Assembly: GCA_031800475.1 (NCBI GenBank)
Contig: DAPKRQ010000263.1
Location: forward strand, 14,547-78,546
DNA from: Myxococcales bacterium LLY-WYZ-16_1
GTDB taxonomy: Bacteria > Myxococcota > Kuafuiibacteriia > Kuafuiibacteriales > Kuafuiibacteriaceae
Reading direction: 5' to 3'
Length of the DNA stretch: 64,000 nt
How positions within the stretch are numbered: the first letter of the stretch is position 1; the number at the start of each line of letters is the position of its first letter. Positions 1 to 64,000 of this stretch are shown piece by piece. The notes beneath the pieces were generated by a model that saw only the letters and a program-made list of their open reading frames with translations, ran no database searches and was not told the DNA's origin. A program made the translations under genes and the position numbers.

Positions 1-1029
1 GCGGCGTCTCCGCCGTCGGCGGCTCCGACCGGGCTGACCGAGGCCGGGAGCACCGCTCGGGCTCCGGCCCCGGGGGCGCCGGGGCGGGCCCGGGCAGCGA
101 AGACCCTCGAAGGGCGAAAAACCGAAGCCGGGGCAGCGCAGGCGATCGACGGGGCAGGGGAAGCGGTGCGGCTGGATCGGGCACGGACCCTGCGTCCGAC
201 GGACGGAGCGCCCCCGGGTGCGGATCCCGGGATCATGGACGCCCGGCCGACCGACGGGAGCCAGGTGGGCGCACGGCGGCTGACCGTCGACGGGAAGGCG
301 ATCTCCGAGCGAGCCGCGCAGCTCGGCGCAGGCGTGGCCGGCGCCGCCGTATCGGCCACCGCGCACCCCGAGGACGACCGCGAGGTCGCCCTCCGAGCGG
401 GCTTTGCGTGGGGCATGGACGCAGGAGGGCTCGGCGTTTCCACCGCAGAGGCGGTCCGGGCTCGCCGGGCGGCCCAACAGGCCGAGGCCCGCGCCCGAGC
501 GGCCCAGCCGAGTCCCGGAGATGCGCCCCTTCGAGCGTCCTCGGCGGACGCCGAAGCCGCCGAGGCGGTCCACGCCGGTCCCCGGGTCGACGCGGCGACG
601 GCGGCCCACGCCCGAGCGGCCGAAGCTCGACGGGCGGCGGACCACGCGGCCCGAGAGGTCGAGCGGCGGGTGCTTCAGCTCGGCGCCGGAGCGGGGCTCG
701 CCGCCCTCCGAAGCCTGGACGGACGCTCGGGCGCCGAAGCGATGGCCTGGGGGCGAGGCTGGACGGGCCGGGCCAGGTCCGCGGCCGAGGGGGTCCGGAC
801 CTTGGCGGAACGTCCGGGTGGAGCGGCCGCAGCCCGCGTCCTGGCCGAAGCTGGCGGCCTGGGCCTGCAGGTCGCGGCGGACGTCTTCGGCGACGCGACG
901 CGGCGGAACGGCCGGAACACACGGACCGCCCACCGGCTGCAGGCCGCCGCGACCGGGTTCGACCGGGCCGCCGCCGCGGTCTCCGGACCCGAAGCCCTGA
1001 CCGACCCGTCGTCTGGTTTGGACGAATGA
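1..1029 (+). CDS. 5'-truncated Ala/Arg-rich low-complexity protein of unknown function; the CDS appears to continue upstream of the window
   Basis: Frame 1 is open from base 1 to the stop at 1027-1029. Third codon positions are almost all G/C, as expected for real coding in this GC range. No recognisable domain. The overlapping minus-strand 1030-aa ORF is Arg/Pro-rich and judged spurious. Confidence 0.3.
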   Translation, partial: AASPPSAAPTGLTEAGSTARAPAPGAPGRARAAKTLEGRKTEAGAAQAIDGAGEAVRLDRARTLRPTDGAPPGADPGIMDARPTDGSQVGARRLTVDGKAISERAAQLGAGVAGAAVSATAHPEDDREVALRAGFAWGMDAGGLGVSTAEAVRARRAAQQAEARARAAQPSPGDAPLRASSADAEAAEAVHAGPRVDAATAAHARAAEARRAADHAAREVERRVLQLGAGAGLAALRSLDGRSGAEAMAWGRGWTGRARSAAEGVRTLAERPGGAAAARVLAEAGGLGLQVAADVFGDATRRNGRNTRTAHRLQAAATGFDRAAAAVSGPEALTDPSSGLDE

Positions 1030-1054
1030 CCGGCGGCGCGCTACGACCCCTGGG

Positions 1055-3460
1055 GTGGGCGCGTCCTTCGTCGTGCACGGGCATTTCTACCAGCCCCCGC
1101 GAGAGAACCCCTGGACCGAAGAAGTGGATCGCGAGCCCTCCGCGGCTCCCTTTCACGACTGGAACCAACGGATCTTCAAGGAATGCTACCGGGCCAATGC
1201 CTACGCCCGGATCGTGGACGACCGGGGCCGGGTGGTCCGCATCGTCAACAACTACGTCCACATGAGCTTCAACTTCGGCCCCACCCTCCTGCAGTGGATG
1301 GAGCGGCACCACCCGATCACCTACGGGCGCATCCTCGAAGCGGACCGGATCAGCCTGGAGCGTCGGGGCTACGGAAACGCCTTGGCCCAGGCCTACAACC
1401 ACACGATCCTCCCCCTCGACGCGCCTCGGGACCGCCGCACCCAAATCCGATGGGGCCTTTCCGACTTCCGAAAGCGCTTCCACCGGCCGGCCGACGGCAT
1501 GTGGCTGCCCGAAGCCGCCATCAACGCCGAGGTCGTCGACACCTTGATCGAGGAGGGAGTCGGCTTCGTGGTCCTGAGTCCCCACCAGGCCACCGGATTT
1601 CGAAAGCTGGGGGACCCCACGTGGACCCAGGTGGAGCGAGGCGCCATCGACCCGACCCGGCCGTACCTGATCCGGCACCGCATCCACCCCGAGCGCACCT
1701 TGTCGGTGCTGTTCTACGATGGTCCCAAGAGCCGGGCCGTGGCATTCGAGCGATCGATTTCCACCAGCCAGCGCCTGGTCGACAGCCTGATGGACCATGC
1801 GCCGAGCCAAGGCTTGGTCGCCCTGGCCACCGACGGAGAAAGCTACGGGCACCACACGGTCTTCGGAGACCGGACCCTGGCTCACGCCTTCGAAATGGAA
1901 GGCCCCCGGCGTTCGCTCGAATTCACCAACTTCGCGGCATGGCTCGCAGAAAACGAGCCGGCCCACGAGGTCTGCTTGTGGAGCGGCGACAACGGTCGGG
2001 GCAGTTCCTGGTCGTGTGCCCATGGGGTCGGGCGCTGGATCCGAGATTGCGGATGCCAGACCGGGGGGGCTCCGGAGTGGAATCAACGCTGGCGCACCCC
2101 ACTGCGGGCGGGCCTGGACGCCCTGCGCGAAAAGGCCAGCCAGGTCTTCGAAGATCGGGGCTCGGATCTCTTCGAGGACCCTTGGGAAGCCCGGGACGCC
2201 TACGTGGAGGTCCTGGGCGCGAGCCCGGTGGCGTTCGAACAGTGGTCTCGAGATCGGCAAAAACGGCCATGGACCGACGAAGACGCGGTCACGGCCCGGA
2301 CCCTGCTCGAAATGCAGCGGCACGCCTTGCTGATGTACACCTCTTGCGCCTGGTTCTTTCACGACATCTCGGGCATCGAAACGATCCAGATTCTGAAGTA
2401 TGCGGGACGCTGCATCGACGATCTCGCAGCGCTGGGTGCTCCTTCGTTCGAGCCGATTCTCTTGGAGCACTTGGCCGAAGCTGAAAGCAACCTTCCAGAG
2501 AAGGGAACGGGAGCCGACATCTACCGAAACCACGTTCCCCGATCGCGGGTGACCGCGGAACGGGTGGTGGGGCACCTGGCAATTTCGAGCGTCATGGACG
2601 GTATGCCTTCTGGTGGCTCGTTGGGAGCTTTCGCTTACGAGACCACAGATTTTCAAAAGACCTCGGTCCCGCCGCTGACCCTGTGCACCGCTCGGGTGAA
2701 GCTTCGTTCGGAATCGACGGGTCGGCCGAGTCACTTCGGCTTCGCCGCCCTGCACTTCGGCGGTATCGACTTCTATGCCGTGGTCCGCCCGAATCCCCAC
2801 GTGGAGGCCTTTTCGGCCCGGTCCCGAAAGCTTCACGACCTGATGGACGAAGCGTCGCTTCCCGTATTGCTGCGGGAGACCTTCGAATCCCTCGGTCCGC
2901 GAGAGTATCGGCTCGAGGACCTGCTTCCCGGGGGCGCCGAAAAGCTCGCCAAAGAAGTCTTCGGGTCGCTGCTGGACCGGTTCTTCGAAGCCTATGCACA
3001 GCTGTACCGGGACCACGGTCGCACCATGGAGATGCTGCAAGCCGCCGGCTTCGAGCTGCCCCGCGAGCTTCGGGCGGCGGCAGAGTTCACGCTGCAGCAC
3101 CGCTTCGAGGAGGAGATCCGACGCCAGGAAGAGAGCCGGGACCCCCGGGCCTATCGCCGGGCCATTCAGATCGCCCAAGAGGTCTCGGATCGGGGCTATC
3201 AGATCGATCGCACCAGCTCGAGCAGGGTGTTCGAAGCCATGCTGCATCGGTCGGTGCAGCAGGCCCTGCGCATGGCCGACGCTGCGTCGGTTCAGACCGT
3301 CCAGGAGATCGTCGAACTCATCCAACGACTGGATCTGCAGGTGTCCATCGAGCAGTCTCAGGAAGCAGTGGTGGAGGCGGTCCGCCGCCGGCGGGTACCG
3401 CCCGAGATCCGCGGTCCCCTGGGCGAAGCGCTGTTTATCTCACCGGAAGCGTTCTCCTGA
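1055..3460 (+). CDS. Glycoside hydrolase family 57 protein (GH57 catalytic region plus long C-terminal extension of the DUF3536 type)
   Basis: The N-terminus carries HGHFYQPPRENPW, the hallmark GH57 motif. Length is 801 aa, typical for this GH57 subfamily. Coding-like GC3. Confidence 0.85.
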   Translation: MGASFVVHGHFYQPPRENPWTEEVDREPSAAPFHDWNQRIFKECYRANAYARIVDDRGRVVRIVNNYVHMSFNFGPTLLQWMERHHPITYGRILEADRISLERRGYGNALAQAYNHTILPLDAPRDRRTQIRWGLSDFRKRFHRPADGMWLPEAAINAEVVDTLIEEGVGFVVLSPHQATGFRKLGDPTWTQVERGAIDPTRPYLIRHRIHPERTLSVLFYDGPKSRAVAFERSISTSQRLVDSLMDHAPSQGLVALATDGESYGHHTVFGDRTLAHAFEMEGPRRSLEFTNFAAWLAENEPAHEVCLWSGDNGRGSSWSCAHGVGRWIRDCGCQTGGAPEWNQRWRTPLRAGLDALREKASQVFEDRGSDLFEDPWEARDAYVEVLGASPVAFEQWSRDRQKRPWTDEDAVTARTLLEMQRHALLMYTSCAWFFHDISGIETIQILKYAGRCIDDLAALGAPSFEPILLEHLAEAESNLPEKGTGADIYRNHVPRSRVTAERVVGHLAISSVMDGMPSGGSLGAFAYETTDFQKTSVPPLTLCTARVKLRSESTGRPSHFGFAALHFGGIDFYAVVRPNPHVEAFSARSRKLHDLMDEASLPVLLRETFESLGPREYRLEDLLPGGAEKLAKEVFGSLLDRFFEAYAQLYRDHGRTMEMLQAAGFELPRELRAAAEFTLQHRFEEEIRRQEESRDPRAYRRAIQIAQEVSDRGYQIDRTSSSRVFEAMLHRSVQQALRMADAASVQTVQEIVELIQRLDLQVSIEQSQEAVVEAVRRRRVPPEIRGPLGEALFISPEAFS

Positions 3461-3486
3461 CGCCGCACGACTGCTAGTCAGGGGCG

Positions 3487-4035
3487 ATGGCTTTGACCGA
3501 GACGCCCGCCACGCCGCTCGGGTCGCCGGCACCCGACTTCGAGCTTTCGGACCCACGCGGCACGACCCACCGCCTCTCAGACCACGCGGGGCAGATCACG
3601 GTGGTGATGTTTTTGTGCAACCACTGTCCCTTCGTCCGGCACATCGCCGATCACCTGGCGACCTTCGCGGCCCGGCACCAGGAAGACGGCGTCGCCTTCT
3701 TGGCGGTGAACGCCAACGACGCCGAGAGCTATCCCCAAGACGGTCCCGGACCCATGGCGGAGGAAGCAAACCGACGGGGCTACCCGTTTCCCTACCTGCA
3801 CGACGCCGACCAGACCGTGGCCCGGGCCTACGGCGCCGTGTGCACGCCGGACTTCTTCGTCTACGACGGCGCGCACCGGCTGGCATACCGCGGCCGGTAC
3901 GACGGAAGCCGGCCGGCCAATGACATTCCGGTCACGGGCGAAGACCTGGCCGCGACCCTCGAGGCCCTGAAAGCGGGCCGGCCGGCCCCGGCCGGTGCCC
4001 CGAGCATGGGGTGCAGCATCAAGTGGAAGCGATGA
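3487..4035 (+). CDS. Thioredoxin-fold thiol-disulfide oxidoreductase (CxxC)
   Basis: 182 aa with a CNHCP redox motif in a thioredoxin-like context (FLCNHCPFV ... VCTPDFFVYD). Confidence 0.7.
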   Translation: MALTETPATPLGSPAPDFELSDPRGTTHRLSDHAGQITVVMFLCNHCPFVRHIADHLATFAARHQEDGVAFLAVNANDAESYPQDGPGPMAEEANRRGYPFPYLHDADQTVARAYGAVCTPDFFVYDGAHRLAYRGRYDGSRPANDIPVTGEDLAATLEALKAGRPAPAGAPSMGCSIKWKR

Positions 4036-4064
4036 CCCGAAGGAGACCGCCGCCGACGGCCCGG

Positions 4065-4083
4065 GTTTGCATTTGGTTTGCAC
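4065..4083 (+). promoter_or_regulatory. Direct repeat GTTTGCA-N5-GTTTGCA in an AT-richer island about 30 bp upstream of the Fur-family gene; candidate operator or promoter element
   Basis: Seen directly: gGTTTGCAtttgGTTTGCAcc. Local AT enrichment is unusual in this genome. It sits immediately 5' of the regulator start at 4115. Confidence 0.25.
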
Positions 4084-4114
4084 CTCGAAGGGTCGAGGGG
4101 TTAGGGTACCACAG

Positions 4115-4609
4115 ATGGGGCGGCTGAAACGACACGACGCTCGAAAGGCCCTGCGCGATGCGGGGCTCCGCGCCACGGCACCTCGGGTCGCCGTGCTCCA
4201 GCTGTTGGATCAGGCCAAAAAGCCCGTCTCCCACTCGGACGTGGTCGAGGCCTTGGGCGACGAGAGCTGGGATCAGGCCACGCTGTACCGCAACCTGTTG
4301 AAACTGGTGGAGGTCAACATGGCCCGGGTGGCCAGCCGGGCGTCCGGCATCACCCGGTACGAACGCGCGCTTCCCGACGACGACCCCCACCACCATCCTC
4401 ACTTCGCGTGCTCGGACTGCGGCAACGTGCTGTGCCTGCCCGGAGTTCAGGTGAAGGTCACGCCCAACTCCAAGTGGGGCCCAGCCATTCGGGACGCGGA
4501 GCTTCAGGTGGTCGGCAGTTGCCCCGACTGCAGAAAGCGCAAACCCCGAGGCCGCGGCCCGTCGACCCGGGCCCGGCGCACGGCCGACGGTCGACGCGCC
4601 CGGGCCTGA
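4115..4609 (+). CDS. Fur-family metalloregulator (Fur/Zur/PerR type)
   Basis: The N-terminus has a winged-helix region (LRATAPRVAVLQLL ... HSDVVEAL) typical of Fur. It also has an HHHPHF metal site and CxxC...CxxC structural-zinc motifs (CSDCG, CPDC). ATG at 4115. Confidence 0.8.
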   Translation: MGRLKRHDARKALRDAGLRATAPRVAVLQLLDQAKKPVSHSDVVEALGDESWDQATLYRNLLKLVEVNMARVASRASGITRYERALPDDDPHHHPHFACSDCGNVLCLPGVQVKVTPNSKWGPAIRDAELQVVGSCPDCRKRKPRGRGPSTRARRTADGRRARA

Positions 4610-4642
4610 ACCCGAGCCGACGCCGAGCCTCGGACGCGCCCG

Positions 4643-5386
4643 TCAGGCCGTTTCGGGCACCCGAATGAAGTCCACGTACTCGCCGTGGGTCAGGCAATGG
4701 GCCCAGATCCGGATCGTGTCGCCGGGCTTCGCGTCTTTGGGCAGCTGAACCAGGTACACCGTGTTCTTGCCCGAGTCGGCGGTGATGTCCCCACCGCCGT
4801 AGACCACGAAGTGGCCCTCCCGCTGCTCCAAAGTGCCCGGCCACTCCGGATAGGTGTTCTTTACCTCTTCGGCGTCGCCGTCCACGGCCTTCCGGACCTT
4901 CACCCAGTTGTACCAGTGGCCCTGGTTGTCGTTTTCGGGTCCTCGGGCTGCGTTGGGGTGCCGCACGTAGCCCTTGTCCGGGTCGCCCCACATGATCGCC
5001 AGCATGCCCGACGGCACTTGGGCGGACTTCAGCTCCGGAACGTAAGGCAGATGCTTGCCCAGGTGTTTTTTCACCCCGTCGGGTCCGTTGATCGAAGGCA
5101 GGTACGACTCGGGGATCTTCCCGGCATTCCCCCGGGCTCGGTTGTACGCGATCGGATCCCAGTCGGCCGGCTTCACCGCCGGCACTGCCAACACCGCGGC
5201 CTTCGGCTGGGCCTCGGCCTCGTCCGGCCCGGACGAAGCCGGCCCGGACTTTTCGGCGGACTCGGACCCGTTGTTCGAGGACACGCACGAGGTGACCCAC
5301 GGCATCAGCACCACGCCGCCCGTGGTTTGGGCGAGTTGCTGCATGAAGCGTCGTCGGGTGGGGTTCGAAAGCGGATCGGTCGTCAT
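4643..5386 (-). CDS. Tat-signal lipoprotein, function unknown
   Basis: Twin-arginine motif TRRRFMQQLA followed by a hydrophobic stretch and lipobox VTSC. Convergent with the Fur-family gene. Last gene of a co-directional run that also contains the TonB receptor. Confidence 0.55.
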   Translation of the reverse strand: MTTDPLSNPTRRRFMQQLAQTTGGVVLMPWVTSCVSSNNGSESAEKSGPASSGPDEAEAQPKAAVLAVPAVKPADWDPIAYNRARGNAGKIPESYLPSINGPDGVKKHLGKHLPYVPELKSAQVPSGMLAIMWGDPDKGYVRHPNAARGPENDNQGHWYNWVKVRKAVDGDAEEVKNTYPEWPGTLEQREGHFVVYGGGDITADSGKNTVYLVQLPKDAKPGDTIRIWAHCLTHGEYVDFIRVPETA

Positions 5387-5476
5387 GGCGGCGCGAGCCT
5401 AGCAGACTCATCCCCGCGGATCTCGCTCGCGCCGCGTCCGCGCCGCCGAGGCAGACCGGCCGGCCGGCCGGCCGGG

Positions 5477-6097
5477 TCAGTTCACCGTGATGTCGAAGGC
5501 CAGATCGACGTCGGTGCCACCGTCGTTGATGCCCGAGTTCATGGTCTTGACCGGCACGCCCCCCTCCGGAGGCTGGTGCTTCAAGATCACCCGAAAGCCC
5601 TCTGGCTCGGTCCCGGCCGTGGTGGCCTGCACGTTGTTGATCAATCCGACGGGCAGACCGTTTTCGTCCATGTCCGCGTAGTCCACGGTCACCAGGCTCC
5701 CGACGGCCGGCCCCTGGAAGAAGAACTGGTGTTCGTCGTCCTCTTCCGAGATCTCTTCGGTCACGTTCTCGGGTGGGGCGTCGGTCTCGTTCAACAGGGT
5801 CAGCGTCAAGGTGTACGTGTTCCCCGAGTCCAGCACGATCTCTTCGAACAGCTCCGGGGGCTCGGCGTCGTCCGGGTTCAGATCCCGGTAGGTGGCCTGC
5901 ACCGGGTTGCCGCCACCGTCGGGCGTGAAGGTCAAGGTCACGGTCGTGATCACCTCTTCGGGGTTGTCTCCATGGTCGTGGTCGTCGTCTCCGTGCCCGT
6001 TGACCTCGCCGTCGTCGCCGCAGGCCGGCGCCACGAGCCCCAACGCCAGGATGGCGGCCAAGGTGTGCAGCCAGGTCGTTCCGTTTCGCTTCATCAT
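5477..6097 (-). CDS. His-rich lipoprotein (HGHGDDDHDHGD), candidate metal-binding accessory of the adjacent TonB-dependent receptor
   Basis: Signal peptide with lipobox LVAPAC, then a histidine/aspartate cluster. Lies immediately downstream of the receptor gene on the same strand. Confidence 0.5.
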   Translation of the reverse strand: MMKRNGTTWLHTLAAILALGLVAPACGDDGEVNGHGDDDHDHGDNPEEVITTVTLTFTPDGGGNPVQATYRDLNPDDAEPPELFEEIVLDSGNTYTLTLTLLNETDAPPENVTEEISEEDDEHQFFFQGPAVGSLVTVDYADMDENGLPVGLINNVQATTAGTEPEGFRVILKHQPPEGGVPVKTMNSGINDGGTDVDLAFDITVN

Positions 6098-6142
6098 CTT
6101 TCGCTCCTCTCTTTCATGCTCCATTCGACCGAAGTCGAATCT

Positions 6143-8554
6143 TCAAAATCGGGTCTCGAAGGGCATTTGCAGGCGCAAGAAGCCCTGTAGTCCCGGCTCG
6201 TCGGCGTAGTACCGAAGACGGCTCAGGTAGTCGCGGTAGACCTCGTTGCCGAGGTTTCGGATCTCCACCTGAAGCCGAAAGGACTGTCCGGAGACCTCGA
6301 AGGTGGTCCCGAGCCCCACGTTCAACAGATGGTACGACGGTGGAGGCTCCGCGAAGTCCGCGTCCAAATCGAAGCGGGTTTGCTGGAGGACCACCTGGCT
6401 TTCGGCGTAGACGTAGTCCGAGCCCAGGACCGTTCCTGGCGGAGCCAGGGTCAGGCGCGTTCGCACCGAGTCGGGCGGCACGAATACCACGAAGCGGTCG
6501 TTGCTCAGATCCTCGCCCCGGATCAGCGATAGCTGGGTCTTCAACTCCATCCACGGAAACGGCCGCACGGCCGCCTCGGCGTCGATACCGGCGAACACCG
6601 CGTCGATCTGCGCGTACTGAAAGAGCGGAAACCGACCCCGGTTCGTGAGGGGGGCAACCGGAATGCCGTCTTCGGTGAGCACCGGCCCTGCGTAGATGTA
6701 CCCGTCGACGTAGTGGGTGTAGGCGCTGGCCGAAAAAGCGGTCCGGTCGCCCTGGTACTCGATCTGCCCCTGCAGGTTGTAGGTGATCTCGTTGTCCAGG
6801 TCCGGGTCGCCCCGTTCGAGGGCGGCGAGGCCCGAACTGACCCCGTTCACGAACAGTTCGTTCGGGGCTGGGTTTCGCACCGCCGACCCGAGGTTCGTGC
6901 GAAAGGTCCATCCGTCGGCCAGCTCGAAGATTCCGCCCACCCCGAAGGTGACTGCCGAGAACTCCCGGATCGCTTCCCGCTCGTCGGGTTCACAGGCCGG
7001 GCTGGTGGGTAGCTCTTCGGCGAAGGAGGACCGCTCCCCGACACAGAAGCGGTAGCGGCTCAGATCGACCCGCACGCCCGCGTCCAGAGCCACGCGATCC
7101 GCCACCCAGCGCGTTTGGGCGAACGCCCCGCCCGCGTTACGGACGTAGTCCGGAATGAACGGGTTCGCTCCGAAGAACCCGTTCACCTGATGCTGATAGG
7201 TCAGGCCCAGTTCGGTCTCGAGCGGGCCCGTGGAGACGGTCCCAGCAACTTCCGCGTAATGGGTGTCCAACTCGAAGGTCGCTTGGGGACGGTCTCGAAA
7301 GCGACGCTGCACCTGATCGAACTCTCGCCGGTCGTCCCGCTGAAACGCGTAACGCAGGTCGACGCGCACCGCATCGGAAAGCTCGGCACCCGCCTCCAGG
7401 CGGGTCGTCAGATGCTTCACCGAGACGAAGGGCCGCTCGAAACCCAGGTCGAATCGAAAGAACTCGGAGCCGAAGGGAAGCTCCGCGTCGAGCTGGTCCT
7501 GAAAAGTGGTGAAGCTCGAGTCGCCGATGCCAAAGAAAATGCCGTAGTTCGTCTGATAGAAGTCTGCCGAGGCCTCCACATACGCGGCGTCCCACTCGGC
7601 CCGCAACGCCCCACCGAAGTTCGCCTCTTCCTGGCCGGTATTGGCCAAAAAGTACCGGGGAGTGCGCAAGGTCCCTTGCTTTCGCAGGCTCGCCTGCCCC
7701 CGCGTGAACAGCTGCGGTCCGTCGTCCCCGAACCAGCGTGGCAAGGCCGCCTGCACCGACAGAGCCCCCGCCCCGCCGAACCCGTTGGCGAATCCCACCA
7801 AGGTCGTCTCGCCCGATAGACCCGGCTGTTCCGGATAGGGCGGGGGCTCCAGCAAGATGACCCCACCCAAGGCATCCGGTCCGAACCGCACGCCCGCCGC
7901 CCCTTTGACGACCTGCAGTTTGCCCGCCGAGAACGGGTCGATCTCGGGGCCGTGGTCCAGGCTCCAGTCCTGGCTTTCGTGGCGAATCCCGTCGTTCAGG
8001 ATCAACAGACGCTGGCCGGTGAACCCGTTCACCACCGGCTTGCTCACCGCCCCGCTGCCGATCACCTGGACGCCCGTGAGGGCTTGCAGGCTCCGGCCCA
8101 GGTCCAGGCCCCGGGTGCGGGCCAACGCTTCGCCGTCCAGGGTCTCGACGACGTGGGCCTCCCGGTCGGCGCCATTCAACTCTCGAGCCCGGATGTCCAC
8201 TTGGCCCAGGTCGAATGGGGTCAAGAAGAAATCGTGCTGGTTGGTGTGATCGCGGATGCCGAAGCGCTCCACGTGACGGGAATAGCCGGGCTTTTCCACC
8301 TCGACGCGAAACTCCCCCGGGCACAGCCCTTCGAGCCGATAGCGGCCGCCGGCACCGGACTCGGCCACCCGCACCTGGGCCGGCACCATCACCCGAGCCC
8401 CCGATATCGGTTGTCGTCGTTCCACATCGAGCACCTCGCCTTCGAGCACCCCGCTGCACTCCGCCCGGGCCGCGGACGGGAGCAGCACCGCGGCGGCGAA
8501 CGCTACCCAGATGAACCCGCGTCGCAACAAGCAGGTACCTGCAATCGGGTTGCG
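6143..8554 (-). CDS. TonB-dependent outer-membrane receptor with N-terminal carboxypeptidase-regulatory-like domain
   Basis: Signal peptide (MRNPIAG...SAARA). CarboxypepD_reg-like block (GEVLDVERRQPISGARVMV ... RYRLEGLCPGEFRVEV). Plug-domain motifs (LQALTGVQV, ILNDGIRHES). Long beta-barrel ending in an aromatic residue (ETRF). Confidence 0.85.
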   Translation of the reverse strand, partial: RNPIAGTCLLRRGFIWVAFAAAVLLPSAARAECSGVLEGEVLDVERRQPISGARVMVPAQVRVAESGAGGRYRLEGLCPGEFRVEVEKPGYSRHVERFGIRDHTNQHDFFLTPFDLGQVDIRARELNGADREAHVVETLDGEALARTRGLDLGRSLQALTGVQVIGSGAVSKPVVNGFTGQRLLILNDGIRHESQDWSLDHGPEIDPFSAGKLQVVKGAAGVRFGPDALGGVILLEPPPYPEQPGLSGETTLVGFANGFGGAGALSVQAALPRWFGDDGPQLFTRGQASLRKQGTLRTPRYFLANTGQEEANFGGALRAEWDAAYVEASADFYQTNYGIFFGIGDSSFTTFQDQLDAELPFGSEFFRFDLGFERPFVSVKHLTTRLEAGAELSDAVRVDLRYAFQRDDRREFDQVQRRFRDRPQATFELDTHYAEVAGTVSTGPLETELGLTYQHQVNGFFGANPFIPDYVRNAGGAFAQTRWVADRVALDAGVRVDLSRYRFCVGERSSFAEELPTSPACEPDEREAIREFSAVTFGVGGIFELADGWTFRTNLGSAVRNPAPNELFVNGVSSGLAALERGDPDLDNEITYNLQGQIEYQGDRTAFSASAYTHYVDGYIYAGPVLTEDGIPVAPLTNRGRFPLFQYAQIDAVFAGIDAEAAVRPFPWMELKTQLSLIRGEDLSNDRFVVFVPPDSVRTRLTLAPPGTVLGSDYVYAESQVVLQQTRFDLDADFAEPPPSYHLLNVGLGTTFEVSGQSFRLQVEIRNLGNEVYRDYLSRLRYYADEPGLQGFLRLQMPFETRF

Positions 8555-8588
8555 CATAACTTGCACGGCTTCTTCGTCCAAGTCGTTT

Positions 8589-9263
8589 TCAGGTGCGAAC
8601 GCGGTAAAACGTGAGATCGGCCCCCCGGCGAACGGCGGCAGACGCCGGAACCGTCCGCGACGACCGGTCGACCCGCAGCCCGAGCCCCGCCACCTCTTCG
8701 GCGAAACGATCCGCCCACTTGCGCCCCGGGTCGGACACCCACAGCTCGACCGATCCCCGGATCCAGCGCCGGCAAAGCCGTACCAGCCACCGAACGTTGC
8801 GGGCTTCGTAGAGCACGTCCGCCGCCAAGATCACGTCGGCTTCCGGGGTCGCAGGAGCCTCGCGCCAGTCGAGGCGACCCGTCTCCACCGCAAGCCCGTT
8901 TTCGCCGGCGCTGGCCGCCACGTATCGGAGCGCCTCCGGATCCCAGTCCGTAGCCCGGACCCGGGTCGCCCCTGCCCGGGCCGCCGCCAAGCTGCACAGC
9001 CCGAGTCCGCAGCCCAGTTCCAAGACCGAGCGGCCCGACACGTCGATCTCCGTCCGAGCCACCGCTTCGGCCAGACCCACCGCGCTGGCCCACAGGTCGG
9101 ACCAATAGGGCATCTTGTCGTCCGGATCGGCGGGTGCCTCGACCAGGGCGTCCAGCACGGTCTCCGGGTTCAGGGGCCGCCACAGCTGCAGCGGTCCCTC
9201 GGGAAGCGGCACCGGCTCGAGCTTCGACGGATACGGGAGCGGTTCGGAAATCAGGTCGGACAC
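8589..9263 (-). CDS. Class I SAM-dependent methyltransferase, Methyltransf_16-like (putative protein-lysine methyltransferase)
   Basis: Motif I VLELGCGLGLCSLAAARAGA, then ATDWDPEAL and ADVLY post-motifs characteristic of the Nnt1/METTL21-like family. Confidence 0.65.
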   Translation of the reverse strand: MSDLISEPLPYPSKLEPVPLPEGPLQLWRPLNPETVLDALVEAPADPDDKMPYWSDLWASAVGLAEAVARTEIDVSGRSVLELGCGLGLCSLAAARAGATRVRATDWDPEALRYVAASAGENGLAVETGRLDWREAPATPEADVILAADVLYEARNVRWLVRLCRRWIRGSVELWVSDPGRKWADRFAEEVAGLGLRVDRSSRTVPASAAVRRGADLTFYRVRT

Positions 9264-9339
9264 CGTGACAACTTTCGAGGCGGAACGTCGAAGCGGCCCC
9301 CGATCGCCTCGCTCCCGGCCAGGCCGCGCAACGCGCCGA

Positions 9340-10743
<1,404 letters not shown>

Positions 10744-10794
10744 GGACGCCGGCTACCACAGGCCCCCGACCGGGTCAGCCAGCCGGGGTGTTGC

Positions 10795-10864
10795 GGATCC
10801 GACACGGTGCGGTGTCGGATCTCCATGACCCGGGATCGGGTTGACCGGCATCCCGACACCGCAC
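10795..10864. promoter_or_regulatory. Palindrome GGATCCGACAC-N6-GTGTCGGATC plus a further copy of the 12-mer CCGACACCGCAC about 35 bp downstream, in the divergent fumC-prfC intergenic region
   Basis: Seen directly in sequence. The 12-mer GTGCGGTGTCGG occurs once on each strand. This is a candidate dimeric regulator site or a structured RNA leader. Confidence 0.3.
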
Positions 10865-11108
10865 GCCGGAGTTCGAGAGCGGGAACAAACGGCACGGATG
10901 TTGAACAGGCAGAGAGGCATGCTGCGCGACGACGATCGGCGACCCCGGGTCGACTGGCTGACGGCAGTGGCGTTCGGCCTGCCGCTTTTGGCCCTCCTGG
11001 GAGTCGCCGGAAGCTGACCCCGGGGTTCGCCCCAAAATCTTCGGCCGGCGCTCGAAGCGACCGTTCGGGGTCGCGTCGAGGCGGTGGCCCGCGGTATCTG
11101 AGCCGCCC

Positions 11109-12707
11109 GTGGAAACGGCCGTCCACCCCAAGGTCCAGCAAGAAAGCCAGCGCCGCCGGACCTTCGCGATCATCTCTCACCCAGACTCGGGCAAGACGAC
11201 CCTGACCGAAAAACTGCTCCTGTACGCCCAGGCGATCCACCTGGCGGGCTCGGTGAAGGCCAAGAAGTCCTCGCGCCACGCCCTGTCGGACTGGATGGCC
11301 ATGGAGCAGGAGCGAGGCATCTCGATCACCTCGTCGGTCCTGCAGTTCGACCACGAAGGGAAGGTCCTGAACCTCCTCGATACCCCCGGCCACGCGGACT
11401 TCTCGGAAGACACGTATCGAACCCTGTCGGCGGTGGACTCGGCGGTGATGCTGATGGACCACGCCAAGGGCGTCGAGCCCCGGACGCGAAAGCTCTTCGA
11501 GGTCTGTCGGCTCCGAAAGCTCCCGGTCGTCACCTTCATGAACAAGCTCGATCGGGAGGGCCTGGAGCCGCTGGCCCTGGTGGACGACGTGCAGGACGCC
11601 TTGAACCTGAAGGTGGCCCCCCTCACCTGGCCGGTGGGCATGGGCCGGCGATTCAAGGGCGTGGTGGACCTGCGCCGAAAGGAGCTGCTGCTCTACGCCC
11701 CGAAGGCCCACGGTGCCGAAGTGCTCGAAAGCACCCGCATCCCTTGGGACGACGCCCGGGAAGCCGTCGGTGGCGCCCTGTACGACCAGGTCCAAGAGGA
11801 GATGGAGTTGCTGTCCGAGGCGGGCGAAGCCTTCGACGACGCGCAGTTTCGAAGCGGCGAGCTGAGCCCCATGTTCTGGGGCTCGGCCATGACCAACTTC
11901 GGGGTGGATACCTTGCTCGAGTTCTTGGTGGAGCGGGCCGCCGAGCCTGCGCCCCGAACCACCGAAGACGCCCGAGAAGTGCCTCCGGGCCACCCGGAGT
12001 TCGCGGGCTTCATCTTCAAGATTCAAGCGAACATGAACCCGAAACACCGGGATCGGGTGGCATTCCTGCGCGTGGTGAGCGGTCGCTTCGAGCGGGGCAT
12101 CGACGTGACCATCGGCCGGTCCGGCGAGGCATTGCGCCTGGCGCGGCCCCACTCGTTCATGGCCAAGGAGCGCTCCATCGTCGAGGAGGCCTGGCCCGGG
12201 GACATCGTCGGCATCTACGACAGCGGAAAGCTTCGGGTCGGTGACACGATCTCGAGCAAAAAGCGGATCAAGTTCGGCGGCATCCCGCGCTTCGCGCCGG
12301 AGCACTTCGGGCAGCTGCGATTGAAAGATCCGCTGAAACGAAAGCAGCTGGACACGGGCCTCGAGCAGCTCGGCCACGAAGGCGTGATTCAGGTGTTCTA
12401 CCGAACCAAAAACGACCGCCAGTCGCCGTATCTGGGAGCGGTGGGGTTGCTGCAGTTCGAGGTGCTGAAAGAGCGCCTCAAGAACGAGTACAACGTGAAT
12501 GCGGTGTTCGAAGGCCTCCCATTCCAGCACGCCCGCTGGATCGGTGGGTCCGAGGAGGGGCTTCGCTGGCTTTTGGGCTCCAGCAGCTACGTGGTGGTCT
12601 ACGACCGCAACGACAGTCCCGTGCTCCTGACCGAGACCGAATGGGCGATTCAGTACGCCCTGGACAACGCCCCCGGGCTCGAACTGCACGACATCGAGCC
12701 GCTGTGA
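11109..12707 (+). CDS. prfC: Peptide chain release factor 3
   Basis: RTFAIISHPDSGKTTLTEKLL, DTPGHADFSEDTYRTL and NKLDREG GTPase motifs. Full-length match to the RF3 architecture. Confidence 0.95.
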   Translation: METAVHPKVQQESQRRRTFAIISHPDSGKTTLTEKLLLYAQAIHLAGSVKAKKSSRHALSDWMAMEQERGISITSSVLQFDHEGKVLNLLDTPGHADFSEDTYRTLSAVDSAVMLMDHAKGVEPRTRKLFEVCRLRKLPVVTFMNKLDREGLEPLALVDDVQDALNLKVAPLTWPVGMGRRFKGVVDLRRKELLLYAPKAHGAEVLESTRIPWDDAREAVGGALYDQVQEEMELLSEAGEAFDDAQFRSGELSPMFWGSAMTNFGVDTLLEFLVERAAEPAPRTTEDAREVPPGHPEFAGFIFKIQANMNPKHRDRVAFLRVVSGRFERGIDVTIGRSGEALRLARPHSFMAKERSIVEEAWPGDIVGIYDSGKLRVGDTISSKKRIKFGGIPRFAPEHFGQLRLKDPLKRKQLDTGLEQLGHEGVIQVFYRTKNDRQSPYLGAVGLLQFEVLKERLKNEYNVNAVFEGLPFQHARWIGGSEEGLRWLLGSSSYVVVYDRNDSPVLLTETEWAIQYALDNAPGLELHDIEPL

Positions 12708-12711
12708 GCGT

Positions 12712-12735
12712 TGCGGGCTTGGCGGCCCGCAACGA
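12712..12735 (+). terminator. Stem-loop with a perfect 9-bp stem (GTTGCGGGC / GCCCGCAAC) and a 6-nt loop, 5 bp after the prfC stop; candidate intrinsic terminator without a U-tract
   Basis: Seen directly. Position right after the stop codon of a convergent gene pair. Confidence 0.4.
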
Positions 12736-12882
12736 TGCCCTCGTCTCGGCAGCGGTCCCCGGAACGCGGATCTGGCGCGCATCCCTGCGCAGCGGCTTCA
12801 CCTGTCGAGTGGTCGACCGTTTCTCGGTGTCGGACCGCCGGGCGGGGACCGAGCCGGGCCGGCGGACCGACCCGGGCCGAGA

Positions 12883-13347
12883 TCAGCGGCGCCGCTGCAT
12901 CCGAAGGTAGGCCAAGGCCACGGGCTCGGTGGCCCGAGGTCTCGGGCAGGCCTTCTGGGGCGGCGCGGTGCCGAGGAGGGCGGCGTAGCGGTTATCGTTC
13001 ACGAAGGCGGACCATCCGACCACGCCCTCTTGCATCGCCCGTCGAAGCTCGAAGGTGAGCTCCGCGGGCAGGGGATGGGCCTCGAGGTAGGCGAGGGCCC
13101 GATCGTCCAGATCGAATCCGGCGTCGCCGGGGGCGAAGGCTTCGACCCGGCCCAAAAACGCCCCGATGGCCCGGTCCAGCACGGGGGGCCCTTCTTCGGG
13201 CTGAACGCCCAGAGCGAAGGCCAAGACCGCCAAAAAGTCTTCGACTTCCTCCTTCGCGTACCGCGAACGCCCGTCGGGACCGGTGCGGCTCAACGCGCCC
13301 GGCAGCCAGGACCAAAAGCGACTGTCGGGGTTCATCTTCTCGTCCAA
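12883..13347 (-). CDS. Hypothetical protein (154 aa)
   Basis: Coding-like composition and codon bias. No motif recognised. Confidence 0.4.
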   Translation of the reverse strand: MDEKMNPDSRFWSWLPGALSRTGPDGRSRYAKEEVEDFLAVLAFALGVQPEEGPPVLDRAIGAFLGRVEAFAPGDAGFDLDDRALAYLEAHPLPAELTFELRRAMQEGVVGWSAFVNDNRYAALLGTAPPQKACPRPRATEPVALAYLRMQRRR

Positions 13348-13390
13348 GATCGGCAGGTCGGGTACGGCGGGACGTTCACCGTGGACGCCT

Positions 13391-13660
13391 TCACGCGCCG
13401 CGGGTCGGATCCGACCGCATGGCGTCGATCGCCCGCTGGACCGAGCGCTTTTCCAGGGCTTCGAACAACGCGACCTTGACGCGCACCGCCGTGTCCCGAC
13501 GGACCAGATTTCGCTTCAGGCCCATCAGTTGCTGGGCCAGACCCTGCATCCGCTCTTTCGTCGACCCGCGGATCGAAGGCTCGCCCCGGTCGGCCGAGGA
13601 AAGACCCGATGAGCGCTGAAGGGAGCCGGGTCGAAGCTTCCCGTCGTTCGCAGCCTGCAT
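13391..13660 (-). CDS. Small hypothetical protein (up to 89 aa; may start at an internal Met)
   Basis: ORF only. Weak. Confidence 0.2.
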   Translation of the reverse strand: MQAANDGKLRPGSLQRSSGLSSADRGEPSIRGSTKERMQGLAQQLMGLKRNLVRRDTAVRVKVALFEALEKRSVQRAIDAMRSDPTRGA

Positions 13661-13798
13661 GGTACCCCGAGCCTATACCCGCCGGGGCCGGCCGGGCCAT
13701 CGGATGATCGGCGGGGTCCTTTTTTCGGCCGCCGGGACCGGGCCCCGACTCAGGGGAAGATGCGGGGACGCGGGCGCGGTAGAGGGTTCGAGCACGCC

Positions 13799-16700
13799 AT
13801 GATCGACCGAAGCCCGTTTCGCTCCCTGGGATGGAGCCCCGTCTGGACCCTGGCCGCGGCCGTCGCTTGCGACGGCTCGACCCCTTCCGAGGCCCCGGCC
13901 CCGGCCGGCGGGCCCCAGGTGATCGCCCATACCGACGGCGCCATGCCCAAGGCCGGAGCGATCCACGTCGAGTTCGATCGGCCGATGGACCCGTCGAAGG
14001 GAGGACCTCGGGTCGATCTGACCCTGCGCCCCAAGCTCGAAGGCTCCATCGAGTGGATTCGCGGAACGCGGCTCCGGTTTCATCCGAACGTCCCCCTTCA
14101 GCCGGACCGTCGCTACGAGGCCACGGTTCGGGTGGACGGCCGGGTCCTGACCCGGTTTTCCGTGTTCGCCGTTCCCCAAGCCTTCGAGGTGCGCTGGTCG
14201 GGCCTGGACCCGGAGGCGGGGCGCTTTGGCGGCGAGATCACCACCCGAGATTCGGCCCCGTCCGACTCGGTTCGGCAGATGCTGACGGCCGAGATCGACG
14301 GCGAGCCCCTGAAGGCCCAGTGGTCGCACAGCGCGGACGGGACGAGCCACCGATTCGAGGTGGTCGGCATCCGGCGGAACGATTCGGACCGAAGACTGAC
14401 CCTGCAGGTGGATGGCCAGCCGCTCGATCTGAAACAGGACATCCGAACCCACCAGGTGTCCGTGCCGGCCCGCAGCCGCTTCACGACCCTGGGCGCCCGG
14501 GTCCACGGGCGTTCCGGACCCATCGAAGTGCGCTTTTCGGACCCGTTGGCCTCGAACCTGCGCCCCGCGGGCCTGTTCACCGTGGTCGCCCGGCGGTCCC
14601 TGCGGTTTCAGGTCACGGGCAGTGTGGTCCGGATCTACAGCTCGAGGGCCTGGGCCGACGAAGAGGTGGTCACGGTCTCCGGCGCCATCCGCGACCGAAA
14701 CGGGCGCCGCCTGGCAGAGCCCCGCACGTTCCGCTTGAAGCAACCGACCGAAAAGCCCGCGGTGCGCTTCGCCGGAAAGGGCGTGATCCTCGCCGCCCGG
14801 CCGGGTGCAGCCCTGCCGATCGAAACCACAAGCCTTCGGGCCGTGCGGGTGCGAGCCTGGCGGATCCCTCCGTCCAACCTGGGTCAGTTTTTTCAAGTTA
14901 ATCCCTTGAACGGAACACAAGAACTCGAGCGGGTGGGACGCGTGGTGTGGGAACGTCGGATCGAGCTCGACGAGGGAGGCGGAGACGATTGGGGCCTGGA
15001 CCTGTCGCCTCTGGTCGAAAAGCAGGGCCAGGGCCTATACCACCTGGAGCTTTCGTTTCGACCTGAAGACATCACCTACGATTGTCCCGCCGGCTCCTTC
15101 GACGGTATGCCCCAGGCTCGCAATCTCGAGTCGGGCGACATGACCGACTGGGCTCCCGACGAGTCCAGCAACTGGGATTTTGCGTGGGGCGCGTGGGTTT
15201 CGGGTATTTCGCCTGGTGAGCGATACCGGCAACGAAACAACCCCTGCCACCCCGCGTACTACCTCCCTCAAACGTCTCACGATATTCGCGTGAAGCGAAA
15301 CGTACTCTTGACCCATGTAGCGGTCGTCGCCAAGCAGGATCCGGCCCATCGGCTTCGGATCTGGGCCACCGACCTGCGCACGGCAGCCCCTCTTTCGGGC
15401 GCCGAGGTTCGGGTCTTCGACTTCGCCCATGGTCTGCTCTCGGAGGGACGGACGGACCCGAACGGGATGGTCCGTGCGGAGCCGGAGCGGGCGCCCTACA
15501 CCGTGTTGGTGCGGCACGAAGGCGAGCTCGGCGCCCTTCGCCTGCACGATGGCGAAAGCCTGGCCGTATCCCACTTCGACGTGGGCGGTGCCGACCTGTC
15601 CAAGCGCCTTCGCGGCTTTCTGTACGGCGAGCGGGGGGTGTGGCGCCCCGGCGACCCGATCCACCTGTTCTTCGTGCTGCAGGATCCGGAGGGGCGGCTG
15701 CCGAAAGATCATCCGGTCCACTTCACCCTGCGCGATCCGCGCGGGGGCGTGGTCGATTCCCGCCGGCTTCGCCCGGCGGCCGGTCGTTTCTATCGACTGA
15801 CCACCCGGACCGGATCAAAGGCACCCACCGGAGTCTATCGGGCGCAAGTGGCGGTGGGGGGCACCACCTTTGGCAAAGACCTGCCCATCGAGTCCGTGGT
15901 CCCGAATCGTCTCGAGATGAAGCTGGACTTCGGGACCGAGTTGCTCTCGGGCCCCACGGCGAAACTCGATGCCCCCCTCGAGGCCCGGTGGCTCCACGGC
16001 GCTGCGGCCCGGGGCCTGCAGGCCGAGGTCGAGGCGTCGTTCCGTCAGGTCGAGACGTCTTTTCCCAAATACGGCGACTTCACCTTCGACGACCCGACCC
16101 GATCCGTGGCGGGCGCCTCCCAAACGGTGTTTTCTGGAAGGCTCGACGAGCAGGGCCGGGTGAGGGTGCGCGGGACCTTGGAGCTGGACGGAGAGGCGCC
16201 GGGCATGGCCCTGGCCCGCTTCACCACCCGGGTGTTCGAGCCTTCGGGCCAGAGCAGCTCGCAGCGTTTCGGCATTCGGTTCTCGCCTCACCCCAGATAC
16301 ATCGGGGTGGATCTACCCAAAGGAGATCGGGCGCGGGGCATGCTGCGGACCGACGTGGACCACCCGGTACGGCTCGCGGCCGTCGATCCGCGAGGCGAGC
16401 CGGTGGACACGGAGGTGAACGTCCGCATCTACGAGATCCACTGGCGGTGGTGGTGGGAGAAGGGGGAAGAGGACCTCTCCCAATATGCGGGAACGGTCAG
16501 CCGCCAACTGGTCGCCGAAGACCAGGTCGAGGTCCGAAACGGTCGGGGCGAGTGGACCTTTCGCATCGCATACCCCAGCTGGGGCCGTTACCTGCTGCTC
16601 GTCGAGGACGCGAACGGCAGCCATCGCACCGGCCGCGTGTTCTACGCGGACTGGCCGGGCTGGGCCGGCCGGGGGCAGCGCGAAAATCCGGGAGGCCCGG

Positions 16701-19276
16701 CGGTGTTGACGGTGCAGCGCGAGTTCGACGATCCGGTCCAGGTCGGCGGAGAATTCTCGGTCACCTTTCCCAGCGCTCGGGGGGCAAGGGCCTTGGTGAC
16801 GCTCGAAAGTGGCCGCCGCGTTCTGGCGAGCACCTGGGTCGACACCGAGGCCCCGGCCACCCGGTACACGTGGACCGCAACACCCCAGATGGCGCCCAAC
16901 GTCTACGCCCACGTGATGCTGCTGCAGCCCCTCGACGGCCGGCAGAACGACCACCCCCTTCGGCTGTACGGCGTGGTCCCGATCTCGGTGCGCGACCCGA
17001 AGACGGTACTCGAACCCCGGGTCGAGGCGCCGAAAGAAATGGAGCCTTCCACCACTCAGCTCGTGAAAGTGCGCGAAGCCGGCGGCCGGCCCATGACCTA
17101 CACCCTGGCCCTGGTCGATGAGGGCCTGCTGGGCCTGACCCGCTTTCGCACCCCCGACCCGTGGCGGCACTTTCATCGCCGCGCCGGGCTGGGCGTCCGA
17201 ACCTGGGATAACTACGACCGGATCGCAGGGGCCTTTTCCGGCTCGCTGGAAACCTTGCTTGCAGTGGGAGGCGGCGAGACGGGTGAAACGGCCGATGAAG
17301 ACGAGCCGCGCCGATTTCCTCCGGTGGTGATAGTCGAAGGTCCCTTCTCTTTGAACGAAGACGAGACGAGAGCGCACGAGCTCCGCATTCCCAGTTACGT
17401 GGGCAAGGTGCGGGCCATGGTGATAGCCGGAAACGACCGCGCCTACGGCAGCGCCGACCAGCAAATCTCCGTGCGAAAGCCCCTGATGCTTCATGTGGCT
17501 GCGCCTCCCGTCGTTTCACCCGACGACCGGGTGGAGCTGCCCGTGACCATCTTCTCTTCGCTCGACGGAAAGCACGAGGTGGCCGTCCGGCTCGAAATCG
17601 AAGGAGATGCAGAAAGCATGCGCCCGACCCGCACGGTGTCGTTGTCGGGCCCGGGGGAACGGACGGTGCAGCTTCCGATGGCGCTCGGATCCGGCGTGGG
17701 TCCGTTGCGGCTGCGGGTGACGGCCGAGGCCGGCTCGAACCGCCACGTGGAGGAGATCTCGCTGCCTGTCCGCCATCCCACCCTGCCGGAAGTCACGGTG
17801 GTGGAGCACACGGTGAAGCCGGGCGACACTTGGTCTCCTCGACTCTCCCGGCCGGGGCTCGAATCGCCGGAGGTCGAGCTCGAAATCTATCGAGACCGCC
17901 CGTTCGGGCTGGGCCGGCGGCTCGCGGAGTTGGTGGCCTACCCCCACGGTTGCCTGGAGCAGACGGTGTCCCGCGCCTTTCCCCAGGTCTTTTTGCGCCG
18001 GCTTCAGGTGCTGGACCCGAAGTCCGCGCAGGCGGTCCGAGGTCACGTGAACGCGGCCATCGACAAGCTTCGCCTGTACCAGAGTCCCTCGGGTGGGTTC
18101 GGCATGTGGCCCGGTTCCGGCGTTCACGCCTGGACGAGCGTATGGGCCGGACACTTCCTGCTCGAAGCCCGGCGTCTCGGCTTCGTGGTACCGGAGGATC
18201 TCTTGAAGCGCTGGCAGCGAGACCAACGGGAACGGGCCATGCGTTTTTCCGAGCTGGCCGGTCCGCGGGCCCGCTTGACCCAAGCCTACCGGCTCTACGC
18301 CCTGGCCTTGGCCGGCACTCCGGACACGTCGTCCATGAACCGGCTCCGCGAAGCGGAGGGCTTGGACCGCCCCACCGCACTGCGGCTGGCCGCGGCCTAT
18401 GCGTTGACGGGTCTGCCGGACGTGGCCCGCAGCCTGGCGACAGCTGCACCCACGGCCCCTTCTCTGCAGGCCGATGCCCCGGACCCGACCCTGGGTTCGC
18501 CGCTCCGGGACAAAGCCATGGCCCTCGAGACCTTCCTGTGGGTCGGGGACTCGGATCGAACGGACCAACTCGCGGAGGAGCTCGCCTCCATCCTGGACTC
18601 GGACCGGGCCACCAGCACGCAGGAAGCGAGCCAGTCCCTGCTGGCTCTATCTCGGTGGGCGGCGCAGCAAGCAGGCGAAGGGGCTCCGACGGTGGAGATC
18701 CGCGCGGCAGACGAATCGGAGTCGGTCTCGCTCGAGACGGCCGTGGTGCGGCGCCGGTATCGGCTCGACGAAGATGCCGAGCTCACGATCCGCAACCGAG
18801 GGCGGCGTCCCCTGTCGGTGCGGCTCGTGCGGCGGGGACGCCCGGACCCAGACGACGTGGAAGCGTTTTCTCGAGGCCTCGAAATCGAATCCTCTTGGGA
18901 TCCTTCCGATGGATTCGTCCGAGGCGAAGATGTCCGGACCAAGGTCCGCATCACGAACACCACGGAGCGCCATCTATCGGACCTGGCCTTGACCCAGGCA
19001 GTCCCGTCCGGGTTCGAGATCCGAAACGATCGGTTTGCGGAGCGAAGGAACCCGGAGGGAGAGTACGTATACCGAGACATCCGCGATGATCGCTTGCACA
19101 CCTACTTCGATCTCGCGCCCGGAGCGTCCAAGACCTTCGAAGCCCGACTTCACGCCACCTTCGCCGGCCGGTTTAGGCTTCCGCCGGTCCGGGTCGAGTC
19201 GATGTACGACGTGGAACTGCAAGCCCAGACCGGCGGACGGTGGGTGACGGTGAACCGTCCCGGACAGACCCAGTGA
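13799..19276 (+). CDS. Alpha-2-macroglobulin family lipoprotein (bacterial A2M, YfhM-like)
   Basis: Lipobox AAVAC after a signal peptide. Roughly 1800 aa. Thioester motif GCLEQ present (YPHGCLEQTVSRAFP). Followed by pbpC, as in the conserved A2M-PBP1C pair. Confidence 0.9.
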   Translation: MIDRSPFRSLGWSPVWTLAAAVACDGSTPSEAPAPAGGPQVIAHTDGAMPKAGAIHVEFDRPMDPSKGGPRVDLTLRPKLEGSIEWIRGTRLRFHPNVPLQPDRRYEATVRVDGRVLTRFSVFAVPQAFEVRWSGLDPEAGRFGGEITTRDSAPSDSVRQMLTAEIDGEPLKAQWSHSADGTSHRFEVVGIRRNDSDRRLTLQVDGQPLDLKQDIRTHQVSVPARSRFTTLGARVHGRSGPIEVRFSDPLASNLRPAGLFTVVARRSLRFQVTGSVVRIYSSRAWADEEVVTVSGAIRDRNGRRLAEPRTFRLKQPTEKPAVRFAGKGVILAARPGAALPIETTSLRAVRVRAWRIPPSNLGQFFQVNPLNGTQELERVGRVVWERRIELDEGGGDDWGLDLSPLVEKQGQGLYHLELSFRPEDITYDCPAGSFDGMPQARNLESGDMTDWAPDESSNWDFAWGAWVSGISPGERYRQRNNPCHPAYYLPQTSHDIRVKRNVLLTHVAVVAKQDPAHRLRIWATDLRTAAPLSGAEVRVFDFAHGLLSEGRTDPNGMVRAEPERAPYTVLVRHEGELGALRLHDGESLAVSHFDVGGADLSKRLRGFLYGERGVWRPGDPIHLFFVLQDPEGRLPKDHPVHFTLRDPRGGVVDSRRLRPAAGRFYRLTTRTGSKAPTGVYRAQVAVGGTTFGKDLPIESVVPNRLEMKLDFGTELLSGPTAKLDAPLEARWLHGAAARGLQAEVEASFRQVETSFPKYGDFTFDDPTRSVAGASQTVFSGRLDEQGRVRVRGTLELDGEAPGMALARFTTRVFEPSGQSSSQRFGIRFSPHPRYIGVDLPKGDRARGMLRTDVDHPVRLAAVDPRGEPVDTEVNVRIYEIHWRWWWEKGEEDLSQYAGTVSRQLVAEDQVEVRNGRGEWTFRIAYPSWGRYLLLVEDANGSHRTGRVFYADWPGWAGRGQRENPGGPAVLTVQREFDDPVQVGGEFSVTFPSARGARALVTLESGRRVLASTWVDTEAPATRYTWTATPQMAPNVYAHVMLLQPLDGRQNDHPLRLYGVVPISVRDPKTVLEPRVEAPKEMEPSTTQLVKVREAGGRPMTYTLALVDEGLLGLTRFRTPDPWRHFHRRAGLGVRTWDNYDRIAGAFSGSLETLLAVGGGETGETADEDEPRRFPPVVIVEGPFSLNEDETRAHELRIPSYVGKVRAMVIAGNDRAYGSADQQISVRKPLMLHVAAPPVVSPDDRVELPVTIFSSLDGKHEVAVRLEIEGDAESMRPTRTVSLSGPGERTVQLPMALGSGVGPLRLRVTAEAGSNRHVEEISLPVRHPTLPEVTVVEHTVKPGDTWSPRLSRPGLESPEVELEIYRDRPFGLGRRLAELVAYPHGCLEQTVSRAFPQVFLRRLQVLDPKSAQAVRGHVNAAIDKLRLYQSPSGGFGMWPGSGVHAWTSVWAGHFLLEARRLGFVVPEDLLKRWQRDQRERAMRFSELAGPRARLTQAYRLYALALAGTPDTSSMNRLREAEGLDRPTALRLAAAYALTGLPDVARSLATAAPTAPSLQADAPDPTLGSPLRDKAMALETFLWVGDSDRTDQLAEELASILDSDRATSTQEASQSLLALSRWAAQQAGEGAPTVEIRAADESESVSLETAVVRRRYRLDEDAELTIRNRGRRPLSVRLVRRGRPDPDDVEAFSRGLEIESSWDPSDGFVRGEDVRTKVRITNTTERHLSDLALTQAVPSGFEIRNDRFAERRNPEGEYVYRDIRDDRLHTYFDLAPGASKTFEARLHATFAGRFRLPPVRVESMYDVELQAQTGGRWVTVNRPGQTQ

Positions 19277-21588
19277 AACGAGGACTCGCGGCAGGCGTTG
19301 CCGTCATGGCGGCTGCCGGAGGGTTTGTCGCCCTGCCGGTGGTGGAGCCGCGGGCGCCTTTTTCTCGGATCCTGCTGGATCGGGAGGGGCGTCTTTTGGC
19401 CGCCCGCGTCGCGGCGGACGGCCAGTGGCGCCTTCCACCAGGCCCGGAGCTTCCGGACCGCTACGTGACCGCACTCTTGGCCTTCGAAGATCGCCGGTTT
19501 TTTCACCACCCTGGGGTCGACCCGCTGGCGGTGGCGCGGGCTCTGGTCTCGAACCTGCGAAACGGCCGGATCGTGAGCGGCGCGAGCACCCTGACGATGC
19601 AGCTCGTTCGTCTGAGTCGAAACGCACCACCTAGAACCTTCGCGCAGAAAGTGTGGGAGGCCCTCGTCGCCCTCCGCCTCGAGTCTGTTCGCTCGAAAGA
19701 AGAGATCCTTCGTAGCTACGCCTCCCACGCTCCCTTCGGGGGCAATGTGGTCGGTCTCGAAGCCGCTGCGTGGAGGTACTTTGGGCGGCGGAGCCAGGGG
19801 CTGACCTGGGGGGAAGCGGCGCTCTTGGCGGTGCTGCCCAACAGCCCGGCCTTGATTCACCCGGGGCGCCACCGTGCCGACCTGCGGGTCAAGCGGGACC
19901 GGCTGCTGCTCCGCCTGCACGAGCGGGGCGAGCTGTCGGACGTGGAGCTGTCGGCCGCTCGGGCTGAACGGCTTCCGGACCGGCCGCGCGCCATGCCCCA
20001 GTGGGCGGTGCATGGCCTGGCCTGGACGAGTTCGGACGGAGCGAAACCGCCCGCGCATCGAACCACCATCGATCGGGATCTGCAGCGCCGAGCGGAGCGG
20101 GTCGTGCAGGAGCGGTTGCGCCGACTTCGGGGCGATGGCGTTCACAACGCGGGCGCCCTGGTGGTCCGGATAGATCGGGGCGAGGTGCTCGCCTACGTGG
20201 GGAATGCTGCGCCCCTCGACGCGGCGGAGCACGCCCCGTTCGTGGACGTGGTCCGAGCGCCCCGGAGCACCGGCAGCATCCTGAAACCGTTTCTGTACGC
20301 CCATGCGCTGGACGTGGGCGAGCTGACTCCCGCGTTCCGGCTGACCGATGTCCCGGTGCGGCTCGGCACGTTTTCGCCCGAAAACTTCGACGGCCACCAT
20401 CGGGGCCTGGTTCGGGCCGACGTGGCCCTGGCCCGGTCCCTGAACGTCCCGGCGGTGCTGCTGCTCCGCCAGGTGGGGGCAGGGCGATTTTTGGACTTTT
20501 TGCGGCGGGCGGGGCTTTCGACTCTGGACCGCTCGGCAGGGCACTACGGATTGTCGCTGGTGCTCGGGGGCGCCGAGGCGAGCCTGTGGGAGTTGACGGG
20601 CCTGTACTCGGCCTTGGCTTGGCGAGCCGCCGGGCACAGGGCTCCGTGGCAGGGTCTTCGGGTCGTCGCCGGGGCTGCCACTCCCTTCGCACCGCAGGTC
20701 TCGGCCGGCGGCGCCTACTTGACGGCCGCAGCCTTGCTGCACGTGAAGCGCCCGGGGATCCGCAAGCGGTGGCGCCGCCATTCGGGCGCGTCCGCGATTT
20801 CGTGGAAGACCGGAACGAGTTTCGGCTTTCGGGACGCTTGGGCCATCGGATTCACCCGAGATCACGCGGTGGGTGTCTGGGTCGGAAACGCCGACGGCGA
20901 GGGTCGCCCGAACCTGACCGGTCTTCGGGCTGCGGCGCCGATCCTGTTTTCGCTCTTCGAGCTGCTGCCCGAAAGCCGTCCCCTCGCTCCACCGAGCCTT
21001 GGCCTCACCCGCGTTCAGGTTTGCGCGCACAGCGGCCGTCGACCCGGTCCTCACTGTACAGAGCGCGCTTGGACTCGGATCCCCGCCGGAAGTCCTTTCG
21101 AACGAACCTGCCCCTACTGCCGCACGATCACCTGCGACGCCGGGTGTGGCCGCCGCGTGCATGCGGACTGCCACCCTTTGGGGGACATTCACACCGAGCG
21201 CAGGTTCGTGCTGCCGCCGAGCATCGAACGACACCACCGAGCCCACGACCCGGCCTACCGCCGGCTTCCCCCGTTGGCCGTGGGCTGCGAAGCAGCTCGG
21301 GTTTCAGGCTCGCCCTTCGACATTCTCTTTCCGCCGGCGGGGGGAAACTTCTTCTTGCCGCGGGAGCTGGATGGCCGATTGGGGCGCTTGGTGCTCGAGG
21401 CGGAGCACACCGTCCCCGACACCGAGATCCACTGGCACTTGGACGGCCGCTATCTCGCCACGACCCGCCACGTCCACCAGGTAGAGGTGACACCCAGCCC
21501 CGGCCCGCACATGTTGGTGGTCGTGGACCGAGACGGCCACCGGCTACAGCGGCGCTTTCGCGTGCGCCGGACCAGACAGGTCCCTTGA
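19273..21588 (+). CDS. pbpC: Penicillin-binding protein 1C (transglycosylase/transpeptidase)
   Basis: Glycosyltransferase-51 motifs (FEDRRFFHHPGVD, SGASTLTMQL) followed by a transpeptidase region. The GTG start overlaps the A2M stop (GTGA). Alternative starts lie at 19240 and 19303. Confidence 0.85.
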   Translation: MKRGLAAGVAVMAAAGGFVALPVVEPRAPFSRILLDREGRLLAARVAADGQWRLPPGPELPDRYVTALLAFEDRRFFHHPGVDPLAVARALVSNLRNGRIVSGASTLTMQLVRLSRNAPPRTFAQKVWEALVALRLESVRSKEEILRSYASHAPFGGNVVGLEAAAWRYFGRRSQGLTWGEAALLAVLPNSPALIHPGRHRADLRVKRDRLLLRLHERGELSDVELSAARAERLPDRPRAMPQWAVHGLAWTSSDGAKPPAHRTTIDRDLQRRAERVVQERLRRLRGDGVHNAGALVVRIDRGEVLAYVGNAAPLDAAEHAPFVDVVRAPRSTGSILKPFLYAHALDVGELTPAFRLTDVPVRLGTFSPENFDGHHRGLVRADVALARSLNVPAVLLLRQVGAGRFLDFLRRAGLSTLDRSAGHYGLSLVLGGAEASLWELTGLYSALAWRAAGHRAPWQGLRVVAGAATPFAPQVSAGGAYLTAAALLHVKRPGIRKRWRRHSGASAISWKTGTSFGFRDAWAIGFTRDHAVGVWVGNADGEGRPNLTGLRAAAPILFSLFELLPESRPLAPPSLGLTRVQVCAHSGRRPGPHCTERAWTRIPAGSPFERTCPYCRTITCDAGCGRRVHADCHPLGDIHTERRFVLPPSIERHHRAHDPAYRRLPPLAVGCEAARVSGSPFDILFPPAGGNFFLPRELDGRLGRLVLEAEHTVPDTEIHWHLDGRYLATTRHVHQVEVTPSPGPHMLVVVDRDGHRLQRRFRVRRTRQVP

Positions 21589-21623
21589 CATCGCCCGAAA
21601 CGCCCTTGCACCGACCATCGTCA

Positions 21624-21636
21624 CGCAAAAATTGCG
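21624..21636. promoter_or_regulatory. 13-bp palindrome CGCAAAAATTGCG, flanked by CGCCCTTGCA / CGCCTTGCA direct repeats, upstream of the hybrid kinase gene
   Basis: Seen directly. AT-rich palindrome in a GC-rich intergenic region. Confidence 0.15.
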
Positions 21637-21735
21637 CGCCTGTCGCGAACGCCTTGCAGGCCGGTCGACGGAGCCATCGTGCTAAGAAGGCACCATGGCG
21701 GTTGGACCACCGGCCCGATTCGGTACGGAAGAGCC

Positions 21736-23826
21736 ATGAGCGACGTAAGCTGCCGGGTGTTCGAGTACTTCGACGTCGCCGCCCGGGAATACGGCTTTCC
21801 CGTCGAAAGCCTCTTGGCCGGGCTCGACATCTCACTCGACCACCTTCGAGACCCGAATCGGCGGGTGCCCTGGAGTACGTGGGCCGTGCTGTGCGACCGC
21901 CTCGAAGCGCGGATCGGTCCCGACGGGATTCGAAACATCTCGGGACAGATCAAAGACATGAACATGTCGCGCACCTTTTTGGCAGTGACGAGCTCTATAC
22001 TTTCGGTAGAACGCTTATACCGAGCCGTTTGCCTTTGGCTCGCGCCTCACCTTTTTCGCCACGCCACCTACTCGGTGGAGGTCCACGGCCCCGGGCGCAT
22101 CACCATCGACATTCGGATTCCCGAGGAGCTTCCGGGGTCGGTCGCCTGGCTGCGCATGAACGAAGGCGCGCTCTGTACCATACCAAGCTTGGTGGGGGCG
22201 CCCGACGCCCAGATCCGAGGTCAATTCACCCCGCACCACGGTCGTTTCGAAGTCTTCCATCCGGCTGAGCCCTCGTGGTCCGAGCGCTTGTGGCGGCGGC
22301 TTCGGATGCGCTTCGACCCGGACTCGACCATCGACGAACTGGCCGAAATGCAGCGGGACCTTCGGTCGGCATACGGAAAGCTGGCCGAGTCGGAGCGAGA
22401 GCTGCACCAGGTGCTGGAGCGGCTCCCCGACCCGGTTTCGGTATGGTCCGACGACGGACTCGTGTTCAGCAACCGAGCCTGGGCGGAGTCGTTTCCCGGC
22501 GGCCTCGACCCGAGGGGTCAGGGCCTCGTCCACCCGGACCGCCCCCGAAAGGAGGTTCGGCTACGGGGGCCCGATGGGGTCCAGAGGGTCTACGTGAGTC
22601 CGCCGGTCTCGGCCGTGCGCTTTCGGGGTCGGGATGCGGTCGTGCTGGTGCTGCGCGACGTGACCGCCGAGCGAGCCGAAGCGGAGAAGACGGCGCTTTC
22701 CGACCGTCTGACCACCCTCGGCACGCTGGCAGCGTGCGTGGGTCACGAGATCAACAATCCTTTGGCGTACGTGGCGGCAAGCCTGGAGTGCATGAGCGCG
22801 GACCTGAAGCGGGACGGGTCGGTCGACCGGGCTGCACTCCAAGAGGCGATTCGGTCGGCCATGGATGGCCTCGATCGAGTCACCACGATCAGCCAGGACC
22901 TCAATACCTTCGCTCGAAAGGAATTTCGTACCGAGCCCGTATGCGTCCGCCAGGCGCTGAAGCTCGCCCTTCGAATCTGCGGCAATCAAATCAAGCACGT
23001 GGCTCGAGTACAGCTCGACGCGACCGACGACCTTCCGCCCATCGCGGCGGATGCGAGCCGAGTGAGCCAGGTGTTCGTCAACCTGGTGGTGAACGCCGCC
23101 CACGCCATGGCCGGCGGAAGTCCCGATACCGACCGCCTCACGCTTCGAGCCTGCGCGCGAGACGGCGGGGTACAGGTCGACGTGGAAGATACCGGCACCG
23201 GCATGGAGCCCTGGGTGGTCGAGCGGGCCTTCGAACCCTTCGTGACCACCAAGGGTCAACGGGGCACGGGCTTGGGTCTGGCGGTGTGCCGCAAGATCGT
23301 CGACGAGCACGGCGGCTGGATCGACCTGAAAAGCACACCCGGCGAAGGCACTCGGATCTCGGTGTGGTTTCCGGCGGCACAGAGCCTCGGCCCTTCGGTC
23401 CGTCCCGAGCGAACCCCCGAGCCTTCTCGGCAGTGGCGGGTCCTTTTGGTCGACGACGAACCCGAGCTCGCTCGGCTGGTGAGCCGACTTCTGCGCCCCC
23501 ACCGGGTCGAATCGGTACCGGACGGTACGAGAGCACTGGCCCGACTCCGGGCCGATTCCGAATTCGACGCCGTGGTGTGCGACCTGATGATGCCCCGCAT
23601 GAGCGGAGTCGAGCTCCATCGGCAGATGGCAGAGGTCACGCCCGAACTCGCCCAGCGAACCGTGTTCTTGACCGGCGGCACCTTCAGCGATGACTGCGAG
23701 GCGCATCTGGCGGACGTGCAGCTGCCCTGCGTGATGAAGCCGTTTCGGCGCGATGACCTGATCCGGGCCCTCCAGCGGGTGACGGAGGTCCGTGCGACCA
23801 CGAGCCCGCGGTCGCTCCTTCCCTGA
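21736..23826 (+). CDS. Cytoplasmic hybrid sensor histidine kinase / response regulator (sensor region - HisKA - HATPase_c - REC)
   Basis: H-box LAACVGHEINNPLAYV. ATP-binding G-boxes (GTGMEP, GTGLGLAVCRKIV). C-terminal receiver (LLVDDEPELARL ... DAVVCDLMMPRMSG). No transmembrane segment. Confidence 0.85.
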   Translation: MSDVSCRVFEYFDVAAREYGFPVESLLAGLDISLDHLRDPNRRVPWSTWAVLCDRLEARIGPDGIRNISGQIKDMNMSRTFLAVTSSILSVERLYRAVCLWLAPHLFRHATYSVEVHGPGRITIDIRIPEELPGSVAWLRMNEGALCTIPSLVGAPDAQIRGQFTPHHGRFEVFHPAEPSWSERLWRRLRMRFDPDSTIDELAEMQRDLRSAYGKLAESERELHQVLERLPDPVSVWSDDGLVFSNRAWAESFPGGLDPRGQGLVHPDRPRKEVRLRGPDGVQRVYVSPPVSAVRFRGRDAVVLVLRDVTAERAEAEKTALSDRLTTLGTLAACVGHEINNPLAYVAASLECMSADLKRDGSVDRAALQEAIRSAMDGLDRVTTISQDLNTFARKEFRTEPVCVRQALKLALRICGNQIKHVARVQLDATDDLPPIAADASRVSQVFVNLVVNAAHAMAGGSPDTDRLTLRACARDGGVQVDVEDTGTGMEPWVVERAFEPFVTTKGQRGTGLGLAVCRKIVDEHGGWIDLKSTPGEGTRISVWFPAAQSLGPSVRPERTPEPSRQWRVLLVDDEPELARLVSRLLRPHRVESVPDGTRALARLRADSEFDAVVCDLMMPRMSGVELHRQMAEVTPELAQRTVFLTGGTFSDDCEAHLADVQLPCVMKPFRRDDLIRALQRVTEVRATTSPRSLLP

Positions 23827-23886
23827 TGCTTCCGGTTTTTTCGGGCATCGCATACTCGGGCCCGATGCGGTAGCCCGGTCGCAACC

Positions 23887-25464
23887 ATGGCCAAGGTCTA
23901 CCAGCGCCTGCTCGATGGCGTGGAGCGCGCCGGAAACCTGCTTCCCCATCCGTTCTGGCTGTTTCTGATCCTGATCGGTGCGGTGGCGATCGTGTCGGAG
24001 CTCGCGGTTCAACTCGACTGGCAGCTTTCCCTTCCCGACGGCTCGGGAACGGCTGAAGCCCGCTCGCTGCTGCGACCGGAAGCGCTGGCGTGGTTCGTGC
24101 TTCACATGGTCGAAAACTTTGGCCACTTCGAGCCCCTGGGCCTGGTGTTGGTCATGCTGATGGGGGTGTCGATCGCCGAGGGTTCGGGGCTCATCACCAC
24201 GGTCATGCGGCGCATCGCCCTGACGGTTCCAGCTCGGGCAGTTACGCCGGTGCTCTTCGCCTTGGCCGCATGCGGAAACATCGGGTCGGACGCGGGGGTG
24301 GTGGTCGTGCCCCCTTTGGCCGCAGCCGTGTTTCGACAACTCGGACGGAACCCGATCGTGGGCCTGATGGTGGGCTATGTGGGAGCCACGGCCGGATTCA
24401 CCGCCAACCTGATCCCGGCAGGCACCGACGTGCTGGCCGTGGCCTTGACCAATGCCGCCACCAACGGGAACCCGGAGATCAACGTCCTCGCCAACTGGTA
24501 CTTCATGGTGGTTTCGGTCCTGTTCCTGGCGACCTTGGGCACCTGGGTGACCAAGACCGTCGTCGAGCCCCGCGTGCGTCGAACCACGGCCCCCCGGCCC
24601 GACGGACCGGACGGGAGCCGGCAAGGCAGTGCGGCAGGCGGGGACAGCGACTCGTCAGCTGCCCCATCGAAAGAGCCTCGCACACCCGATCCCCGCCGCG
24701 AAAGCCGGGCCCTGGCCTGGGCCCTCGGGGCCGTGGCGGTGGGTGCCGCCGTGTGGTTGTCGATGGTCCTCGTGCCGAACGGAGCGCTGCGGTCTACCGA
24801 CCCGGAGCAGTTCTGGCGCTCCCCGTTCTTCAAGGGCTTGGTGCCGATCCTGTTTTCGCTGTTTGCCCTGGGGGGCGTGGTATTCGGCCGGGTCAGCGGC
24901 ACGGTCCGGCGACCGGACGACGTCCTCGACTTCATGACCGAAGCGATGCGGAGCATGGGGGGCTATATCGTCCTCGTTCTCGCGATCAGTCAGTTCACGG
25001 AGTGCTTTCAGTATACCGGACTCGACCAACTGATCGCCGTCGGAGGTGCCGACCTGCTCCGCTCGTTGGGTATCCAAGACGTTCCGATCCCGTTTTTCGT
25101 CGCGTTCATCGTCGCGGTCGCCGTGGCCAACTTGTTCATGGGCAGCGCCTCGGCCAAGTGGGCGATCTTCGCACCGATCTTCGTGCCCATGTTCCTGCAG
25201 CTCGACTACCACCCAGCCTTCACCCAGCTGCTTTACCGGGTAGGCGACTCGATCACGAACTGCGTGAGTCCGCTCTATCCCTACTTCCCTCTGCTGCTCG
25301 GTTGGGTAGGCCGCGAATCTCCCGAACAGGCCCGGGTGGGCTCGGTGCTGGCGCTGCTCGTGCCCTACGCCTTCTTCCTGCTCCTGGGATGGACCGTCAT
25401 GCTCGTGCTCTGGTTCTTGCTGGGCCTGCCGGTCGGTCCGGACAGTCCGATCCGGATGCCCTGA
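23887..25464 (+). CDS. AbgT-family transporter (p-aminobenzoyl-glutamate/antimetabolite transporter family)
   Basis: N-terminus MAKVYQRLLDGVERAGNLLPHPF is typical of AbgT. 525 aa, polytopic and hydrophobic. Confidence 0.8.
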   Translation: MAKVYQRLLDGVERAGNLLPHPFWLFLILIGAVAIVSELAVQLDWQLSLPDGSGTAEARSLLRPEALAWFVLHMVENFGHFEPLGLVLVMLMGVSIAEGSGLITTVMRRIALTVPARAVTPVLFALAACGNIGSDAGVVVVPPLAAAVFRQLGRNPIVGLMVGYVGATAGFTANLIPAGTDVLAVALTNAATNGNPEINVLANWYFMVVSVLFLATLGTWVTKTVVEPRVRRTTAPRPDGPDGSRQGSAAGGDSDSSAAPSKEPRTPDPRRESRALAWALGAVAVGAAVWLSMVLVPNGALRSTDPEQFWRSPFFKGLVPILFSLFALGGVVFGRVSGTVRRPDDVLDFMTEAMRSMGGYIVLVLAISQFTECFQYTGLDQLIAVGGADLLRSLGIQDVPIPFFVAFIVAVAVANLFMGSASAKWAIFAPIFVPMFLQLDYHPAFTQLLYRVGDSITNCVSPLYPYFPLLLGWVGRESPEQARVGSVLALLVPYAFFLLLGWTVMLVLWFLLGLPVGPDSPIRMP

Positions 25465-25577
25465 CCGGTCGGAAGGGGGCGATTCAGGTCCCCGAACCGG
25501 GTGGAAGGGGGCGATTCGGGTCCCCGAACCGGGTGGAAGGGACGCGCGTGGAAGGGTCCGAAGCGCTCCGGGTCCCC
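25465..25577 (+). repeat. Tandem direct repeat, about 32-36 bp unit x2 plus a degenerate third copy (GGAAGGGGGCGATTCRGGTCCCCGAACCGGGT), immediately 3' of the abgT-family stop
   Basis: Seen directly. Each unit has an internal GGGGG...CCCC inverted segment. Lies in the 300-bp convergent intergenic region. Confidence 0.6.
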
Positions 25578-25769
25578 ATCTCGGTCGAGGCCACCGAGGT
25601 CCAAGGCACCTTTAGGCTGACCCCGCGGATTCCGCGGCTACCGAACTTCGAGCTGCGCTGGAGCGCCGACCTCCGGGGAAGGAGTCCAGAGGTCACGCCC
25701 GAGCGGCCCACCCGATACGCCTTGGAGGTGCGGGCGGGCGGCCAGCTGTTCGGGCGGGGCGAAGCGGGA

Positions 25770-27356
25770 TCAAAACAGCTGCTCCACACTCGCGCTCACG
25801 CCCCACTCGTTTTCGCCCGTCTGGGTCACGAAGCCGGTGAGCCCGTACAGGCTCACCTTGAACGCGTCCAACAACACCGTGTGGGCCCCGATGCCGAAGG
25901 CGTTCGCCGCCTGAAAAGAACGGGCAAAGGTCTGTCGATTCACACCCTCGAACAGGGCACCGTCGTGGAAAGCACTGACTTTGAAGTAGTCGCGAAGGAT
26001 CGCCAGTTGGTATTCTACGCGAAGAGATCCGATGTGCTCGGTGAAGAAGCGGTCGCCAAACAGGCCCCGCACGTGGTCGCTGATTCGCACCTCGTCCACG
26101 AAGGATACAGTTCCGGCCAAAGACTCGGCGTACAGCCGAATCACCAACTCGTCGAGCCCAAACCCGAACGTCTTGTCGTACCGAAAGACCCCCACCCACA
26201 GGGGCCGTTCCTGAAAGGAAGGAAAAACTCTTCCTTCCAAAAGAAATCGATGCCGCCGGTCGATCCGGAGCTGGTCTAGACCGAATGCGAGGCCCACTCC
26301 GAAGGACGCCATCAGCCGGGTCTCGTCGAGGGGATCTCTGCGAGGCAGCGGGTCCTCCTCCCGAAGACCGAGAAGCTGACGGTACTGAATACCTCCGCCA
26401 AAGGACAGTCGCAGCTGCTCGATGATCGGCCACGACACGCCGACCATGGGCTCGACCTGAAGAAAGTCGTAAGAACGGATCCCCAGGTCCAGCCGCTGGC
26501 GGCTGATCAATACGGCCCCCGGTGCCACGAATGGTCTCAGGCCCTCGATCGGGGGGCTCCACCATCGCATCCCGAACCCCCCTCGCGAAACGAATCGACG
26601 GCCCTCGGCGTCCGAGAACACGTCCTGGACCCGAAGTCCCAGCTCCGGGATCAACTCCAGTCGGTCGTCTTCGAGGAATGCCGACCGAAAGCGATACAGA
26701 ACCCGGGCCGTGAGACCGTCGGGACCCTGCAGGTCCGCGTCGAAGTCGAACCCGGGCGGCAGCCACTCTCTGGAGGCGAACACATAGAGCTCGTAGCGTC
26801 CTTGCACGGGAAGCTCCACGAACCGCTCGAGAAGCCGCTCGAGCTGAACGAGCCGCCCAGGGCCGAGGCCCCCTTCCTTGTCTTCACTGACTCGGATCTC
26901 GAAGTGATCGATCTCGACGCCGAACTGCCGTTCGAGCTGGGGAAACTGGGCTTCGAGTGCCTTTCTGTTGAAAATATCTTTCGGGAGTTCGAGCGCAAGC
27001 TTCATCCCCGCCGCTCTGAGCGCATCTTGACCCGGAAACACGATGCGATCGAGCTTGCCCTCGTCGACTCGAACCTGGATGCTCTTTCCGTCGGTCGACG
27101 TCCGTACCGAAGCCAGCTCGTAGCCCGACTCCCGCAAAAACTCCAAAATTCGGCGTCGCACGGTCCGGGCGGTCTCGGAATCTGCCGCGTCGAACCGATC
27201 CAGGTCGGCGACCGCTTCGTAGACATAGTCGCTCAAGACCTGGTTGCCCTCGATCACCAGATCGGCGGCGGCTTCGGCCGACCGCGGAACGGTGAGCCCG
27301 CCGCCGACGCAAGCCGCCAGGATGGCGGCGACGGCGCTGCGATCGGCACGAGCCAT
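25770..27356 (-). CDS. Omp85-superfamily outer-membrane protein (POTRA-like N-terminus plus C-terminal beta-barrel; BamA/TamA-like or two-partner-secretion transporter-like)
   Basis: Signal peptide (AAILAACVGG). Alternating amphipathic beta-strand pattern. C-terminal EQLF. About 520 aa. Last gene of a three-gene coupled operon. Confidence 0.6.
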   Translation of the reverse strand: MARADRSAVAAILAACVGGGLTVPRSAEAAADLVIEGNQVLSDYVYEAVADLDRFDAADSETARTVRRRILEFLRESGYELASVRTSTDGKSIQVRVDEGKLDRIVFPGQDALRAAGMKLALELPKDIFNRKALEAQFPQLERQFGVEIDHFEIRVSEDKEGGLGPGRLVQLERLLERFVELPVQGRYELYVFASREWLPPGFDFDADLQGPDGLTARVLYRFRSAFLEDDRLELIPELGLRVQDVFSDAEGRRFVSRGGFGMRWWSPPIEGLRPFVAPGAVLISRQRLDLGIRSYDFLQVEPMVGVSWPIIEQLRLSFGGGIQYRQLLGLREEDPLPRRDPLDETRLMASFGVGLAFGLDQLRIDRRHRFLLEGRVFPSFQERPLWVGVFRYDKTFGFGLDELVIRLYAESLAGTVSFVDEVRISDHVRGLFGDRFFTEHIGSLRVEYQLAILRDYFKVSAFHDGALFEGVNRQTFARSFQAANAFGIGAHTVLLDAFKVSLYGLTGFVTQTGENEWGVSASVEQLF

Positions 27357-27393
27357 CGGACCGGGTGGCGGTAGCAAAACCCAAGGCCGCTGG

Positions 27394-28899
27394 CTACGCC
27401 GAGTACGTCCGTGACGGCGGCTGCACGAAGGCGCGAAGGTCGGCACAGCGAAACCTCGGGGGTCTCGCCGCTTCTTCTGTGGCCATCCGTCGATGAAACC
27501 GCGCCGCAGCCCGGCGCACCTGCTCCGCCGCGTGTTCGCGAAAGGGCTCTCCCCGCATCAAAAACGGCCAGTCGCTGGCCTGCAGATCCAAAACGGCCTC
27601 CACCCGGGTCGAAGCCGCGGGATCGTCGGGATTCGCATGTTTGGCCCACCGCAGAAGCCGGCGGCTGCATGTTTCGACCAACCCCTGGACCCACGCATTT
27701 TCAGCGCCGATCCAGGTCTGAAAAAACCCGCCCCGTCCCCAGCTGCTCGGCTCCGGCACGCGCACCTCCACGGGCGCCCCGGAGCGAACGACACCAGCGG
27801 GCCCACGGACCGCGAACCCAGCGGCCAGTCCGGCCCGGACCACCCGGTCGAGCCATCGGGGTCCTTCGTACCACCAGTGCCCGAAGAGCTCGGCGTCGAA
27901 CGGCGCGCTCGAAACGGGGACGCGACCGGTGCGCGCTCGAAAGGCCTCGGCGTCGGCGGCAGCCCCTTCGACGAAGGACCGGACGTCCCGGTCCACCTGC
28001 CGGTGGGCGTCAGCGGCCACGTAGGGTCGTTTCGGTCCACCGGTGTGGTCGGTGACCCGCCAGACCTTCAGGCCCAAGGGCCTGCGGTCGGGGGGCAAAC
28101 CGCAGTCGACTCGGAGCCGTTCGCCCACCCCATCCGACCCGTCGGAGTGAAAGTCTCGGTAGGCGGGACGGGTGGGGAAACCGAAATCGGAACTCCACAC
28201 CCGAAGGGCCGCTTTCGGATCTCGCGGAAAAGCCACCGGCCCGCTCGGACACTGCATCGGCGCCCCCGTGCCGAAAACGGCCTCGGAGGCGGCGTGGGCC
28301 TCCACGAAAAAGACCGGCACCGCTTCCGCTGCCAGGATGGGTTCGAGCTCCGGCGACCATGCGCACTCTGGCAACCACAGGCCGGCGGGGCGGTGCCCCA
28401 TGCGCGCCCGGAACTCCGCGAGGCCGATGCGGATCTGGGCCGCCGCCAGGCGGAGATCCATCGAAGCGAGCAGCGGCAAAATCCCGTGGGAGGCGGCGGT
28501 GGTCTGAAGTTCGAGCACGCCCGCCTGGGAAAGGCGCCGGAAGACCTGGATCAGGTCACCGTCCCATCGCTCGAATCGACGGAGACGGGCTTTCCAGTCC
28601 TGGGCCAAATCGGTGTGCCCGAGGCGTTCGGCCAGCCGGACCGAGCCCTCTTGGCGTCGCACGAAGGCCCGCTGCACGGCGGGATCTTGCAGCATCGACA
28701 GCAAGGGCGGGGACACCGACCACGCCACGGAAGCGTCGAGGCCGTCCCGGGCCCACCCCTCGAACACGGTGAGGAGCGGTACATAAGCGTCGCGCACCGC
28801 TTCGAACACCCAATCCAGCGGCCACGGTGCCTCCACCTCCGGGTCCCGCACCTCCGGCAGGTGGGCATGCAACCCGAAGACCCAAACGCCTCGCACCAT
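27394..28899 (-). CDS. GH57-family alpha-glucan branching-enzyme-like protein (GH57 domain plus DUF1957-type C-terminus)
   Basis: The N-terminus (VFGLHAHLPEVRDPE ... DWVFEAVRDAYVPLL) matches the VLHTHIPYV...EEWLFEA...ETYIPLL pattern of GH57 branching enzymes. WLPECAW catalytic-region motif present. 501 aa. Confidence 0.8.
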   Translation of the reverse strand: MVRGVWVFGLHAHLPEVRDPEVEAPWPLDWVFEAVRDAYVPLLTVFEGWARDGLDASVAWSVSPPLLSMLQDPAVQRAFVRRQEGSVRLAERLGHTDLAQDWKARLRRFERWDGDLIQVFRRLSQAGVLELQTTAASHGILPLLASMDLRLAAAQIRIGLAEFRARMGHRPAGLWLPECAWSPELEPILAAEAVPVFFVEAHAASEAVFGTGAPMQCPSGPVAFPRDPKAALRVWSSDFGFPTRPAYRDFHSDGSDGVGERLRVDCGLPPDRRPLGLKVWRVTDHTGGPKRPYVAADAHRQVDRDVRSFVEGAAADAEAFRARTGRVPVSSAPFDAELFGHWWYEGPRWLDRVVRAGLAAGFAVRGPAGVVRSGAPVEVRVPEPSSWGRGGFFQTWIGAENAWVQGLVETCSRRLLRWAKHANPDDPAASTRVEAVLDLQASDWPFLMRGEPFREHAAEQVRRAAARFHRRMATEEAARPPRFRCADLRAFVQPPSRTYSA

Positions 28900-30785
28900 C
28901 AGCCGTCGTCGTGGGGGCCGAACTCGTGGGCGGGAATCAGAGCGCTCGAGGGACGCTCGGTTCGACCCGACCGGCGAGGATCCGGCGCGGGTCCGGGCCC
29001 CGGTCCTCGGTGGAGCGCCTGGGGCCCCTGCCGCACCGGCGCCGACCAGGCGTCGAGCCGGGCCCGGTGCGCCACCCCCGAACGGTCTTCCTCGGCAGCG
29101 TCCGGCGGCTCGAAAGCTCCGGGTCCCTCGACCGGCCCCCCGGCGAACTGGGATGGCCAGATCGGCCCGGGGACCCGGCCCGCCGCCCCCGCGTCAGGCC
29201 CCCTCGACAGGGGTTGCCTGTCGGGAAAGACGGGTGAGGGGCCGGCGGCCGGAACGGCTGCGCCCCCGGCGGGCTCGGACCCACCGCTCGTTTCGAGCGA
29301 ACCCGAGACCGGGGTCCGTTCGGCGGGCTCCGAGCCCGGCCTGGCCCTCACCCCCTGCTCGGCCGGGCCGGCCGCTGGGTGGACGAGCCCCGCCCTTCGC
29401 CCATCCAAACTCCGGAACGAAGTCGGTCGTTCCAGGGCGCGGCCCGGAAGGCCCCGCGCCGACGTCGGAAGCCCCGAAACCTCCCAGGCGCGACCCGGAA
29501 GGCCCCGCGCCGAGGTGGGCACGCGCCCCACGCTGCCGGGGCCCCAGGCCGACAGGTCGCCCTGCGGGAGAATCGGTCCGGGACCCGCCGAGGTGCCGGC
29601 GGCTCCGGGGGCCTCGAGTCTGGCCCCGACCGCGCCGGATGGCGTCCCGCCCAGGTGCTTGGACCCGTGGGCAGTAAAGGGCGCATCTGGCCGAGGACGC
29701 CGCAGATCTGGGGCCGGGCCGCGCCACCCCGAATCGGTCGAGCTGGCGCTGTCGGGAGCGTGGGCACCGCAGAGGGAGCTCGCCTCGAGCCAAGACGCCG
29801 CCTGGGTGGGGGGTTCGAAACGGGGCCCGTCCGCCTTCGATGGGTCCGCCGGACCGGGAGCCTCCACGATTCCAGACCGGGCCAACTCGCGCTCCCCTTC
29901 GTCCGCGACCACCACCAACTGAGCGTAGAAGCGCCCCGGACCGGGCCACCGGAAGAAGTACTGACCCTCCGACGGCGCCACCGCATCGTCGATGGCCGGC
30001 ATCGAATCGCACAGGGACCAGACCCGAAGCCGAGCGATGGCCCAGCGCATGCCGGCGGCAGCCGCCCCCACGGCGTGAAGCGGGATGTTCCAGGAAACGT
30101 AGGCCCAGGTCCGATCCCGCGGCAGCAAGAGCAGGCCGTCGGCCCCGGCCTGCGGTCCTTCGAGGGGCAGCAGGGGCTCGGAGTGGGGCGCCGCCGGTTC
30201 GGAGGGGTCCGGTGCAGATCGGGCAGGCTCGTCGGCCCTCGGCGCCAGGGTGGGGGACGGCGGAGCGGCGGTCGTCGATTGTGTTGCCCTGCCCGGCTTC
30301 GAAGAACCGCCGCGCTTCACGGCCTCGGCCTCGGGCGGTTCGGCGTCGGCTGCCGCCCCTGCGTGGGACGGAGCGGAGGAAGGCGCCGAACGGCGCCCCC
30401 CATCGGCCGGCGGGGCCGCCTCAGCCTCGGCGGCTTGTTCCTGCGCACCGGTCCCAGGCGCCGGATCGGCTGCGGGCTCGGTTTCCCGCATCGTTCTTTG
30501 GTTCGTCTGAATGGACGCAGCGAGCTGAGCAGCGCGTTTCAACAGATCGCTCGGCCGAGTCCGGATCGGCCGGCGACTGAGCTGGCTCACCAACTCGTCC
30601 ATGACGCGAATCCCCATGTCCCCGAGCCGAGACCGAGCCCGGCGAGCCCGGTCGACCGTAGCCGAAAGATTCTTGCCCAGGGCCCGAAGGGTCCGCAGCG
30701 CCTGGTCTTCCTGGGGTGCGGTCACGCCGCGGACGTAACAGGCCGCGATGAAATTCGGAACGCGATCCTCTCCGATCGACAGCAT
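28899..30785 (-). CDS. Pro/Ala/Gly-rich low-complexity protein with one conserved central block (LLLLPRDRTWAYVSWNIP); possibly the DUF4912-type partner often found beside GH57 genes
   Basis: The stop overlaps the GH57 start (TGATG). Internal nucleotide repeats encode TSARGLPGRA x2. The start is uncertain (ATG at 30785, or the longer ORF to 30965). The domain assignment is from memory only. Confidence 0.45.
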   Translation of the reverse strand: MLSIGEDRVPNFIAACYVRGVTAPQEDQALRTLRALGKNLSATVDRARRARSRLGDMGIRVMDELVSQLSRRPIRTRPSDLLKRAAQLAASIQTNQRTMRETEPAADPAPGTGAQEQAAEAEAAPPADGGRRSAPSSAPSHAGAAADAEPPEAEAVKRGGSSKPGRATQSTTAAPPSPTLAPRADEPARSAPDPSEPAAPHSEPLLPLEGPQAGADGLLLLPRDRTWAYVSWNIPLHAVGAAAAGMRWAIARLRVWSLCDSMPAIDDAVAPSEGQYFFRWPGPGRFYAQLVVVADEGERELARSGIVEAPGPADPSKADGPRFEPPTQAASWLEASSLCGAHAPDSASSTDSGWRGPAPDLRRPRPDAPFTAHGSKHLGGTPSGAVGARLEAPGAAGTSAGPGPILPQGDLSAWGPGSVGRVPTSARGLPGRAWEVSGLPTSARGLPGRALERPTSFRSLDGRRAGLVHPAAGPAEQGVRARPGSEPAERTPVSGSLETSGGSEPAGGAAVPAAGPSPVFPDRQPLSRGPDAGAAGRVPGPIWPSQFAGGPVEGPGAFEPPDAAEEDRSGVAHRARLDAWSAPVRQGPQALHRGPGPGPAPDPRRSGRTERPSSALIPAHEFGPHDDG

Positions 30786-30831
30786 GCTTCGCCGACCGAC
30801 CGCACCCTCTGAGGCGCTCGATGCGCGCTCG

Positions 30832-31554
30832 ATGTTGTGTCTCGCCCGGCGGTGGGAAAGGCTCGCGGAGATGGGCGCAAACCCTTTTTCGGTCGCGCTG
30901 ATCCTGTTGGGCCTGCTGGGGCTCTCGGTCGTCCTGCTGCTGCGCCGACCGGCGGGCCTGTTCACCAGCCGCCGGGCCCGTCTGCCCCGTCACCTGGATC
31001 TGGAACCGTTGGAAGGAAGTGTGCCGTTCGACGCCCGGACCCCGATGGAATATCTGTCGGAGCGCCTCGGCCACCTGGGCTTCGAATCTGCCGGTCCCCC
31101 GGTCCGGGTCCGGGCCTTCGACCGGACCGGCCATCGGCTCTTGGTCGTGCCTTTCGTCCATCGAGACGAGCGGGCGTACTTCCTGATGGGCATCGAATCA
31201 GGAGTATCCCCGAGATCCGAACTCATGTTGCACATCATCACGCCCCTGGAGGGCCAGCGCCGGGTGGAAACCACCACCTTGCCCATGTTGCAGGAAATGC
31301 GGTCGCCCGAAGCCGTCGAAGCCCGGGTGGTTCTTGACGCAGACTCGGTGGAGGAGATCTGGAGTCGCCACCGGCGGGCCCTGGTGGAGCACGAACGCCG
31401 AGAGCGGGCAGCCGTCGGCGCCGCGCAGTGGCCGCAGGTGGCGGCAGAGGCGTACGAAGCGTGGCTGCAGGCCGCGGTCCGGGCCCAGCGGCTGATCCTG
31501 GAGCCGAGCCGCGATCGATATCGGGTGCGACCGCGCCCGAAGAGCGTCGTCTGA
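30832..31554 (+). CDS. Hypothetical membrane protein
   Basis: One strong TM helix (FSVALILLGLLGLSVVLLL). No recognised domain. Divergent from the GH57 operon and directly upstream of the ElbD-like gene. Confidence 0.4.
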   Translation: MLCLARRWERLAEMGANPFSVALILLGLLGLSVVLLLRRPAGLFTSRRARLPRHLDLEPLEGSVPFDARTPMEYLSERLGHLGFESAGPPVRVRAFDRTGHRLLVVPFVHRDERAYFLMGIESGVSPRSELMLHIITPLEGQRRVETTTLPMLQEMRSPEAVEARVVLDADSVEEIWSRHRRALVEHERRERAAVGAAQWPQVAAEAYEAWLQAAVRAQRLILEPSRDRYRVRPRPKSVV

Positions 31555-31635
31555 CACCGGCCCGCAGCGGACGAGGATCCGAGACATGCCGGCGGCGGTC
31601 TGCTAGCTAGATGCCCGACGCGGCCAGCCGCCCGA

Positions 31636-34600
31636 TTGTCCATGGAATCGAACGGTTCATTTTCGCCTCTTCAGTCCCTGACGGGTCGGAGCGTCCTGCT
31701 CCTCGGCACCACCGGATTCTTGGGGAAGGTGGTGCTGGCCATGCTCCTCGAACGGTTTTCGGTCCGGCGGCTGCACTGCATCGTCCGGTCTACCCGAAGC
31801 CAGAGCGCAGCAGACCGATTCCGGGCCGAGGTGCTCGGCTCGGACATGATGAAGCCGCTGCGCGCCCGCTTCGCGGACAGCTTCGACGCATGGGTGGAGG
31901 AACAGGTCGAGGTCCACGACGGCGGCCTGCGCGAAAACCTCGGGTTGGCACCAGAGGTGGTGGAGCGGCTTCGGGGCGAGCTGGACCTGGTGATCAACTC
32001 GGCGGGCCTGGTGAACTTCAACCCAGCCCTGGATCAGGCCCTCGAGAGCAACACCCTGGGCGCCGACGTGGTGGCCCGGTTCACACGGGCCTGCGACCGC
32101 GCAAAGCTCGTCCACATCAGCACCTGCTTCGTCGCGGGAAACCGAAGCGGCCGGATCCGAGAAGACGCCAACGTCGTCGGATGGTTTCCGCGGCAAGACG
32201 AAATGCCCGGGGCGACCCTCGATTGGCAGCGCGAGGTCGGCGACCTGCAGCGACTCATCCAGCAGGTCCGCGCGCGCACCGACGACGCGGCGCTCGAGGC
32301 CCACTTTCGTCAGGAGGCGCTGGACCGGCTGAAGCGTGAAAGCCGGGAAGCCTCGGAACGAACCGTCCGGGCCGCCTTGACCAACCAGCGCCGTCGTTGG
32401 GTCACCGACGAGTTGATAAGACTCGGTCGGGAGCGGGCAGAGCATTGGGGCTGGCCGAACATATATACCTACTCCAAGGCCCTCGGCGAACAGGCCATCG
32501 CCTCGAACGAAGATCTCGATTGGGCCATCGTTCGGCCGGCCATCGTCGAAAGCGCGCTGAAGTATCCCTTTTCGGGGTGGAACGAGGGCATGAACACCAC
32601 CGCGCCCTTGGCCCTCATCGGCAAGCGGGGCCAGTTGGTCTATCCGGGGTCCAACGACTTGATCCTCGACGTCGTCCCCGTTGACTTCGTCGCCTCTGCC
32701 ACCATCGCCGCGGGGGCGGCGCTGCTCGACGGCGAGGGCAACCGGGTCTACCAAGTTGCGGCGGGCGACGTGAACCCGTGCAGCATGGCACGCACGGTCC
32801 ACCTCCTCGGTATCTATCGAACCCGGCAGCTCAAAGAACGGGAAGATCAAGGGGAGCTTTCCTCTTGGAAAGCTTCGGTGGCCCGCCTGGCCCGCCCCGT
32901 CCCGCGCAGCAAAGCCACCTACCAGACCTTCGGCGCCCCGGGGCTGCGGCGACTGGTCTCCGGAATCAAATCGCGCCTGGACGAACTGGAGCCCGAACGC
33001 CTCGGTTCTCTTGGCGAGTTCGTGCATCGGGCCCAAAAGGCCGCCGCCGACGTGGACGGGGAGCTGGCGAAGGTGGTCGACGCCTTCGAGCTCTTCATGC
33101 CGTTCATCTGGGAGCACCGATACGTCTTCCGCTCCGACAACACTCGCCGGCTGTTTCGCGACATGGCACAGGCAGACCGGGGTTTGCTTCCCTTCGACAC
33201 CGAGGGCATCGATTGGCGTCACTATTGGCTGGACGTCCATCTTCCGGGATTGGAAACCTGGGTATTTCCGAAACTCGAAACGCAGGGTCCAAAGCGGATC
33301 GCGATCCATCGAGACTATCGAGACCTCGCCGAGCTGTTCGATTCCCGCACGCGGGACAATGCGCGGCGAACGGCCTATCGGATCCTTCGAAAAGACGACG
33401 TTGCCGACGGCTTCACCTACAAGGACCTTCGGCGCGCAGCCACAGCCGTGCAAGCGTTTTTGCAACACCAGGGCATCGGGCGCAAAGATCGCATCGCCAT
33501 CGCGTCGGAAGGGCGCCCCGAGTGGGGGATGTGCTTTTTCGGGATTCTGTTGTCTGGAGGCACCGCAGTCCCGCTGGACGTCGAGCTTTCCGATGGCGAG
33601 CTATCGAACATCGTTCGAAGCAGCGGGTGCAAAGGGGTGATCGCCAGCGACGAACAGCGAACGAAGCTGTCGTCGGTCGGGGTTCCGGTTTGGTCCTTTT
33701 CCGACGTATTCGAGACCGCCCACACCCGAACCGAGACGCAACTCGCAACCATGCGCCGTAGGCCCGAGGACGTGGCGTCGATCATCTTCACATCCGGGAC
33801 CACCGGTCGCCCGAAGGGTGTGATGCTGACGGACCGGAACTTCACCGCGTTGACCGCTCGGCTGTCGGCGCTTTTCGAGCTACAGCGCTCGGACGCTCTG
33901 TTGTCGGTTTTGCCTCCTCACCACACCTTCGAGTTTTCGGCCGGTCTATTGATGCCATTGGCCGCTGGGGCCAGCGTGACCTATCTGGAAGAGCGCTCCC
34001 CCGAGCTGATTCAGCGGGCCTTCCGCGAGATTCCCGTTACTGGGCTCATCGGGGTGCCAGCGGTCTGGGAGAGCCTGCATCGACGAATCGTCGAACGGGT
34101 CGAGCAGCATCCGCTTCTGGTTCGTTGGACCGTAAAGACTCTTTCTCTTTTGAACAGAAAACTTCGAGAGAAAACCGGCATGAACTTCGGCCGACTGGCC
34201 TTTCGAAAGGTGCACGCCGGCTTTGGCGGGCGACTCCGCTACCTGGTGAGTGGGGGCGCCGCGCTGTCCACCCGGGTGTTCAACGATCTCCGTGGCTATG
34301 GATTCTCGATCTACGAAGGCTACGGGCTCACCGAGGCCGCTCCGGTGCTCACGGTCGACTGGCCCCGGCAGCGCTTTCCGGCGGGCAGCGTCGGATGGCC
34401 CTTGCCCGGAATCGACGTACGTCTTCACGCCGCCGACGACAACGGAATCGGAGAGGTGGTCGCTCGGGGTCCGACGATCATGCTCGGGTACCTGGACGAT
34501 CCGGATTCCACCCGAGGAGTTTTGAAGGACGGATGGCTGCATACCGGCGATCTGGGGCGGTTCGACGACGACGGGCGCCTGTATATCGTTGGTCGCAATA

Positions 34601-36009
34601 AAGATGTCATCATCGACGCCAACGGCAAGAATGTCTACCCAGACGAGGTCGAAGAGCTCTACGAGGGCCACCCGCTGATCAAGGAGCTTTCGGTGGCCGG
34701 CATTCCGGACGAGACCGGCCAGCATGAGCGGGTGGCGGCCATGGTTCATCCCGATTTCGAGCGAGGCAAAGACGAGGATGATCTGGACCCGAACGAAGTC
34801 GAAGAGCGGATCCGCGCCCATTTTCGCGAAGTCGGAAGCCGACTCCCGTTCGCGCGGCGGGTCAAGGTTCTGCACTTTGCTCGGTCCGAGCTGCCACGCA
34901 CTTCCGCCCGCAAAATCCGGCGCAGCTGGGTGCGGCAGGAACTCGTTCGACTGGAAGGCGCCGGGCGAAAGGTCGAAGCCGGCAACGGGACCACCAGTCA
35001 AACCGCAGAGCGTGTCCGCCGGTTGGTTGCGAACGTCGCCCAGCGTCCGCTGCGGGACTTGAGTCCGGCCACGTCGCTTTCGAACCAGCTCGGGTTCGAT
35101 TCGCTTCTTCAGATGGAGCTTTTGAATGCCCTGGAGCGGGAGTTTCCAGACCGGGACCTGGCGCCGGAGGAGCTGACTGCCGTCGACACCCTGTCGGAGC
35201 TCGTGCAGTTGATGGAGCGCAGCCCCGACCATCGCTCCCGTCCCGTCACCGACGTCGCCCACGAGGAAGAGGCCCCTCCGGTCAAGATCCCAGGACCGGT
35301 GGCCCGGATGGGCAAGCGCATGCTCGGTCAGGCTCAACATCTGGCCTACGACCGGTGGCTGCACTGCGAAGTTCAGGGCCGTGGCAACATTCCCGCGAAT
35401 ACCAACTTCATCGTGGCGTCGAACCACGCGAGCCATCTGGACATGGGCCTCGTAAAGTATGCCCTCGGGCCTTTCGGACGGGGGCTGCGGTCCCTGGCCG
35501 CTCGAGACTACTTCTTTGATGATCCGGTCCGCCGGACCTACTTCGAAAACTTCACCAACCTGCTTCCGATGGAGCGGCACGGCTCTCTGCGCAGGTCGCT
35601 CGAGTTGGCCGTACGTAGCTTGCGGCAGGGCGAGTCGCTGTTGATCTTTCCCGAGGGCACCCGGGCCCGGGACGGGGTGATGACTGCCTTCAAGCCGGCA
35701 GTGGGCTACCTGTGCCTCCACGCCAAGGTCGACGTCTTGCCGATCTACTTGCGAGGCACCCACCAGGCGCTGCCGGTCGGGGAATGGCGTCTGGACCCGG
35801 CGCTCAAGATCGAGGCTCACATCGGTCCTCCGATTCGGGTCGACGCCATGATGGAAGCCACTCGAAAGATGTCCCGCTCTCGCGCCTACCGCCATGTGGC
35901 CCAGCAGGTGGAGGCTGCGGTCCGACGGCTGGGACGCGTGGAAGACGTGGCGACATCGGACGACGACCATCCATCGTGGGTGCTCGAGCGACGGGAGCGG
36001 TCCTCGTGA
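31636..36009 (+). CDS. Four-domain lipid-biosynthesis enzyme: fatty acyl-CoA reductase (NAD_binding_4) - long-chain acyl-CoA ligase (AMP-binding) - ACP - lysophospholipid acyltransferase (AGPAT); ElbD-like (myxobacterial ether-lipid biosynthesis)
   Basis: FAR domain: GTTGFLGK and YTYSK motifs. AMP-binding domain: TSGTTGRPKG, YGLTEAAP, GWLHTGDLGRFDDDGRLYIVGRNKD. ACP: LGFDSL. AGPAT: NHASHLD (HX4D) and FPEGTR. 1457 aa. Confidence 0.85.
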   Translation: MSMESNGSFSPLQSLTGRSVLLLGTTGFLGKVVLAMLLERFSVRRLHCIVRSTRSQSAADRFRAEVLGSDMMKPLRARFADSFDAWVEEQVEVHDGGLRENLGLAPEVVERLRGELDLVINSAGLVNFNPALDQALESNTLGADVVARFTRACDRAKLVHISTCFVAGNRSGRIREDANVVGWFPRQDEMPGATLDWQREVGDLQRLIQQVRARTDDAALEAHFRQEALDRLKRESREASERTVRAALTNQRRRWVTDELIRLGRERAEHWGWPNIYTYSKALGEQAIASNEDLDWAIVRPAIVESALKYPFSGWNEGMNTTAPLALIGKRGQLVYPGSNDLILDVVPVDFVASATIAAGAALLDGEGNRVYQVAAGDVNPCSMARTVHLLGIYRTRQLKEREDQGELSSWKASVARLARPVPRSKATYQTFGAPGLRRLVSGIKSRLDELEPERLGSLGEFVHRAQKAAADVDGELAKVVDAFELFMPFIWEHRYVFRSDNTRRLFRDMAQADRGLLPFDTEGIDWRHYWLDVHLPGLETWVFPKLETQGPKRIAIHRDYRDLAELFDSRTRDNARRTAYRILRKDDVADGFTYKDLRRAATAVQAFLQHQGIGRKDRIAIASEGRPEWGMCFFGILLSGGTAVPLDVELSDGELSNIVRSSGCKGVIASDEQRTKLSSVGVPVWSFSDVFETAHTRTETQLATMRRRPEDVASIIFTSGTTGRPKGVMLTDRNFTALTARLSALFELQRSDALLSVLPPHHTFEFSAGLLMPLAAGASVTYLEERSPELIQRAFREIPVTGLIGVPAVWESLHRRIVERVEQHPLLVRWTVKTLSLLNRKLREKTGMNFGRLAFRKVHAGFGGRLRYLVSGGAALSTRVFNDLRGYGFSIYEGYGLTEAAPVLTVDWPRQRFPAGSVGWPLPGIDVRLHAADDNGIGEVVARGPTIMLGYLDDPDSTRGVLKDGWLHTGDLGRFDDDGRLYIVGRNKDVIIDANGKNVYPDEVEELYEGHPLIKELSVAGIPDETGQHERVAAMVHPDFERGKDEDDLDPNEVEERIRAHFREVGSRLPFARRVKVLHFARSELPRTSARKIRRSWVRQELVRLEGAGRKVEAGNGTTSQTAERVRRLVANVAQRPLRDLSPATSLSNQLGFDSLLQMELLNALEREFPDRDLAPEELTAVDTLSELVQLMERSPDHRSRPVTDVAHEEEAPPVKIPGPVARMGKRMLGQAQHLAYDRWLHCEVQGRGNIPANTNFIVASNHASHLDMGLVKYALGPFGRGLRSLAARDYFFDDPVRRTYFENFTNLLPMERHGSLRRSLELAVRSLRQGESLLIFPEGTRARDGVMTAFKPAVGYLCLHAKVDVLPIYLRGTHQALPVGEWRLDPALKIEAHIGPPIRVDAMMEATRKMSRSRAYRHVAQQVEAAVRRLGRVEDVATSDDDHPSWVLERRERSS

Positions 36010-37001
36010 AGGTGGTGGTGACCGGGGCCAATGGCTTTTTGGGTCAGGCCGTGGTCGACGCCGTGCTGGACGCCGGCCACCAGGTACGCGCTTGGTTTCG
36101 ACGGCCGCCAGCGCAGGCACGAACCGACGTGGACGTTCGGGTGGTGGACCTGGAGCAGGACCCGGACCTGGACCGCGAACTCGAGGGGGTCGACGCCATC
36201 ATCCACCTGGCAGGCCTCGTCTCTCGACGTCCGGAAGACGCGACCCGCATGTACCGGCTGCACTTGGCCTGCACGCGCAAGCTCCTGGAAGCTTCGGAAC
36301 GCCGAGGGGTGGCTCGATGGGTCTTGGCTTCCTCGTCGGGCACGGTGGCAGTGTCCTCCCAAAAACGGGTGATGGACGAAGACCACGAGCCCGACCTGGA
36401 ACTGGTGGGCCGCTGGCCATACTACATGTCCAAGCTTCACCAAGAGCAAGAGGTCTTGCGTTGGTACGAACGAGGTGCGGTCGAGCCCGTGATCTTGAAC
36501 CCGTCCCTCTTGCTGGGACCCGGCGACGCCCGGCTGTCGTCCACGGCCGACGTCCTCGATGTGCTGACCGGAAGATACCCGGCAGCTGTAGACGGCACGG
36601 TGGCCTTCGTCGACGTGCGAGACTGCGCTCCCATTTTCGCGAAAGCCCTGAAGAGAGGCCGTCCGGGAGAGAAGTATCTCTTGAATGGCGCCAATATGTC
36701 GGTTCGGCGTTTCGCCGAGCGGGTGGCGCTGACCGGAGGCGTCGCCGGCCCCCGGATGGTGGTCAAGGGAGCCTGGGCGTACCGGGGGGCGAAGCTCTTG
36801 GAGGGCCTCCGCACCGCAGCGGGACTGGATCCCGAGGCCGGGCTCGATCCGGTGGCGGTCGACATGGCCCGACACCACTGGGCTTGCGATTCCCGGCGGG
36901 CCATGTCCGAGCTCGGGTTCTCCCCGCGGGACCCGGCCCGTACCATCGCGGACACCGTGTCGGACCTGGAATCCCGAAACCTCTTCCGTCGTTCGGCCTG
37001 A
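36006..37001 (+). CDS. NAD-dependent epimerase/dehydratase-family (extended SDR) protein; ElbE-like
   Basis: VVVTGANGFLGQAVV Rossmann motif. The GTG start overlaps the upstream stop (GTGA). About 330 aa. Confidence 0.75.
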   Translation: MKVVVTGANGFLGQAVVDAVLDAGHQVRAWFRRPPAQARTDVDVRVVDLEQDPDLDRELEGVDAIIHLAGLVSRRPEDATRMYRLHLACTRKLLEASERRGVARWVLASSSGTVAVSSQKRVMDEDHEPDLELVGRWPYYMSKLHQEQEVLRWYERGAVEPVILNPSLLLGPGDARLSSTADVLDVLTGRYPAAVDGTVAFVDVRDCAPIFAKALKRGRPGEKYLLNGANMSVRRFAERVALTGGVAGPRMVVKGAWAYRGAKLLEGLRTAAGLDPEAGLDPVAVDMARHHWACDSRRAMSELGFSPRDPARTIADTVSDLESRNLFRRSA

Positions 37002-37019
37002 CCGGGGTGAACCGGGCCC

Positions 37020-38357
37020 ATGGGCAACGCAGACGCCAACGAGCCCCCCGCGGATCCGCGTCCCGCAGCGCCGGCTCGCCACCGGACCAACCGGATCTGG
37101 GACCGATTCCTGGATGGCCTGGCCCAGGTCGAGGTCGGTCGTCCGGCGGACCAGGTCCTCCGAAAGCTCGAGGCCCGAGCCAAAGACCTGGGTCGGTCCG
37201 AGAGGCGGGCTTTGCGGGAAGGCTTTTTCGGCTTTCTACGAACGCGGCGCTCCGTCGTCGACCAGCTCGAGAGGGCGATGCAAGCCGAGCGACGTCCGCT
37301 CGACACCCTATCCGTCCCGGCTCGGCAGGAGCTGGAGCTGCTCGCGTTTCTCGCCGGAACCGGGGCCGAGCTTCCCCCGTCTCAGATCGCCAAGCGTCAT
37401 GCCAAAGTGCTTGACCGGATCCGAGCTGGTCGACTTCCCAAGCCCAAAGGCTCCCAGCTCCACCGGGCGGCCATTGAAGCGAACGTCCCCGATTGGATCT
37501 TCGAACGCTGGGAGGCAGACCGCGGATGGGAACGAGCTCGTGCCCTGGGCGGCATTCTGCGGGAGCGAGCTCCCGTCACGTTGTTCGTTCGAGGCGACCG
37601 AGATGAGGCCGTGGCCGCGCTCGAAAACGCCGCTCCCACGCGGTGGTCACCCGCAGGCCTCACCCTTCCACCGGGGACCCCGCTGTCGACGTTGGGCGAT
37701 TGGGTGGAACGGAGCCACCTGCAGGACGAAGGCAGCCAACTGCTGGCGTGGGCAGCCGCGCACCCCACTGCCGGCCCCCCCCCGCGCCGAATCTTGGACG
37801 CCTGCACCGGAGCGGGCGGTAAAATCTTGGCGCTCGCCCACTGGTCCGATGCGGAGCTGCACGGGGTCGAACCCGAGGCGTCGCGCTTGGGCGAAGCGAA
37901 GCGCCGGGTCAAGCAGGCTGAATTGCAACGAGCCGTCGCGTGGCACCCGACCACCCTGGAGCAGCATGCCCAGGACCACCCTGGCGCCTACGACGTGGTC
38001 CTGGTGGATGCGCCCTGCACGGGAACCGGAACCCTGCGAAGGCACCCCGAGCTCGCCGCCCGCCTGACGAAAGGAGATCTCGAGCAGGCCACGGCGACCC
38101 AAAAGCGCCTCTTGGCGGCAGCCCTCGGGGCCCTGGCACCCCATGGCACCCTGCTCTACGCCACCTGCTCGGTCCTCCATCGAGAGAACGAAGCGGTGGC
38201 CGCCTACCTGCTCGCCCACGCTCCACAGCTGCGGCCGGTACCCGTCTTTTCCCACGATGCGCCCGAACTCCGCGGCTGCGCCGTGCGGATCGGTCCAGGA
38301 CCCGACCCGAGAGGACCCGACGGCTTCTTCGTGGCGGCGTTTCGACGAGGCGGCTGA
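37020..38357 (+). CDS. RsmB/RsmF (NOL1/NOP2/Sun) family RNA cytosine-C5 methyltransferase
   Basis: SAM motif DACTGAGGKILAL and catalytic DAPCTGTGTLRRHPE / LLYATCS motifs. Confidence 0.75.
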   Translation: MGNADANEPPADPRPAAPARHRTNRIWDRFLDGLAQVEVGRPADQVLRKLEARAKDLGRSERRALREGFFGFLRTRRSVVDQLERAMQAERRPLDTLSVPARQELELLAFLAGTGAELPPSQIAKRHAKVLDRIRAGRLPKPKGSQLHRAAIEANVPDWIFERWEADRGWERARALGGILRERAPVTLFVRGDRDEAVAALENAAPTRWSPAGLTLPPGTPLSTLGDWVERSHLQDEGSQLLAWAAAHPTAGPPPRRILDACTGAGGKILALAHWSDAELHGVEPEASRLGEAKRRVKQAELQRAVAWHPTTLEQHAQDHPGAYDVVLVDAPCTGTGTLRRHPELAARLTKGDLEQATATQKRLLAAALGALAPHGTLLYATCSVLHRENEAVAAYLLAHAPQLRPVPVFSHDAPELRGCAVRIGPGPDPRGPDGFFVAAFRRGG

Positions 38358-38460
38358 TCTTTGGCCGATTTCGGGGTCCTCGCACCCATGACGAACACGA
38401 AACCCTGGACCGGGCGAGGCTCCGACTGTGCGCGCCGACCGGGCCTGCTACACTCGAGGC

Positions 38461-38733
38461 ATGTTCGGCCCCGGTATCGCCATGGCCGCAGGCATGGCCG
38501 AGCCTCCACAACCGGATCCGGTCCTCCGGATCATCTTCGCGTTGATGGCCCTGGCGCTCGTGGGTTTGGCGATCCGGATGAGTCTGCGCATCCTGGCGCT
38601 CTTTCAGAGCCCGCCGCCCGTCTACGGCATGCGCTCGAGCTGCCCCCGCTGCCAGCAGGAGCTGCATCTGTGGACCGGCGCGACCCGCTGCCCCAAATGC
38701 GATCTTCGGATCGTGGTGCGGTTTGAAGAGTGA
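38461..38733 (+). CDS. Small membrane protein with C-terminal zinc ribbon (CPRC...CPKC)
   Basis: One TM helix (ILRIIFALMALALVGLAI), then CxxC-N17-CxxC. ORF only. Confidence 0.35.
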   Translation: MFGPGIAMAAGMAEPPQPDPVLRIIFALMALALVGLAIRMSLRILALFQSPPPVYGMRSSCPRCQQELHLWTGATRCPKCDLRIVVRFEE

Positions 38734-38965
38734 ACCGAAGCGCTCGAAGCGACCGAAGCGGTAGAAGGCCCCCGGTAAAATCTGTGGAACAGGGGTGCCG
38801 TCTGGATGGCCCCTGGACTGCACCTCCGTATGGGCAGTCGGGTCCGATCTGCCTCCATGGGGGCCCTCGACCCGGAATCCATTGCGGAGTCCCCAGCTTG
38901 CGGGAATCCGTGCTCGGGCCCGCACCCGATCGCCAAGTCCGGTTCTTTTCGTTCAGCCTCGCCAC

Positions 38966-39775
38966 ATGGTCGCGTTGGGGGGCTGGGCCGTCATGCTCTT
39001 GGCAGGCGCGAGCGTGCCGGGTTCGTCCGAGGCGCCGCCGCCCCCAGCCGACGCCGGTCCGCCCTCGGAGGAATGCGTGGGTTGCCCGCCGCGGTCTGGG
39101 TTTTTCGTTCGCTTCACTGGAAACGGCCTGACCGGTTGGTACGGAGACCCGCTCTACGCCGACGCCGAACGACGGGCCATCTCAGAGTTGGCCTTCGGAG
39201 CGGGCATGGCGTTCGGCCTGCAGATCGACCCCACCTGGAGCATCGCGGTGTTCGGCGACGTGTTGTTCGGAGGCGTGGATACCACGTCGCTCGAAGGCTT
39301 CGCCCAGTTGGCGGACGTGGACAGCCTTCAGGCCAGCGTCGGGCTCAGCGGCCGCATCACCCTGGGGCAAGACCCGGGCTGGCAGCCGGTGCTCGGGGTG
39401 GAGGGGGCGCTGCTGCGACAGTGGGTGTGGTGGCAAAGCGCCGAGGGACGGCCCGTGGCCGTGCTCAGCCCGTACACGGGCCGTCGGGTTGGCACGGTCT
39501 ACCGACCAGAGCTCGAGCTTCGGAGCCAACACGACGGGTGGGCCGTGGGCCCGATCTTGGGTCTGGCCAAGCGCCTGGGCCCGGATGGATATGGACCGAA
39601 GTTCGTGGTCGAAGCGGCCGGCCAGTACCAGCGGTGGTCGCCCGGGAGCACCGACGTGAGCGCCGCGCCCAGCCGCGAAGTGCTGGAGGCCACGGTCCGC
39701 TCCATCGAATCGATTCAGCAAGACGCCGAAGTGTGGAGCGCCACCATCCGGGTGGGCCTGCAGTTCGGGCCGTGA
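38966..39775 (+). CDS. Secreted hypothetical protein (signal peptide; possible beta-rich OM or periplasmic protein)
   Basis: N-terminal signal MVALGGWAVMLLAGASVPGSS. No known motif. Confidence 0.45.
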   Translation: MVALGGWAVMLLAGASVPGSSEAPPPPADAGPPSEECVGCPPRSGFFVRFTGNGLTGWYGDPLYADAERRAISELAFGAGMAFGLQIDPTWSIAVFGDVLFGGVDTTSLEGFAQLADVDSLQASVGLSGRITLGQDPGWQPVLGVEGALLRQWVWWQSAEGRPVAVLSPYTGRRVGTVYRPELELRSQHDGWAVGPILGLAKRLGPDGYGPKFVVEAAGQYQRWSPGSTDVSAAPSREVLEATVRSIESIQQDAEVWSATIRVGLQFGP

Positions 39776-39793
39776 CACGAGGTCGTTCCAATC

Positions 39794-40564
39794 ATGAGAT
39801 GGCTCTTTGCTCTATCCCTGCTCGTAGCCAGCAACCTCGGTTGCTTCGAAGACCGGGGCCGTCCTGCGGGTCCCAGTTCCCAGTGGATCTGCACACCCGC
39901 CGACGACGCCGATCCTCCCGGGACTCCGGGGGACCCGGACACGCCGCCGTCGGTCCCGGATGATCCGAGCTGTCCCGCGCCGAGCTGTCCGTCCGGCCTG
40001 GACGCCATGTACGTGTCGGGAGACCCGATGGCATGCGCGGCCATCGAGTTCGACTGCCCCGAGGGTGAAGTGCGGTTCGACGCACCGTGCGGATGCGGCT
40101 GCCGCCCCGAGGCGCCATCCGGCGGAGACTCGGGCTCCACCGGCCTATGTCCGGAGCCGGGAGAGAACGGAGCCTTCTATTTGGGCGAAGGCGGCAAGGT
40201 CTGCGAGACGATCGACTTCACCTGTCCCGACGGCCAAGAGCGATTCGACGGCCCGTGCGGATGCGGTTGCTGGAACGGCTGCCCGGATCCGGAAGACCCC
40301 CGGGTCCACTATCTCTCGGAAGACCCGGAAATCTGCGAGCTCGTCGAGTTCACGTGCCCGGCCGACTGCGTGGCGTTCGACGACGGCTGTGGGTGCGGTT
40401 GCATCGAGCCCGAGGCCGGAGCCGCATGCCCCGATCCCGACGATCCGACCGTGTTGTACGTGAGCACGTCGACCACCGTGTGCAGCCGGGTGAACCTGAA
40501 TTGCCCGGGCGACAGCTTCGACGACGCCTGCGGCTGCGGCTGCCTGGACGACCCGGGCAACTGA
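39794..40564 (+). CDS. Cysteine-rich lipoprotein with four tandem ~45-aa repeats, each ending FDxxCGCGC (about 31 Cys in 256 aa)
   Basis: Lipobox SNLGC. Four copies of CP(D/E)P...Y(V/L)S...C..(I/V)(E/D)F(D/T)CP......FD..CGCGC, read directly from the translation. Confidence 0.6.
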   Translation: MRWLFALSLLVASNLGCFEDRGRPAGPSSQWICTPADDADPPGTPGDPDTPPSVPDDPSCPAPSCPSGLDAMYVSGDPMACAAIEFDCPEGEVRFDAPCGCGCRPEAPSGGDSGSTGLCPEPGENGAFYLGEGGKVCETIDFTCPDGQERFDGPCGCGCWNGCPDPEDPRVHYLSEDPEICELVEFTCPADCVAFDDGCGCGCIEPEAGAACPDPDDPTVLYVSTSTTVCSRVNLNCPGDSFDDACGCGCLDDPGN

Positions 40565-40614
40565 CGCGGCGACCCATCGGCTCGGCCGGGTTCCCCGGGT
40601 CGGTGCGTTGCGGT

Positions 40615-41139
40615 CTACGGTCTCGGGCTGGCGCCCCCGCACACCGCGCCGGTGTCCTGGTCGGCCACGGAGTCGTTGTAGGCGTTCAGCGCGTCTTGGA
40701 ACCGCGCTTCGCTCCGGCGGGTGGCGCCGGCCGACACGAGTGCCGGGATCAGGGAGGTTCCGGCCAACACCAAACCCGCGATGCCTTCGCCTTGAATCTC
40801 GTCCTCCAGGGGCCCCGGCTCGTCCTGCAGGTCGACCGCCACCAAAATCACGGCCGCCGTCGACATGGCGAGGGACGTCATCGAAAACCAGAATGCCTGC
40901 TGGCGGGCCCCCTGCGCCCGCTGGGCATAGCCGCGGGCCTCGGTGTCTGCCGGAAAGATGCCGTCCAGACCCGAGAACATGCTCTCGTCGAGGGCGTACC
41001 GCTCACCGCACCGGCTGACGGTGCGCCGCAATCCCTCATGCTCCACTCGAGCGAATCGAGGCTGTTGCGGAACGTACTCGGTCGTGGCGCAACCGACCAG
41101 GGCGGTCAGCGCCGCGACCGAAGCCAACCTGCGTGTCAT
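40615..41139 (-). CDS. Hypothetical lipoprotein with one internal TM segment
   Basis: Signal plus lipobox LVGC. Hydrophobic helix AVILVAVDL. Confidence 0.45.
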   Translation of the reverse strand: MTRRLASVAALTALVGCATTEYVPQQPRFARVEHEGLRRTVSRCGERYALDESMFSGLDGIFPADTEARGYAQRAQGARQQAFWFSMTSLAMSTAAVILVAVDLQDEPGPLEDEIQGEGIAGLVLAGTSLIPALVSAGATRRSEARFQDALNAYNDSVADQDTGAVCGGASPRP

Positions 41140-41219
41140 GGACGTTGGGTATCAGACGGAACGATCGGAGAAAACCGCGGCCCCGTTCGAAACGACCCGC
41201 GCCGCCCGGAGCGCGCCGC

Positions 41220-42128
41220 TCAGCCCAGGTCTGCGCGGGCTTTGCGCAACACCTCGGCCGAGTGTTCGAGGGCTTCCCGTTCGTCGGAGTCCAGCTCGGG
41301 TTCGAGCACCCGCGCAACCCCAGCGTGGGTGACCACGGACGGCAGGCTCAAGGCCACGTCGCGAAATCCCATGGCGCCCGACTGGACCCGGGTCACCGTG
41401 AGAACGCGATCTCCGCCGCGCAACGCCGCTTCGAGCAAGAATGCAGTCACGAGGCCAATGGCGTGGTTGGTCGCTCCTTTGCGGGAGATGATCTCGTAGG
41501 CGGCCCGCCGGACCTGCCCGGCGATGTCCGCTTCGAAGCTCGGATCCCATCCTGGGTACTGGCGGAGCGATACGCCCCCGATGGATGCCCGCGACCACAC
41601 GCACACCTCGGAATCGCCGTGCTCGCCCAAAACCTGAGCGTGGATCGACCGGGCGTCCAGGCCGAGTTGGGCACCGAGCACCTGGCGAAGCCGGGCCGTG
41701 TCGAGCATGGTGCCCGTGCCCACGACCCGCCACGGGTCCAGCCCGGAAGCCTCGGTCACGAGCTGGGTCATCACGTCCACCGGGTTCGTGACCACCACCA
41801 CGAGCCCACCAAATCCACGGAGCTGCCGGCCCACCGAACGGGCGATCTCGGCGTTGCCCGCCAGCAGCGACAGCCGAGACTCGTCGCCTTCGCCGCCCCG
41901 ACCGGCGGCCAACACCACGGCATCGGCGTCCTGCATGGCGTCGAGACCGCCCGCTTCCACCCGACAGGTCGGATAGAACGAAGACCCGTGGGCAAGATCC
42001 ATGGCTTCGCCCTCGGCGAGGCCTTCCTTGACGTCGTGGAGCACCAGGGTGCGTGCCACGCCCCGCTGCAGGGTGGCGATGGCCACGCTCGCTCCCACCC
42101 AACCCATACCGATGATGCCGACCTTCAT
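41220..42128 (-). CDS. ldh: L-lactate/malate dehydrogenase family (LDH-like)
   Basis: MKVGIIGMGWVGASVA Rossmann motif, VVVVTNPVD, catalytic-loop GEHGDS. ATG at 42128. Confidence 0.8.
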   Translation of the reverse strand: MKVGIIGMGWVGASVAIATLQRGVARTLVLHDVKEGLAEGEAMDLAHGSSFYPTCRVEAGGLDAMQDADAVVLAAGRGGEGDESRLSLLAGNAEIARSVGRQLRGFGGLVVVVTNPVDVMTQLVTEASGLDPWRVVGTGTMLDTARLRQVLGAQLGLDARSIHAQVLGEHGDSEVCVWSRASIGGVSLRQYPGWDPSFEADIAGQVRRAAYEIISRKGATNHAIGLVTAFLLEAALRGGDRVLTVTRVQSGAMGFRDVALSLPSVVTHAGVARVLEPELDSDEREALEHSAEVLRKARADLG

Positions 42129-42244
42129 GATGGGCGGAGGATAGGGGTCGACGGGGCGGAAAGAAAAACGTTCTCCGGGACTCGGCCGGTGGGTCGCCGC
42201 CCTCCGCCCTCGACCGGCGCAGGCCAGCCCCTGGACCGCACACC

Positions 42245-42334
42245 CCTCAGCCGCCACGACCCTCAGCCGCCACACTCCTCAGCCGCCACGACCTTCCGCC
42301 GCCACAACCGTTCGCCACAACCCTCAGCGGCCAC
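42245..42334. repeat. 16-bp tandem direct repeat, about 6 copies (plus strand CCTCAGCCGCCAC + 3-nt spacer; gene strand GTGGCGGCTGAGG)
   Basis: Seen directly. Three perfect 13-mers are at 42245, 42261 and 42277. Three degenerate copies follow. The last copy overlaps the stop codon of the metallophosphoesterase gene. The array fills most of the region upstream of ldh. Confidence 0.7.
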
Positions 42335-44420
42335 GGGCGGTCAGTTCGACGCGGTCGATCACCTCACCCCGATCGTTCACCACCTCCAGGTCCACCCGAT
42401 CTCCGTCGACCTGCACCTCACAGTAGTGGATCTGGGGCCGGTACACCCGAATGGCCGCCCGCCAGGGCACGGACTCGTCCAGGGCGTAGTAGGGAGCCCC
42501 TGCCCCCCCCGTCACCAACTGCCAAACCGGCACGTCGAAAGCCGGCCGGACCGAGGCGTCGACCAGGGTCCGGGTGTAGCTGTGCTCGTCGCCAAAGAAG
42601 GCGGCCAAGACCCGGTGCTTCACCAGCACCGACCAGAATGCATCGCGGCGGGCCAAAACCTCGGGAATGCGCCCGTCCCAGTACATGGCGTCCTTCACGT
42701 GGCCCGCCGAGGGAAAAGCGGGCTCGTGGGTGAACACGAACAGGTGGGTGGCGCCGCGCTGCCGGGCCGCAGTCAGATCGGCGTCGAGCCAAGCCAGCTG
42801 AGCGTCGGTGAGATACCCCTCCCGCACCCCTCGACCGAAGTGGGGATGGTCGGTGCGTTCGATGTGAGACCGAAAAAAGTAGTTGGTGTTGAGCACCGCC
42901 AGGTGCACCGGGCCCCGATCGAAGCTGTAGACCGATTCGCGGTAGCTCGGCGCCCCTGGCTTCGCCTCGGGTCCATTGTGTGGATTGACGAAGACCTCGG
43001 CGAACAGGCTTTCGCTGTTCACGGGCCCGGGCAAGTCGACCATGAACCCATGGGAATCTGCGGCCATCAACAGCTCGTGGTTGCCCATGGCTTCGTAGAA
43101 CGGAATGCGGCTGGCGAAGGGCTGCACCGAGCGGACGAAACCGGCCAACTCGTGCCGGTAGGCACCCGGCTCGGTGGTGTAGCCGTTGATCAAATCCCCG
43201 ACGAACACCACGAAGTCGTTGTCCCGGGCCCAGATCCACTCGCTCAGATCCCGCAGGGCCTCCCGGTTTGATCCCCGAAAATTCCGGTCCGGCGCCCCGA
43301 GCCCCGCCCGGCTGTCACTCATGACCGCGAAGCGAAACCGGTCGCTCGACGGAGGCCAGGTTCGAAACGCGCCTTCGGTGGCCACCGCCACCTCGCCCCG
43401 CCCGTCCCGCACGAGCACCAGGTACCGGTAGGCGGTGTCGGGCTCCAGGCCCCGCAACGGGACTTCGTGTCGAAGCCCCCCGGTACGGGTGTCGAAGCGA
43501 CGGACCGAACCGCCATCAGACCAAACCACGACCCGGGCCATGGTGGGCACATCGGTCTCGAACGAGACCATTGCCCGGTCGGTCATCACCCGGTCCACCA
43601 ACGGCCCCAGCCGAAACGAAGGCAGCTGAACGAACCTGGATCCCGGCCGGCAGGGCACCGGCTCGCAGCGGTAGTACACGTCCAGGTCGTCGAACCGCTC
43701 GGCTCCGACCCGCGGGTCCAAGACCCGCACCCGTACCGCCAAGATCCCGCGGCCCCCGGTCCGGGTCTTCTCCACGTCGTACTTGTCCCGGAGCAACCGG
43801 GTCAGCGGGATCCGAGCCCGCCACTTCCGGTGCGGGGTGGAGGGCGACTGCGAAGGGGTAGGCTCGATCGGAACCGCCTTTCGCAGCGTGCGCTGGGGCA
43901 AGCCGAACCCCTGCAGCCGCACACCGTAGTCGACCCGCCCTCCGGCGAGCGGTGCGTCGGTGGCGAAAGACAGCTCCACCACCCCGTCTTCCCGCAGCCT
44001 GGCCCCGGGAGCCTGCGTAAAAGCCAGGTTGTGCACCTGCACCGGCCGTCCGGGCGGCAAAGGAGGGGCGCCTGGCTCCACCCCGTCCAGGTATGATTCC
44101 ATTCGATAGACATCTCCGGAGAACGGCCGCACCAGGTCGGGTCCCGAGGAGTCGAACAGGGGCGCTGGCAGGGCCCCTTTTTCGTTCTCAGCGGCAAAGG
44201 CCTCCCGCTCCTGCCCGAGGAAGTCCCAGTCCCCGGCGGGAAGCTTTGCGGTCCACGAAGGCCCGACCGCAGCTGCGCTCCGCCCGGCCCGGGCCGCCGC
44301 GGTGTTCGTGCCTTCACCGGAATCCGCCGGCCCGCTCCCGGCCCCCCCATCGGTCGCGCAGGCCCCGGCGAACCACAGGACGGCCGCCGCCAGCGAAGCG
44401 CGAAGGCGGTGTCCCGTGCG
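42324..44420 (-). CDS. Metallophosphoesterase lipoprotein (purple-acid-phosphatase-like: FN3-like N-domain plus calcineurin-like phosphoesterase)
   Basis: Motifs FAVMSDSR, VVFVGDLINGY and GNHE(L) of calcineurin-like phosphoesterases, preceded by a PAP-type N-domain. Probable lipoprotein signal LWFAGAC near residue 235 of the long ORF. The true start is uncertain; the ORF is open to 45122. Confidence 0.7.
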   Translation of the reverse strand, partial: RTGHRLRASLAAAVLWFAGACATDGGAGSGPADSGEGTNTAAARAGRSAAAVGPSWTAKLPAGDWDFLGQEREAFAAENEKGALPAPLFDSSGPDLVRPFSGDVYRMESYLDGVEPGAPPLPPGRPVQVHNLAFTQAPGARLREDGVVELSFATDAPLAGGRVDYGVRLQGFGLPQRTLRKAVPIEPTPSQSPSTPHRKWRARIPLTRLLRDKYDVEKTRTGGRGILAVRVRVLDPRVGAERFDDLDVYYRCEPVPCRPGSRFVQLPSFRLGPLVDRVMTDRAMVSFETDVPTMARVVVWSDGGSVRRFDTRTGGLRHEVPLRGLEPDTAYRYLVLVRDGRGEVAVATEGAFRTWPPSSDRFRFAVMSDSRAGLGAPDRNFRGSNREALRDLSEWIWARDNDFVVFVGDLINGYTTEPGAYRHELAGFVRSVQPFASRIPFYEAMGNHELLMAADSHGFMVDLPGPVNSESLFAEVFVNPHNGPEAKPGAPSYRESVYSFDRGPVHLAVLNTNYFFRSHIERTDHPHFGRGVREGYLTDAQLAWLDADLTAARQRGATHLFVFTHEPAFPSAGHVKDAMYWDGRIPEVLARRDAFWSVLVKHRVLAAFFGDEHSYTRTLVDASVRPAFDVPVWQLVTGGAGAPYYALDESVPWRAAIRVYRPQIHYCEVQVDGDRVDLEVVNDRGEVIDRVELTARGR

Positions 44421-44429
44421 GCCTTCCAA

Positions 44430-44525
44430 GCCGATCGGGCCGAGCGCGCGGGCCTTCGCACCACCGGTCGAGCCGACCGGACCGAGCGCGCCGCCAGCCG
44501 AGCCGACCGGGCCGAGCGCGCTGGC
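44430..44525. repeat. About 30-bp tandem repeat x2.5-3 (GAGCCGACCGGRCCGAGCGCGC core)
   Basis: Seen directly. If translated (minus strand) it encodes ALGPVGSAGG / ALGPVGSTGG / ALGPIGLEG. It lies at or just upstream of the probable start of the metallophosphoesterase gene. Confidence 0.55.
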
Positions 44526-44611
44526 CGTCGCGCCGCCGACGAAACCGAACGCGTGGCGTCCGCCACCTCGGCTCCGGTCGAGTGGGGGGCGTTTTGAGCC
44601 GCCGCGCCCCC

Positions 44612-45172
44612 TCACGAAGCGCGCCGGCCGCAGAAGAAGCGCTGCAGCGCCTGCCGATCCACCCAAGGGCTGGTCCCCGGCGGACGGCGATCGAAGCGAA
44701 GAAGCTCGCGAAGCGGCATGGAGCCCCGTTCGGAGCCCGACGGAGCTCGCCAGAGCGGCGGCGGCGCCCGGTATCGGCCATGCTCGTCGAGCATGTGGCT
44801 TCTGTCGCTCCAAAAGCGTTCCACGAACACCGCCGAGGGAATCCATCGAAACGCTGGCTGGAATGGATGGGGCAGATTCGAGGGAAAGCTTCGCGCCAAG
44901 TACGACTCGAGGCGGATGCCAAAGAACAGCCGCGTGTCCAGGTCGTGCACCGTCCATGCCCGTTCCATTTCTTTCGGCCGAAGGCCGACCACGTGATAGT
45001 CCCAAACCAGCGGGCTCCCCGGACTTGCGGCTCGCTGCTCCGTCATGCACACGGCGCGGGCCGGGTTCGAAATGAACAGAACGACCCCGTTCGGCCGAGG
45101 CCTTCGTTCGAACATCTTCCATACGTTCTCTTCGCAGTAGAATGGTTGGTGGGAGTGAAGCGGGCCCGTCAT
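44612..45172 (-). CDS. Protein N-terminal glutamine amidohydrolase (NTAQ1 / WDYHV family) homologue
   Basis: FYCEENVWKM, VLFISNP, LVWDYHVVGL, HDLDTRLFFG, FWSDRSHMLD, YRAPPPLW. These align block-for-block with my recollection of animal NTAQ1 (CYCEENIWKL, AVFISNE, VIWDYHVVLL, YDLDTVLPFP, FASDRSHMKD, WREPPPPYP). The ATG overlaps the upstream stop (ATGA). Confidence 0.8.
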   Translation of the reverse strand: MTGPLHSHQPFYCEENVWKMFERRPRPNGVVLFISNPARAVCMTEQRAASPGSPLVWDYHVVGLRPKEMERAWTVHDLDTRLFFGIRLESYLARSFPSNLPHPFQPAFRWIPSAVFVERFWSDRSHMLDEHGRYRAPPPLWRAPSGSERGSMPLRELLRFDRRPPGTSPWVDRQALQRFFCGRRAS

Positions 45173-45771
45173 CGGGCTTCGAAGCGCAGGGTTTCGTCGG
45201 AGACCACCACGATGTCTCCCGAGGCGATCTTGTCCTTTTCGATGCGCTGCCCGTTCTTCCACAACCCGTTGGCCGAGCCCAGGTCTTCGATGAAGAGTTC
45301 TCCGTCGTCCATGGTCAGGGTCGCGTGCTGCCGGCTCACCTTGGCCGACGGCAAAATGATGTCGCAGTTGCGACTTCGCCCGATCACCATGTGGTCCTTG
45401 TCGATGGACAGGCGCTCCCCACTGTCGAGCCAGACGTACCAACCCCGACCCGACGCCGCCGGCTTGGAGGCGGGCACCGGCGCCGGTCGGACTTCGACCT
45501 GGGGCACGGGGCCGGCGTCCGCCTCCGGCATCGCCGACTCCTCGGTCGGGCGCGCCGCGCCGACGGCCACCGGAGGCACGACCGGCCACGCCGCCAACCC
45601 CTGGCCACAGGCCGCCTGAAATCCGGCCTCGTCCTCGGACAGATCCACCTGACGGCCGCAGACGTGACAGGCCACCGCCCGCGGGAGCTCGCTCACCGAC
45701 AGCTCGAGCCAATTTTGGGGGCACTGCTCGGCGTGGGTGCAGTTGGTGATCCAACCGAGGCTCTCCCGCAT
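45169..45771 (-). CDS. FHA-domain protein with N-terminal zinc-ribbon-like CxxxxC...CxxC region
   Basis: C-terminal FHA core (MVIGRSRNCDIILPSAKVSRQHATL ... GSANGLWKNGQRI). Its stop overlaps the NTAQ1-like start. Confidence 0.7.
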   Translation of the reverse strand: MRESLGWITNCTHAEQCPQNWLELSVSELPRAVACHVCGRQVDLSEDEAGFQAACGQGLAAWPVVPPVAVGAARPTEESAMPEADAGPVPQVEVRPAPVPASKPAASGRGWYVWLDSGERLSIDKDHMVIGRSRNCDIILPSAKVSRQHATLTMDDGELFIEDLGSANGLWKNGQRIEKDKIASGDIVVVSDETLRFEAR

Positions 45772-45839
45772 GGGCCGGTTTGTAAGCAGAAGCCGGGAGG
45801 GGTGCAAACCCCCGAACTCGGCCGCTCGTCGACAGTTCC

Positions 45840-46520
45840 TCAAACCGCGTAGGGCGTGGGATCGGAAACGCCGGCTTCGGCGAAACCCTTGCGGCGGAGC
45901 CGGCAGGCGTCACACCGACCGCACGCCCGTCGTTCTCGGGGATCGTAGCAGGATACGGTCGGGGACAGATCGACCCCAAGGCGGGCAGCTTCCCGGACGA
46001 TTTCGGCCTTGGTCCACTGCATCAGGGGGGCGTGCACCCGGAACGGTTGGCCTTCGACCCCCGCTTTGGTCGCCACCTGGGCCAGGCGCTCGAAGGCCTC
46101 GACGAAGGCGGGGCGGCAGTCGGGGTAGCCCGAGTAGTCCAGGGCGTTGGCGCCGAAGAACAAATCTTGGGCACCGACGGTCTCGGCCAATCCCAGGGCC
46201 ACGGCCAGGAACACGGTGTTGCGAGCCGGGACATAGGTGACCGGAATCGCGGTCCCGCCCTCTGGCATGGCCTGGCCCTCCGGCACTTCGATGGCCCGAT
46301 CCGTCAAGGCCGAGCCGCCCACGGCCGAAAGATCCAGCCGAACGATCCGGTGGTCGACGACCCCCTGGGCGGCCGCCACCTCCCGGGCCGCGTCCAGTTC
46401 GACCCGATGGCGCTGGCCGTAGTCGAAAGACAAGCAGCTGACCGAAAACCCCCGCTCCTGGGCAATGCCCAGGGTGGTGGCCGAATCCAGGCCTCCCGAC
46501 AGCAAAACCACGGCCCGCAT
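45840..46520 (-). CDS. queC: 7-cyano-7-deazaguanine synthase
   Basis: PP-loop [13 protein letters not shown] and C-terminal zinc site [16 protein letters not shown]. Confidence 0.9.
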
Positions 46521-46698
46521 GCCGCCATTTTGACACGGCACTCCCCAACTGCCGCGGTCAAAAGCCGCGGCCAGACGCCTTCGACCTCCCCGAAGCCCCC
46601 GCAGAGCTCGACCGCGGAGCGCAGAACGGGAGCCGCGAAGCCCATCGGGCTGGACTCCCTTTCGGTTCCCGGTGTACGTCGCCGTGGTTTCGCCCCGG

Positions 46699-46779
46699 GC
46701 GAGGGTGGCGGAATTGGTAGACGCACTGGATTTAGGTTCCAGCGGGCTTCCCGTGCGGGTTCGAGTCCCGCCTCTCGCA
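46699..46779 (+). tRNA. tRNA-Leu (anticodon TAG), class II with long variable arm
   Basis: Cloverleaf folded by hand. Acceptor stem GCGAGGG / CTCTCGC with a G-U pair and discriminator A. D-arm GCGG...ACGC. Anticodon stem CTGGA/TCCAG with loop TTTAGGT. 12-nt variable arm. T-arm GCGGG TTCGAGT CCCGC. No encoded CCA. Confidence 0.75.
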
Positions 46780-46795
46780 GCGAGTCCCCATACCC

Positions 46796-48112
46796 ATGAA
46801 GATCGAGGTTGAAACCCTGTCCCCTGCCGAACGGAAGGTCCGCGTCGAGGTCCCCTGGGAGACCGTGCGGGCCGAGCTGGACGAAGCCTACCGGGCCCTG
46901 AGCAAGCGGGCCAAGGTACGCGGCTTTCGCCCCGGCAAAGTGCCCCGAAAGGTCCTCGAGCAGATGTACCGGCAGACCGTCGAAGGCGAGGTGCTGCAGC
47001 GGGTCATCGACGACGGCTTCCGGCAGGCGGTGAACCAAAACGACCTCCACCCCATCGACCGGCCTCGGCTCGACGAGGTCCCCGCGCTTCGGGCGGATGA
47101 GCCCCTGAAGTTCGAGGCCCGGGTCGAAGTCAAACCCGAGGTCGAGGCCGAAAACGTGGAGGGCCTGGAGGTCAAAAAGGAGGTCCGGCCCATCGGCGAC
47201 GCCGAAGTGGAAGCGGAGCTCATGAACCTGCGGGAAAAGGCCGTGGTCATCGAGCCGATCACGGATCGACAGGTGGCCCAGGAGGGCGATCTGGCGGTCA
47301 TCGACTTCTTCGGCTACGTCGACGGCGAAACCTTCAAAGGCGGCAAGGGCATCAGCTACACCGTCCACCTGGGCGAAAAGCAGATGATCCCCGGATTCGA
47401 AGAGCAGATCGTCGGCATGTCGATCGGTGACGAGAAGACGTTCGAACTGCCCTTTCCCGAGGGGACCGGACCGGAAGAGGTGCAGGGGAAGGACGTCGAG
47501 TGGAAGGTCGACCTCAAGGAACTCAAGCAGAAGATCTACCCGGACCTGGACGACGAATTCGCCAAGGACCTGGGCGAGTTCGACACGCTGGAGGAGCTGA
47601 AGACCCAGATCCGCGAAAACCTCGCCACCCGCGAAGACGCGAAGCAGCTGCGCTCCCTCAAAGAGTCCGCTCTGAACGCACTGGTCGACGCCAACCCGAT
47701 CACGGTGCCATCGGCCATGGTGGATCGGCAGGTCGACCTGATGCTCCAGGACGCTACCGCATCCCTCCAAAAGAACGCCGACCCCGCGCTGCGCGAAGCA
47801 CTGGAACGGGTCAAGACCGAGATCCGTCCCCAGGCCGAGCGTCGGGTGGCAGGCATGCTTCTGTTGGAAGCCGTGGCCCGGAAAGCGGAGCTGAAGGTGT
47901 CGGAAGAGGAGCTCGAAGGTCGGCTGGGGGAGCTGGCCCGGGAGCATCGGATGCCGGTCCGGCAAGTGCGGCAGCAGCTGCGCTCCAACGACCAGCTGGA
48001 AGGCTTGGAGTACGGCATGCTCCAGGACAAAGCCCTGGATTGGGTGCTGGAGCGGTCCCAGGTTGTGGAGGTCGAGCCAGCCCCCGAGTCCGAGACTCCC
48101 TCGGAAGGTTGA
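46796..48112 (+). CDS. tig: Trigger factor
   Basis: N-terminus [22 protein letters not shown] ... [14 protein letters not shown], and a PPIase-type middle domain. Confidence 0.95.
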
Positions 48113-48186
48113 GCCGACATGCTGCGTCGACCGCCCGTTGGTGAGGGTTCTCTCGGGGTTCCCGCCATCGGTTCGATGGGTCGACG

Positions 48187-48876
48187 ATGGCTGCCAACAC
48201 TGGACCTGGGGCGGAAGAGTGTCCACCATGGTCCAGGCGGAGCGATTCCGCGAGGACAGTCTTGAGTTACCTGGTCCCCACCGTCATCGAACAAACCCAC
48301 CGCGGCGAGCGGGCCTACGACATCTGGTCCCGCCTCATGAAGGATCGGATCGTGTTTCTCGGCACCGAGATCCACGACGACCTGGCCAACGTCATCGTCG
48401 CCCAGCTCCTGTTCCTGGAGTCCGAGGACCCGGAAAAGGACGTGAATCTCTACATCAACAGTCCCGGTGGCTCCGTGTCGGCCGGAATGGCCATCTACGA
48501 CACCATGCAGTACGTCCGGTGCCCGATCACCACGATCTGCATCGGTCAGGCCGCATCCATGGCTGCCGTGATACTGGCCGCTGGGACGAAAGGGCGCCGC
48601 AAGGGCCTGCCGCACTCCCGGATCATGATCCACCAACCGGCGGGCGGAGCCCGAGGTCAGGCGTCGGACATCGAAATCGCCGCCAAAGAGGTCCTGCGCA
48701 GTCGCGACATGCTCAACCGGGTCCTCTCCGAGCACACGGGGAAGCCCCTCGACCAGATCGCCCAGGATTCGGACCGGGACTACTACATGACCGCCGAAGA
48801 AGCCCGAGACTACGGGATCATGGACGACGTGGTGGTCAGCAAGAAGGCCGACGAAGGCTCGTCCGAGCCCGGCTGA
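48187..48876 (+). CDS. clpP: ATP-dependent Clp protease proteolytic subunit
   Basis: [19 protein letters not shown], catalytic [11 protein letters not shown]. An alternative TTG start at 48261 would give the canonical [11 protein letters not shown]-terminus. Confidence 0.9.
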
Positions 48877-48928
48877 GTCTGGCAGGCGTTGATCGACCGG
48901 AGGATTTCAGGCGACATGGGAGAGTCCG

Positions 48929-50200
48929 ATGGCTGACCGGGGCAAGCGAGACGAATACGGGGGCAACCTGACCTGCTCGTTCTGCGGCAAATCGCAGAAA
49001 GAGGTGAAAAAGCTGATCGCCGGCCCGGGCGTGTACATCTGCGACGAATGCATCGGTCTGTGCAACGACATCATTGCGGAGGAGCAAGACCACGAGCTCA
49101 AGACCGATGGCAGCTTCAAGCTCCCGAAACCCGCCGAAATCAAGCGCGTGCTCGACGAGTACGTGATCGGGCAAGAGCGGGCCAAAAAGTCCCTCGCGGT
49201 GGCGGTTCACAACCACTACAAGCGCGTCTTCGAAAAAGAAAAGGACGAGGACGGCGACGACGTCGAGCTGCAAAAGTCCAACATTCTACTGATCGGACCG
49301 TCCGGCTCGGGAAAGACGCTGCTCGCCCAGACCTTGGCGCGGATCCTCAACGTGCCCTTCACCATCGCGGACGCCACCACCCTGACCGAGGCGGGCTACG
49401 TCGGCGAGGACGTGGAGAACATTTTGGTCCACCTGCTCCAGGACGCCGAGGGCGATATCGAACGGGCGAGTCGGGGCATCGTCTACATCGACGAGATCGA
49501 CAAGCTCGCCCGAAAGAGCGAGTCCCCATCGATCACCCGGGACGTTTCGGGCGAAGGGGTGCAACAGGCGCTCCTCAAGATCCTGGAAGGGACCATGGCA
49601 AACCTTCCGCCCAAGGGTGGAAGAAAGCATCCGCAGCAAGACTTCGTGCAGATGGACACCACGAACATCCTATTCATCTGCGGCGGAGCGTTCTGCGGCC
49701 TCGAAAACGTGGTCGAGCATCGGATCGGCAAGAAGACCATGGGCTTCGGGGCGGAGATCCGGGGCAAGTCTTCCCGGCGGATCGGCGAGCTGCTCCAAGA
49801 GGTTCAGCCAGGCGATCTGCTCAAGTTCGGCATGATCCCGGAGTTCACCGGCCGTCTTCCGGTGATCACCCACCTGAACGAGTTGGACGAGCAGGCGCTG
49901 ATGGACATTCTCACCAAGCCGAAGAATGCCCTGGTCAAGCAGTATCAGCGTCTTCTGGAGCTCGATAACGTCAAGATCAGTTTCGCCGAGAACGCCCTGG
50001 AGGCCGTGGCCCAAAGGGCGATCAAAAAGGGTACCGGAGCGAGAGGGCTCCGGGCCATTCTCGAAAAGTGCATGCTCGAGGTCATGTACGAGATCCCGGC
50101 CAAGAAAGATGTGGTCGAGGTCGTGGTCACGCCCGAAGCCATCGACCTCGCCGAGCCGCCCAAGTTGATCCGCAAGTCGGTGGAACGCACCGGAACTTGA
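48929..50200 (+). CDS. clpX: ATP-dependent Clp protease ATP-binding subunit ClpX
   Basis: Zinc-finger CSFCGK...CDEC, Walker [17 protein letters not shown]. Confidence 0.95.
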
Positions 50201-50224
50201 GTCCCGACGCCCGCCGGGCGGCTC

Positions 50225-50728
50225 TCACTCTGCTGGCGTAGGATTCCCTTCAAAAGACTCGAAGCTGGCTGGGTCCGAGCCCAGGCGGTCTCGATTTCTT
50301 CCACGCCGAGGCAGCCGTTCGGTGTGCTCGTCCCGAACTCGAGCCGGACGCGGCGACACTTCGACCCGCGGCCAAACCTCCGGTTCGGATGGGTCGGTCA
50401 AGAATGCCGCTTCTTCGGTCCGTTCGAGCCACCCTTCGGGTGCGTCCACCGTGGTCCGTTCCTGGGGCGGCTCGGTGTCCGGCTCGGCCGGAATCTCCAC
50501 CGGTTTCAGGTGCTGTCGATCGCGAAGCTGCGCCGCTTCGGGCAAAGCGTAGGGCGAATCAGCCTCGTCCAGTTCTCGGGGCTGCACCACCGGGGCGCTC
50601 GTTCGCCGGGTGGCAGCCTGCACCTGGACTTCGGCCTCCATGGCCCGGCGGACCGTCTTGACCAGGCGATGGACCGCGGCCGGTTCACCTTGAATGACCA
50701 CGTCGAGCCCTTCCGTCCGCAGGCGGGC
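50225..50728 (-). CDS. Hypothetical protein with acidic Pro/Glu-rich C-terminal tail
   Basis: GTG start preceded by GGAAGGG 6 nt upstream. The N-terminal block VVIQGEPAAVHRLVKTVRRAMEAEV was not recognised. Downstream of kdsC on the same strand. Confidence 0.3.
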   Translation of the reverse strand, partial: ARLRTEGLDVVIQGEPAAVHRLVKTVRRAMEAEVQVQAATRRTSAPVVQPRELDEADSPYALPEAAQLRDRQHLKPVEIPAEPDTEPPQERTTVDAPEGWLERTEEAAFLTDPSEPEVWPRVEVSPRPARVRDEHTERLPRRGRNRDRLGSDPASFESFEGNPTPAE

Positions 50729-50771
50729 CCGGGCCCGCGGCGAACGGCCCTGAAGCCAGTTCCACCAGCGA

Positions 50772-51312
50772 CTAAACGCGCCAGTTGCCCTTTGCTTTGA
50801 GGATCCGCTCACAAACCTCCCGGACGGCACCCTGGCCTCCGTTCGCCCGCAGCACCACGTTGGCGGTGGCGCGAACTTCCGGGGCGGCATCCGCCACGGC
50901 GAAGCCTAGCCCACAGCGGCGGATCAAGGGTAGGTCCGGCAGGTCGTCTCCCACGTACGCCACCTCTTCTTCCGTGACGTCGAGCTCCTGCACGCAGGCC
51001 TCGAACGCAGCGACCTTGTCCTCGACGCCCAGCTTCAGGAGCTTGACTCCCAGCTCTTCGCCCCGGCGCTGCACCACCTCGTTCCGCTTTCCCGAGATGA
51101 AGGCCACCGGGATCCCGGCGGCCATCAGGAGTTGGACTCCCAGGCCATCCCGCACGTGGAAGCTCCGGGTCTCCCCACCCCCCGGAAGGTACGTCATCCG
51201 TCCGTCGGTGAGGACGCCGTCCACGTCCAACAAGAGCGCCCGAACCCGCTGGGCGCGAGCGTCGATGTCCGCGGCGGAGGGCGGCATGACCATGATGGGC
51301 GGAAGTAGCATG
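50772..51312 (-). CDS. kdsC: 3-deoxy-D-manno-octulosonate 8-phosphate phosphatase (HAD family, KdsC-type)
   Basis: LLLDVDGVLTDGRMTY HAD motif I and C-terminal GDDLPDLP / AVADA. Start at 51312 or 51294. Confidence 0.75.
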
Positions 51313-51344
51313 GGGGCAGCCCTGGCGAAACGCTTTGGTTTAGG

Positions 51345-53957
51345 ATGGCCCCCATGGAGTGTTCGACGCGGTGGGCCGCGGTCTGGGTGATGACCGGGCT
51401 CGGCCTGCTGGCCTGCGGAGAAGAGACAGAAGATCCAGGCTCGGACCAGGCCGACGCCGGTCCGGTCTTCGACGACCGGGGCCCGGGCCCCGACGGCGGG
51501 CGTGGCGGGCCCGACATGACGCCGGCTGCGCCCGAGCCCCCACAGGTCACCGGCTGGACGCCGCAACCGGGGTCGGTCCGGGTGCCTCGCGAGACCTCCG
51601 TTCGGATCCGCTTCTCCGAAGCGATGGACGTGGCCACCGTGGCCGCTCACCTGCAGGCCACGGCCGACCGGGGCGACGGCCCCCGGCTCGTTCCACTCCA
51701 GGTCGGGGCCGGCGAAGGGCCCAGCGAGGTGACGGCTCGCCCGGCGCGTTCCTGGCCCCCGGTGGCCCGGGTGGTCGTCCGGCTCGGGACCGGGGCCCTG
51801 TCGGCGGAGGGCCTCGCTCTTTTGGAGTCCGCGGAACTTTCCTTTCAGACCCGGGGCACGGTCCCAACCGTGCCCGCCGTCGGCCAAGCGGCGTTCGAGC
51901 CCCTGTCCTGCGTGGACGCTTGGGTCCCTCCCGCAGCCCTCGAAGGACCGGAGGGTCTGAGCGCCCTGGGATGGGACTGGCGGAACCTCCGGGCCGCGCC
52001 CGCGTGGGCGGTGCCGGTGGCCGCTTCCCTTCCTTGGGTCAACGACAACTCCCTTGCCTTGGTAGGCGTTCGGACCGAGCCGCGTCGAGCGCCCGACGCG
52101 GGCTTTTGCTTCGTGACCGCCATTCGGGACGCACCTGCGTCCGCAGTGCTTCGGGTGCAATCTGCCTTTCACGATCCGACCCGGGGCTTCGACGACTTGC
52201 AGCTCGCAGCCTGGACGTCCCCCGGGTACCGGACCGGTCTGGACCACCCCCTAACCGGAGCCGTGTGGGGGCTGTGGGAAGCTTTCGAGCCGGGCGGATT
52301 CTCCGAGGCGGACCGGGCCACCCTCGAGGCCTACGACGAAGCCCTTTCGAACGAATGGGCCCAGGCCCTGGCGGACTTCGTGCACGCGGCAGGCGAGGCC
52401 CGCCTCCTCCGAGAAGCGGCCTTTTCGGGCTGGACCGAGACCGACGTGGAGACTTTGCGTCGGGCGGTCTTGGACACCGCCTATGCGCAGACGAACTTCT
52501 TTGTCTCCGAACCCCTGGCGAGCCTGGATGTCCTGGCGCGGGTCGGAGACGAGCTGGATCTGGCATCTGTCAACCGGGCGGCGCAGCGGGTGATGGCCGC
52601 GACCGAGGCGCTTGCCGCACTGGGTGACACCCCCCTGCCTCCGATCTCCCTCGAGGTCGAGACGCCGCTCGGAGCCTTGGTGATCCGGCCCGGTGACGAG
52701 GACCACACCCAGGTCCCCGAGGGCGCCCTCCTCGTCCTGGATGGAGGCGGCGACGACGTCTACGACGGCCAGGTGGCCTCCACCGCCGACGGTCGTGCGG
52801 TGTCGGTGCTGCTCGACCTGGGAGGCGACGACAGGTACGGGCCGGACCGACCGTTGCTCGAGCGATCGCGGTCCGTCGCGCTCGGCTCGGAAGACGGATT
52901 CGGCCAGGGCTTTGGCCTTGCCGGCGTGGCAATTCTTTTCGACGTATCGGGCGACGATGTCTATCGCGGCAGCGTGTTCACCCAAGGCGCGGCCTTTGCG
53001 GGCGTGGGCGCATTGGTGGATCGCGGTCTCGGCAACGATGTCTACGAAGCCGCCTACTTCTCTCAGGGCGCCGCCCAGTACGGCGCAGGTCTGCTCGACG
53101 ACGACGGCGGCAACGACCGCTACTTGGTGGGCAGCCAAGGACAGGGCATGGGCCGACCGCGAGGTCAGGGCCTACTTCTCGATCGAGACGGAGGGGACGA
53201 CTACGTCTCGCTCTACGTGGCCGATCCTCCGGGTCTACCCAATGGAGGGCCCCTGTGGTTTCCATCCGGTTACACCGACGCCCGCGGCAACAACCACAAC
53301 CTGAGCGCCACCCAGGGCGTAGGCTGGGGGCTCCGGCCCGAATGGGGCACGAACGGCGTGGCGTGGTCCGGCGGCTTCGGCGCCCTGGTCGACCTGGGTA
53401 CGCAATCGGACCTGCACTTCGCGGACACCTTGGCCATGGGTCAAGGCTTCGTGTACGGGCTGGGCCTTCTGTGGGACGACGGCGGCTCGGACTTCTACCG
53501 GGCTCTGTGGTGGGGCATGGGCTCCGGCACCCACATGGGCACCGGCGTGATGATCGAGGCCGGCGGCGACGACGATCTTTCGGTCAATCGCGTGTCGGCC
53601 GCCCTGGGCCACGACTTGGGGGTCAGCTGGTACATCGACCAGGGTGGGGACGACGTGTACGGCGGAGGCATCAGCTTTGGCCGAGCCTACGACGAGGGCA
53701 ATGCGTTCTTTTTGGACCTGGGCGGAGAAGACGTCTACGACGGAATCTTCGTCCAAGGCTTCGGAAGCTGTCACTTCAGCCAAGGGGTTCGATTGCCCAC
53801 GGTGCCGCGGCTCGGTCTGTTCATGGACCTCGGAGGCGGAGACGACACCTACCTCACCGACAATGAAGCTGCCGCGAACGACGCGCGCTGGGAGCAGGTA
53901 CCGTTCGGTGCGCCCGAAGCCGTCGACCAGAAGAAGGGTCTCGGCTTCGACCGCTGA
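51345..53957 (+). CDS. Large lipoprotein with N-terminal SbsA-type Ig-like domain and about 10 degenerate ~23-aa GGDD repeats (predicted beta-solenoid)
   Basis: Lipobox LLACG. Ig-like block VTGWTPQPGSVRVPRETSVRIRFSEAMDVATV. Repeats LDLGGDDRYGPD, FDVSGDDVYRGS, LDDDGGNDRYLVGSQGQGMG, LDRDGGDDYVSL, IEAGGDDDLSV, IDQGGDDVYGGG, LDLGGEDVYDG, DLGGGDDTYLT. Confidence 0.6.
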   Translation: MAPMECSTRWAAVWVMTGLGLLACGEETEDPGSDQADAGPVFDDRGPGPDGGRGGPDMTPAAPEPPQVTGWTPQPGSVRVPRETSVRIRFSEAMDVATVAAHLQATADRGDGPRLVPLQVGAGEGPSEVTARPARSWPPVARVVVRLGTGALSAEGLALLESAELSFQTRGTVPTVPAVGQAAFEPLSCVDAWVPPAALEGPEGLSALGWDWRNLRAAPAWAVPVAASLPWVNDNSLALVGVRTEPRRAPDAGFCFVTAIRDAPASAVLRVQSAFHDPTRGFDDLQLAAWTSPGYRTGLDHPLTGAVWGLWEAFEPGGFSEADRATLEAYDEALSNEWAQALADFVHAAGEARLLREAAFSGWTETDVETLRRAVLDTAYAQTNFFVSEPLASLDVLARVGDELDLASVNRAAQRVMAATEALAALGDTPLPPISLEVETPLGALVIRPGDEDHTQVPEGALLVLDGGGDDVYDGQVASTADGRAVSVLLDLGGDDRYGPDRPLLERSRSVALGSEDGFGQGFGLAGVAILFDVSGDDVYRGSVFTQGAAFAGVGALVDRGLGNDVYEAAYFSQGAAQYGAGLLDDDGGNDRYLVGSQGQGMGRPRGQGLLLDRDGGDDYVSLYVADPPGLPNGGPLWFPSGYTDARGNNHNLSATQGVGWGLRPEWGTNGVAWSGGFGALVDLGTQSDLHFADTLAMGQGFVYGLGLLWDDGGSDFYRALWWGMGSGTHMGTGVMIEAGGDDDLSVNRVSAALGHDLGVSWYIDQGGDDVYGGGISFGRAYDEGNAFFLDLGGEDVYDGIFVQGFGSCHFSQGVRLPTVPRLGLFMDLGGGDDTYLTDNEAAANDARWEQVPFGAPEAVDQKKGLGFDR

Positions 53958-53963
53958 CGCCGG

Positions 53964-54515
53964 TCAACCTGGAACCGTCGCCAACACCTCTACCGGAACC
54001 TCCTCGACAAAGGGCGATTCCTCCACGTCGCAGTTCGCATCGAAGGGCACGACCTCGCCTCGGATGATGACGGGTCGAGAAAAGTCGCTGTCGACGAATA
54101 CCCGATTGTTGGGGTCGACGACGAAGCGGCCCGCTTCACACAAGCGCACACGCTGGACCACCCCGCCGACCCGGACCCCGTCGGATGGCCGGAGCACCTC
54201 GAACACGATGCCCCAGGAACCAGCACGGGGGGCGTCGAACTCCATGCCCACGTAAACGTGTTGCCCCGCGCGCTGCACGGGGCTCCCCTTGACGAGCTGC
54301 AGGCTCTGACCGGGTGCCAAAGACTGGGTCCCGTCTCCTTCGCGAGTGAGCAGACGGATCCCTGCCTCTCCATTGAACGGAGTTACAGGTCGACACGTGC
54401 GACCGTCTCCGCAGCCGATGGCTGGGTCGAGTCCATTTTGGTCCGAGCTGCTGTCCGGCGCTTCACCGCCGCACGCGAACAACAGAGTCAACCATCCGAG
54501 CCGAGCCCATTTCAC
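53964..54515 (-). CDS. Hypothetical lipoprotein
   Basis: Signal peptide plus lipobox LLFACG. 183 aa. Confidence 0.45.
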   Translation of the reverse strand: MKWARLGWLTLLFACGGEAPDSSSDQNGLDPAIGCGDGRTCRPVTPFNGEAGIRLLTREGDGTQSLAPGQSLQLVKGSPVQRAGQHVYVGMEFDAPRAGSWGIVFEVLRPSDGVRVGGVVQRVRLCEAGRFVVDPNNRVFVDSDFSRPVIIRGEVVPFDANCDVEESPFVEEVPVEVLATVPG

Positions 54516-54594
54516 GGCGGCGGAGCCTACTCGCAGCCTTTCGGGCGTTCAAGAGCCCGCCTTTTCTCCCCCACCGATCTGTGCGACAAGCCAG

Positions 54595-57500
54595 CCGATG
54601 TCGCACCGCCCGGATCGCGTTCGGAAGCTCTTTGCGGCGGGGCTGACGGTGGCGCTTCACGGATCTTTGGCGTGGGCCCAACCCGCCTCGGATCGTTTGC
54701 CAGCGGAAGCTACACTCCGGTTCGACGCAGAGGGTCCGAGACGGCTGTTGCCACGGGTTCGATTTCACCCGGTGATCGATCCCCTGCCCTCGCTGGCCAT
54801 CACTGGGCTGACCCAGGACGCGAAGGGCTTTCTGTGGGTGGCCACGCAGAATGGCTTGGGGCGGTGGGACGGCCGACAGATGACGGTCTTTCGTGCCCGC
54901 GAGGGCAAGAAGAAGGGAGGCCTGCCCTCCTCGTACGCCAGCGCGATCACCGCCGACGGCGCGGGTGACGTGTGGGTGGGAACCTATGACCGAGGCGTGG
55001 CCCGCTTCTCCTACCGGGACGGAAGCTGGGAGACATGGGACACCGAAGAAAGATTGTCATCCCCGTCCGTCACAGCGCTGCACGCCGACGGAGAAGGACA
55101 AATGTGGGTAGGACACGCCACCGGTACGGTGGACCGGATCTCGGTCGACAGCGGCTCGGTCACGGCAGTCGTCGAGCCCGGTTACATCGATGCCGAGATC
55201 ACTTCGATTCGGTCCACCCAGGACGGATCTGTCTGGCTCGCGTCAAAAGATGGCCTTCATCGTTTCCGGAACGGCGTCCTCGATTCATACCGCCACGACC
55301 CCTTCGTGGAAGGCTCGCTACCGGCCCAGGAACTGAATGATGTCCTCGTGGACGACGGCCGAGTCTGGGTGGCTACGGCGGGCCGGGGCGTCTTCGTGGC
55401 GTCCACGAGGGACATGCGTTTCGAGCGGGTCCGAGAAGGCTCGGAAAACGCCCACGCCCTCGTACTCGAGCGCGGACCCGACGGCTCGGTGTGGGTCGGG
55501 ACCCGAGTGGGTTTGGAGCAGCATCTCCCCGACGGAAGCTTTCAGCGCTATCAGCGCGATGAAAAGGATCCCGCTTCCGAATCCTTCCCCCCTTGGACCA
55601 GCGAGCTTCTGTTCGATGGTCGAGGCATCCTATGGCTCGCGGGGTTCGGACACGGCCTGCGCAAGCTGGACTTCCATGAAAGCCAGTTTGGGCCATTGCA
55701 CCTCGACCGGCTCACGTCGCCCGTCTTCGCCGAAGAGACTCCGGGCACGGTCTGGATTGGAACACCTACACGCGGCCTCTATCGGGTCGATTTTGAGGGT
55801 GACCAGGTCCGGCGGTACCCAACCTTTCGGGTGGGAGGGAGGACGAGAAGGCTTCTCGGCACGTGGATCACCGCCGTCCACCACAGCTCGCGCATCCGCC
55901 TGCCGGGCCGACGCCAGCCATCGAACCCGGCGGGCAATGTATTCATTTCGACCGAAGCCCACGGTATCCTGGGCCTCGATGCCGGCACCGGCACGGGCCG
56001 GGCCATTCCCGTGGACGTGGTCGAAGAGGGCCTCTTCGACACCCTCCGAGTCGACGACTTCGTAGAGTCCGGCGGAATGCTCTTCGCCGCCTCCTGGGGC
56101 GGAGGTCTGCTGCGTTACGTTCCCGAGCGGGGCCACTTCGAGCGGGTCCCGGTCGAGTTGCCGAGCCCTTACCTGTACGACCTGGAGGTAGCCCCGGACG
56201 GCCGATTGTGGGTGGGTATGGCCGAAGGCGGCGTGGCGTCGATCCGACCGGACCCCCTCGAGCTGACCGTGCCCGACGCGGTGAATGCGAGTCTTCCCGA
56301 TCGAAACGTCACTTCCGTGCGGGTCGAAGACGGACGACTGTGGATGGGTACCTTTGGCGGGGGATTGGTCCGGTGGGATCCCCGCTCTGGGGACCTCAAC
56401 AGCTGGGGCATGGAGGAAGGCCTGCCGAGCGACACCGTGTTTTCGGCGCTCCGGGGAGATGACGGCGCCCTGTGGGCGTCGACCCCTAGAGGACTGGTTC
56501 GAACCCGCGTCGAACCCGATGCCAGCCTGGGACCGACGCGGATTTTGGGTCTGGCGGACGGACTGCAGGGCGACGAGTTCAACCAGAGCACGCATCTCGC
56601 CGGATCCGACGGCCATCTGTACTTCGGCGGGACCCGGGGCGGACATCGCTTCAGACCCTCGGACCTCGAGTGGCCGGACCATCGGCCCCAGGTTCACGTG
56701 ATGGATTTCTCGATCTTTCAAGAGTCGGTGCCTCTCGAGGAGCCGGTGTGGACCCATCCTCCCGTCCACCTCGGTTATCGCGACTCGGTCTTTTCATTCG
56801 AATTCGTGGCGCCGTATGGAGGCAATCCGAACCGACTTACCTACGCCTATCGCCTCGCCGGACTGAGCGGTTCCTGGATCGAGAGCGACCGAACCTTCGC
56901 CACATTCACGAGCCTTCCCGGCGGCAACTACAACTTCCAGGTTCGTGCCCGGATCGACGGCGGAACCTGGTCGGAACCCACGACGATTCCGATTCGGGTG
57001 GATCGCCCCCCTTGGCTGCGATGGTGGGCCTTTGTCATCTACGGAGCCATCGGGGCTTTGGTGGCTCTCGCGTTCCTGCGACGCCAGCGCGCCAAGCTTC
57101 GAGCGATGCAGCAGGCCCACCGCCTTCAGACGGTGGAGCGCGAACTGGAGCTGACCAGTGCGGTGCAGACCGGTTTTTTGCCCACGGAAGACCGATTCGA
57201 CGACGGTCGGGTTCGGCTGCAGGGCTACTATCGACCGGCGGACCAATGCTCCGGCGACTGGTGGTACTTCGAAGACGATTCGGACCAAACCTTGTCGGTC
57301 TTGGTGGGCGACGTGACCGGGCACGGTCCCGGGCCGGCCATGGTGACAGCCGCAGCTGCCACCGCATTCCGCGTAAGCCGGTCGGGCGACCCCTTGGCTC
57401 AGCGACTGGGTGCAGTCCATTCCGAGGTCCAGTCCGTGGCCCGCGGCAAATACCACATGACGATGACAGCCGTGCAGGTTGACAAGCGGACCGGCGCGTT

Positions 57501-57873
57501 CCGTCTTTTCAGTGCTGCGGGTATGCCGGTCGTCATCGTCAAGAGGGAGGGACGGCCAAAGACCGTGACATGCCGAGGCGTCCCACTGGGCTTCGATGGC
57601 TTCGAGATCGCCTGGACCGACGGACAGTTGGATCCTCACGATCGGCTGGTTCTCTTCACCGACGGAATTCCCGAGCTCGAGACACCAAAAGGTCGCCTGC
57701 TGGGTGTACGAGGCTTTTCACGGTGGTTCGAAGGCGCCCGGGGCGACTCGCTGGAAGGGGTGGTGCGGCACGTGGTGGGCCGAGCAGAGCAGATGCTGAA
57801 CGGCGCGGCTCAAGAAGACGACTGGACCTTTGCCATCGTCGAGTACGTTCCTTCGGAACCCGCAGCTCGCTGA
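54595..57873 (+). CDS. Membrane sensor phosphatase: periplasmic two-component-regulator-propeller repeats plus Y_Y_Y domain, one TM helix, cytoplasmic PP2C/SpoIIE-type Ser/Thr phosphatase
   Basis: Signal peptide (KLFAAGLTVALHGSLAWA). Many W/G-rich propeller repeats (GLGRWDG, VWVGTYDRGVARF, MWVGHATGTV ...). YAYRLAGLSGSWIESDRTFATFTSLPGGNYNFQVRA. TM WWAFVIYGAIGALVALAFL. PP2C motifs SGDWWYF, LVGDVTGHG, LFTDGIPE. Confidence 0.75.
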   Translation, partial: PMSHRPDRVRKLFAAGLTVALHGSLAWAQPASDRLPAEATLRFDAEGPRRLLPRVRFHPVIDPLPSLAITGLTQDAKGFLWVATQNGLGRWDGRQMTVFRAREGKKKGGLPSSYASAITADGAGDVWVGTYDRGVARFSYRDGSWETWDTEERLSSPSVTALHADGEGQMWVGHATGTVDRISVDSGSVTAVVEPGYIDAEITSIRSTQDGSVWLASKDGLHRFRNGVLDSYRHDPFVEGSLPAQELNDVLVDDGRVWVATAGRGVFVASTRDMRFERVREGSENAHALVLERGPDGSVWVGTRVGLEQHLPDGSFQRYQRDEKDPASESFPPWTSELLFDGRGILWLAGFGHGLRKLDFHESQFGPLHLDRLTSPVFAEETPGTVWIGTPTRGLYRVDFEGDQVRRYPTFRVGGRTRRLLGTWITAVHHSSRIRLPGRRQPSNPAGNVFISTEAHGILGLDAGTGTGRAIPVDVVEEGLFDTLRVDDFVESGGMLFAASWGGGLLRYVPERGHFERVPVELPSPYLYDLEVAPDGRLWVGMAEGGVASIRPDPLELTVPDAVNASLPDRNVTSVRVEDGRLWMGTFGGGLVRWDPRSGDLNSWGMEEGLPSDTVFSALRGDDGALWASTPRGLVRTRVEPDASLGPTRILGLADGLQGDEFNQSTHLAGSDGHLYFGGTRGGHRFRPSDLEWPDHRPQVHVMDFSIFQESVPLEEPVWTHPPVHLGYRDSVFSFEFVAPYGGNPNRLTYAYRLAGLSGSWIESDRTFATFTSLPGGNYNFQVRARIDGGTWSEPTTIPIRVDRPPWLRWWAFVIYGAIGALVALAFLRRQRAKLRAMQQAHRLQTVERELELTSAVQTGFLPTEDRFDDGRVRLQGYYRPADQCSGDWWYFEDDSDQTLSVLVGDVTGHGPGPAMVTAAAATAFRVSRSGDPLAQRLGAVHSEVQSVARGKYHMTMTAVQVDKRTGAFRLFSAAGMPVVIVKREGRPKTVTCRGVPLGFDGFEIAWTDGQLDPHDRLVLFTDGIPELETPKGRLLGVRGFSRWFEGARGDSLEGVVRHVVGRAEQMLNGAAQEDDWTFAIVEYVPSEPAAR

Positions 57874-57883
57874 GCGACGCCGT

Positions 57884-58672
57884 TCAGACGAACGCAGGAC
57901 GCATGTTTCCCAGCGTGAGTCCGCCATCCACGACGATGGCCTGACCGGTCACGTATCGGGCTCCCTCACCGAGAAGAAACTCGATCACCCGGGCTACGTC
58001 GTCTGCCCTGCCGACCCTTCCTAGGGGCACGAAGGGCTCGATCCGTGCCAACCGTTCGGCGCTTCCAGCCTGGTCGGGAGCGGTGGACTGAGCCGTGGTG
58101 ATGAAGCCGGGTGCCACGGCATTGACGCGAACCCCGTCGCCGCCGAGTTCGATGGCCAAGGACCGGACCAGCCCCTCGATGGCCCCTTTCGACGCCGCAT
58201 AGTGTCCGTGTCCGGACCAGCCCCAACGAGGGCCCATGATCGAGGATACCGCCACCACCGCGCCCCCGCTGGCCCTAAGTGCAGACTCCGCCCCTCGGAC
58301 GGCGTGCAGAACTCCACCGAAGTTCACATCCATGACCCGGAGCCAAGCATCCCGGCGCAGCTCACCCAAAATCCGCCGGTTCGCGATGCCAGCGTTCGCG
58401 ACCAGGCCAGTCAAACCCTCGACCGCCGTCAGCTCCCGAATCCGTTCCTCGAACCGCTCGGCCTCGGACACGTCTGCCACCAGGACCTCCACGTCGTGCC
58501 GAACCCCTTCGGCTCGCAGGGTGTCTCGAAGTTCGATCAGGGGGCCCTCCTCGACATCATTGGCCACCACCCGATGCCCTCCGCGGGCCAACGAAGCGAC
58601 GGTGGCCCAGCCGATACCCGAGGGCGATCCAGCCCCCGTAACGAGAACTCGTGAAGGGCTTTCGTCTCGATC
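57884..58672 (-). CDS. Short-chain dehydrogenase/reductase (SDR) family oxidoreductase
   Basis: VLVTGAGSPSGIGWAT cofactor motif, NAGI, catalytic Y...K (YAASKGA). GTG start inferred. The longer ORF would overlap the divergent P450 gene. Confidence 0.75.
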   Translation of the reverse strand, partial: DRDESPSRVLVTGAGSPSGIGWATVASLARGGHRVVANDVEEGPLIELRDTLRAEGVRHDVEVLVADVSEAERFEERIRELTAVEGLTGLVANAGIANRRILGELRRDAWLRVMDVNFGGVLHAVRGAESALRASGGAVVAVSSIMGPRWGWSGHGHYAASKGAIEGLVRSLAIELGGDGVRVNAVAPGFITTAQSTAPDQAGSAERLARIEPFVPLGRVGRADDVARVIEFLLGEGARYVTGQAIVVDGGLTLGNMRPAFV

Positions 58673-58684
58673 CACCGGGCCCTT

Positions 58685-59956
58685 TTGACATCGACTCGGG
58701 GCCGTCTTCAATATCCCTGCATGGTCTTCGACGACCTGGTAGCGCGCTCCGACTTCTTGGCGGACCCATACCCGACGTACCACCGCATGCGGAGCGAAGC
58801 CCCGATCTTCTACAGTGAGCGCTGGGGAGGGTGGGTACTCACGAGGCACCGCGACGTGGTCGAAACCAAACGAGATCACCAGCGATTTTCGAACGGTGGC
58901 CGCTTCGCTGCATTCATTCGAAAGCTACCCGAAGCAGCCGACGGCACGCTCACGCCGTTGTTCGAGGCCTTCGACACCGGGATCATCCACCGGGATCCTC
59001 CGAAGCACGCGGAGCTTCGTCGCATCGTCATGAAGGCCTTCAACCCCAGGGCCATGCGGGCTCTGTCGGACTTCATCGAAGACTGGACCGACCGCGCCCT
59101 GGCGACCGCGGAAGAGCGGGGGGAGTTCGACATGGTGGCCGACCTGGCAGAGCCCCTTCCCTGCACGGTCGTAGCAAAATTGGTGGGTGTGGCCCCCCAG
59201 ATGCAGGGGCGTTTCAAGGCGTGGGCCGACGACATCACGGGCTTTTTGGTCACGCCGGATTCCGAAACCACGCGGCGGGCCCTCGGGAGCGTCCTGGACG
59301 CTCGTGCGTGGCTCACGGAGCTCATCGAAGCCCGTCGCCGCTTTCCCGAAAACGACCTGATCTCCGCCTTCGCCAACGAAGACCTCCAAGGCATTCGCAT
59401 GTCTACCGATGACGTGCTCTCCACAGCTCGTACATTCATGGTGGCAGGACACGGAACGACCACCTCTTTGCTCGCCGTGGGCACCCTGGCACTCCTGCAG
59501 CACCCCAAAGCCATGATCCGGCTCCGAAGGCTCCTCGATACCACCGACCCGGCGGTGAAGAAGGCTGCACTGCGCAGGGCCATCGAAGAGATGATGCGTT
59601 TTGAAAGCCCCCTTCAGCGGGATCTTCGGATCTGCGCTCGTGACCTGGAGTTTCGGGGGCAGCCCATGAAGGCGGGAGATCTGGTGGTGCAGGTCCTGGG
59701 CGCGGCCCATCGAGACCCGAAAGTCTTCGAGCGACCGGACGCGTTCGATCCCGAGCGGAGCTCCAACCGCCACCTGGCATTCGGCGTTGGCATTCACGCG
59801 TGCATCGGCGCCACCTTGGCGCGTTTGGAGGCGGAGATCGTGTTCGAGAAGCTACTCTGTAGATTTCGCCACATCGAGTTGGTAGAGCCGGACATCGATT
59901 GGGAGAGAAGCGTGGTGCGTCTTCCAAAGCGTCTTCGGCTGCGTGTCCGGGCCTGA
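58685..59956 (+). CDS. Cytochrome P450
   Basis: Heme-binding loop FGVGIHACIGATLA, EXXR (EEMMRFESP) and I-helix AGHGTTT. The start may be the internal Met at 58721. Confidence 0.85.
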   Translation: MTSTRGRLQYPCMVFDDLVARSDFLADPYPTYHRMRSEAPIFYSERWGGWVLTRHRDVVETKRDHQRFSNGGRFAAFIRKLPEAADGTLTPLFEAFDTGIIHRDPPKHAELRRIVMKAFNPRAMRALSDFIEDWTDRALATAEERGEFDMVADLAEPLPCTVVAKLVGVAPQMQGRFKAWADDITGFLVTPDSETTRRALGSVLDARAWLTELIEARRRFPENDLISAFANEDLQGIRMSTDDVLSTARTFMVAGHGTTTSLLAVGTLALLQHPKAMIRLRRLLDTTDPAVKKAALRRAIEEMMRFESPLQRDLRICARDLEFRGQPMKAGDLVVQVLGAAHRDPKVFERPDAFDPERSSNRHLAFGVGIHACIGATLARLEAEIVFEKLLCRFRHIELVEPDIDWERSVVRLPKRLRLRVRA

Positions 59957-60191
59957 TTCGCTCCACCCTTCCCTTCGAGAGAAGTCCGACCGCATCCTAC
60001 CTGGTGAAGAGAGGTGAACCCTTGTAGGACCATGTCGGGCAAAACTGCGGAAATCCGCGCTTTTCGGACGAATTTCGGCTACTTCCGCCCGTCGATTTTT
60101 TGCATCCCCCCGCTTCCACTCCCCTCCGAGGGCTGGTAGTTCCGCGACCGAGATCACAGAGACTGATCAGAAGGGAATCGAAGGAAGCGAG

Positions 60192-61151
60192 ATGCGTATC
60201 CAGTTTTTGAATCGAATCACCATGGCGCTCGTGCTCGGCGCCGCAGCCTGCGGGGACGACGACACGAGCAACGCCAACGGAAGCAACAGCGGAGTTCACG
60301 GCGGCAACGGCAATGACCAAGTGGGTTTCACTTCTCCCGAGGGCGGCGAGGTCCGCTGGGAGTTCATGGACTTTGGCGGAGGCGTGGAAGCCGTTCGTCT
60401 CACGGCGTTCTTCAAAGCGGCCCAGGACCCAGACTTCATTCCGTTCGTGCCCGAGGGTGAATGCACCGAGATCACCGACTCCAACCCGCTGTGGCCGCTC
60501 GAGCCATCCGACCCCTCGAACACGACCTATTACAACGTCGGTAACCTCCGGGTCGGTGGCATGCCGCAAGCGACCGAAGTGCAGCCGATCATCGGGGGCC
60601 AGCCCGATCCCTTCTTCCGTTCGCACGATGTCTATTACTTCACGTTCCTGTCGAACATCGACCTGGCGACCGGAATGGACACGGGCATCGACATTTCGGA
60701 GCTGATCGCCCCAGCCCGCACCTACAACGTGGAAGTGGAGGGCAACGCCGACTACGCGCCCTGGCGGATCAACGCAGAGCTGCGCATTCCCGGGCGCTAC
60801 CCGGTGCCCGACGCGATGGACACCGCGAACATGGAGATTCAGGCCGGGCAGGACCTGCCGCTTCCGTTCAACGATGAAGACGACGGCTTCAACGACCCGG
60901 TGATCCCGTTCGTCGTCATCGCGAACTCTGCCCAGGAAACCACTCACGTCTGTCTCGGCAACCCCGACGAGGACACAGTCGTTGTCGATGCCGCCACGAC
61001 CCAGAACATGCCGGACGAAGGCTTCTTGCTCCATGCGACCTCGATCCACCGAGTGGTTCCATTGCCCGACGAGAACGGCGAGGACACCGATCGTCGACTC
61101 GACCTGCTGGGCCTGTGGTGCTACCTGCGCCCGTTCACCAAGGTGCAGTGA
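60192..61151 (+). CDS. Hypothetical lipoprotein in a locally lower-GC island
   Basis: Lipobox LGAAACG. Preceded by a 235-bp AT-richer intergenic region with a GGAAGGAAG RBS. No known motif. Confidence 0.5.
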   Translation: MRIQFLNRITMALVLGAAACGDDDTSNANGSNSGVHGGNGNDQVGFTSPEGGEVRWEFMDFGGGVEAVRLTAFFKAAQDPDFIPFVPEGECTEITDSNPLWPLEPSDPSNTTYYNVGNLRVGGMPQATEVQPIIGGQPDPFFRSHDVYYFTFLSNIDLATGMDTGIDISELIAPARTYNVEVEGNADYAPWRINAELRIPGRYPVPDAMDTANMEIQAGQDLPLPFNDEDDGFNDPVIPFVVIANSAQETTHVCLGNPDEDTVVVDAATTQNMPDEGFLLHATSIHRVVPLPDENGEDTDRRLDLLGLWCYLRPFTKVQ

Positions 61152-61261
61152 ATCCAGCGCCGCGCTCGTTGCTCGGAACGCACTCTTCCCGAGCTTGAGA
61201 TCCATTCAGAATCTTCTCTACCTGGCTTGAATCCGAGTCTACCCCGTGGCAGACCGACGCC

Positions 61262-61633
61262 ATGGGTCGCATCTTCATCGCCCTGAGCACCATGCTCGCC
61301 ATGGCCTGCGGACCGGGCGGCGACACGAACAACGACTGCACCGGGGGCTTTTCGGGAGTACTCCTCGAAGAGTCGGGGGAAGAGGCCGGGTACTTTTCGG
61401 CTTTTCTCACTTTTGCCGACCCTGGTGAGACGAGCGAGCTACGCAGCGGGTTCTTCTTTTTGGAAGAATCTGATGAGATCCCGTCCACCATGACCGTCTC
61501 GGATGACGGCCAGATCATGCCGCAGAGCGGCAGGGTACAACTGACCGGGGTCCTGGAAACAGACGACTGCACGGCGTCGGGCCAGTGGACCGCCCTCGGC
61601 CGGTCCGGAACCTTCACGGCGGAAAAGCAATGA
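61262..61633 (+). CDS. Small hypothetical lipoprotein
   Basis: Lipobox LAMACG. 123 aa. Its stop overlaps the next start (ATGA). Confidence 0.4.
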   Translation: MGRIFIALSTMLAMACGPGGDTNNDCTGGFSGVLLEESGEEAGYFSAFLTFADPGETSELRSGFFFLEESDEIPSTMTVSDDGQIMPQSGRVQLTGVLETDDCTASGQWTALGRSGTFTAEKQ

Positions 61634-62556
61634 TGGCCAAGACTCGAACCCTCCTCCTATCCTTCCTGCTCGCCGGCTTGGCGATGACGGCGGCCTCGCC
61701 GGCTTTCGGTCAGGCTTGGGTCGGCGAAACCAACAGTCTGAGCCTCGGGGTCCAGTACACACTGGCGCCCTCGAACGAGATCGTTGAAGAAGAAGGTCTA
61801 AGCATCGGCAACACGGATCTGCTGGCCCAGATCGTGACGCTTTCCGCCGACTACGTCACCCCGATCCCCCGACTGGCAGTGCGGCTGCAGCTTCCGTTGG
61901 TCATCGTCGAGTATCAGGGCACGGACACCCCCGGTCTGGAGCGCCATGGTAGCCTGGACGATGGAAGCCTCCACCTGGTTCCGACAGACCTGCGGCTCGA
62001 CGTGCGATATGGAGTCCTGGTCGACCCCTTCGCCTTGGCTGTCAACTTGGGTGGCAGCCTCCCCACGCACGATTACGAGACCCAAGGATTCGCAGCACCG
62101 GGGCGCGGGATCGCGAAGTTCCATCTGGGAGCCTCGGTCGGTCGCACGCTCGAGCCCCTGCTGGACGAGCTTTTTTTCCAGGTGGGTTACGAGCTGACCC
62201 TCGGCGAAAACTTCTCGACCTCTGCACCGGAGACGTCCGAAATCTCGCAGCACTATTCGGACGTTTCGGCGACCATCGGATACTTCATCTTGCCGCAGCT
62301 TCCGGTGACCGTGGACTTCGACTACCACGTCCAGCACGACGGGATACGCTTTCTCGAATTCGGTGATTTGTCCTCGCCCCTTCAAGATTTTCACGATGCG
62401 CTCCTGCTCGAAGAGGTTGTGCTATTCGGTGGAAGCCTATCCTACTTCTTCGGAGAACGGCTGGCGGTTACCGGATTCGGGCGCGCATTCGTCGGCGGCG
62501 CGAACACCCGGAACCAGTACATCCTCGGCGCAAACTTCGACATTCGCGTCTTCTGA
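61630..62556 (+). CDS. Putative outer-membrane beta-barrel protein
   Basis: Signal peptide (TLLLSFLLAGLAMTAASPAFGQA). Alternating amphipathic strands. C-terminal NFDIRVF. Confidence 0.5.
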   Translation: MMAKTRTLLLSFLLAGLAMTAASPAFGQAWVGETNSLSLGVQYTLAPSNEIVEEEGLSIGNTDLLAQIVTLSADYVTPIPRLAVRLQLPLVIVEYQGTDTPGLERHGSLDDGSLHLVPTDLRLDVRYGVLVDPFALAVNLGGSLPTHDYETQGFAAPGRGIAKFHLGASVGRTLEPLLDELFFQVGYELTLGENFSTSAPETSEISQHYSDVSATIGYFILPQLPVTVDFDYHVQHDGIRFLEFGDLSSPLQDFHDALLLEEVVLFGGSLSYFFGERLAVTGFGRAFVGGANTRNQYILGANFDIRVF

Positions 62557-62617
62557 TCCTCGCCCCACAATTGTCACAGGGGCCCCTTGCGGCCACATCT
62601 TGCCGGCGTGCTAGCGT

Positions 62618-63121
62618 TTGCACGTGACCCAAATCTCGGTAACGCCGGAACTTCTGGTCCGGACCATCGTAGAGAACGGGGTGACCCACGTTCCCTATCT
62701 TCCGGACATCGAGCACGACAGCACGTATCAGCTCATGTCCCGGGCGCCGTCCTTGACGATGATTCCCGTATCTCGCGAGGGCGAGACGATGGCGGTCGCG
62801 GCCGGGCTCATCGTGGGAGGCAAAAAGCCCCTGATCGTCATTCAAAATACCGGAATGTTCGAGTCCGGAGATTCGATCCGAGGATTCGGCCACTACGCTC
62901 GGATCCCGTTCGTCATGATGGTGGGATACCGAGGCTGGGATCCGGCGGGCCATCCGAAGGATTCGGCTGCGGTGTACACTGAGCCTGTACTCGAAGCCTG
63001 GGGGATCCGCTCGTTCCCGATTCTCGAGGACGCCGACCTGAGCCGGATTGCGGCGGCCTATTCCACCGCGACCGAGACCGGGAAGCCCACGGCCATTCTC
63101 CTGCCGGAGGAAACCAAGTGA
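62618..63121 (+). CDS. Thiamine-diphosphate decarboxylase, alpha subunit (TPP-enzyme N-terminal domain; sulfopyruvate/phosphonopyruvate-decarboxylase ComD-like)
   Basis: 167 aa with the TPP_enzyme_N pattern (VSREGETMAVAAGLIVGGKKPLIVIQNTGMFESGD ... VGYRGW). Its stop overlaps the beta-subunit start. Confidence 0.6.
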   Translation: MHVTQISVTPELLVRTIVENGVTHVPYLPDIEHDSTYQLMSRAPSLTMIPVSREGETMAVAAGLIVGGKKPLIVIQNTGMFESGDSIRGFGHYARIPFVMMVGYRGWDPAGHPKDSAAVYTEPVLEAWGIRSFPILEDADLSRIAAAYSTATETGKPTAILLPEETK

Positions 63122-63699
63122 TCCGAGTTTCCGAGTTGTTCGCTCGCTTCGAATCCCGCCGGGATGGCGCCATCGTCATTCCATGCCAGACCGCTCGCCA
63201 GCCCTGGTTCGACGTGAGCCGCGAGCCGGACTTGGACGTGCACTTTCGGGGTTGCATGGGCAAAGGCTCGTCGCTGGGGCTGGGCCTGGCTATGGCTCGC
63301 CCCGAGCGGCCGGTTTGGGTGTTCGACGGGGACGGAAGCCTTCTGATGAACCTGGGGACAATGGCCACCATCGTCGCGCAGGCTCCGCCCAACTACTCCC
63401 TGTTCGTCCTCGAGAACGGAGTCTACGCCGGAACCGGAGGGCAGCCGGTTCCCGCTCGCGACAAGTTGTCCTTCGAGGGGCTGGCTCGAGCCGCTGGTTT
63501 CGAGCGCACTTTCACCGCCGACACCATCCAGCAGGTCGACCAGAACCTGGATGCTTGGCTCCAATGGACCGGACCGGTATTCGGAGCTTTTCGGACCGAG
63601 ATCGTGCCCGGTGGCAATCGCCTTCGGGACCAGCTGCCTCATCTTTGGGATTGCCTCGGCCGGCTTCGCTCCCGCCTGGCCCATCCACCAGCTTCTTGA
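63118..63699 (+). CDS. Thiamine-diphosphate decarboxylase, beta subunit (TPP-binding domain; ComE-like)
   Basis: ThDP-binding GDG...N motif: VFDGDGSLLMNLGTMATIVAQAPPNYSLFVLENGVYAGTGGQ. Confidence 0.65.
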   Translation: MIRVSELFARFESRRDGAIVIPCQTARQPWFDVSREPDLDVHFRGCMGKGSSLGLGLAMARPERPVWVFDGDGSLLMNLGTMATIVAQAPPNYSLFVLENGVYAGTGGQPVPARDKLSFEGLARAAGFERTFTADTIQQVDQNLDAWLQWTGPVFGAFRTEIVPGGNRLRDQLPHLWDCLGRLRSRLAHPPAS

Positions 63700-63718
63700 A
63701 CGAGAATCCGGAGAATGG

Positions 63719-64000
63719 TCATGAGTGCACGAACGCTCTTCGACAAAGTTTGGGAACAGCACGAGGTCACCCGCCGGGAGGATGGGACCACGCTGCTCTA
63801 CATCGACCGGCATTTCCTCCATGAAGGATCGTTTCATGCCTTTGCCGCGCTACAGATGGCTCAAAGGACCGTACGCCGCCCCGACGCGACATTCGCTTGC
63901 GCGGATCACTACGTTCCCACCCAGAACCAGCGGAAAGGTCTGGAGGGCATCGAGAACGCCGAGATTCGCAACATGGTGCGCCTGCTTCACGAGCACACCG
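63719..64000 (+). CDS. Aconitase-family dehydratase large subunit (3-isopropylmalate dehydratase LeuC / homoaconitase-like), 3'-truncated by the window end
   Basis: N-terminus TLFDKVWEQHEV...TLLYIDRHFLHEGSFHAF matches the LeuC pattern TLYEKLWDAHVV...LLYIDRHLVHEVTSPQAF. Confidence 0.7.

Follow-up and report, generated by a model that had tools for sequence, protein, structure and literature searches.

The question raised by this locus, which lies on the chromosome of an uncultured Myxococcota lineage, is whether a large multidomain enzyme and the reductase gene that follows it belong to the Elb system for ether-lipid synthesis, or whether they serve a different branch of fatty acyl metabolism. 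Genetic work has established that bacteria can make ether lipids through ElbD without AGPS, and recognition of the two genes as elbD and elbE predicts alkyl-glycerol lipids in this lineage. Analysis of the 64-kb window (the whole stretch of DNA considered here) indicates that they are most probably an orthologous elbD-elbE pair of the AGPS-independent route to 1-O-alkyl (ether) glycerolipids, a reading that draws on domain order, catalytic residues, end-to-end similarity and gene coupling. The discovery is incremental, since ElbD homologues are widespread in Myxococcota MAGs and already in the literature, and elbDE unlinked to elbBC has likewise been published.

Gene structure and domain organization

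The large open reading frame on the forward strand ends at 36009 and can begin either at a TTG (31636) or at an ATG (31642). A sequence-only reading of this DNA had proposed a 1457-aa megaenzyme with the order FAR-ligase-ACP-AGPAT; the reading frame is real and the domain order is that recovered with Pfam, and the length is more likely 1455 aa because the public protein P0001 (1455 aa), which is 100% identical to the window ElbD, begins at the ATG (Table 1). A near-identical NCBI protein is HJL42781.1 (P0123), and the public annotation of the window elbD reads only 'AMP-binding protein' or 'long-chain acyl-CoA synthetase'. The succession of Pfam families NAD_binding_4, Sterile, AMP-binding, AMP-binding_C, PP-binding and Acyltransferase corresponds to the published description of ElbD (PMC9131029). 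The match to the Sterile domain, at 35.1 bits, is slightly below the 35.4-bit Pfam cut-off, and precomputed Pfam annotation places this domain in most homologues.

Table 1. Coordinates of genes, domains and motifs at the elbD-elbE locus (nucleotide positions are those of the window)
Feature	Residues (aa)	Position (nt)	Strand	Basis
elbX (provisional name), ~227 aa, candidate clade-specific partner		30871..31554	+	
elbD homologue, 1455 aa (FAR-type reductase + ACS + ACP + PlsC-type acyltransferase)		31642..36009	+	ORF, Pfam, alignment
FAR reductase (NAD_binding_4, PF07993)	22-353	31705..32700	+	Pfam E 8e-45
GTTGFLG (reductase)	22-28	31705-31725	+	
STCFVAG (reductase)		32119-32139	+	
YTYSK (reductase)	275-279	32464-32478	+	
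FAR C-terminal 'Sterile' (PF03015)	476-542	33067..33267	+	E 1.6e-08
Acyl-adenylating domain (AMP-binding + AMP-binding_C)		33364..34914	+	Pfam: PF00501, aa 575-951, E 4e-70; PF13193, aa 1002-1091
TSGTTGRPKG P-loop (adenylating)	717-726	33790-33819	+	
GYGLTE (adenylating)		34318-34335	+	
PRTSARKIRR, holds A10 lysine (adenylating)		34894-34923	+	
Acyl carrier (PP-binding, PF00550)	1123-1190	35008..35211	+	Pfam E 3e-11
LGFDSL with phosphopantetheine-attachment serine (ACP)	1151-1155 (GFDSL)	35089-35106	+	
PlsC/AGPAT-type Acyltransferase (PF01553)	1242-1370	35365..35751	+	Pfam E 4e-20
NHASHLD (acyltransferase)	1261-1267	35422-35442	+	
FPEGTR (acyltransferase)	1336-1341	35647-35664	+	
elbE homologue, 331 aa, extended SDR		36006..37001	+	Pfam, identity to ElbE
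GANGFLG (ElbE)		36024-36044	+	
YYMSK (ElbE)	Y139xxxK143	36420-36434	+	

All six catalytic signatures quoted in the earlier reading were found, and the catalytic positions of the four ElbD domains are intact. Across 193 homologues conservation is 97-100% for the set scored, which comprised GxxGxxG, the S/T motif, YxxxK, the P-loop, the A10 lysine, the ACP serine (99%), HxxxxD and FPEGTR. Comparison with solved structures is consistent with these assignments: the best relative of the reductase domain is a fatty acyl-CoA reductase (7eoz, E 5.5e-42), the closest relatives of the adenylating domain are acyl-CoA ligases, and the only solved relative of the acyltransferase domain is T. maritima PlsC (5kym, E 5e-17). 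The best NCBIfam matches of the acyltransferase domain, Aas-type acyl-ACP--phospholipid acyltransferase and AGP_acyltrn, all lie under their cut-offs.

The second gene was correctly recognized as ElbE-like and as overlapping the first, with its GTG start at 36006 running into the elbD stop codon (TGA, 36007-36009) to form a GTGA overlap. Its product is an Epimerase-family extended SDR (Pfam PF01370, E 8e-30) that is 43% identical to M. dinghuensis ElbE and 41% identical to M. xanthus-type ElbE, compared with only 27% to ElbA, and so is nearer to ElbE than to ElbA; the best NCBIfam matches, HpnA and SdmB, fall below cut-offs. The GxxGxxG motif, the serine and the YxxxK motif are conserved in 100% of 79 homologues. 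The start-stop overlap recurs in M. dinghuensis and at the M. xanthus-type locus, where the elbD/elbE junction is the same TCGTGAAG overlap as in the window, and, among 80 related loci, 74 have an elbE homologue directly 3' of elbD; some of the remaining six end near elbD.

Correspondence to M. xanthus ElbD and to other ether-lipid enzymes

The proposed ElbD-type architecture holds over the full length of the protein. Alignment to M. xanthus DK1622 ElbD (MXAN_1528, ABF88003.1 = P0365, UniProt Q1DC43) gives one HSP of 1459 columns that covers residues 11-1440 of the 1455 in the window ElbD, with 43% identity, 61% positives and 3% gaps. Identity is evenly spread: individual regions, whether catalytic domain or linker, score 27-57% and contain few gap columns. 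The M. xanthus enzyme, at 1470 aa, has the same four-domain order, linkers of matching length and all of the catalytic motifs. Poor alignment to ElbD, or an order and linkers resembling those of a carboxylic acid reductase, would have pointed away from this assignment; the two proteins are instead colinear, the linkers match and the order is not that of such a reductase. The earlier reading had named MXAN_1528 and MXAN_1529 for comparison by alignment, and the second of these must be corrected: in the numbering of PMC13012113 the elb genes run from elbA (MXAN_1531) through elbE (MXAN_1527), so that ElbE is MXAN_1527 and MXAN_1529 is elbC.

Identity to the ElbD of M. dinghuensis, which is encoded within an elbA-B-C-D-E operon, is 44%. 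Within ElbD, uncultured Myxococcota form a clade apart, to which the window protein belongs; this clade shares ~45% identity with Myxococcaceae ElbD and ~44-45% with Acidobacteriota ElbD. The clusters of Acidobacteriota (Pyrinomonadaceae/Blastocatellia, subdivision 4) resemble the window in ElbD architecture and adjacent ElbE, at ~44% identity; unlike the window, these elbB-elbE clusters retain elbB and elbC upstream, and their link to ether lipids is putative. At 43% identity to M. xanthus ElbD, the window enzyme may have shifted in function or substrate.

A second system is the FARAT/AGPS route, represented by the M. xanthus FAR-GNPAT fusion MXAN_1675 with the AGPS MXAN_1676 and by eukaryotic FAR1, GNPAT and AGPS. 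The element common to it and ElbD would be a FAR-type reductase that, together with a glycerolipid acyltransferase, provides the alkyl and acyl moieties of the ether lipid. ElbD differs in carrying adenylating and ACP domains within the same polypeptide and in having no linked AGPS, and its acyltransferase domain matches PlsC/AGPAT-type models and not GNPAT.

Genomic context and the upstream gene elbX

The earlier observation that the window lacks an alkyl-DHAP-synthase gene stands: Pfam scans of its composition-supported ORFs revealed no AGPS-like gene (alkyl-DHAP synthase, FAD-linked oxidase), no CarF and no other lipid genes. By tblastn (E<=1e-5), no elbB or elbC homologue occurs in the 64-kb window, and the search for elbA returned nothing there beyond a weak paralogue match of ElbA to ElbE. 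Nor were elbB and elbC present in the 2-10 kb of upstream sequence that was read at each locus examined in the window's clade. If these genes are needed, they must therefore be located elsewhere in the genome. The window elbDE pair is thus not embedded in an elbA-elbB-elbC-elbD-elbE operon, and such embedding does not define the ElbD family: elbB and elbC accompany elbDE in Myxococcaceae and Acidobacteriota, whereas elbDE unlinked to elbBC is reported from all three myxobacterial suborders (PMC9131029, citing Lorenzen 2014). The description of the locus as minimal or rearranged is right to the extent that the window lacks elbB and elbC, although the arrangement itself had already been reported for myxobacteria (PMC9131029).

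The neighbours of elbDE, as judged by Pfam scans of all composition-supported ORFs, are housekeeping genes, with an RsmB/F-type methyltransferase gene downstream of elbE, and the locus is syntenic in the core chromosome across the lineage. A scan of 30.5-38.6 kb for promoters and terminators found sites no more numerous than in shuffled sequence.

Unlike the M. xanthus elbABCDE operon, the upstream side of the window has no elbA, elbB (HAD) or elbC (Lar_N), and in their place is an orphan membrane-protein gene, elbX, which ends 87 nt before elbD. This gene is conserved and is usually found directly upstream of elbD in the window's clade. Its product is a single-pass membrane protein with one N-terminal hydrophobic helix (probably transmembrane) and an alpha/beta domain; searches assigned it to no Pfam family, and fold comparison gave no convincing match. 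A speculative and rather doubtful extension is that elbX-elbD-elbE forms a self-sufficient three-gene ether-lipid unit in which elbX would replace ElbB and ElbC, either as a membrane tether for the soluble ElbD or in an AGPS-independent ether-bond step. Were this true, heterologous expression of a ~6-kb fragment could serve to define how the ether bond is formed. Being compact, lacking elbB and elbC and having a conserved candidate partner gene, the locus also offers a small candidate construct for pathway reconstitution.

Predicted reactions and alternative products

What is known of ElbD and ElbE from genetics and partial biochemistry is given in PMC9131029, which summarises Lorenzen 2014 and Gallego-Garcia 2019. 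By analogy, the adenylating domain of the window ElbD would activate a long-chain fatty acid and attach it by a thioester bond to the ACP in cis, a reaction documented in vitro for M. xanthus ElbD only (PMC9131029). The N-terminal FAR-type domain, with NAD(P)H, would then convert the thioester into a fatty aldehyde or alcohol as the source of the alkyl chain; in M. xanthus an iso-15:0 aldehyde is elbD-dependent. The PlsC-like domain is predicted to acylate a glycerol-phosphate-type acceptor from an acyl thioester, and the acceptor would most plausibly be the sn-2 hydroxyl of a 1-alkyl-lyso intermediate. Finally ElbE, NAD(P)H-dependent and translationally coupled to ElbD, would reduce the carbonyl group of a lipid intermediate in an additional step, converting either an aldehyde or a 1-alkyl-DHAP-type ketone to an alcohol. 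The need for ElbD in making alkyl and vinyl ether lipids has been demonstrated in M. xanthus and S. aurantiaca only (PMC9131029).

The alternative that survives best, although we regard it as unlikely, is that elbDE makes another fatty-alcohol or fatty-aldehyde derivative, such as free fatty alcohols, wax-like esters or an acylated non-ether lipid, because elbB/elbC or AGPS would be required for the ether bond and are absent. The lack of elbB, elbC and AGPS in the 64 kb, and of elbB/elbC near elbD in the clade, is in keeping with such a product, as are the equal distance of the window clade from Myxococcaceae (45%) and Acidobacteriota (44%) ElbD and the case of Pontiella, which has an ElbD homologue yet in which no ether lipids were detected (PMC11868695). 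However, the effect of elbB disruption in M. xanthus has been put down to polarity, and unlinked elbDE is known from all three suborders (PMC9131029). The M. xanthus enzyme shares the complete four-domain architecture, the linkers and the coupling to ElbE, and the acyltransferase of the window protein is of the PlsC type, which acts on glycerolipids, and not of the wax-synthase type.

Considerably less credible is lipid recycling of the kind carried out by E. coli Aas (2-acyl-GPE acyltransferase / acyl-ACP synthetase), in which free fatty acid would pass by way of ACP to a lysophospholipid and the reductase would be accessory or without a role. Aas, partly like ElbD, links fatty-acid adenylation through ACP to a lysolipid within one polypeptide, and Aas (acyl-[ACP]--phospholipid O-acyltransferase) models are among the NCBIfam matches of both the adenylating and the acyltransferase parts. 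These matches are nonetheless far under the family cut-offs (203 vs 1221 bits), and the window ElbD is therefore not an Aas member; moreover, the domain order of Aas is the opposite, its ACP is a separate protein and not in cis, and it has no FAR or other reductase. Invariance of the FAR catalytic residues throughout the family speaks for an active reductase.

A carboxylic acid reductase or NRPS module is ruled out by domain order and reductase type, and it is scarcely conceivable that the protein is an NRPS-like carboxylic acid reductase or the fatty-acyl starter module of a secondary-metabolite cluster: carboxylic acid reductases do adenylate their substrate, hold it as a carrier-protein thioester and release it by NADPH-dependent reduction, the adenylation domain of the window protein is similar to NRPS A domains (E 1e-30), and the reductase gives weak matches to thioester-reductase and carboxylic acid reductase models (84 and 50 bits, below cut-off, which for the latter is 1300), but those enzymes are ordered A-T-R with a C-terminal reductase of the NRPS-R type and no acyltransferase, whereas the window protein is R-A-T-AT with an N-terminal, FAR-type reductase that carries the FAR C-terminal domain, and it is flanked not by NRPS or PKS genes but by housekeeping neighbours in a syntenic part of the core chromosome.

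Identity of the two-gene module

The window pair is an ElbD/ElbE system, predicted to make ether lipids, and a new representative of this known system in a distinct clade of uncultured Myxococcota. A public protein (P0001, 1455 aa) that is 100% identical to the window ElbD starts at ATG 31642, and HJL42781.1, from a cluster of at least 90% identity, is annotated 'AMP-binding protein [Myxococcales bacterium LLY-WYZ-16_1]'. The Pfam E-values (see table) leave a chance origin of the domain matches of no concern, and all six catalytic motifs quoted in the sequence-only reading are present, their catalytic positions being 97-100% conserved in an alignment of 193 sequences. ORF, Pfam and motifs thus confirm what that reading had described, a four-domain ORF followed by an epimerase-family gene with a GTGA overlap.

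Positions of features in the window (nucleotides, or residues of ElbD where marked aa) and in related loci
Feature	Position	Strand	Remark
NAD_binding_4 ('male sterility' FAR domain)	aa 22-353		Pfam, E 8e-45
Sterile (FAR C-terminal domain)	aa 476-542		Pfam, 35.1 bits vs 35.4-bit cut-off
AMP-binding	aa 575-951		Pfam, E 4e-70
AMP-binding_C	aa 1002-1091		Pfam
PP-binding	aa 1123-1190		Pfam
Acyltransferase	aa 1242-1370		Pfam
elbD-homologue ORF	31636 (TTG) or 31642 (ATG) to TGA 36007-36009	+	
elbE homologue	36006-37001	+	GTG start, GTGA overlap with elbD stop
Orphan-gene ORF	30748 (ATG) to 31554	+	87 nt gap to elbD
RsmB/F-type (NOL1/NOP2/Sun) methyltransferase	37020-38357	+	begins 18 nt past elbE
GH57 region	1055-3460	+	
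Alpha-2-macroglobulin	13760-19276	+	1838 aa
PBP1C-type transglycosylase/transpeptidase	19240-21588	+	overlaps preceding gene
GH57-DUF4912 pair	27394-30965	-	DUF4912 protein 688 aa from ORF's first start codon
GC-rich stretch at this pair	28-30 kb		73% GC
Composition-supported ORFs without Pfam family (within 38428-41139)	38795-39775; 39794-40564; 40615-41139	+; +; -	
elbC, L055 and L089	8193-9956; 4382-5992		Lar_N, E 1.8e-36
elbD, L082	10001-14467		window clade
Desaturase (PF00487) and Acyl_transf_3, L083	6898-9128		

Aligned to the characterised M. xanthus DK1622 ElbD (ABF88003.1, the ElbD query of PMC11868695), the window protein gives one HSP of 1459 columns with 43% identity, 61% positives and 3% gaps. 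Identity, with few gap columns, is 44% in the FAR domain, 40% in FAR-C and linker, 43% and 56% in the N and C parts of the adenylating domain, 42% in the ACP, 29% in the ACP-AT linker and 57% in the acyltransferase; because of this region-by-region identity (29-57%), the likeness extends beyond generic motifs. A carboxylic acid reductase was rejected, as the reductase is FAR-type and N-terminal and the CAR model, with a cut-off of 1300 bits, gives only 50. The best solved relative of the reductase domain is the fatty acyl-CoA reductase 7eoz.

The second gene encodes an extended SDR (PF01370, E 8e-30) with 41% identity to M. xanthus-type ElbE, 43% to M. dinghuensis ElbE and only 27% to ElbA, which bears out its description as ElbE-like. 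Its catalytic GxxGxxG, serine and YxxxK are 100% conserved among 79 homologues; its top NCBIfam matches, HpnA and SdmB, are both under cut-off, and among extended SDRs that act on lipids it falls in the 3beta-HSD/HpnA/SdmB-like group. The elbD/elbE junction, TCGTGAAG, is identical in the M. xanthus-type locus and the window, and with the end-to-end ElbD alignment and the ElbE identity upholds the ElbD/ElbE interpretation.

Clades and locus organization

A scan of GTDB species genomes yielded 589 relatives, one in Myxococcus dinghuensis (L055), where Epimerase, HAD, Lar_N-domain protein, the four-domain enzyme and, overlapping its stop with a GTG start, a second SDR form a five-gene row with the elbA-E layout of PMC9131029 and PMC13012113. 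The 193 full-length ElbD homologues cluster into three about equidistant clades (between-clade identity 44-47%): that of the window (68 sequences, mutual identity 51-99%, named members Myxococcota or 'Deltaproteobacteria' MAGs), a Myxococcaceae-type clade with Myxococcus, Corallococcus and Archangium among its members, and one of Acidobacteriota (Pyrinomonadaceae/Blastocatellia). Published reports place ElbD homologues in about one third of the Myxococcota MAGs from the Black Sea and in several further phyla (PMC11868695; 2026 sponge-symbiont preprint).

Of the 80 loci, 74 have an elbE homologue after elbD; among the other 6 are some that stop near elbD. Directly upstream lie elbB-elbC in most Myxococcaceae-type loci and in nearly all Acidobacteriota loci having sufficient upstream sequence; neither gene occurs at nine Myxococcaceae-type loci (L022, L023, L056, L062, L067, L068, L073, L075, L079), nor in the flanks read (2-10 kb upstream) of the window-clade loci L001-L003 and L081-L085. 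Among the composition-supported ORFs of the window, Pfam found no AGPS-like, HAD/ElbB-like or Lar_N/ElbC-like gene, as the sequence-only reading had held for alkyl-DHAP synthase, and Myxococcus ElbB and ElbC found no tblastn match in the window. The 'minimal or rearranged' locus of that reading also stands, insofar as elbB and elbC are missing from the window; myxobacterial elbDE unlinked to elbBC had been published before. ElbC identity between Myxococcus and most Acidobacteriota loci is 60-63%, above that of ElbD (47%) and ElbE (44-52%).

The window-clade block is syntenic (AbgT ... GH57-DUF4912 / elbD-elbE-rsmB ... FHA, tig-clpP-clpX), a pattern that points to vertical inheritance in the core chromosome. 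Neighbour ORFs, taken where codon-position GC supports them and Pfam-scanned, are those of ordinary chromosome: two GH57 genes, peroxiredoxin, Fur, TonB receptor, fumarase, RF3, alpha-2-macroglobulin with PBP1C, hybrid kinase and AbgT transporter; shortly upstream of the module a POTRA protein, the second GH57 and a DUF4912 protein; farther downstream MDH/LDH, metallophosphoesterase, FHA protein, tig-clpP-clpX, P450 and others.

An orphan gene upstream of elbD

The order at the module is orphan gene, elbD, elbE, RsmB/F methyltransferase. Homologue alignment suggests ATG 30871 as the true start of the orphan gene (provisionally elbX), giving a protein of ~227 aa that has one hydrophobic helix at its N-terminus plus a conserved alpha/beta domain. 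With 34 members tried, no Pfam, NCBIfam or PHROG family matched even at E<=1. Homologues of the orphan protein in a large protein database form just 97 clusters, each of about 220-270 aa; their E-values span 1e-140 to 4e-43, and no weaker match follows. The few named homologues are from Myxococcota or 'Deltaproteobacteria' MAGs, and at least 16 of the 97 match members of the window's ElbD clade in the size of the longest contig.

The gene adjoins elbD upstream in the window and in L003, L081, L083, L084, L085, L087 and L088, down to 47% ElbD identity, while the genes beyond it vary (DUF4912, a PLD-like gene, or Acyl_transf_3 with a fatty-acid desaturase). It occupies the place held by elbB and elbC in other clades, and is the one element that might add to the significance of the locus. 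It is absent at the window-clade loci L001 and L002, lies 3 kb from elbD in L082, where elbE is missing, and in L086 stands beside DUF4912-GH57 with no elbD within 8 kb. Because of this partial linkage it is ranked only as a candidate clade-specific partner of elbD-elbE; lineage synteny would also suffice to explain the adjacency.

Proposed roles and neighboring genes

In M. xanthus, according to PMC9131029, formation of alkyl and vinyl ether lipids and of an iso-15:0 aldehyde requires elbD, elbE contributes to the ether lipids, and CarF makes the vinyl ether at a later stage; in-vitro activity is reported for the adenylating and ACP domains but not for the FAR and acyltransferase domains. ElbD homologues and detectable ether lipids do not always coincide (PMC11868695). 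From conserved architecture and residues, the window ElbD would adenylate a fatty acid and hold it on the in-cis ACP, reduction of the bound chain by the FAR domain would give the aldehyde or alcohol that supplies the alkyl chain, and the PlsC-like domain would acylate a glycerol-phosphate-type acceptor, for which the sn-2 position of a 1-alkyl lyso-intermediate is the most plausible choice. ElbE may carry out one more reduction, NAD(P)H-dependent, at a carbonyl group of a lipid. The only solved relative of the acyltransferase domain is T. maritima PlsC (5kym); its best family matches, Aas-type acyl-ACP acyltransferases, are well under cut-off.

The RsmB/F-type gene probably encodes a co-transcribed rRNA methyltransferase. 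At related loci its start and the stop of elbE overlap, by 4 nt in L081, L085 and L087 and by 1 nt in L088. The GH57-DUF4912 pair (in some loci with metallophosphoesterase) lies upstream of the elb unit and divergent to it in L084 and L086, as does DUF4912 without GH57 in L085 and L087. L082 (ERZ26696514 ctg303842, 6.05 Mb) has no elbE within 10 kb, and MoxR-like AAA and VWA genes take its place downstream of elbD. In L083, whose ElbD (P0070) is the most divergent of the window's clade, the desaturase and Acyl_transf_3 genes just upstream of orphan gene-elbD-elbE may be extra lipid-tailoring genes.

Follow-up and report, generated by a model that had tools for sequence, protein, structure and literature searches.

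Several kinds of small cysteine-rich units in exported proteins have been described. Kazal domains (PF00050/PF07648) have six cysteines in about 40-50 residues, and they occur outside the cytoplasm in tandem arrays. Their reference pattern is C-x7-C-x6-Y-x3-C-x2,3-C-x~17-C, with the core PVCG.DG.TY, and the fold has a reactive loop, a small β-sheet, and then a helix with Cys4 and Cys5. Kunitz/BPTI domains (PF00014) follow the pattern C-x8-C-x15-C-x7-C-x12-C-x3-C, and the C-terminal domain of the tick thrombin inhibitor ornithodorin (PDB 1TOC) is Kunitz-like. In the Myxococcota, the Myxococcus cysteine-rich repeat (TIGR02232/DUF4215) and the MopE-type motifs are cysteine-rich tandem repeats of exported proteins. 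In bufferin loci, DUF2063 is the usual companion of the MNIO enzyme. The bufferin precursors are defined by their genetic association with MNIO (DUF692) (PMC11626156), and the Buf2 bufferins (BUF_6/12Cys) have six or twelve conserved cysteines, Sec signals, and duplicated 6-Cys domains, with lipoprotein signals in about 16% of them (PMC12452194, PMC11626156). There are also lipoproteins that are encoded with, or work with, an outer-membrane β-barrel. In enterobacteria, RcsF pairs with OmpA/C/F. In Myxococcus xanthus, the adhesin lipoprotein CglB has been studied together with the Glt gliding machinery (PMC9946355).

We analyzed 64,000 nucleotides (the window) from Myxococcales bacterium LLY-WYZ-16_1, an organism that is named in a paper about photosynthesis gene clusters in Myxococcota (PMC10576062). 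The window encodes a cysteine-rich protein with four tandem modules that each end in CGCGC, and the gene lies directly downstream of a gene for a predicted outer-membrane β-barrel (Table 1). The module coordinates are from a profile HMM that was built from related modules and run on the six-frame translation of the window; this profile found no CGCGC module outside the four in this protein.

Table 1. The four-module gene, its partner, and other genes of the window that are discussed in the text
Feature	Positions	Strand	Basis or remark
1457-aa multidomain protein	31636..36009	+	
NAD-dependent epimerase	36006..37001	+	
Zinc-ribbon membrane protein	38428..38733	+	
Partner gene; product of 269 aa has a signal peptide and is a predicted outer-membrane β-barrel of about 8 strands ending in conserved GLQFGP	38966..39775	+	
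18-nt spacer CACGAGGTCGTTCCAATC with a GAGG Shine-Dalgarno-like element	39776..39793	+	Read from sequence
Four-module cysteine-rich (lipo)protein, complete ORF	39794..40564	+	256 aa plus stop; stop-free translation
Signal peptide MRWLFALSLLVASNLG, then Cys17, the putative lipidated +1 cysteine	39794..39844	+	Almost all 34 close homologs keep a cysteine that closes the hydrophobic region, and many of them have a canonical lipobox
Pro/Asp-rich tether, residues 18-64, probably disordered, with extra Cys33 and Cys60	39845..39985	+	Composition from sequence
CGCGC module 1, residues 65-104	39986..40105	+	HMM domain match, i-Evalue 4.8e-15; regex extraction
CGCGC module 2, residues 119-160	40148..40273	+	HMM domain match, 4e-16; CPDGQERFD loop strongly conserved among orthologs
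CGCGC module 3, residues 163-204, with a seventh cysteine (CPADC)	40280..40405	+	HMM domain match, 6.4e-20
CGCGC module 4, residues 212-251	40427..40546	+	HMM domain match, 2e-15
174-aa ORF, convergent	40615..41139	-	

The ORF of the four-module protein is a real gene, as conservation of its product in 34 close homologs shows (from a word-indexed search of 5.8 billion proteins). All 34 of these relatives are labeled 'hypothetical', and where a taxon is named, the source is a Myxococcota MAG. A protein that is 99.6% identical (P0001) is present on 10 contigs from independent samples. The GC content at the three codon positions is 0.64, 0.60, and 0.80, which fits the true reading frame in a sequence of 66.6% GC.

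A first-pass annotation of the window had described this ORF as having four modules with seven cysteines each, for a total of about 31 cysteines, and with FD..CGCGC at the end of each module. The four modules are borne out by the translation and by the profile HMM, which matches all four at full length. However, the protein has 28 cysteines (11% of residues), and just six of the cysteines are invariant in each module. The seventh is found only in module 3, and it is kept in module 3 of the orthologs. The ending was described correctly for all four modules: CGCGC occurs exactly four times (at residues 99, 155, 199, and 246) and is always preceded by F-[D]-x-x (RFDAPCGCGC, RFDGPCGCGC, AFDDGCGCGC, and SFDDACGCGC). 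In one ortholog (L009:5980-6747), module 2 has FDCVEGCGC instead, with the first cysteine of the triplet shifted; this is a rare natural variant. The protein is strongly acidic, with a mature pI of about 4 and 47 D+E versus 8 K+R.

The module has the pattern C1-x17-C19-x6-C26-x10-C37-G-C39-G-C41, with six invariant cysteines in about 42 residues. We extracted 120 modules with one regular expression. In an alignment of 111 modules (A1), C1, C19, C26, C37, G38, C39, G40, and C41 were invariant, and P2 and F33 were nearly so. Across 491 near-complete modules that were re-extracted from 172 proteins, the six cysteines, Y11, F33, G38, and G40 were nearly invariant; positions 12, 22, and 24 were hydrophobic; and acidic residues dominated elsewhere. 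The aromatic and aliphatic core of the module (Y11, I22, F24, and F33) is conserved. To measure the size of the family, we used HMMER to search a 42-position profile exhaustively against 1.84 billion cluster representatives (clustered at 50% identity). This identified 1062 clusters at E ≤ 1e-3, 292 at E ≤ 1e-10, and 50 at E ≤ 1e-30, with 2 to 8 copies of the module per protein.

The cysteine-rich protein has no match in Pfam or NCBIfam at E ≤ 1, so the earlier impression that neither TIGR02232 nor metallothioneins match it was right. The TIGR02232/DUF4215 repeats and the MopE-type motifs share the phylum, the export, and the cysteine-rich tandem layout with the CGCGC proteins, but they differ from the CGCGC module in cysteine spacing and signature. 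There is also no match for the full-length protein among PDB sequences (using phmmer; the family and PDB searches were at E ≤ 1 to 10), and we found nothing relevant in the literature on CGCGC or this lipoprotein or on Kazal domains with Myxococcota. The CGCGC module is a large six-cysteine domain family that is undescribed and unannotated. Few members carry a taxon name, and all of these are from Myxococcota (Myxococcales, Polyangiales, Sandaracinaceae, or Bradymonadia); among named members, the module is so far found only in this phylum. It is widespread in uncultured Myxococcota. The family merits a Pfam or NCBIfam model, which would give a consistent label to thousands of metagenomic 'hypothetical proteins.'

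There is no tandem repeat at the DNA level in the four-module gene. Among the four-module orthologs, the modules within one protein are 42-51% identical, while a module and its counterpart at the same position in another species are 58-67% identical. Because orthologous modules are closer than paralogous modules, the four-module array must be old, with each module individually conserved. Other members of the family have different N-terminal regions. In P0020, P0031, P0032, and P0149, the motif GGK.D...D.C..LGWYGDGVCD.FC..PDPDC precedes the modules, and in P0018, residues 50-85 are a somatomedin-B-like segment (CWCDxxCxxxGDCCxD) instead.

When we modeled module 2 with AlphaFold2, using the alignment of 111 modules, we obtained a confident prediction (mean pLDDT of 85) of a compact fold without any metal. 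The model has a strand at positions 10-13, a helix at 16-21, and strands at 32-35 and 38-41. The three C-terminal cysteines of each module would sit in a turn and a strand with glycines between them, and the invariant glycines that flank these cysteines suggest that the strand is tightly packed. Most likely, the three C-terminal and the three N-terminal cysteines do not bind metal but are joined in three structural disulfides. The export signal, the even number of invariant cysteines, the conserved hydrophobic core, and the invariant glycines beside the C-terminal cysteines all point to a disulfide-stapled mini-domain. (Roughly 10 of the 491 modules lack a cysteine, which is too few to infer the disulfide pairing from paired losses.) The first-pass annotation had suggested a disulfide-knotted structural protein as one option, and, taken broadly, this suggestion fits the export, the six invariant cysteines around a core, the metal-free fold, and the disulfide-rich fusion partners that we describe below.

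Its other option was a periplasmic or surface protein that binds or stores copper, zinc, or cadmium, which has fared less well. The CGCGC strands and the other cysteines would coordinate thiolate clusters, as in metallothioneins, and indeed the high cysteine content and the CxCxC motifs recall metallothionein and MymT. In addition, one distant relative (of 56 that we scanned for domains) has a MopE-type 'putative metal-binding motif' (PF11617). However, the Sec/lipoprotein signal exports the protein to an oxidizing compartment, and six invariant cysteines per module around a hydrophobic core, with confidently predicted secondary structure, are unlike metallothioneins. The mature protein has 1 histidine in 239 residues and no Met-rich motif, and it does not match any metallothionein or metal-related family in Pfam or NCBIfam. 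The domains that are fused to the module are disulfide-rich extracellular domains. Finally, at eight distinct loci, we found no cop/cus/czc genes or other genes for metal resistance or homeostasis. Nothing specific supports metal binding or storage, and we consider it quite improbable.

A related idea is that the protein is the precursor of a bufferin-like RiPP, in which an MNIO enzyme would turn the cysteines into copper-chelating heterocycles. As in Buf2 bufferins, there are six-cysteine units, the unit is duplicated, and there is a Sec or lipoprotein signal peptide. But bufferins adjoin genes for MNIO and its partner, and among the called neighbors within about 6-8 kb at the loci examined (L001-L008, L014, and L015), there is no MNIO (DUF692; PF05114) and no DUF2063 (PF09836) partner gene. 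Nor does the protein match DUF2282 or the bufferin models in NCBIfam or Pfam, and the neighbor that is conserved is the outer-membrane barrel. We regard a bufferin-like precursor as very unlikely indeed.

The lipobox that the first-pass annotation reported is partly as described. By the criterion that [LVI][ASTVI][GAS]C closes the signal peptide, the orthologs have canonical lipoboxes (such as L-S-G-C or L-A-A-C) with the cysteine at the same place, so the position of the cysteine is conserved. However, the box of the window protein (S-N-L-G-C) is non-canonical, with Asn at position -3. Given the atypical Asn here and the canonical boxes in the orthologs, lipidation of the window protein is likely but not certain. 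In M. xanthus, 8 of 12 inner-membrane lipoproteins have Lys at position +2, and this residue correlates with retention in the inner membrane (PMC3222651). The +2 residue of the mature protein in the window is Phe, not Lys, so the default expectation is that it is in the outer membrane, and sorting to the outer membrane is most likely.

Besides the lipobox cysteine, the protein has 27 cysteines. Because this is an odd number, at least one thiol must be unpaired or in an intermolecular bond. Cys33, which lies in the tether in a W/V-x-C-x-P context, is present in the orthologs that have a barrel partner (P0002-P0004, P0006-P0008, P0010, and P0015) and absent from the unpartnered P0012-P0014, P0016, and P0017. 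For instance, the related lipoproteins P0016 and P0013 have neither the barrel partner nor this N-terminal cysteine.

The barrel gene is separated from the four-module gene by only the short spacer, with no terminator-like site between them, which is consistent with co-transcription. AlphaFold2 (with 5 sequences; pLDDT of 75, pTM of 0.68) predicts a signal helix followed by long antiparallel strands. The protein is predicted to be a small outer-membrane β-barrel that is similar to NspA or OmpA, and it has the features of the OmpA-TM/NspA/OmpW class: a signal peptide and a predicted closed, antiparallel barrel of about 8 strands that matches known outer-membrane proteins in structure. It has no match in Pfam, NCBIfam, or the PDB sequences, and its family is tiny (5 clusters in our homology search).

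A scan with the single lipoprotein identified 5 Myxococcota loci. In L005/L006, L009, L010, L014, and L015, the lipoprotein gene is immediately preceded by a gene for a homolog of the barrel (34-43% identity), and the pairing is kept in six lineages whose other neighbors differ. Near-identical contigs from several samples repeat the gene order of the window, and conservation of RsmB, the zinc-ribbon gene, the gene for the 174-aa lipoprotein downstream, and Ldh is limited to such contigs. As none of these four is kept at diverged loci, we rejected them as functional partners. Of the two upstream genes that were pointed out in the first-pass annotation, both exist as ORFs; the one with a signal peptide, which was not recognized as a barrel, is linked by synteny, but the zinc-ribbon gene is not conserved. 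(The zinc-ribbon protein has only sub-threshold matches to zinc-ribbon families in Pfam.) These results show that the dedicated barrel and the tethered four-module protein are a real, conserved two-gene cassette, which would be located at the outer membrane.

As with RcsF or CglB, the lipoprotein is linked to a barrel by gene pairing or function, and behind its lipid anchor there is a long disordered tether; its sequence is unrelated to theirs. Unlike in those pairs, this barrel is a member of a tiny dedicated family, and we predict the association from the gene pairing. The pairing offers a simple two-gene system for studying how such a lipoprotein is held or displayed at the outer membrane. 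Two side observations concern these loci. The MAG P01_D01_bin.141 encodes a pair of paralogous four-module lipoproteins; the one in L010 has the barrel partner, and the one in L012 lacks it. Also, the convergent 174-aa ORF in the window combines a canonical lipobox (LVGC) with two hydrophobic segments and gives a weak, sub-threshold match to the SLATT domain (E = 0.005).

We compared relatives of at least 300 amino acids (n = 56) to Pfam. Ten have Kazal domains, three have antistasin, two have Kunitz, and two have pacifastin domains; other domains are scattered. Inhibitor domains are the dominant recognizable partners of the CGCGC module, and of all our observations, this company is the best pointer to its function. 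Per-protein scans and direct reading of the sequences confirmed that the partner domains are genuine and separate and are interleaved with full-length modules. P0107 has the order Kazal, module, Kazal, Kunitz, module; P0149 has a module, eight antistasin repeats, and another module; in P0055, modules alternate with pacifastin domains; and in P0145, a repeated cysteine spacer is followed by a Kazal domain four times and by a CGCGC module once. One cluster carries the label 'Kazal-type serine protease inhibitor domain-containing protein [Bradymonadia]'; other clusters are from Sandaracinaceae and Myxococcales. Since the module is fused to four unrelated families of inhibitors, and sometimes takes the slot of a Kazal domain, we infer that the module shares their functional class.

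Direct tests of homology between the module and the Kazal and Kunitz domains were negative or marginal. The sole PDB sequence that was matched by two independent module profiles was the C-terminal Kunitz-like domain of ornithodorin, and these matches were reproducible but marginal (E = 0.0066 and 0.02). In the hmmsearch alignment, residues 74-107 of ornithodorin align with C1, Y11, C19, C26-P, G29, and F33 of the module. The first cysteine of the Kunitz domain is absent from the module, and there was no Pfam match. A genuine Kunitz domain shares the polypeptide with CGCGC modules in P0107. Comparison to Kunitz domains by hhalign gave a probability of 1.2%, which leaves a divergent-Kunitz origin unsupported. 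Kazal domains resemble the module in size, in having six cysteines, in being tandem and extracytoplasmic, in occurring in the same polypeptides, and in the local spacing C-x6-[FY]-x3-C-x3-C. We rejected a divergent-Kazal origin as well: when 111 modules were compared by hhalign to 20 co-occurring bacterial Kazal domains, the probability was 1.4%, there was no Pfam match at E ≤ 1, and the predicted module does not have the Kazal fold.

We tentatively propose that this is an outer-membrane-tethered, disulfide-stapled, four-headed protein that resembles protease inhibitors and works with its barrel partner, although we would put this at somewhat less than an even chance. The lipoprotein would be exported by Sec, anchored by lipid, and sorted to the outer membrane, where the Pro/Asp-rich tether would carry the four tandem modules. 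Each module would be a small disulfide-rich 'head' that binds or inhibits a protease. The protein might thus act as a four-headed inhibitor or decoy that shields proteins of the envelope from proteases, whether foreign or made by the cell itself, and the 8-stranded OmpA/NspA-type barrel upstream would probably be its docking or display partner. Several observations argue against inhibition. Co-occurrence with inhibitor domains is guilt by association, and inside inhibitor proteins, the module might instead provide spacing or binding. Most members of the family, including the window protein, lack a recognized inhibitor domain. The loops of the module are acidic, unlike the basic or hydrophobic P1 sites that are typical of canonical inhibitors, and the candidate loop in module 2 is conserved and not hypervariable.

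These observations also bear on the possibility that the protein is a non-inhibitory structural, adhesive, or ligand-binding array. In that case, each module would be a rigid, acidic bead that is stapled by disulfides and functionally similar to LDL-receptor class A or EGF-like domains. Anchored at the outer membrane by the barrel, the array would serve as a spacer or as a binding site for a partner protein, a polysaccharide, Ca2+, or a cationic ligand. The predicted fold and the conservation of the modules fit such an array as well as they fit an inhibitor, and the surface is very acidic. Furthermore, the conserved CPDGQERFD loop of module 2 suggests that the partner is endogenous and does not vary, as would be true of the co-conserved barrel, and in some relatives, the module is found together with Ig-like or structural domains (DUF11, SdrD_B, CarboxypepD_reg, VWF-like, or Dumpy DPY). 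In contrast, the commonest recognizable partners are four unrelated families of inhibitors, not adhesion domains, and the module does not match LDL-A, EGF, or other families of binding modules. We view such an array as a serious alternative, although somewhat less likely than an inhibitor-like protein.

If the inhibitor-like reading is correct, then bacteria would gain a fifth kind of inhibitor-like module that is small and disulfide-rich, in a family of over 1000 clusters at 50% identity. It would also mean that Myxococcota, which live by secreted proteases, resemble animals in making mosaic inhibitors with several heads. A bolder version is that the module is a new structural family of inhibitor, with no solved relative of its fold, that arose in Myxococcota beside the Kazal, Kunitz, antistasin, and pacifastin domains, and that in this gene it forms a four-headed inhibitor, which a dedicated, co-evolving 8-stranded outer-membrane barrel keeps or presents on the cell surface; we think this is unlikely. 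If it is true, the lipoprotein and the barrel would form a new type of 'protease shield' in predatory or social bacteria.

Across the loci that we inspected, no protease gene is consistently adjacent, which also counts against inhibition. The proteases that do lie near some loci are an M28 peptidase at 5-6 kb in L005 and L014, an M10 peptidase in L007, and an S10 peptidase in L017.

The mosaic relatives P0149 and P0037 have a different upstream gene, which encodes a protein of 242 or 196 amino acids, respectively (L016:5151-5879 and L018:5367-5957). By eye, these two proteins share motifs, and one of them has a weak match to an Ig-like family (PF22544). This gene might represent another kind of conserved partner. 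Further upstream lie genes for a Ser/Thr kinase and a sigma-54 activator.

Further upstream in the window, the 1457-aa protein combines NAD_binding_4 and Sterile domains (a fatty-acyl reductase) with AMP-binding, PP-binding, and acyltransferase domains, and it is followed by the NAD-dependent epimerase. We take the architecture of the 1457-aa protein to match that of ElbD, the ether-lipid synthesis enzyme of Myxococcus.

Follow-up and report, generated by a model that had tools for sequence, protein, structure and literature searches.

Bacterial VNTRs (MLVA loci) are built of head-to-tail, intergenic units of ~10-100 bp between conserved flanks, and close strains vary at such loci in copy number and in unit variants through the gain or loss of whole units. 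MIRU units measure ~46-101 bp; they are dispersed at dozens of loci, are inserted at start codons and carry an ORF that is coupled to the downstream gene. The contingency SSRs of Haemophilus and Neisseria are slippage-prone repeats beside genes that give heritable, reversible length variation; their units are of 1-7 nt, lie in the ORF or between the -35 and -10 elements, and switch expression on or off by their length. Plasmid and phage iterons are tandem direct repeats of ~17-22 bp, and eukaryotic minisatellites of the Jeffreys type show a G-rich strand asymmetry, units of ~10-20 bp, hypervariable length, unit variants and higher-order blocks. The nearest named analogue of the locus described here is the MIRU-VNTR, MIRUs being intergenic tandem units that lie between co-directional genes and touch the reading frames of their neighbours (PMC12548453).

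The array analysed here lies in a 64 kb stretch of DNA, hereafter the window, that encodes a metallophosphoesterase (MPE) identical to NCBI HJL42789.1 of Myxococcales bacterium LLY-WYZ-16_1. The MAG LLY-WYZ-16_1 has been assigned to Ca. Kuafubacteriaceae, a group of Myxococcota with photosynthesis gene clusters (PMC10576062). On the - strand, at 42226-42334, the GTGGCGGCTGAGGnnn array comprises six units and one degenerate unit between two co-directional genes, both likewise on the - strand. Upstream is the MPE gene (42324-44429), coding for 701 aa from a TTG at 44429 with a Metallophos Pfam domain (calcineurin-like phosphoesterase); downstream, at 41220-42128, is a gene for an LDH-like 2-hydroxyacid dehydrogenase of 302 aa (ldh) with Ldh_1_N and Ldh_1_C domains, which among NCBIfam models scores highest against L-LDH TIGR01771 (296.5 bits, slightly short of the cutoff of 303.55). 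The end of the array is 97 bp upstream of the ldh ATG. The locus as a whole holds QueC, an FHA protein, Nt_Gln_amidase, MPE, LDH and unknown lipoproteins. The + strand ORF at 39794-40564 encodes a 256-aa predicted secreted protein or lipoprotein that has no Pfam match and is made up of about five copies of a cysteine-rich module, C-P-x..-F-D-x-x-C-G-C-G-C.

TRF gave two periods, one of 16 bp at 42244-42335 (5.9 copies, score 98) and a higher-order one of 32 bp at 42239-42334 (score 115). The 13-mer GTGGCGGCTGAGG was found on the - strand with no mismatch at 42245-42257, 42261-42273 and 42277-42289, at a spacing of exactly 16 bp, and in imperfect copies at 42293-42305 (2 mismatches) and 42322-42334 (1 mismatch); its count in the window was matched by 0/100 dinucleotide-preserving shuffles. 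Unit 1, GTGGCCGCTGAGGGTT (42319-42334), which was placed from the sequence, the ORF end and a 13-mer match with one mismatch, overlaps the last three MPE codons and the TGA stop at 42324-42326, the 3' end of the gene within it reading CGT GGC CGC TGA (R G R *). The - strand thus runs GAA CTG ACC GCC CGT GGC CGC TGA, then GGGTT, and then into unit 2. Units 2-6 (42242-42318), delimited by TRF, sequence, 13-mer matches and unit-by-unit parsing, are the 13-nt GTGGCGAACGGTT (42306-42318), the decayed GTGGCGGCGGAAGGTC (42290-42305) and three units that hold the perfect 13-mer, GTGGCGGCTGAGGAGT (42274-42289), GTGGCGGCTGAGGGTC (42258-42273) and GTGGCGGCTGAGGGGT (42242-42257); after a perfect 13-mer the spacer is AGT, GTC or GGT. 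The terminal unit 7, GTGCGGTCCAGGGGCT (42226-42241), is degenerate, and could be recognised as a unit from the comparison with sister strains because these read GTGGCGGCCCCGGGGCT or GTGGCGGCCCAAGGGCT at that position.

An earlier, sequence-only reading had described a 16-bp tandem repeat at this place, with three perfect 13-mers at 16-bp spacing plus decayed copies and with one unit coding for the C-terminus of the upstream protein. Its coordinates and description are borne out by TRF, the 13-mer matches, the mismatch scan and the shuffles, and the coding unit is unit 1 with its R G R *. The six copies that it counted are indeed present; the seventh, degenerate unit toward ldh had gone uncounted. 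It had also held that the array is not CRISPR, and we agree: CRISPR arrays have repeats of ~24-48 bp with unique spacers, whereas the units here are contiguous, without spacers, and only 3 variable nt stand between the 13-mers.

To compare alleles, we used near-identical MPEs of ENA, JGI, Logan and NCBI assemblies, which form a single cluster at 90% identity, together with relatives at <=68% identity. With two fixed sequences as anchors, GARCTGACCG within the MPE tail and CTGCGCCGGT ahead of ldh, we measured array length. The copy numbers given below come from assemblies of short metagenomic reads and may be minimum values. Across assemblies of the window's species cluster the flanks are 96-99.5% identical, and among them there are at least five distinct alleles (window; L001; L005/L096; L002-L004; L006-L009). 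The window allele has an anchor distance of 125 bp (6-7 units) and that of L006-L009, identical in sequence in four independent samples, one of 111 bp (~6 units), so that ~6 units make up the array both of the window and of four further samples, their unit sequences being different. The L002 allele, from a short-read metagenome assembly, measures 428 bp and has ~27 units (TRF: period 16, 20.6 copies, score 349). At least 14 units over >238 bp are present in L005, whose last five units before the contig end are all GTGGCGGCTGAGGAGT, and the first nine units of the L005 allele are repeated in L096 before the contig ends. L001 encodes the window's exact LDH and its contig starts inside the array, the last spacer being AGT as against GGT in the window.

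It can be seen that these differences arise between strains that are otherwise very close. L002 and L006 are 99.1% identical in MPE and 99.5% identical in ldh, yet their arrays measure 428 and 111 bp; likewise, the MPEs of the window and L005 are 99.4% identical, yet the arrays have 6-7 and at least 14 units. Two sublineages that differ by ~4% in MPE and by 2.5% in ldh can be told apart, and there is an array in both. Unit-by-unit parsing indicated that alleles differ by whole units and blocks, and gave unit lengths of 13, 14, 15, 16, 18 and 20 nt. Within the L002 array, a stretch of 46 nt recurs without mismatch 249 bp away and a block of 120 nt recurs with 88% identity at an offset of 194 bp, duplications that we read as hallmarks of unequal exchange. 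All three marks of a VNTR or minisatellite were therefore found, namely units in tandem, a copy number that is polymorphic between conserved flanks, and alleles in unit register. The slipped-strand VNTR that the sequence-only reading had listed among its options is strongly supported, as both copy number and unit sequence vary at 96-99.5% flank identity, and the comparison of copy number across strains that it had proposed gave ~6 to ~27 units among near-identical strains.

Set beside MIRUs, the array likewise has a polymorphic copy number and touches a neighbouring frame; however, it is known from one locus, it overlaps the upstream stop, it lies 97 bp from the downstream start and it has no coupling ORF. 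Compared with MLVA VNTRs it differs in its host, an uncultured Myxococcota, in its short, 16-bp, G-skewed unit and in a first unit that is a gene's stop-bearing tail, and a range of ~6 to ~27 units at ~99% flank identity is large. Unlike the SSRs of Haemophilus and Neisseria, its units are of 16 nt and follow a stop codon, lie upstream of the probable promoter and carry in-register stops, giving no switch of frame or spacing; unit 1 is the only one that overlaps an ORF, and it holds the stop, and the array is 97 bp from the ATG. Iterons are set apart by the absence here of a rep gene, an AT-rich unwinding element and fixed spacing, and by a chromosomal location, an unconstrained copy number and the absence of the array from relatives. 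Jeffreys-type minisatellites offer an analogy in the traits listed above, although the host here is bacterial and has no meiotic recombination, so that a mechanistic parallel is one that we only infer. The array is mildly unusual in its stop-bearing seed, the concerted rewriting of the tail, the large copy range at ~99% identity and its strong G-skew.

Three relatives (L010, L012 and L014; 59-68% MPE identity) retain the upstream order QueC - FHA - Nt_Gln_amidase - MPE. Beyond MPE, a repeat-free stretch of 22-108 bp leads to different genes, and ldh is missing. None of the three has the array, which thus lies at a break in synteny and is restricted to the window's species cluster. The ORF that follows the LDH gene (174 aa; 40615-41139, - strand) is, like that gene, absent downstream of MPE in the three relatives. 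Among 185,579 species genomes, LDH has no homologue above 66% identity, and its closest ones are scattered over Acidobacteriota, Myxococcota and Burkholderiales; ldh, at the breakpoint, may be a gene that this lineage gained or moved.

The MPE end itself offers a clue to the origin of the array. Homologues of MPE end at a conserved ..(E)LT or ..LAE and then have short, unrelated tails, and the last four MPE residues (ARGR or GRGD) are therefore a non-conserved tail. The tail of the closest outgroup gene (P0002, the MPE of L010), ACCGCCCGCAGC (ACC GCC CGC AGC CCG GGT TGA), aligns with the window's ACCGCCCGTGGC (ACC GCC CGT GGC CGC TGA), from which it follows that unit 1 is, in its 5' part, ancestral coding sequence. 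Judging from this one outgroup, seeding of the array from the MPE 3' end is the simplest history. The other sublineage has the tail GGT CGT GGC GAC TGA, and in L002 the tail, GGTCGTGGCGACTGAG, is the TRF consensus of the array; the MPE tail is ARGR* in one sublineage and GRGD* in the other, and the consensus unit is GGCTGAGG in one and GACTGAGG in the other. Gene tail and array consensus have changed together, which points to concerted evolution.

Every full unit holds a TGA in the same register relative to GTGGC, and for this reason unit gain or loss cannot remove the stop or shift the MPE frame. Exchange of units can yield R-G-R*, R-G-D* or R-G-G* at the MPE end. The sequence-only reading had suggested that slippage changes the C-terminus of the upstream protein; this holds in so far as the last 1-4 residues vary with the unit in first position (ARGR or GRGD), and no frame shift is involved. 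The GRGD* end (L002 3491-3505; L006 5278-5292) places an RGD tripeptide on a predicted exported phosphoesterase, which is probably a coincidence.

The array is not the only variable repeat in its neighbourhood. The heptamer microsatellite (GGAGGGC)n, on the - strand at 42197-42211, has ~2 copies by TRF in the window, 3 in L006 and ~4 in L002 (4.3 copies in the TRF run on L002). A second VNTR, on the - strand at 44430-44521 between the Nt_Gln_amidase stop (~44611-44613) and the MPE start (44429), is built of a 30-bp unit, GCGCGCTCGGYCCGGTCGGCTCGRCYGGYG (GCGCGCTCGGYCCGGTCGGC...), of which the window has 2 copies and a partial one, L005 has 3, and L002 and L006-L009 have ~1. MPE ORF calls that run through the 30-bp repeat give 763-aa and 773-aa 'proteins' that are one GPVGSxGGAL repeat apart (P0125 vs P0124). 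The 30-bp and 7-bp repeats thus vary in copy number in the same strains, within a ~2.3-2.4 kb neighbourhood of the array, and this instability favours a general mutational process over a purpose-built control element for ldh.

Two further tandem repeats are found elsewhere in the window. The strongest in the window, at 25464-25541 on the + strand, has a 32-bp unit (2.4 copies, 93% matches, TRF score 135) and starts exactly at the TGA of the ORF 23887-25464; its units each hold a GGGGGC...GTCCCC hairpin, and the RNA fold z is only -0.40. The other, at 12837-12879, is an intergenic repeat of ~18 bp (2.5 copies, score 63) that ends 4 nt from the stop of the - strand ORF 12883-13347. It is the third repeat of the window to abut a stop codon, a recurrence that may simply reflect short intergenic regions.

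Taking these observations together, we consider the array to be, probably, an essentially neutral VNTR: a hypervariable minisatellite, young and specific to this lineage, and most probably without a sequence-specific function. Most likely, it would have been seeded when the final ~16 bp of the MPE gene, with the stop codon, were duplicated in tandem. Replication slippage and unequal recombination between units would then have expanded, contracted and homogenised it. Since unit 1 belongs to the coding sequence, the last 1-4, non-conserved residues of MPE would be rewritten by conversion-like exchange with the array, and MPE would always terminate within the first unit, whatever the copy number. 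What remains for the array would be the part of a variable-length spacer, of ~110-430 bp, between the MPE stop and the conserved promoter-proximal region of ldh. Neutrality is beyond proof by sequence alone, and the array, being present in both sublineages (~96% nucleotide identity), has persisted for some time.

The 68 bp directly upstream of ldh (42129-42196, - strand) are identical in the window, L001, L002 and L006-L009. Their only AT-rich tract is TTTTTCTTTCC at 42158-42168, and TATCCT is found at 42138-42143, 9 nt before the ldh ATG; this segment is the probable ldh promoter, followed by a very short leader. A sigma-70 consensus scan of the MPE-ldh region gave 0 matches, and inspection by eye upstream of ldh gave no match to a sigma-54 -24/-12 element. 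The array lies ~60-75 bp upstream of the inferred promoter and so cannot change -35/-10 spacing, which speaks against the earlier proposal that it alters the spacing of the ldh promoter, the AT-rich tract being the only promoter-like one. We also noted that GGGCGGAGG of the heptamer repeat is exactly complementary to CCTCCGCCC at 42132-42140, 3 nt before the ldh ATG. The ldh gene is without a Shine-Dalgarno sequence and has an anti-SD-like CCUCC in its place, which suggests either a leaderless or very short-leader ldh mRNA or a sequestering helix in read-through transcripts.

An alternative to neutrality arises from base composition. The sense strand of the array is strongly G-skewed, with 51 G against 15 C in 93 nt, and this could have transcriptional consequences. 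The array could be a copy-number-dependent modulator of read-through from MPE into ldh, a contingency-type locus in which R-loops, two-tetrad G-quadruplexes or RNA length would act so that longer arrays cut MPE-to-ldh transcription. The two genes are co-directional, 0 intrinsic terminator-like sites were found between them, and the sense RNA, G-rich and C-poor, is the opposite of a Rho rut site; the lack of an intrinsic terminator and an RNA unlike a rut site together make read-through plausible. A highly variable copy number would also fit, as would the array and heptamer repeat forming the 90-nt stretch with the highest |G4Hunter| score of the 64 kb window (~0.9-1.0, top 0.1%), with 5 G2-type motifs in 145 nt where ~0.9 are expected. 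However, there is no canonical G3 quadruplex motif in the array region, which has only two-tetrad patterns and a borderline G4Hunter score, and a G-quadruplex proper was rejected as a candidate on these grounds. The invariant segment upstream of ldh, with its only AT-rich tract, suggests that ldh has a promoter of its own, relatives do without the array, and the variation of two unrelated repeats nearby points to a general mutational process. We therefore regard such a modulator as unlikely. If it were real, ldh levels would differ heritably between strains. The same idea can be put in a more specific form, in which a stop-codon-anchored, G-rich minisatellite serves as a tunable intercistronic insulator that sets read-through into a laterally placed ldh; this we advance as a long shot.

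The reading of the array as an iteron-like set of sites, or an upstream activating array, that binds a regulator of ldh fares slightly worse. Direct repeats with a conserved GTGGCG...CTGAGG core do lie upstream of ldh, and both sublineages have an array, but unit lengths of 13-20 nt destroy helical phasing and a copy number of ~6 to ~27 is unconstrained. The consensus differs by sublineage and is matched in the coding tail, as fits concerted evolution and not selection on a motif. Outside the array, the 64 kb window holds 7 motif matches at <=2 mismatches where 4.8 are expected; the locus neighbours include no adjacent regulator or initiator gene, and the array is missing from L010, L012 and L014. 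Neither a constant spacing with a conserved site nor an associated regulator gene with conservation in relatives was found. An iteron-like array had been one proposal of the sequence-only reading, and the variable unit length and copy number, the absence from three relatives and the lack of motif enrichment make it decidedly improbable. RNA structure, also proposed there, did not hold up either: the 217-nt intergenic RNA has an MFE of -103.4 against a shuffle mean of -108.9 (z +1.19), i.e. it folds worse than shuffles, the fold z-score of the array DNA is +0.67, and an Rfam scan at E up to 1 gave no match. Stable fold, Rfam match and terminator site were thus all absent.

Could the array be an inserted member of some REP/BIME-like or MIRU-like family of dispersed or mobile repeats? 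The ORFs of MIRUs couple to flanking genes (PMC12548453) and the array likewise abuts a stop codon, as do two more tandem repeats of the window (25464-25541 and 12837-12879). Those repeats are, however, unrelated to it in sequence. Elsewhere in the 64 kb window the 13-mer at <=1 mismatch has one match, at chance level; among 96 fetched loci it is confined to this locus; and the unit is not palindromic (fold z +1.19 and +0.67). The locus shows neither the stable hairpin of a REP palindrome nor the coupled ORF of a MIRU, its array ending 97 bp before the ldh ATG. A two-unit pattern had 0 matches in 185,579 species genomes, JGI metagenome contigs and IMG/VR, collections that lack the source genome, and in the JGI contigs the negative is weak, as a 38-nt ldh-flank control that is verbatim in L006, L007 and L009 also had 0 matches there. 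For the organism's own genome, the evidence on dispersal is that of the 64 kb window. We conclude that membership of such a family is very unlikely.

Mis-assembly of short reads, as the source of the array or of its copy-number differences, is the least credible of these explanations. Six contigs do start or end inside the array (L001, L003, L004, L005, L095 and L096), and the assembly k-mers are shorter than the long arrays. Breaks at tandem repeats are the usual behaviour of de Bruijn assemblers. Against an artefact, the same units appear in independent assemblies from four pipelines (NCBI MAG, ENA SPAdes/MEGAHIT, JGI and Logan), short alleles have no repeated k-mer >=21 nt, and one short allele is spanned identically in four samples. 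That allele, of L006, was recovered without a difference from four independent samples and assemblies, one of them a k=31 Logan contig that spans it, and is therefore real and not a collapsed assembly. Junction k-mers also differ between alleles, for example ATTGCGGCTGACGG (L006) and ATTGCGGCTGCGGG (L002), and since short and long alleles have different junctions, the short allele is not a collapsed long one.

Other candidates were rejected more simply. Translational coupling through mini-ORFs was set aside because the 8-codon ORF that a unit's GTG opens to the TGA of the next unit is the arithmetic of a 16-nt period, and because the array ends 97 nt before the ldh start; a DGR variable repeat because only 4 codons are involved and neither a template repeat nor a reverse transcriptase was seen in the vicinity; and an integron cassette site on its anatomy.

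No new regulatory system is revealed by the array. Its value is first of all practical: it provides a ready-made strain marker for uncultured, photosynthesis-gene-bearing Ca. Kuafubacteriaceae, and it explains why short-read assemblies break at this locus. If copy number does affect ldh expression, this would be a modestly interesting contingency locus of an unusual type, and were the array to act as an insulator, the capacity for fermentation would differ heritably among strains of this phototrophic lineage of Myxococcota. Three tandem repeats of the window adjoin stop codons, and Kuafubacteriaceae genomes might more broadly make recurrent use of such repeats. In conceptual terms, the locus would be a clean, small example of a minisatellite born from a gene's own 3' end that feeds sequence back into the coding tail, a tail that could be rewritten from ARGR to GRGD without disrupted termination because each unit brings an in-register stop of its own.

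Follow-up and report, generated by a model that had tools for sequence, protein, structure and literature searches.

We analysed a stretch of 64,000 nt (the window) from Myxococcales bacterium LLY-WYZ-16_1 (assembly GCA_031800475.1, contig DAPKRQ010000263.1, positions 14,547 to 78,546 of the forward strand), which GTDB places in the lineage Bacteria; Myxococcota; Kuafuiibacteriia; Kuafuiibacteriales; Kuafuiibacteriaceae. Within the window, positions 44612-45771 correspond exactly to two coding sequences on the minus strand, one for an FHA-domain protein and one for a protein resembling the N-terminal glutamine amidase NTAQ1. The locus comprises the following features.

42324..44429, minus strand: DUF7800 plus calcineurin-like metallophosphoesterase, predicted lipoprotein (Pfam; homology to the related locus L064)
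44612..45172, minus strand: NTAQ1-family protein, N-terminal glutamine amidohydrolase homologue, 186 aa (PF09764, human NTAQ1 structure matches, AF2/Foldseek)
45169..45172, minus strand: ATGA stop/start overlap, in which the TGA of the FHA gene and the ATG of the NTAQ1-like gene share bases (sequence tcat)
45169..45771, minus strand: small two-module four-Cys/FHA protein, 200 aa (PF00498, 30-sequence alignment, AF2/Foldseek)
45840..46541, minus strand: queC, 7-cyano-7-deazaguanine synthase (PF06508, E 1.6e-74; TIGR00364, 198 bits)
46699..50200, plus strand: tRNA-Leu, tig, clpP and clpX block, divergent from the FHA-NTAQ1 pair (ORF translations and similarity to ORFs of related loci)

A preliminary description of this DNA had the ATG of the NTAQ1-like gene overlapping the FHA stop codon, with queC upstream and a metallophosphoesterase gene downstream on the same strand. 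This arrangement was confirmed in each respect: the overlap reads tcat at 45169-45172, queC ends 68 nt upstream of the FHA start, and the downstream gene gave a Metallophos Pfam match. The same two coding sequences, with the same 4-nt overlap, were called independently on two metagenome contigs. As a sequence feature, the ATGA overlap implies co-transcription of the two genes, and their translation is probably coupled at this junction.

The 186-residue protein and the NTAQ1 family

In eukaryotes, NTAQ1 initiates a branch of the N-degron pathway, and N-terminal amidases as a class are considered a layer of that system specific to eukaryotes. The proposal that the 186-aa protein is an NTAQ1 homologue had been based on a block-for-block alignment with animal NTAQ1, including a WDYHVV motif and the Cys in FYCEENVWK. 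Both motifs (FYCEENVWK and VWDYHVV) are indeed present, and the Pfam profile PF09764 (Nt_Gln_amidase) matched the protein with E 6.4e-38 and a score of 130.6 bits (cut-off 27), the alignment covering positions 1-165 of the 184 in the profile. A phmmer search against PDB sequences returned entries of human NTAQ1 only (4w79, 3c9q, 6kgj, 8jj*; E 1.5e-20). The AF2 model of the protein (pLDDT 93.6, pTM 0.90) matched the three-layer alpha-beta-alpha fold of 4W79, and all 17 significant Foldseek matches in the PDB were human NTAQ1 (TM 0.83-0.86), the next match having an E-value of 0.23. No signal peptide was found in the 186-aa protein.

The catalytic triad of human NTAQ1 consists of Cys28, His81 and Asp97 (PMC4214742), while Glu29, Asp79, Tyr80, His148 and Met149 hold the free alpha-amino group and the first backbone amide of the substrate (PMC11168063). 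The triad is intact in the protein described here (C13, H60 and D77), as are the residues that bind the substrate N-terminus (E14, D58, Y59, H126 and M127), and all of these columns were invariant in alignments of 19 and 43 sequences, across the bacterial and eukaryotic members aligned. Judged by sequence and structural model, the protein genuinely belongs to the NTAQ1 (Nt_Gln_amidase) family, and the myxobacterial copy is apparently fully functional. It shares with human and mouse NTAQ1 (EC 3.5.1.122; PDB 4W79, 3C9Q, 6KGJ, 8JJ*) the Pfam family, single-domain size (186 versus 205 aa), predicted fold, Cys-His-Asp triad and residues for recognition of the substrate alpha-amino group and backbone. 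In contrast to the human enzyme, to which its identity is only ~30%, it is encoded by a gene overlapping an FHA gene, in a bacterial host that has neither a ubiquitin system nor ATE1 arginylation.

Bacterial members of the family are barely studied, as the preliminary description had remarked. NCBIfam holds no model for the protein, its NCBI annotation is "hypothetical protein", and our literature search found no publication on bacterial NTAQ1 members. A protein annotated as hypothetical can thus be given a function-level name; the enzyme family is known, and its genomic context here is new.

The four-Cys/FHA protein

The 200-aa protein encoded directly upstream carries a C-terminal FHA domain (residues ~110-200; PF00498, E 4.3e-19, 69.1 bits, cut-off 20.7), connected by a variable Pro/Ala-rich linker to an N-terminal module (residues ~1-65) with four conserved Cys residues (C11, C17, C35, C38) and a conserved LAAxPVVP motif. 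The Gly-Arg, Ser-x-x-His and Asn residues, which we take to be the phosphothreonine contacts of FHA domains in general, are intact (G131-R132, S146, H149, N168) and invariant in 30 family members. By these residues, the FHA domain is phosphothreonine-competent.

In the 30-sequence alignment, C35 and C38 are invariant and conservation of C11 and C17 is 90% or more, with the spacing CX5C-X17-CX2C. The N-terminal module had been called a zinc ribbon; its four conserved cysteines make it a candidate, and neither a PDB sequence search nor Foldseek with the AF2 model, which has moderate confidence in this module (pLDDT 58-93), matched it to a known zinc ribbon.

The top Foldseek matches of the AF2 model were the FHA domains of OdhI, GarA and EmbR. 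In structure, the FHA domain is closest to GarA and OdhI (E ~2e-8, TM to target 0.8-0.87), actinobacterial proteins that regulate 2-oxoglutarate dehydrogenase and related enzymes. Like the protein described here, they are small and cytoplasmic with a single FHA domain as their only recognisable signalling module, and their direct control of enzymes in response to Ser/Thr kinases sets a precedent for an FHA regulator of this kind. The present protein differs from them in having a four-Cys module instead of an N-terminal ETTS-type phospho-acceptor tail, and in the unrelated partner enzyme. The NCBIfam OdhI model scored only 45 bits against a cut-off of 200 and covered the FHA part alone, which places the protein outside the full-length OdhI/GarA equivalog. 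The best PDB sequence matches were the two-module FHA proteins 8s05 and ArnA (5a8i), with E 2e-10 over the linker and FHA part. ArnA (Sulfolobus acidocaldarius, zinc-ribbon plus FHA; related to 8S05) resembles the protein described here in its overall plan, in that a Cys-rich module at the N-terminus, metal-binding in ArnA, is connected by a linker to an FHA domain at the C-terminus; however, the N-terminal modules do not align, and the partner of ArnA is a vWA protein in motility control rather than an amidase.

Based on these features, we propose a working model in which the amidase would act in the cytoplasm on Gln residues that a previous proteolytic cleavage has placed at the N-terminus, turning them into Glu with release of ammonia by the thioester route of the human enzyme. 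The two proteins would be produced at a constant ratio, and the FHA protein would link the amidase to signalling by Ser/Thr kinases. It could do so as an adaptor, recruiting the amidase to proteins that carry phosphothreonine, or as a phospho-switch of the GarA/OdhI kind that acts on the amidase. This model, in which an NTAQ1-family amidase conserved with an FHA gene acts as an N-terminal Gln amidase linked to kinase signalling, is the one towards which we lean, on balance and leaving aside any subsequent Bpt step. The conserved pair hints at phosphorylation-linked N-terminal processing in bacteria.

Conservation of the FHA-NTAQ1 pair

Co-occurrence of the two genes was surveyed in 14 FHA-family loci, i.e. 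the window, five loci found from the NTAQ1 side and eight newly sampled via FHA orthologues. NTAQ1 is present in 13 of the 14, directly downstream of the FHA gene in 12 and after an inserted gene in one (JGI 3300041965 contig); among the eight newly sampled loci, PF09764 was found downstream in seven. L083 is the sole FHA-family locus that lacks NTAQ1. The junction takes the form of a 4-nt NTGA overlap in eight loci (the window and seven further ones) and of a gap of 1-17 nt in four more. We conclude that the pairing is conserved and not due to chance, which defines a two-gene module of a four-Cys/FHA protein and an amidase. Viewed from the NTAQ1 side, an FHA gene lies within 6 kb in only 5 of 80 loci across bacteria, and the enzyme therefore does not need FHA. 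Minicystis rosea and Plesiocystis pacifica, two culturable species with NTAQ1, have no FHA partner for it.

Relatives of NTAQ1 were found in 275 or more bacterial species from several phyla, and clustering of the family at 50% identity gives 3189 clusters. Neither all-against-all clustering nor a Pfam tally revealed a universal conserved neighbour of bacterial NTAQ1; among 69 upstream ORFs, the tally counted FHA five times, alpha/beta-hydrolase four times and the Lon N-domain three times, with singletons otherwise. In other lineages, a low-molecular-weight phosphatase domain with an intact CX5R loop is fused to NTAQ1 in two clusters, a fusion of NTAQ1 with a protein methyltransferase was found, and in Lentisphaeria a gene for a Lon substrate-binding domain (Lon N-domain) overlaps NTAQ1 by 4 nt (GTGA). 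Protein kinase genes adjoin NTAQ1 in three loci (L002, L047, L079), which is weak evidence given the great number of such genes in Myxococcota and Planctomycetota. The overlaps and fusions with other protein-binding or protein-modifying partners in unrelated lineages suggest that NTAQ1 generally works with a partner.

These data bear on the earlier suggestion of a phospho-dependent or N-terminal-processing regulatory pair, which is plausible in view of the link conserved in the FHA family and of the phosphatase fusions elsewhere, the pairing itself being lineage-specific. They also bear on a simpler explanation, in which the enzyme deamidates N-terminal Gln on its own and the FHA gene is simply a conserved neighbour, kept in place by a compact inherited operon organisation rather than by partnership. 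The 75 of 80 NTAQ1 loci that are without any FHA gene agree with it, as do the persistence of FHA without NTAQ1 in L083 and the separation of the two genes on the JGI contig. All FHA-linked loci belong to one Myxococcota lineage with shared synteny, and inherited gene order therefore contributes to the count of paired loci. The syntenic block as a whole consists of clpX-clpP-tig and queC-(queD)-FHA-NTAQ1, and shared ancestry explains part of its conservation; in at least 12 of the 14 loci, window included, the pair is divergent from tig-clpP-clpX, and the Pfam domains Trigger_N/FKBP_C/Trigger_C, CLP_protease and zf-C4_ClpX were recorded on related loci. The NTAQ1s linked to FHA genes showed no residues peculiar to their group, for instance a conserved Thr. 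A neighbour-joining tree of 85 NTAQ1 sequences was star-like and gave no answer on the monophyly of the FHA-linked members or on the direction of transfer to or from eukaryotes. On the other hand, the tight junction is kept at only ~40-55% protein identity and has survived both the loss of queC (L089, L049) and the turnover of all downstream genes, and the partnerships of NTAQ1 in unrelated lineages also speak against mere proximity. We consider the neighbour-only explanation rather unlikely and retain kinase-coupled N-terminal Gln deamidation as the preferred model.

Neighbouring genes

The metallophosphoesterase gene begins 182 nt after the NTAQ1 stop, with a lipobox (FAGAC) following a TTG start at 44429. 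This TTG, just before the lipoprotein signal peptide, is the more likely start codon. A 932-aa ORF that seemingly overlaps NTAQ1 was rejected as a high-GC artefact: the protein is 57% identical to the product of the gene downstream of NTAQ1 in L064, and this homology begins only after the signal peptide. We also rejected the metallophosphoesterase as a partner protein phosphatase, given its lipoprotein signal peptide, its distance from NTAQ1 and its presence in only 2 of the 14 FHA-family loci; the Metallophos gene of L049 is not homologous. It probably lies outside the FHA-NTAQ1 functional unit. A GC-rich hairpin after NTAQ1 was discarded as a terminator, its stability not exceeding that of shuffled sequence (z 0.19), and consensus scans gave nothing above background.

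queC is present in most FHA-family loci, but L089 and L049 keep FHA-NTAQ1 without it; the gene is common in the block yet dispensable. QueC uses ammonia, and the position of its gene just upstream in most loci of the lineage could mean that the NTAQ1 fold serves a different purpose here, namely deamidation of free Gln or small peptides, provision of ammonia for QueC, or a transglutaminase-like protease or protein-glutaminase activity on internal residues. The fold does belong to the papain/transglutaminase-like superfamily, whose chemistries are varied (PMC10318531, PMC4214742). However, the invariance of all five residues that position the substrate alpha-amino group and first backbone amide (PMC11168063) speaks against this. 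In addition, queC is adjacent in only 4 of the other 80 NTAQ1 loci, all of the FHA lineage, whereas in a fifth locus outside it (L008) queC lies ~5 kb away, and no link such as a preQ1 riboswitch was seen, the search for riboswitches or other RNAs near queC having found only the tRNA-Leu. The amidase as ammonia donor for QueC was dismissed on the persistence of the pair in the two loci without queC and the absence of an adjacent queC outside the FHA lineage, and we regard a different job for the fold as very unlikely overall.

It might be suspected that the gene was recently acquired from a eukaryote and has no function, or that eukaryotic DNA contaminates the metagenome-assembled genome, since NTAQ1 is best known from eukaryotes and, within one alignment, the identities of this protein to fungal and human proteins (30-38%) are about as high as those to most bacterial members (30-41%). 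For practical purposes, both possibilities are refuted by the gene's ~67% GC, which is the genome's own composition, its overlap with a bacterial gene, its presence on two other contigs, and the breadth of a family with invariant catalytic residues in bacteria.

A candidate tertiary step in N-degron processing

If the kinase-coupled amidase that we favour feeds a downstream pathway, this would have to be Bpt/ClpS/ClpAP, as opposed to ATE1/UBR for human NTAQ1. The preliminary description had set an N-degron role aside since bacteria lack arginylation. This reasoning fails because N-terminal Glu would be a substrate of Bpt, the bacterial Leu-transferase that leucylates N-terminal Asp and Glu for ClpS/ClpAP (PMC3692480, PMC9351520); a bpt gene has been reported in a spirochaete (PMC12493166). 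The N-terminal residues recognised by Bpt thus include the product of an N-terminal Gln amidase, while the Leu/N-degron pathway (Aat, Bpt, ClpS, ClpAP), in the published accounts that we found, has primary and secondary destabilising residues only. To our knowledge, no amidase (tertiary) step has been reported for the bacterial N-degron pathway.

As a speculative last step of the model, the Glu product would be taken up by Bpt, and Gln would then count as a tertiary destabilising residue in the Leu/N-degron pathway that runs through ClpS/ClpAP. A complete three-tier pathway of this kind, in which conversion of N-terminal Gln to Glu by NTAQ1 is followed by leucylation by Bpt and degradation by ClpS-ClpAP, gated by phosphorylation through the co-translated FHA adaptor in this Myxococcota lineage, appears quite unlikely to us. 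If true, it would give bacteria their first tertiary destabilising residue and provide the first N-degron step gated by phosphorylation. Gln N-termini are not produced by the methionine aminopeptidase of bacteria; substrates would therefore need an endoproteolytic cut, and we know of no Gln substrate exposed in this way. Genes for bpt, clpS, clpA, aat or a Ser/Thr kinase were not found within the 64-kb window, and searches for ClpS and Bpt in the window and 89 fetched loci gave no matches with approximate query sequences, a negative result of little weight.

Members with an apparently intact active site are spread over at least 275 bacterial species, and here the gene is joined to a phosphothreonine reader beside clpP-clpX. 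This raises two testable questions, whether bacteria possess a tertiary N-degron step and whether kinase signalling selects proteins for N-terminal editing. ClpX, although encoded beside the locus, is not the N-degron unfoldase. The proximity of the pair to tig-clpP-clpX, together with the overlap of the amidase gene with a Lon substrate-binding-domain gene in Lentisphaeria, points weakly towards proteolysis.

A putative N-terminal glutamine amidase gene overlaps an FHA-domain gene

The preliminary description had proposed an NTAQ1 homologue, coupled to an FHA-domain partner, at 44612-45771. A check of the sequence showed that two CDSs exactly fill this interval:

44612-45172, minus strand: NTAQ1-family CDS, 186 aa, beginning MTGPLHSHQPFYCEENVWK
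45169-45771, minus strand: FHA CDS, the upstream partner, 200 aa

The plus-strand tcat at 45169-45172 reads ATGA on the coding strand, so the NTAQ1 start codon and the FHA stop codon share bases, as had been claimed. Two short metagenome contigs, with genes called independently, contain the same two CDSs with the same 4-nt overlap. This observation is solid. The overlap implies a single transcript and probably translational coupling of the FHA protein and NTAQ1.

The database entry identical to the 186-aa protein is a "hypothetical protein" of Myxococcales bacterium LLY-WYZ-16_1, and no NCBIfam model matches it. Profile searching assigned it to Pfam Nt_Gln_amidase (E 6.4e-38; 130.6 bits, cut-off 27), and human NTAQ1 was its only match among all PDB sequences (E 1.5e-20). 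C13, H60 and D77 align with C28, H81 and D97, the catalytic triad of human NTAQ1 (PMC4214742), and alignments of 19 and of 43 members, bacterial and eukaryotic, show no variation in these columns. Also invariant are E14, D58, Y59, H126 and M127, the counterparts of human Glu29, Asp79, Tyr80, His148 and Met149, which grip the free alpha-amino group and first backbone amide of the substrate (PMC11168063). When an AlphaFold2 model built from 43 sequences (pLDDT 93.6, pTM 0.90) was compared with the PDB using Foldseek, all 17 significant matches were human NTAQ1 (TM 0.83-0.86), and the next match had an E of 0.23. In every feature that can be checked in silico, sequence and model thus agree with the proposed family membership and an intact triad. 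The enzyme family is already known and the window protein is recognised by Pfam; its bacterial members are indeed barely studied, as a literature search found no paper on them and they have no curated NCBI family. To our knowledge, neither the conserved FHA-amidase module nor the other partner contexts reported here have been described.

The FHA partner carries an N-terminal four-cysteine module

A profile search placed an FHA domain (PF00498, E 4.3e-19) at the C-terminal end of the 200-aa protein. G131-R132, S146, H149 and N168, which we take from general knowledge of characterised FHA domains to be phosphothreonine-contact positions, are all invariant in 30 members of the family, and the modelled domain superposes best on OdhI, GarA and EmbR. 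The first 65 residues form a distinct conserved module, which opens with MRE(C/S)LGW, contains four cysteines (CX5C-X17-CX2C) and closes with an LAAxPVVP motif. The module is compatible with the zinc ribbon suggested earlier, but this label is unproven because no known zinc ribbon matched the module in PDB sequence or fold searches. The top PDB sequence matches, 8S05 and ArnA (5A8I), are likewise two-module proteins, but the similarity is limited to the linker and FHA part.

The FHA-NTAQ1 module is conserved but lineage-specific

Scanning 185,579 species genomes for NTAQ1 relatives with the YCEEN pattern gave a lower bound of at least 275 species, in taxa including Myxococcota, Planctomycetota, Lentisphaeria, Spirochaetota, Melainabacteria, sulfur-oxidising Gammaproteobacteria and Acidobacteriota. 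Within 6 kb of NTAQ1, an FHA gene occurs at only five of the 80 best loci (L016, L032, L047, L049, L064), directly upstream in all five, and an FHA-family HMM at E up to 1 found no others near NTAQ1 in these 80. At least 153 full-length relatives of the FHA protein were found (about 41-68% identity), and every organism-named one comes from a Myxococcota or "Deltaproteobacteria" MAG. Among eight contigs of such relatives sampled for downstream gene content, PF09764 lay directly downstream of the FHA gene in six, followed an inserted opposite-strand gene in one and was absent from one. The co-occurrence survey suggested in the preliminary description thus reveals a conserved yet lineage-specific module, since NTAQ1 is present at 13 of 14 loci of this FHA family (window included), with a tight junction at 12 of them, against the few FHA genes at NTAQ1 loci.

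Junctions between FHA and NTAQ1 genes (L handles denote related bacterial loci)
ATGA or GTGA overlap: window, L064, L016, L047, L049, L085, L086, L088
Gap of 1-17 nt: L084, L089, L032, L087

The pair is divergent from tig-clpP-clpX at no fewer than 12 of the 14 loci, including the window; on the short contig L049 a Metallophos gene takes that place. At most loci queC, sometimes followed by queD, lies between tig and the FHA gene, and the genes 3' of NTAQ1 vary (radical-SAM gene, TetR-YceI, protein kinase, AceK, phosphoesterase). The FHA gene could be a mere inherited neighbour, which we consider possible though unlikely: 75 of the 80 NTAQ1 loci have no FHA gene, one FHA-family locus (L083) has no NTAQ1, and no FHA-specific residues were found in NTAQ1. 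However, the junction outlasts both the loss of queC (at L089 and L049) and complete turnover of the downstream genes.

At L083, a short unit (GCTCTGTGCGTCGACG...) is tandemly repeated across 5577-5700, just after the FHA stop; the array might be a deletion or rearrangement scar.

Other genes are joined to bacterial NTAQ1

No universal NTAQ1 neighbour was found among the bacterial loci compared. In Lentisphaeria, the upstream gene codes for a Lon substrate-binding domain alone (PF02190, E 1.5e-31), and the NTAQ1 GTG start overlaps the stop of this gene as GTGA:

L010, 5288-5965: Lon substrate-binding-domain gene
L013, 2684-3343: Lon substrate-binding-domain gene
L015, 5315-5965: Lon substrate-binding-domain gene

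This is a second small partner gene, unrelated to FHA, that overlaps NTAQ1 in like manner. Searching 1.84 billion representative proteins with a profile yielded 3189 NTAQ1-family clusters, nearly all single-domain and 175-200 aa long. Among the few long members, two independent fusions join NTAQ1 to a low-molecular-weight phosphatase domain, in proteins P0179 and P0233, whose clusters are <50% identical to each other. P0233 lies on a clearly bacterial contig (L090, 5001-5936); because a CX5R catalytic loop (VVCSANTCRS) is in frame just upstream of its called start, the true protein is probably longer, with a complete phosphatase domain. Single members are fused to a PrmA/Methyltransf_16-type protein methyltransferase (P0277) and to UDP-glucose pyrophosphorylase. 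Genes for protein kinases lie directly beside NTAQ1 in L002, L047 and L079; given how common kinase genes are in those phyla, this is weak evidence. Several of these contexts are suggestive.

The window itself encodes a Methyltransf_16/PrmA-like protein methyltransferase (8592-9368, minus strand), 40% identical over 133 aa to the P0277 methyltransferase domain; at 35 kb from the amidase gene, it implies no linkage.

Possible roles of the amidase

Because its catalytic and N-terminus-binding residues are conserved, the 186-aa protein most likely does what NTAQ1 does: it would convert N-terminal Gln into Glu via a Cys thioester, releasing ammonia. That the protein works on another substrate, for instance to supply QueC with ammonia, appears quite improbable given the invariant N-terminus-binding residues and the FHA-NTAQ1 pairs that occur without queC. 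Contamination or a dead transfer is excluded, as the gene overlaps a bacterial one, has native GC, recurs on other contigs and has relatives widely distributed among bacteria. An NTAQ1-type amidase without a signal peptide, as here, would act in the cytoplasm, and since bacterial methionine aminopeptidase does not uncover Gln, its substrates would have to be fragments made by endoproteases.

Most simply, the FHA protein would tie the amidase to Ser/Thr-kinase signalling, plausibly either as an adaptor targeting it to phosphothreonine-marked proteins or as a GarA/OdhI-style switch acting on it. The 64-kb window yielded no Ser/Thr kinase gene. The sole Ser/Thr-phosphatase-like gene seen there encodes a large sensor with Reg_prop/Y_Y_Y repeats and a C-terminal SpoIIE (PP2C-type) domain (54310-57870, plus strand).

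An N-degron role had been dismissed on the grounds that bacteria lack arginylation. This does not follow. In Vibrio vulnificus, the ATE1 relative Bpt attaches Leu to N-terminal Asp or Glu, which thereby become secondary destabilising residues in the ClpS-ClpAP pathway (PMC3692480, PMC9351520; bioRxiv 10.1101/2021.07.26.453911), and bpt has been reported from Leptospira as well (PMC12493166). An amidase acting on N-terminal Gln would stand directly above Bpt. Adjacency to clpP-clpX and the Lentisphaeria Lon-domain partner are weakly compatible with a link to proteolysis, and no bpt, clpS or clpA was found in the 64-kb window. That the amidase feeds Bpt is doubtful; if true, it would be the most exciting reading, a phospho-gated tertiary step of a bacterial N-degron pathway.

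Further features of the window

A 21-nt direct repeat (AGCCGAYCGGRCCGAGCGCGC) occurs three times at 44429-44521, its copies 90-95% identical and spaced by 42 and 30 nt; they lie between the NTAQ1 stop and the likely phosphoesterase start, within a longer 65-nt imperfect duplication, and may be a protein-binding site array or a coding-repeat remnant. A 932-codon frame (42324-45122, minus strand), running from the phosphoesterase up through NTAQ1 in another frame, is contradicted by orthologue homology and a lipobox (FAGAC), which place the true phosphoesterase start near TTG 44429; it exemplifies how high GC inflates ORFs here. Other features are:

46699-46779, plus strand: tRNA-Leu (anticodon TAG), directly upstream of tig in the 255-nt divergent queC-tig region
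31555-36006, plus strand: single 1484-aa protein with fatty-acyl reductase (NAD_binding_4, Sterile), AMP-binding, carrier-protein and acyltransferase domains, presumably resembling the myxobacterial ether-lipid synthase ElbD
13613-21585, plus strand: bacterial alpha-2-macroglobulin (1887 codons), then a PBP1C-type transglycosylase/transpeptidase, a usual pairing
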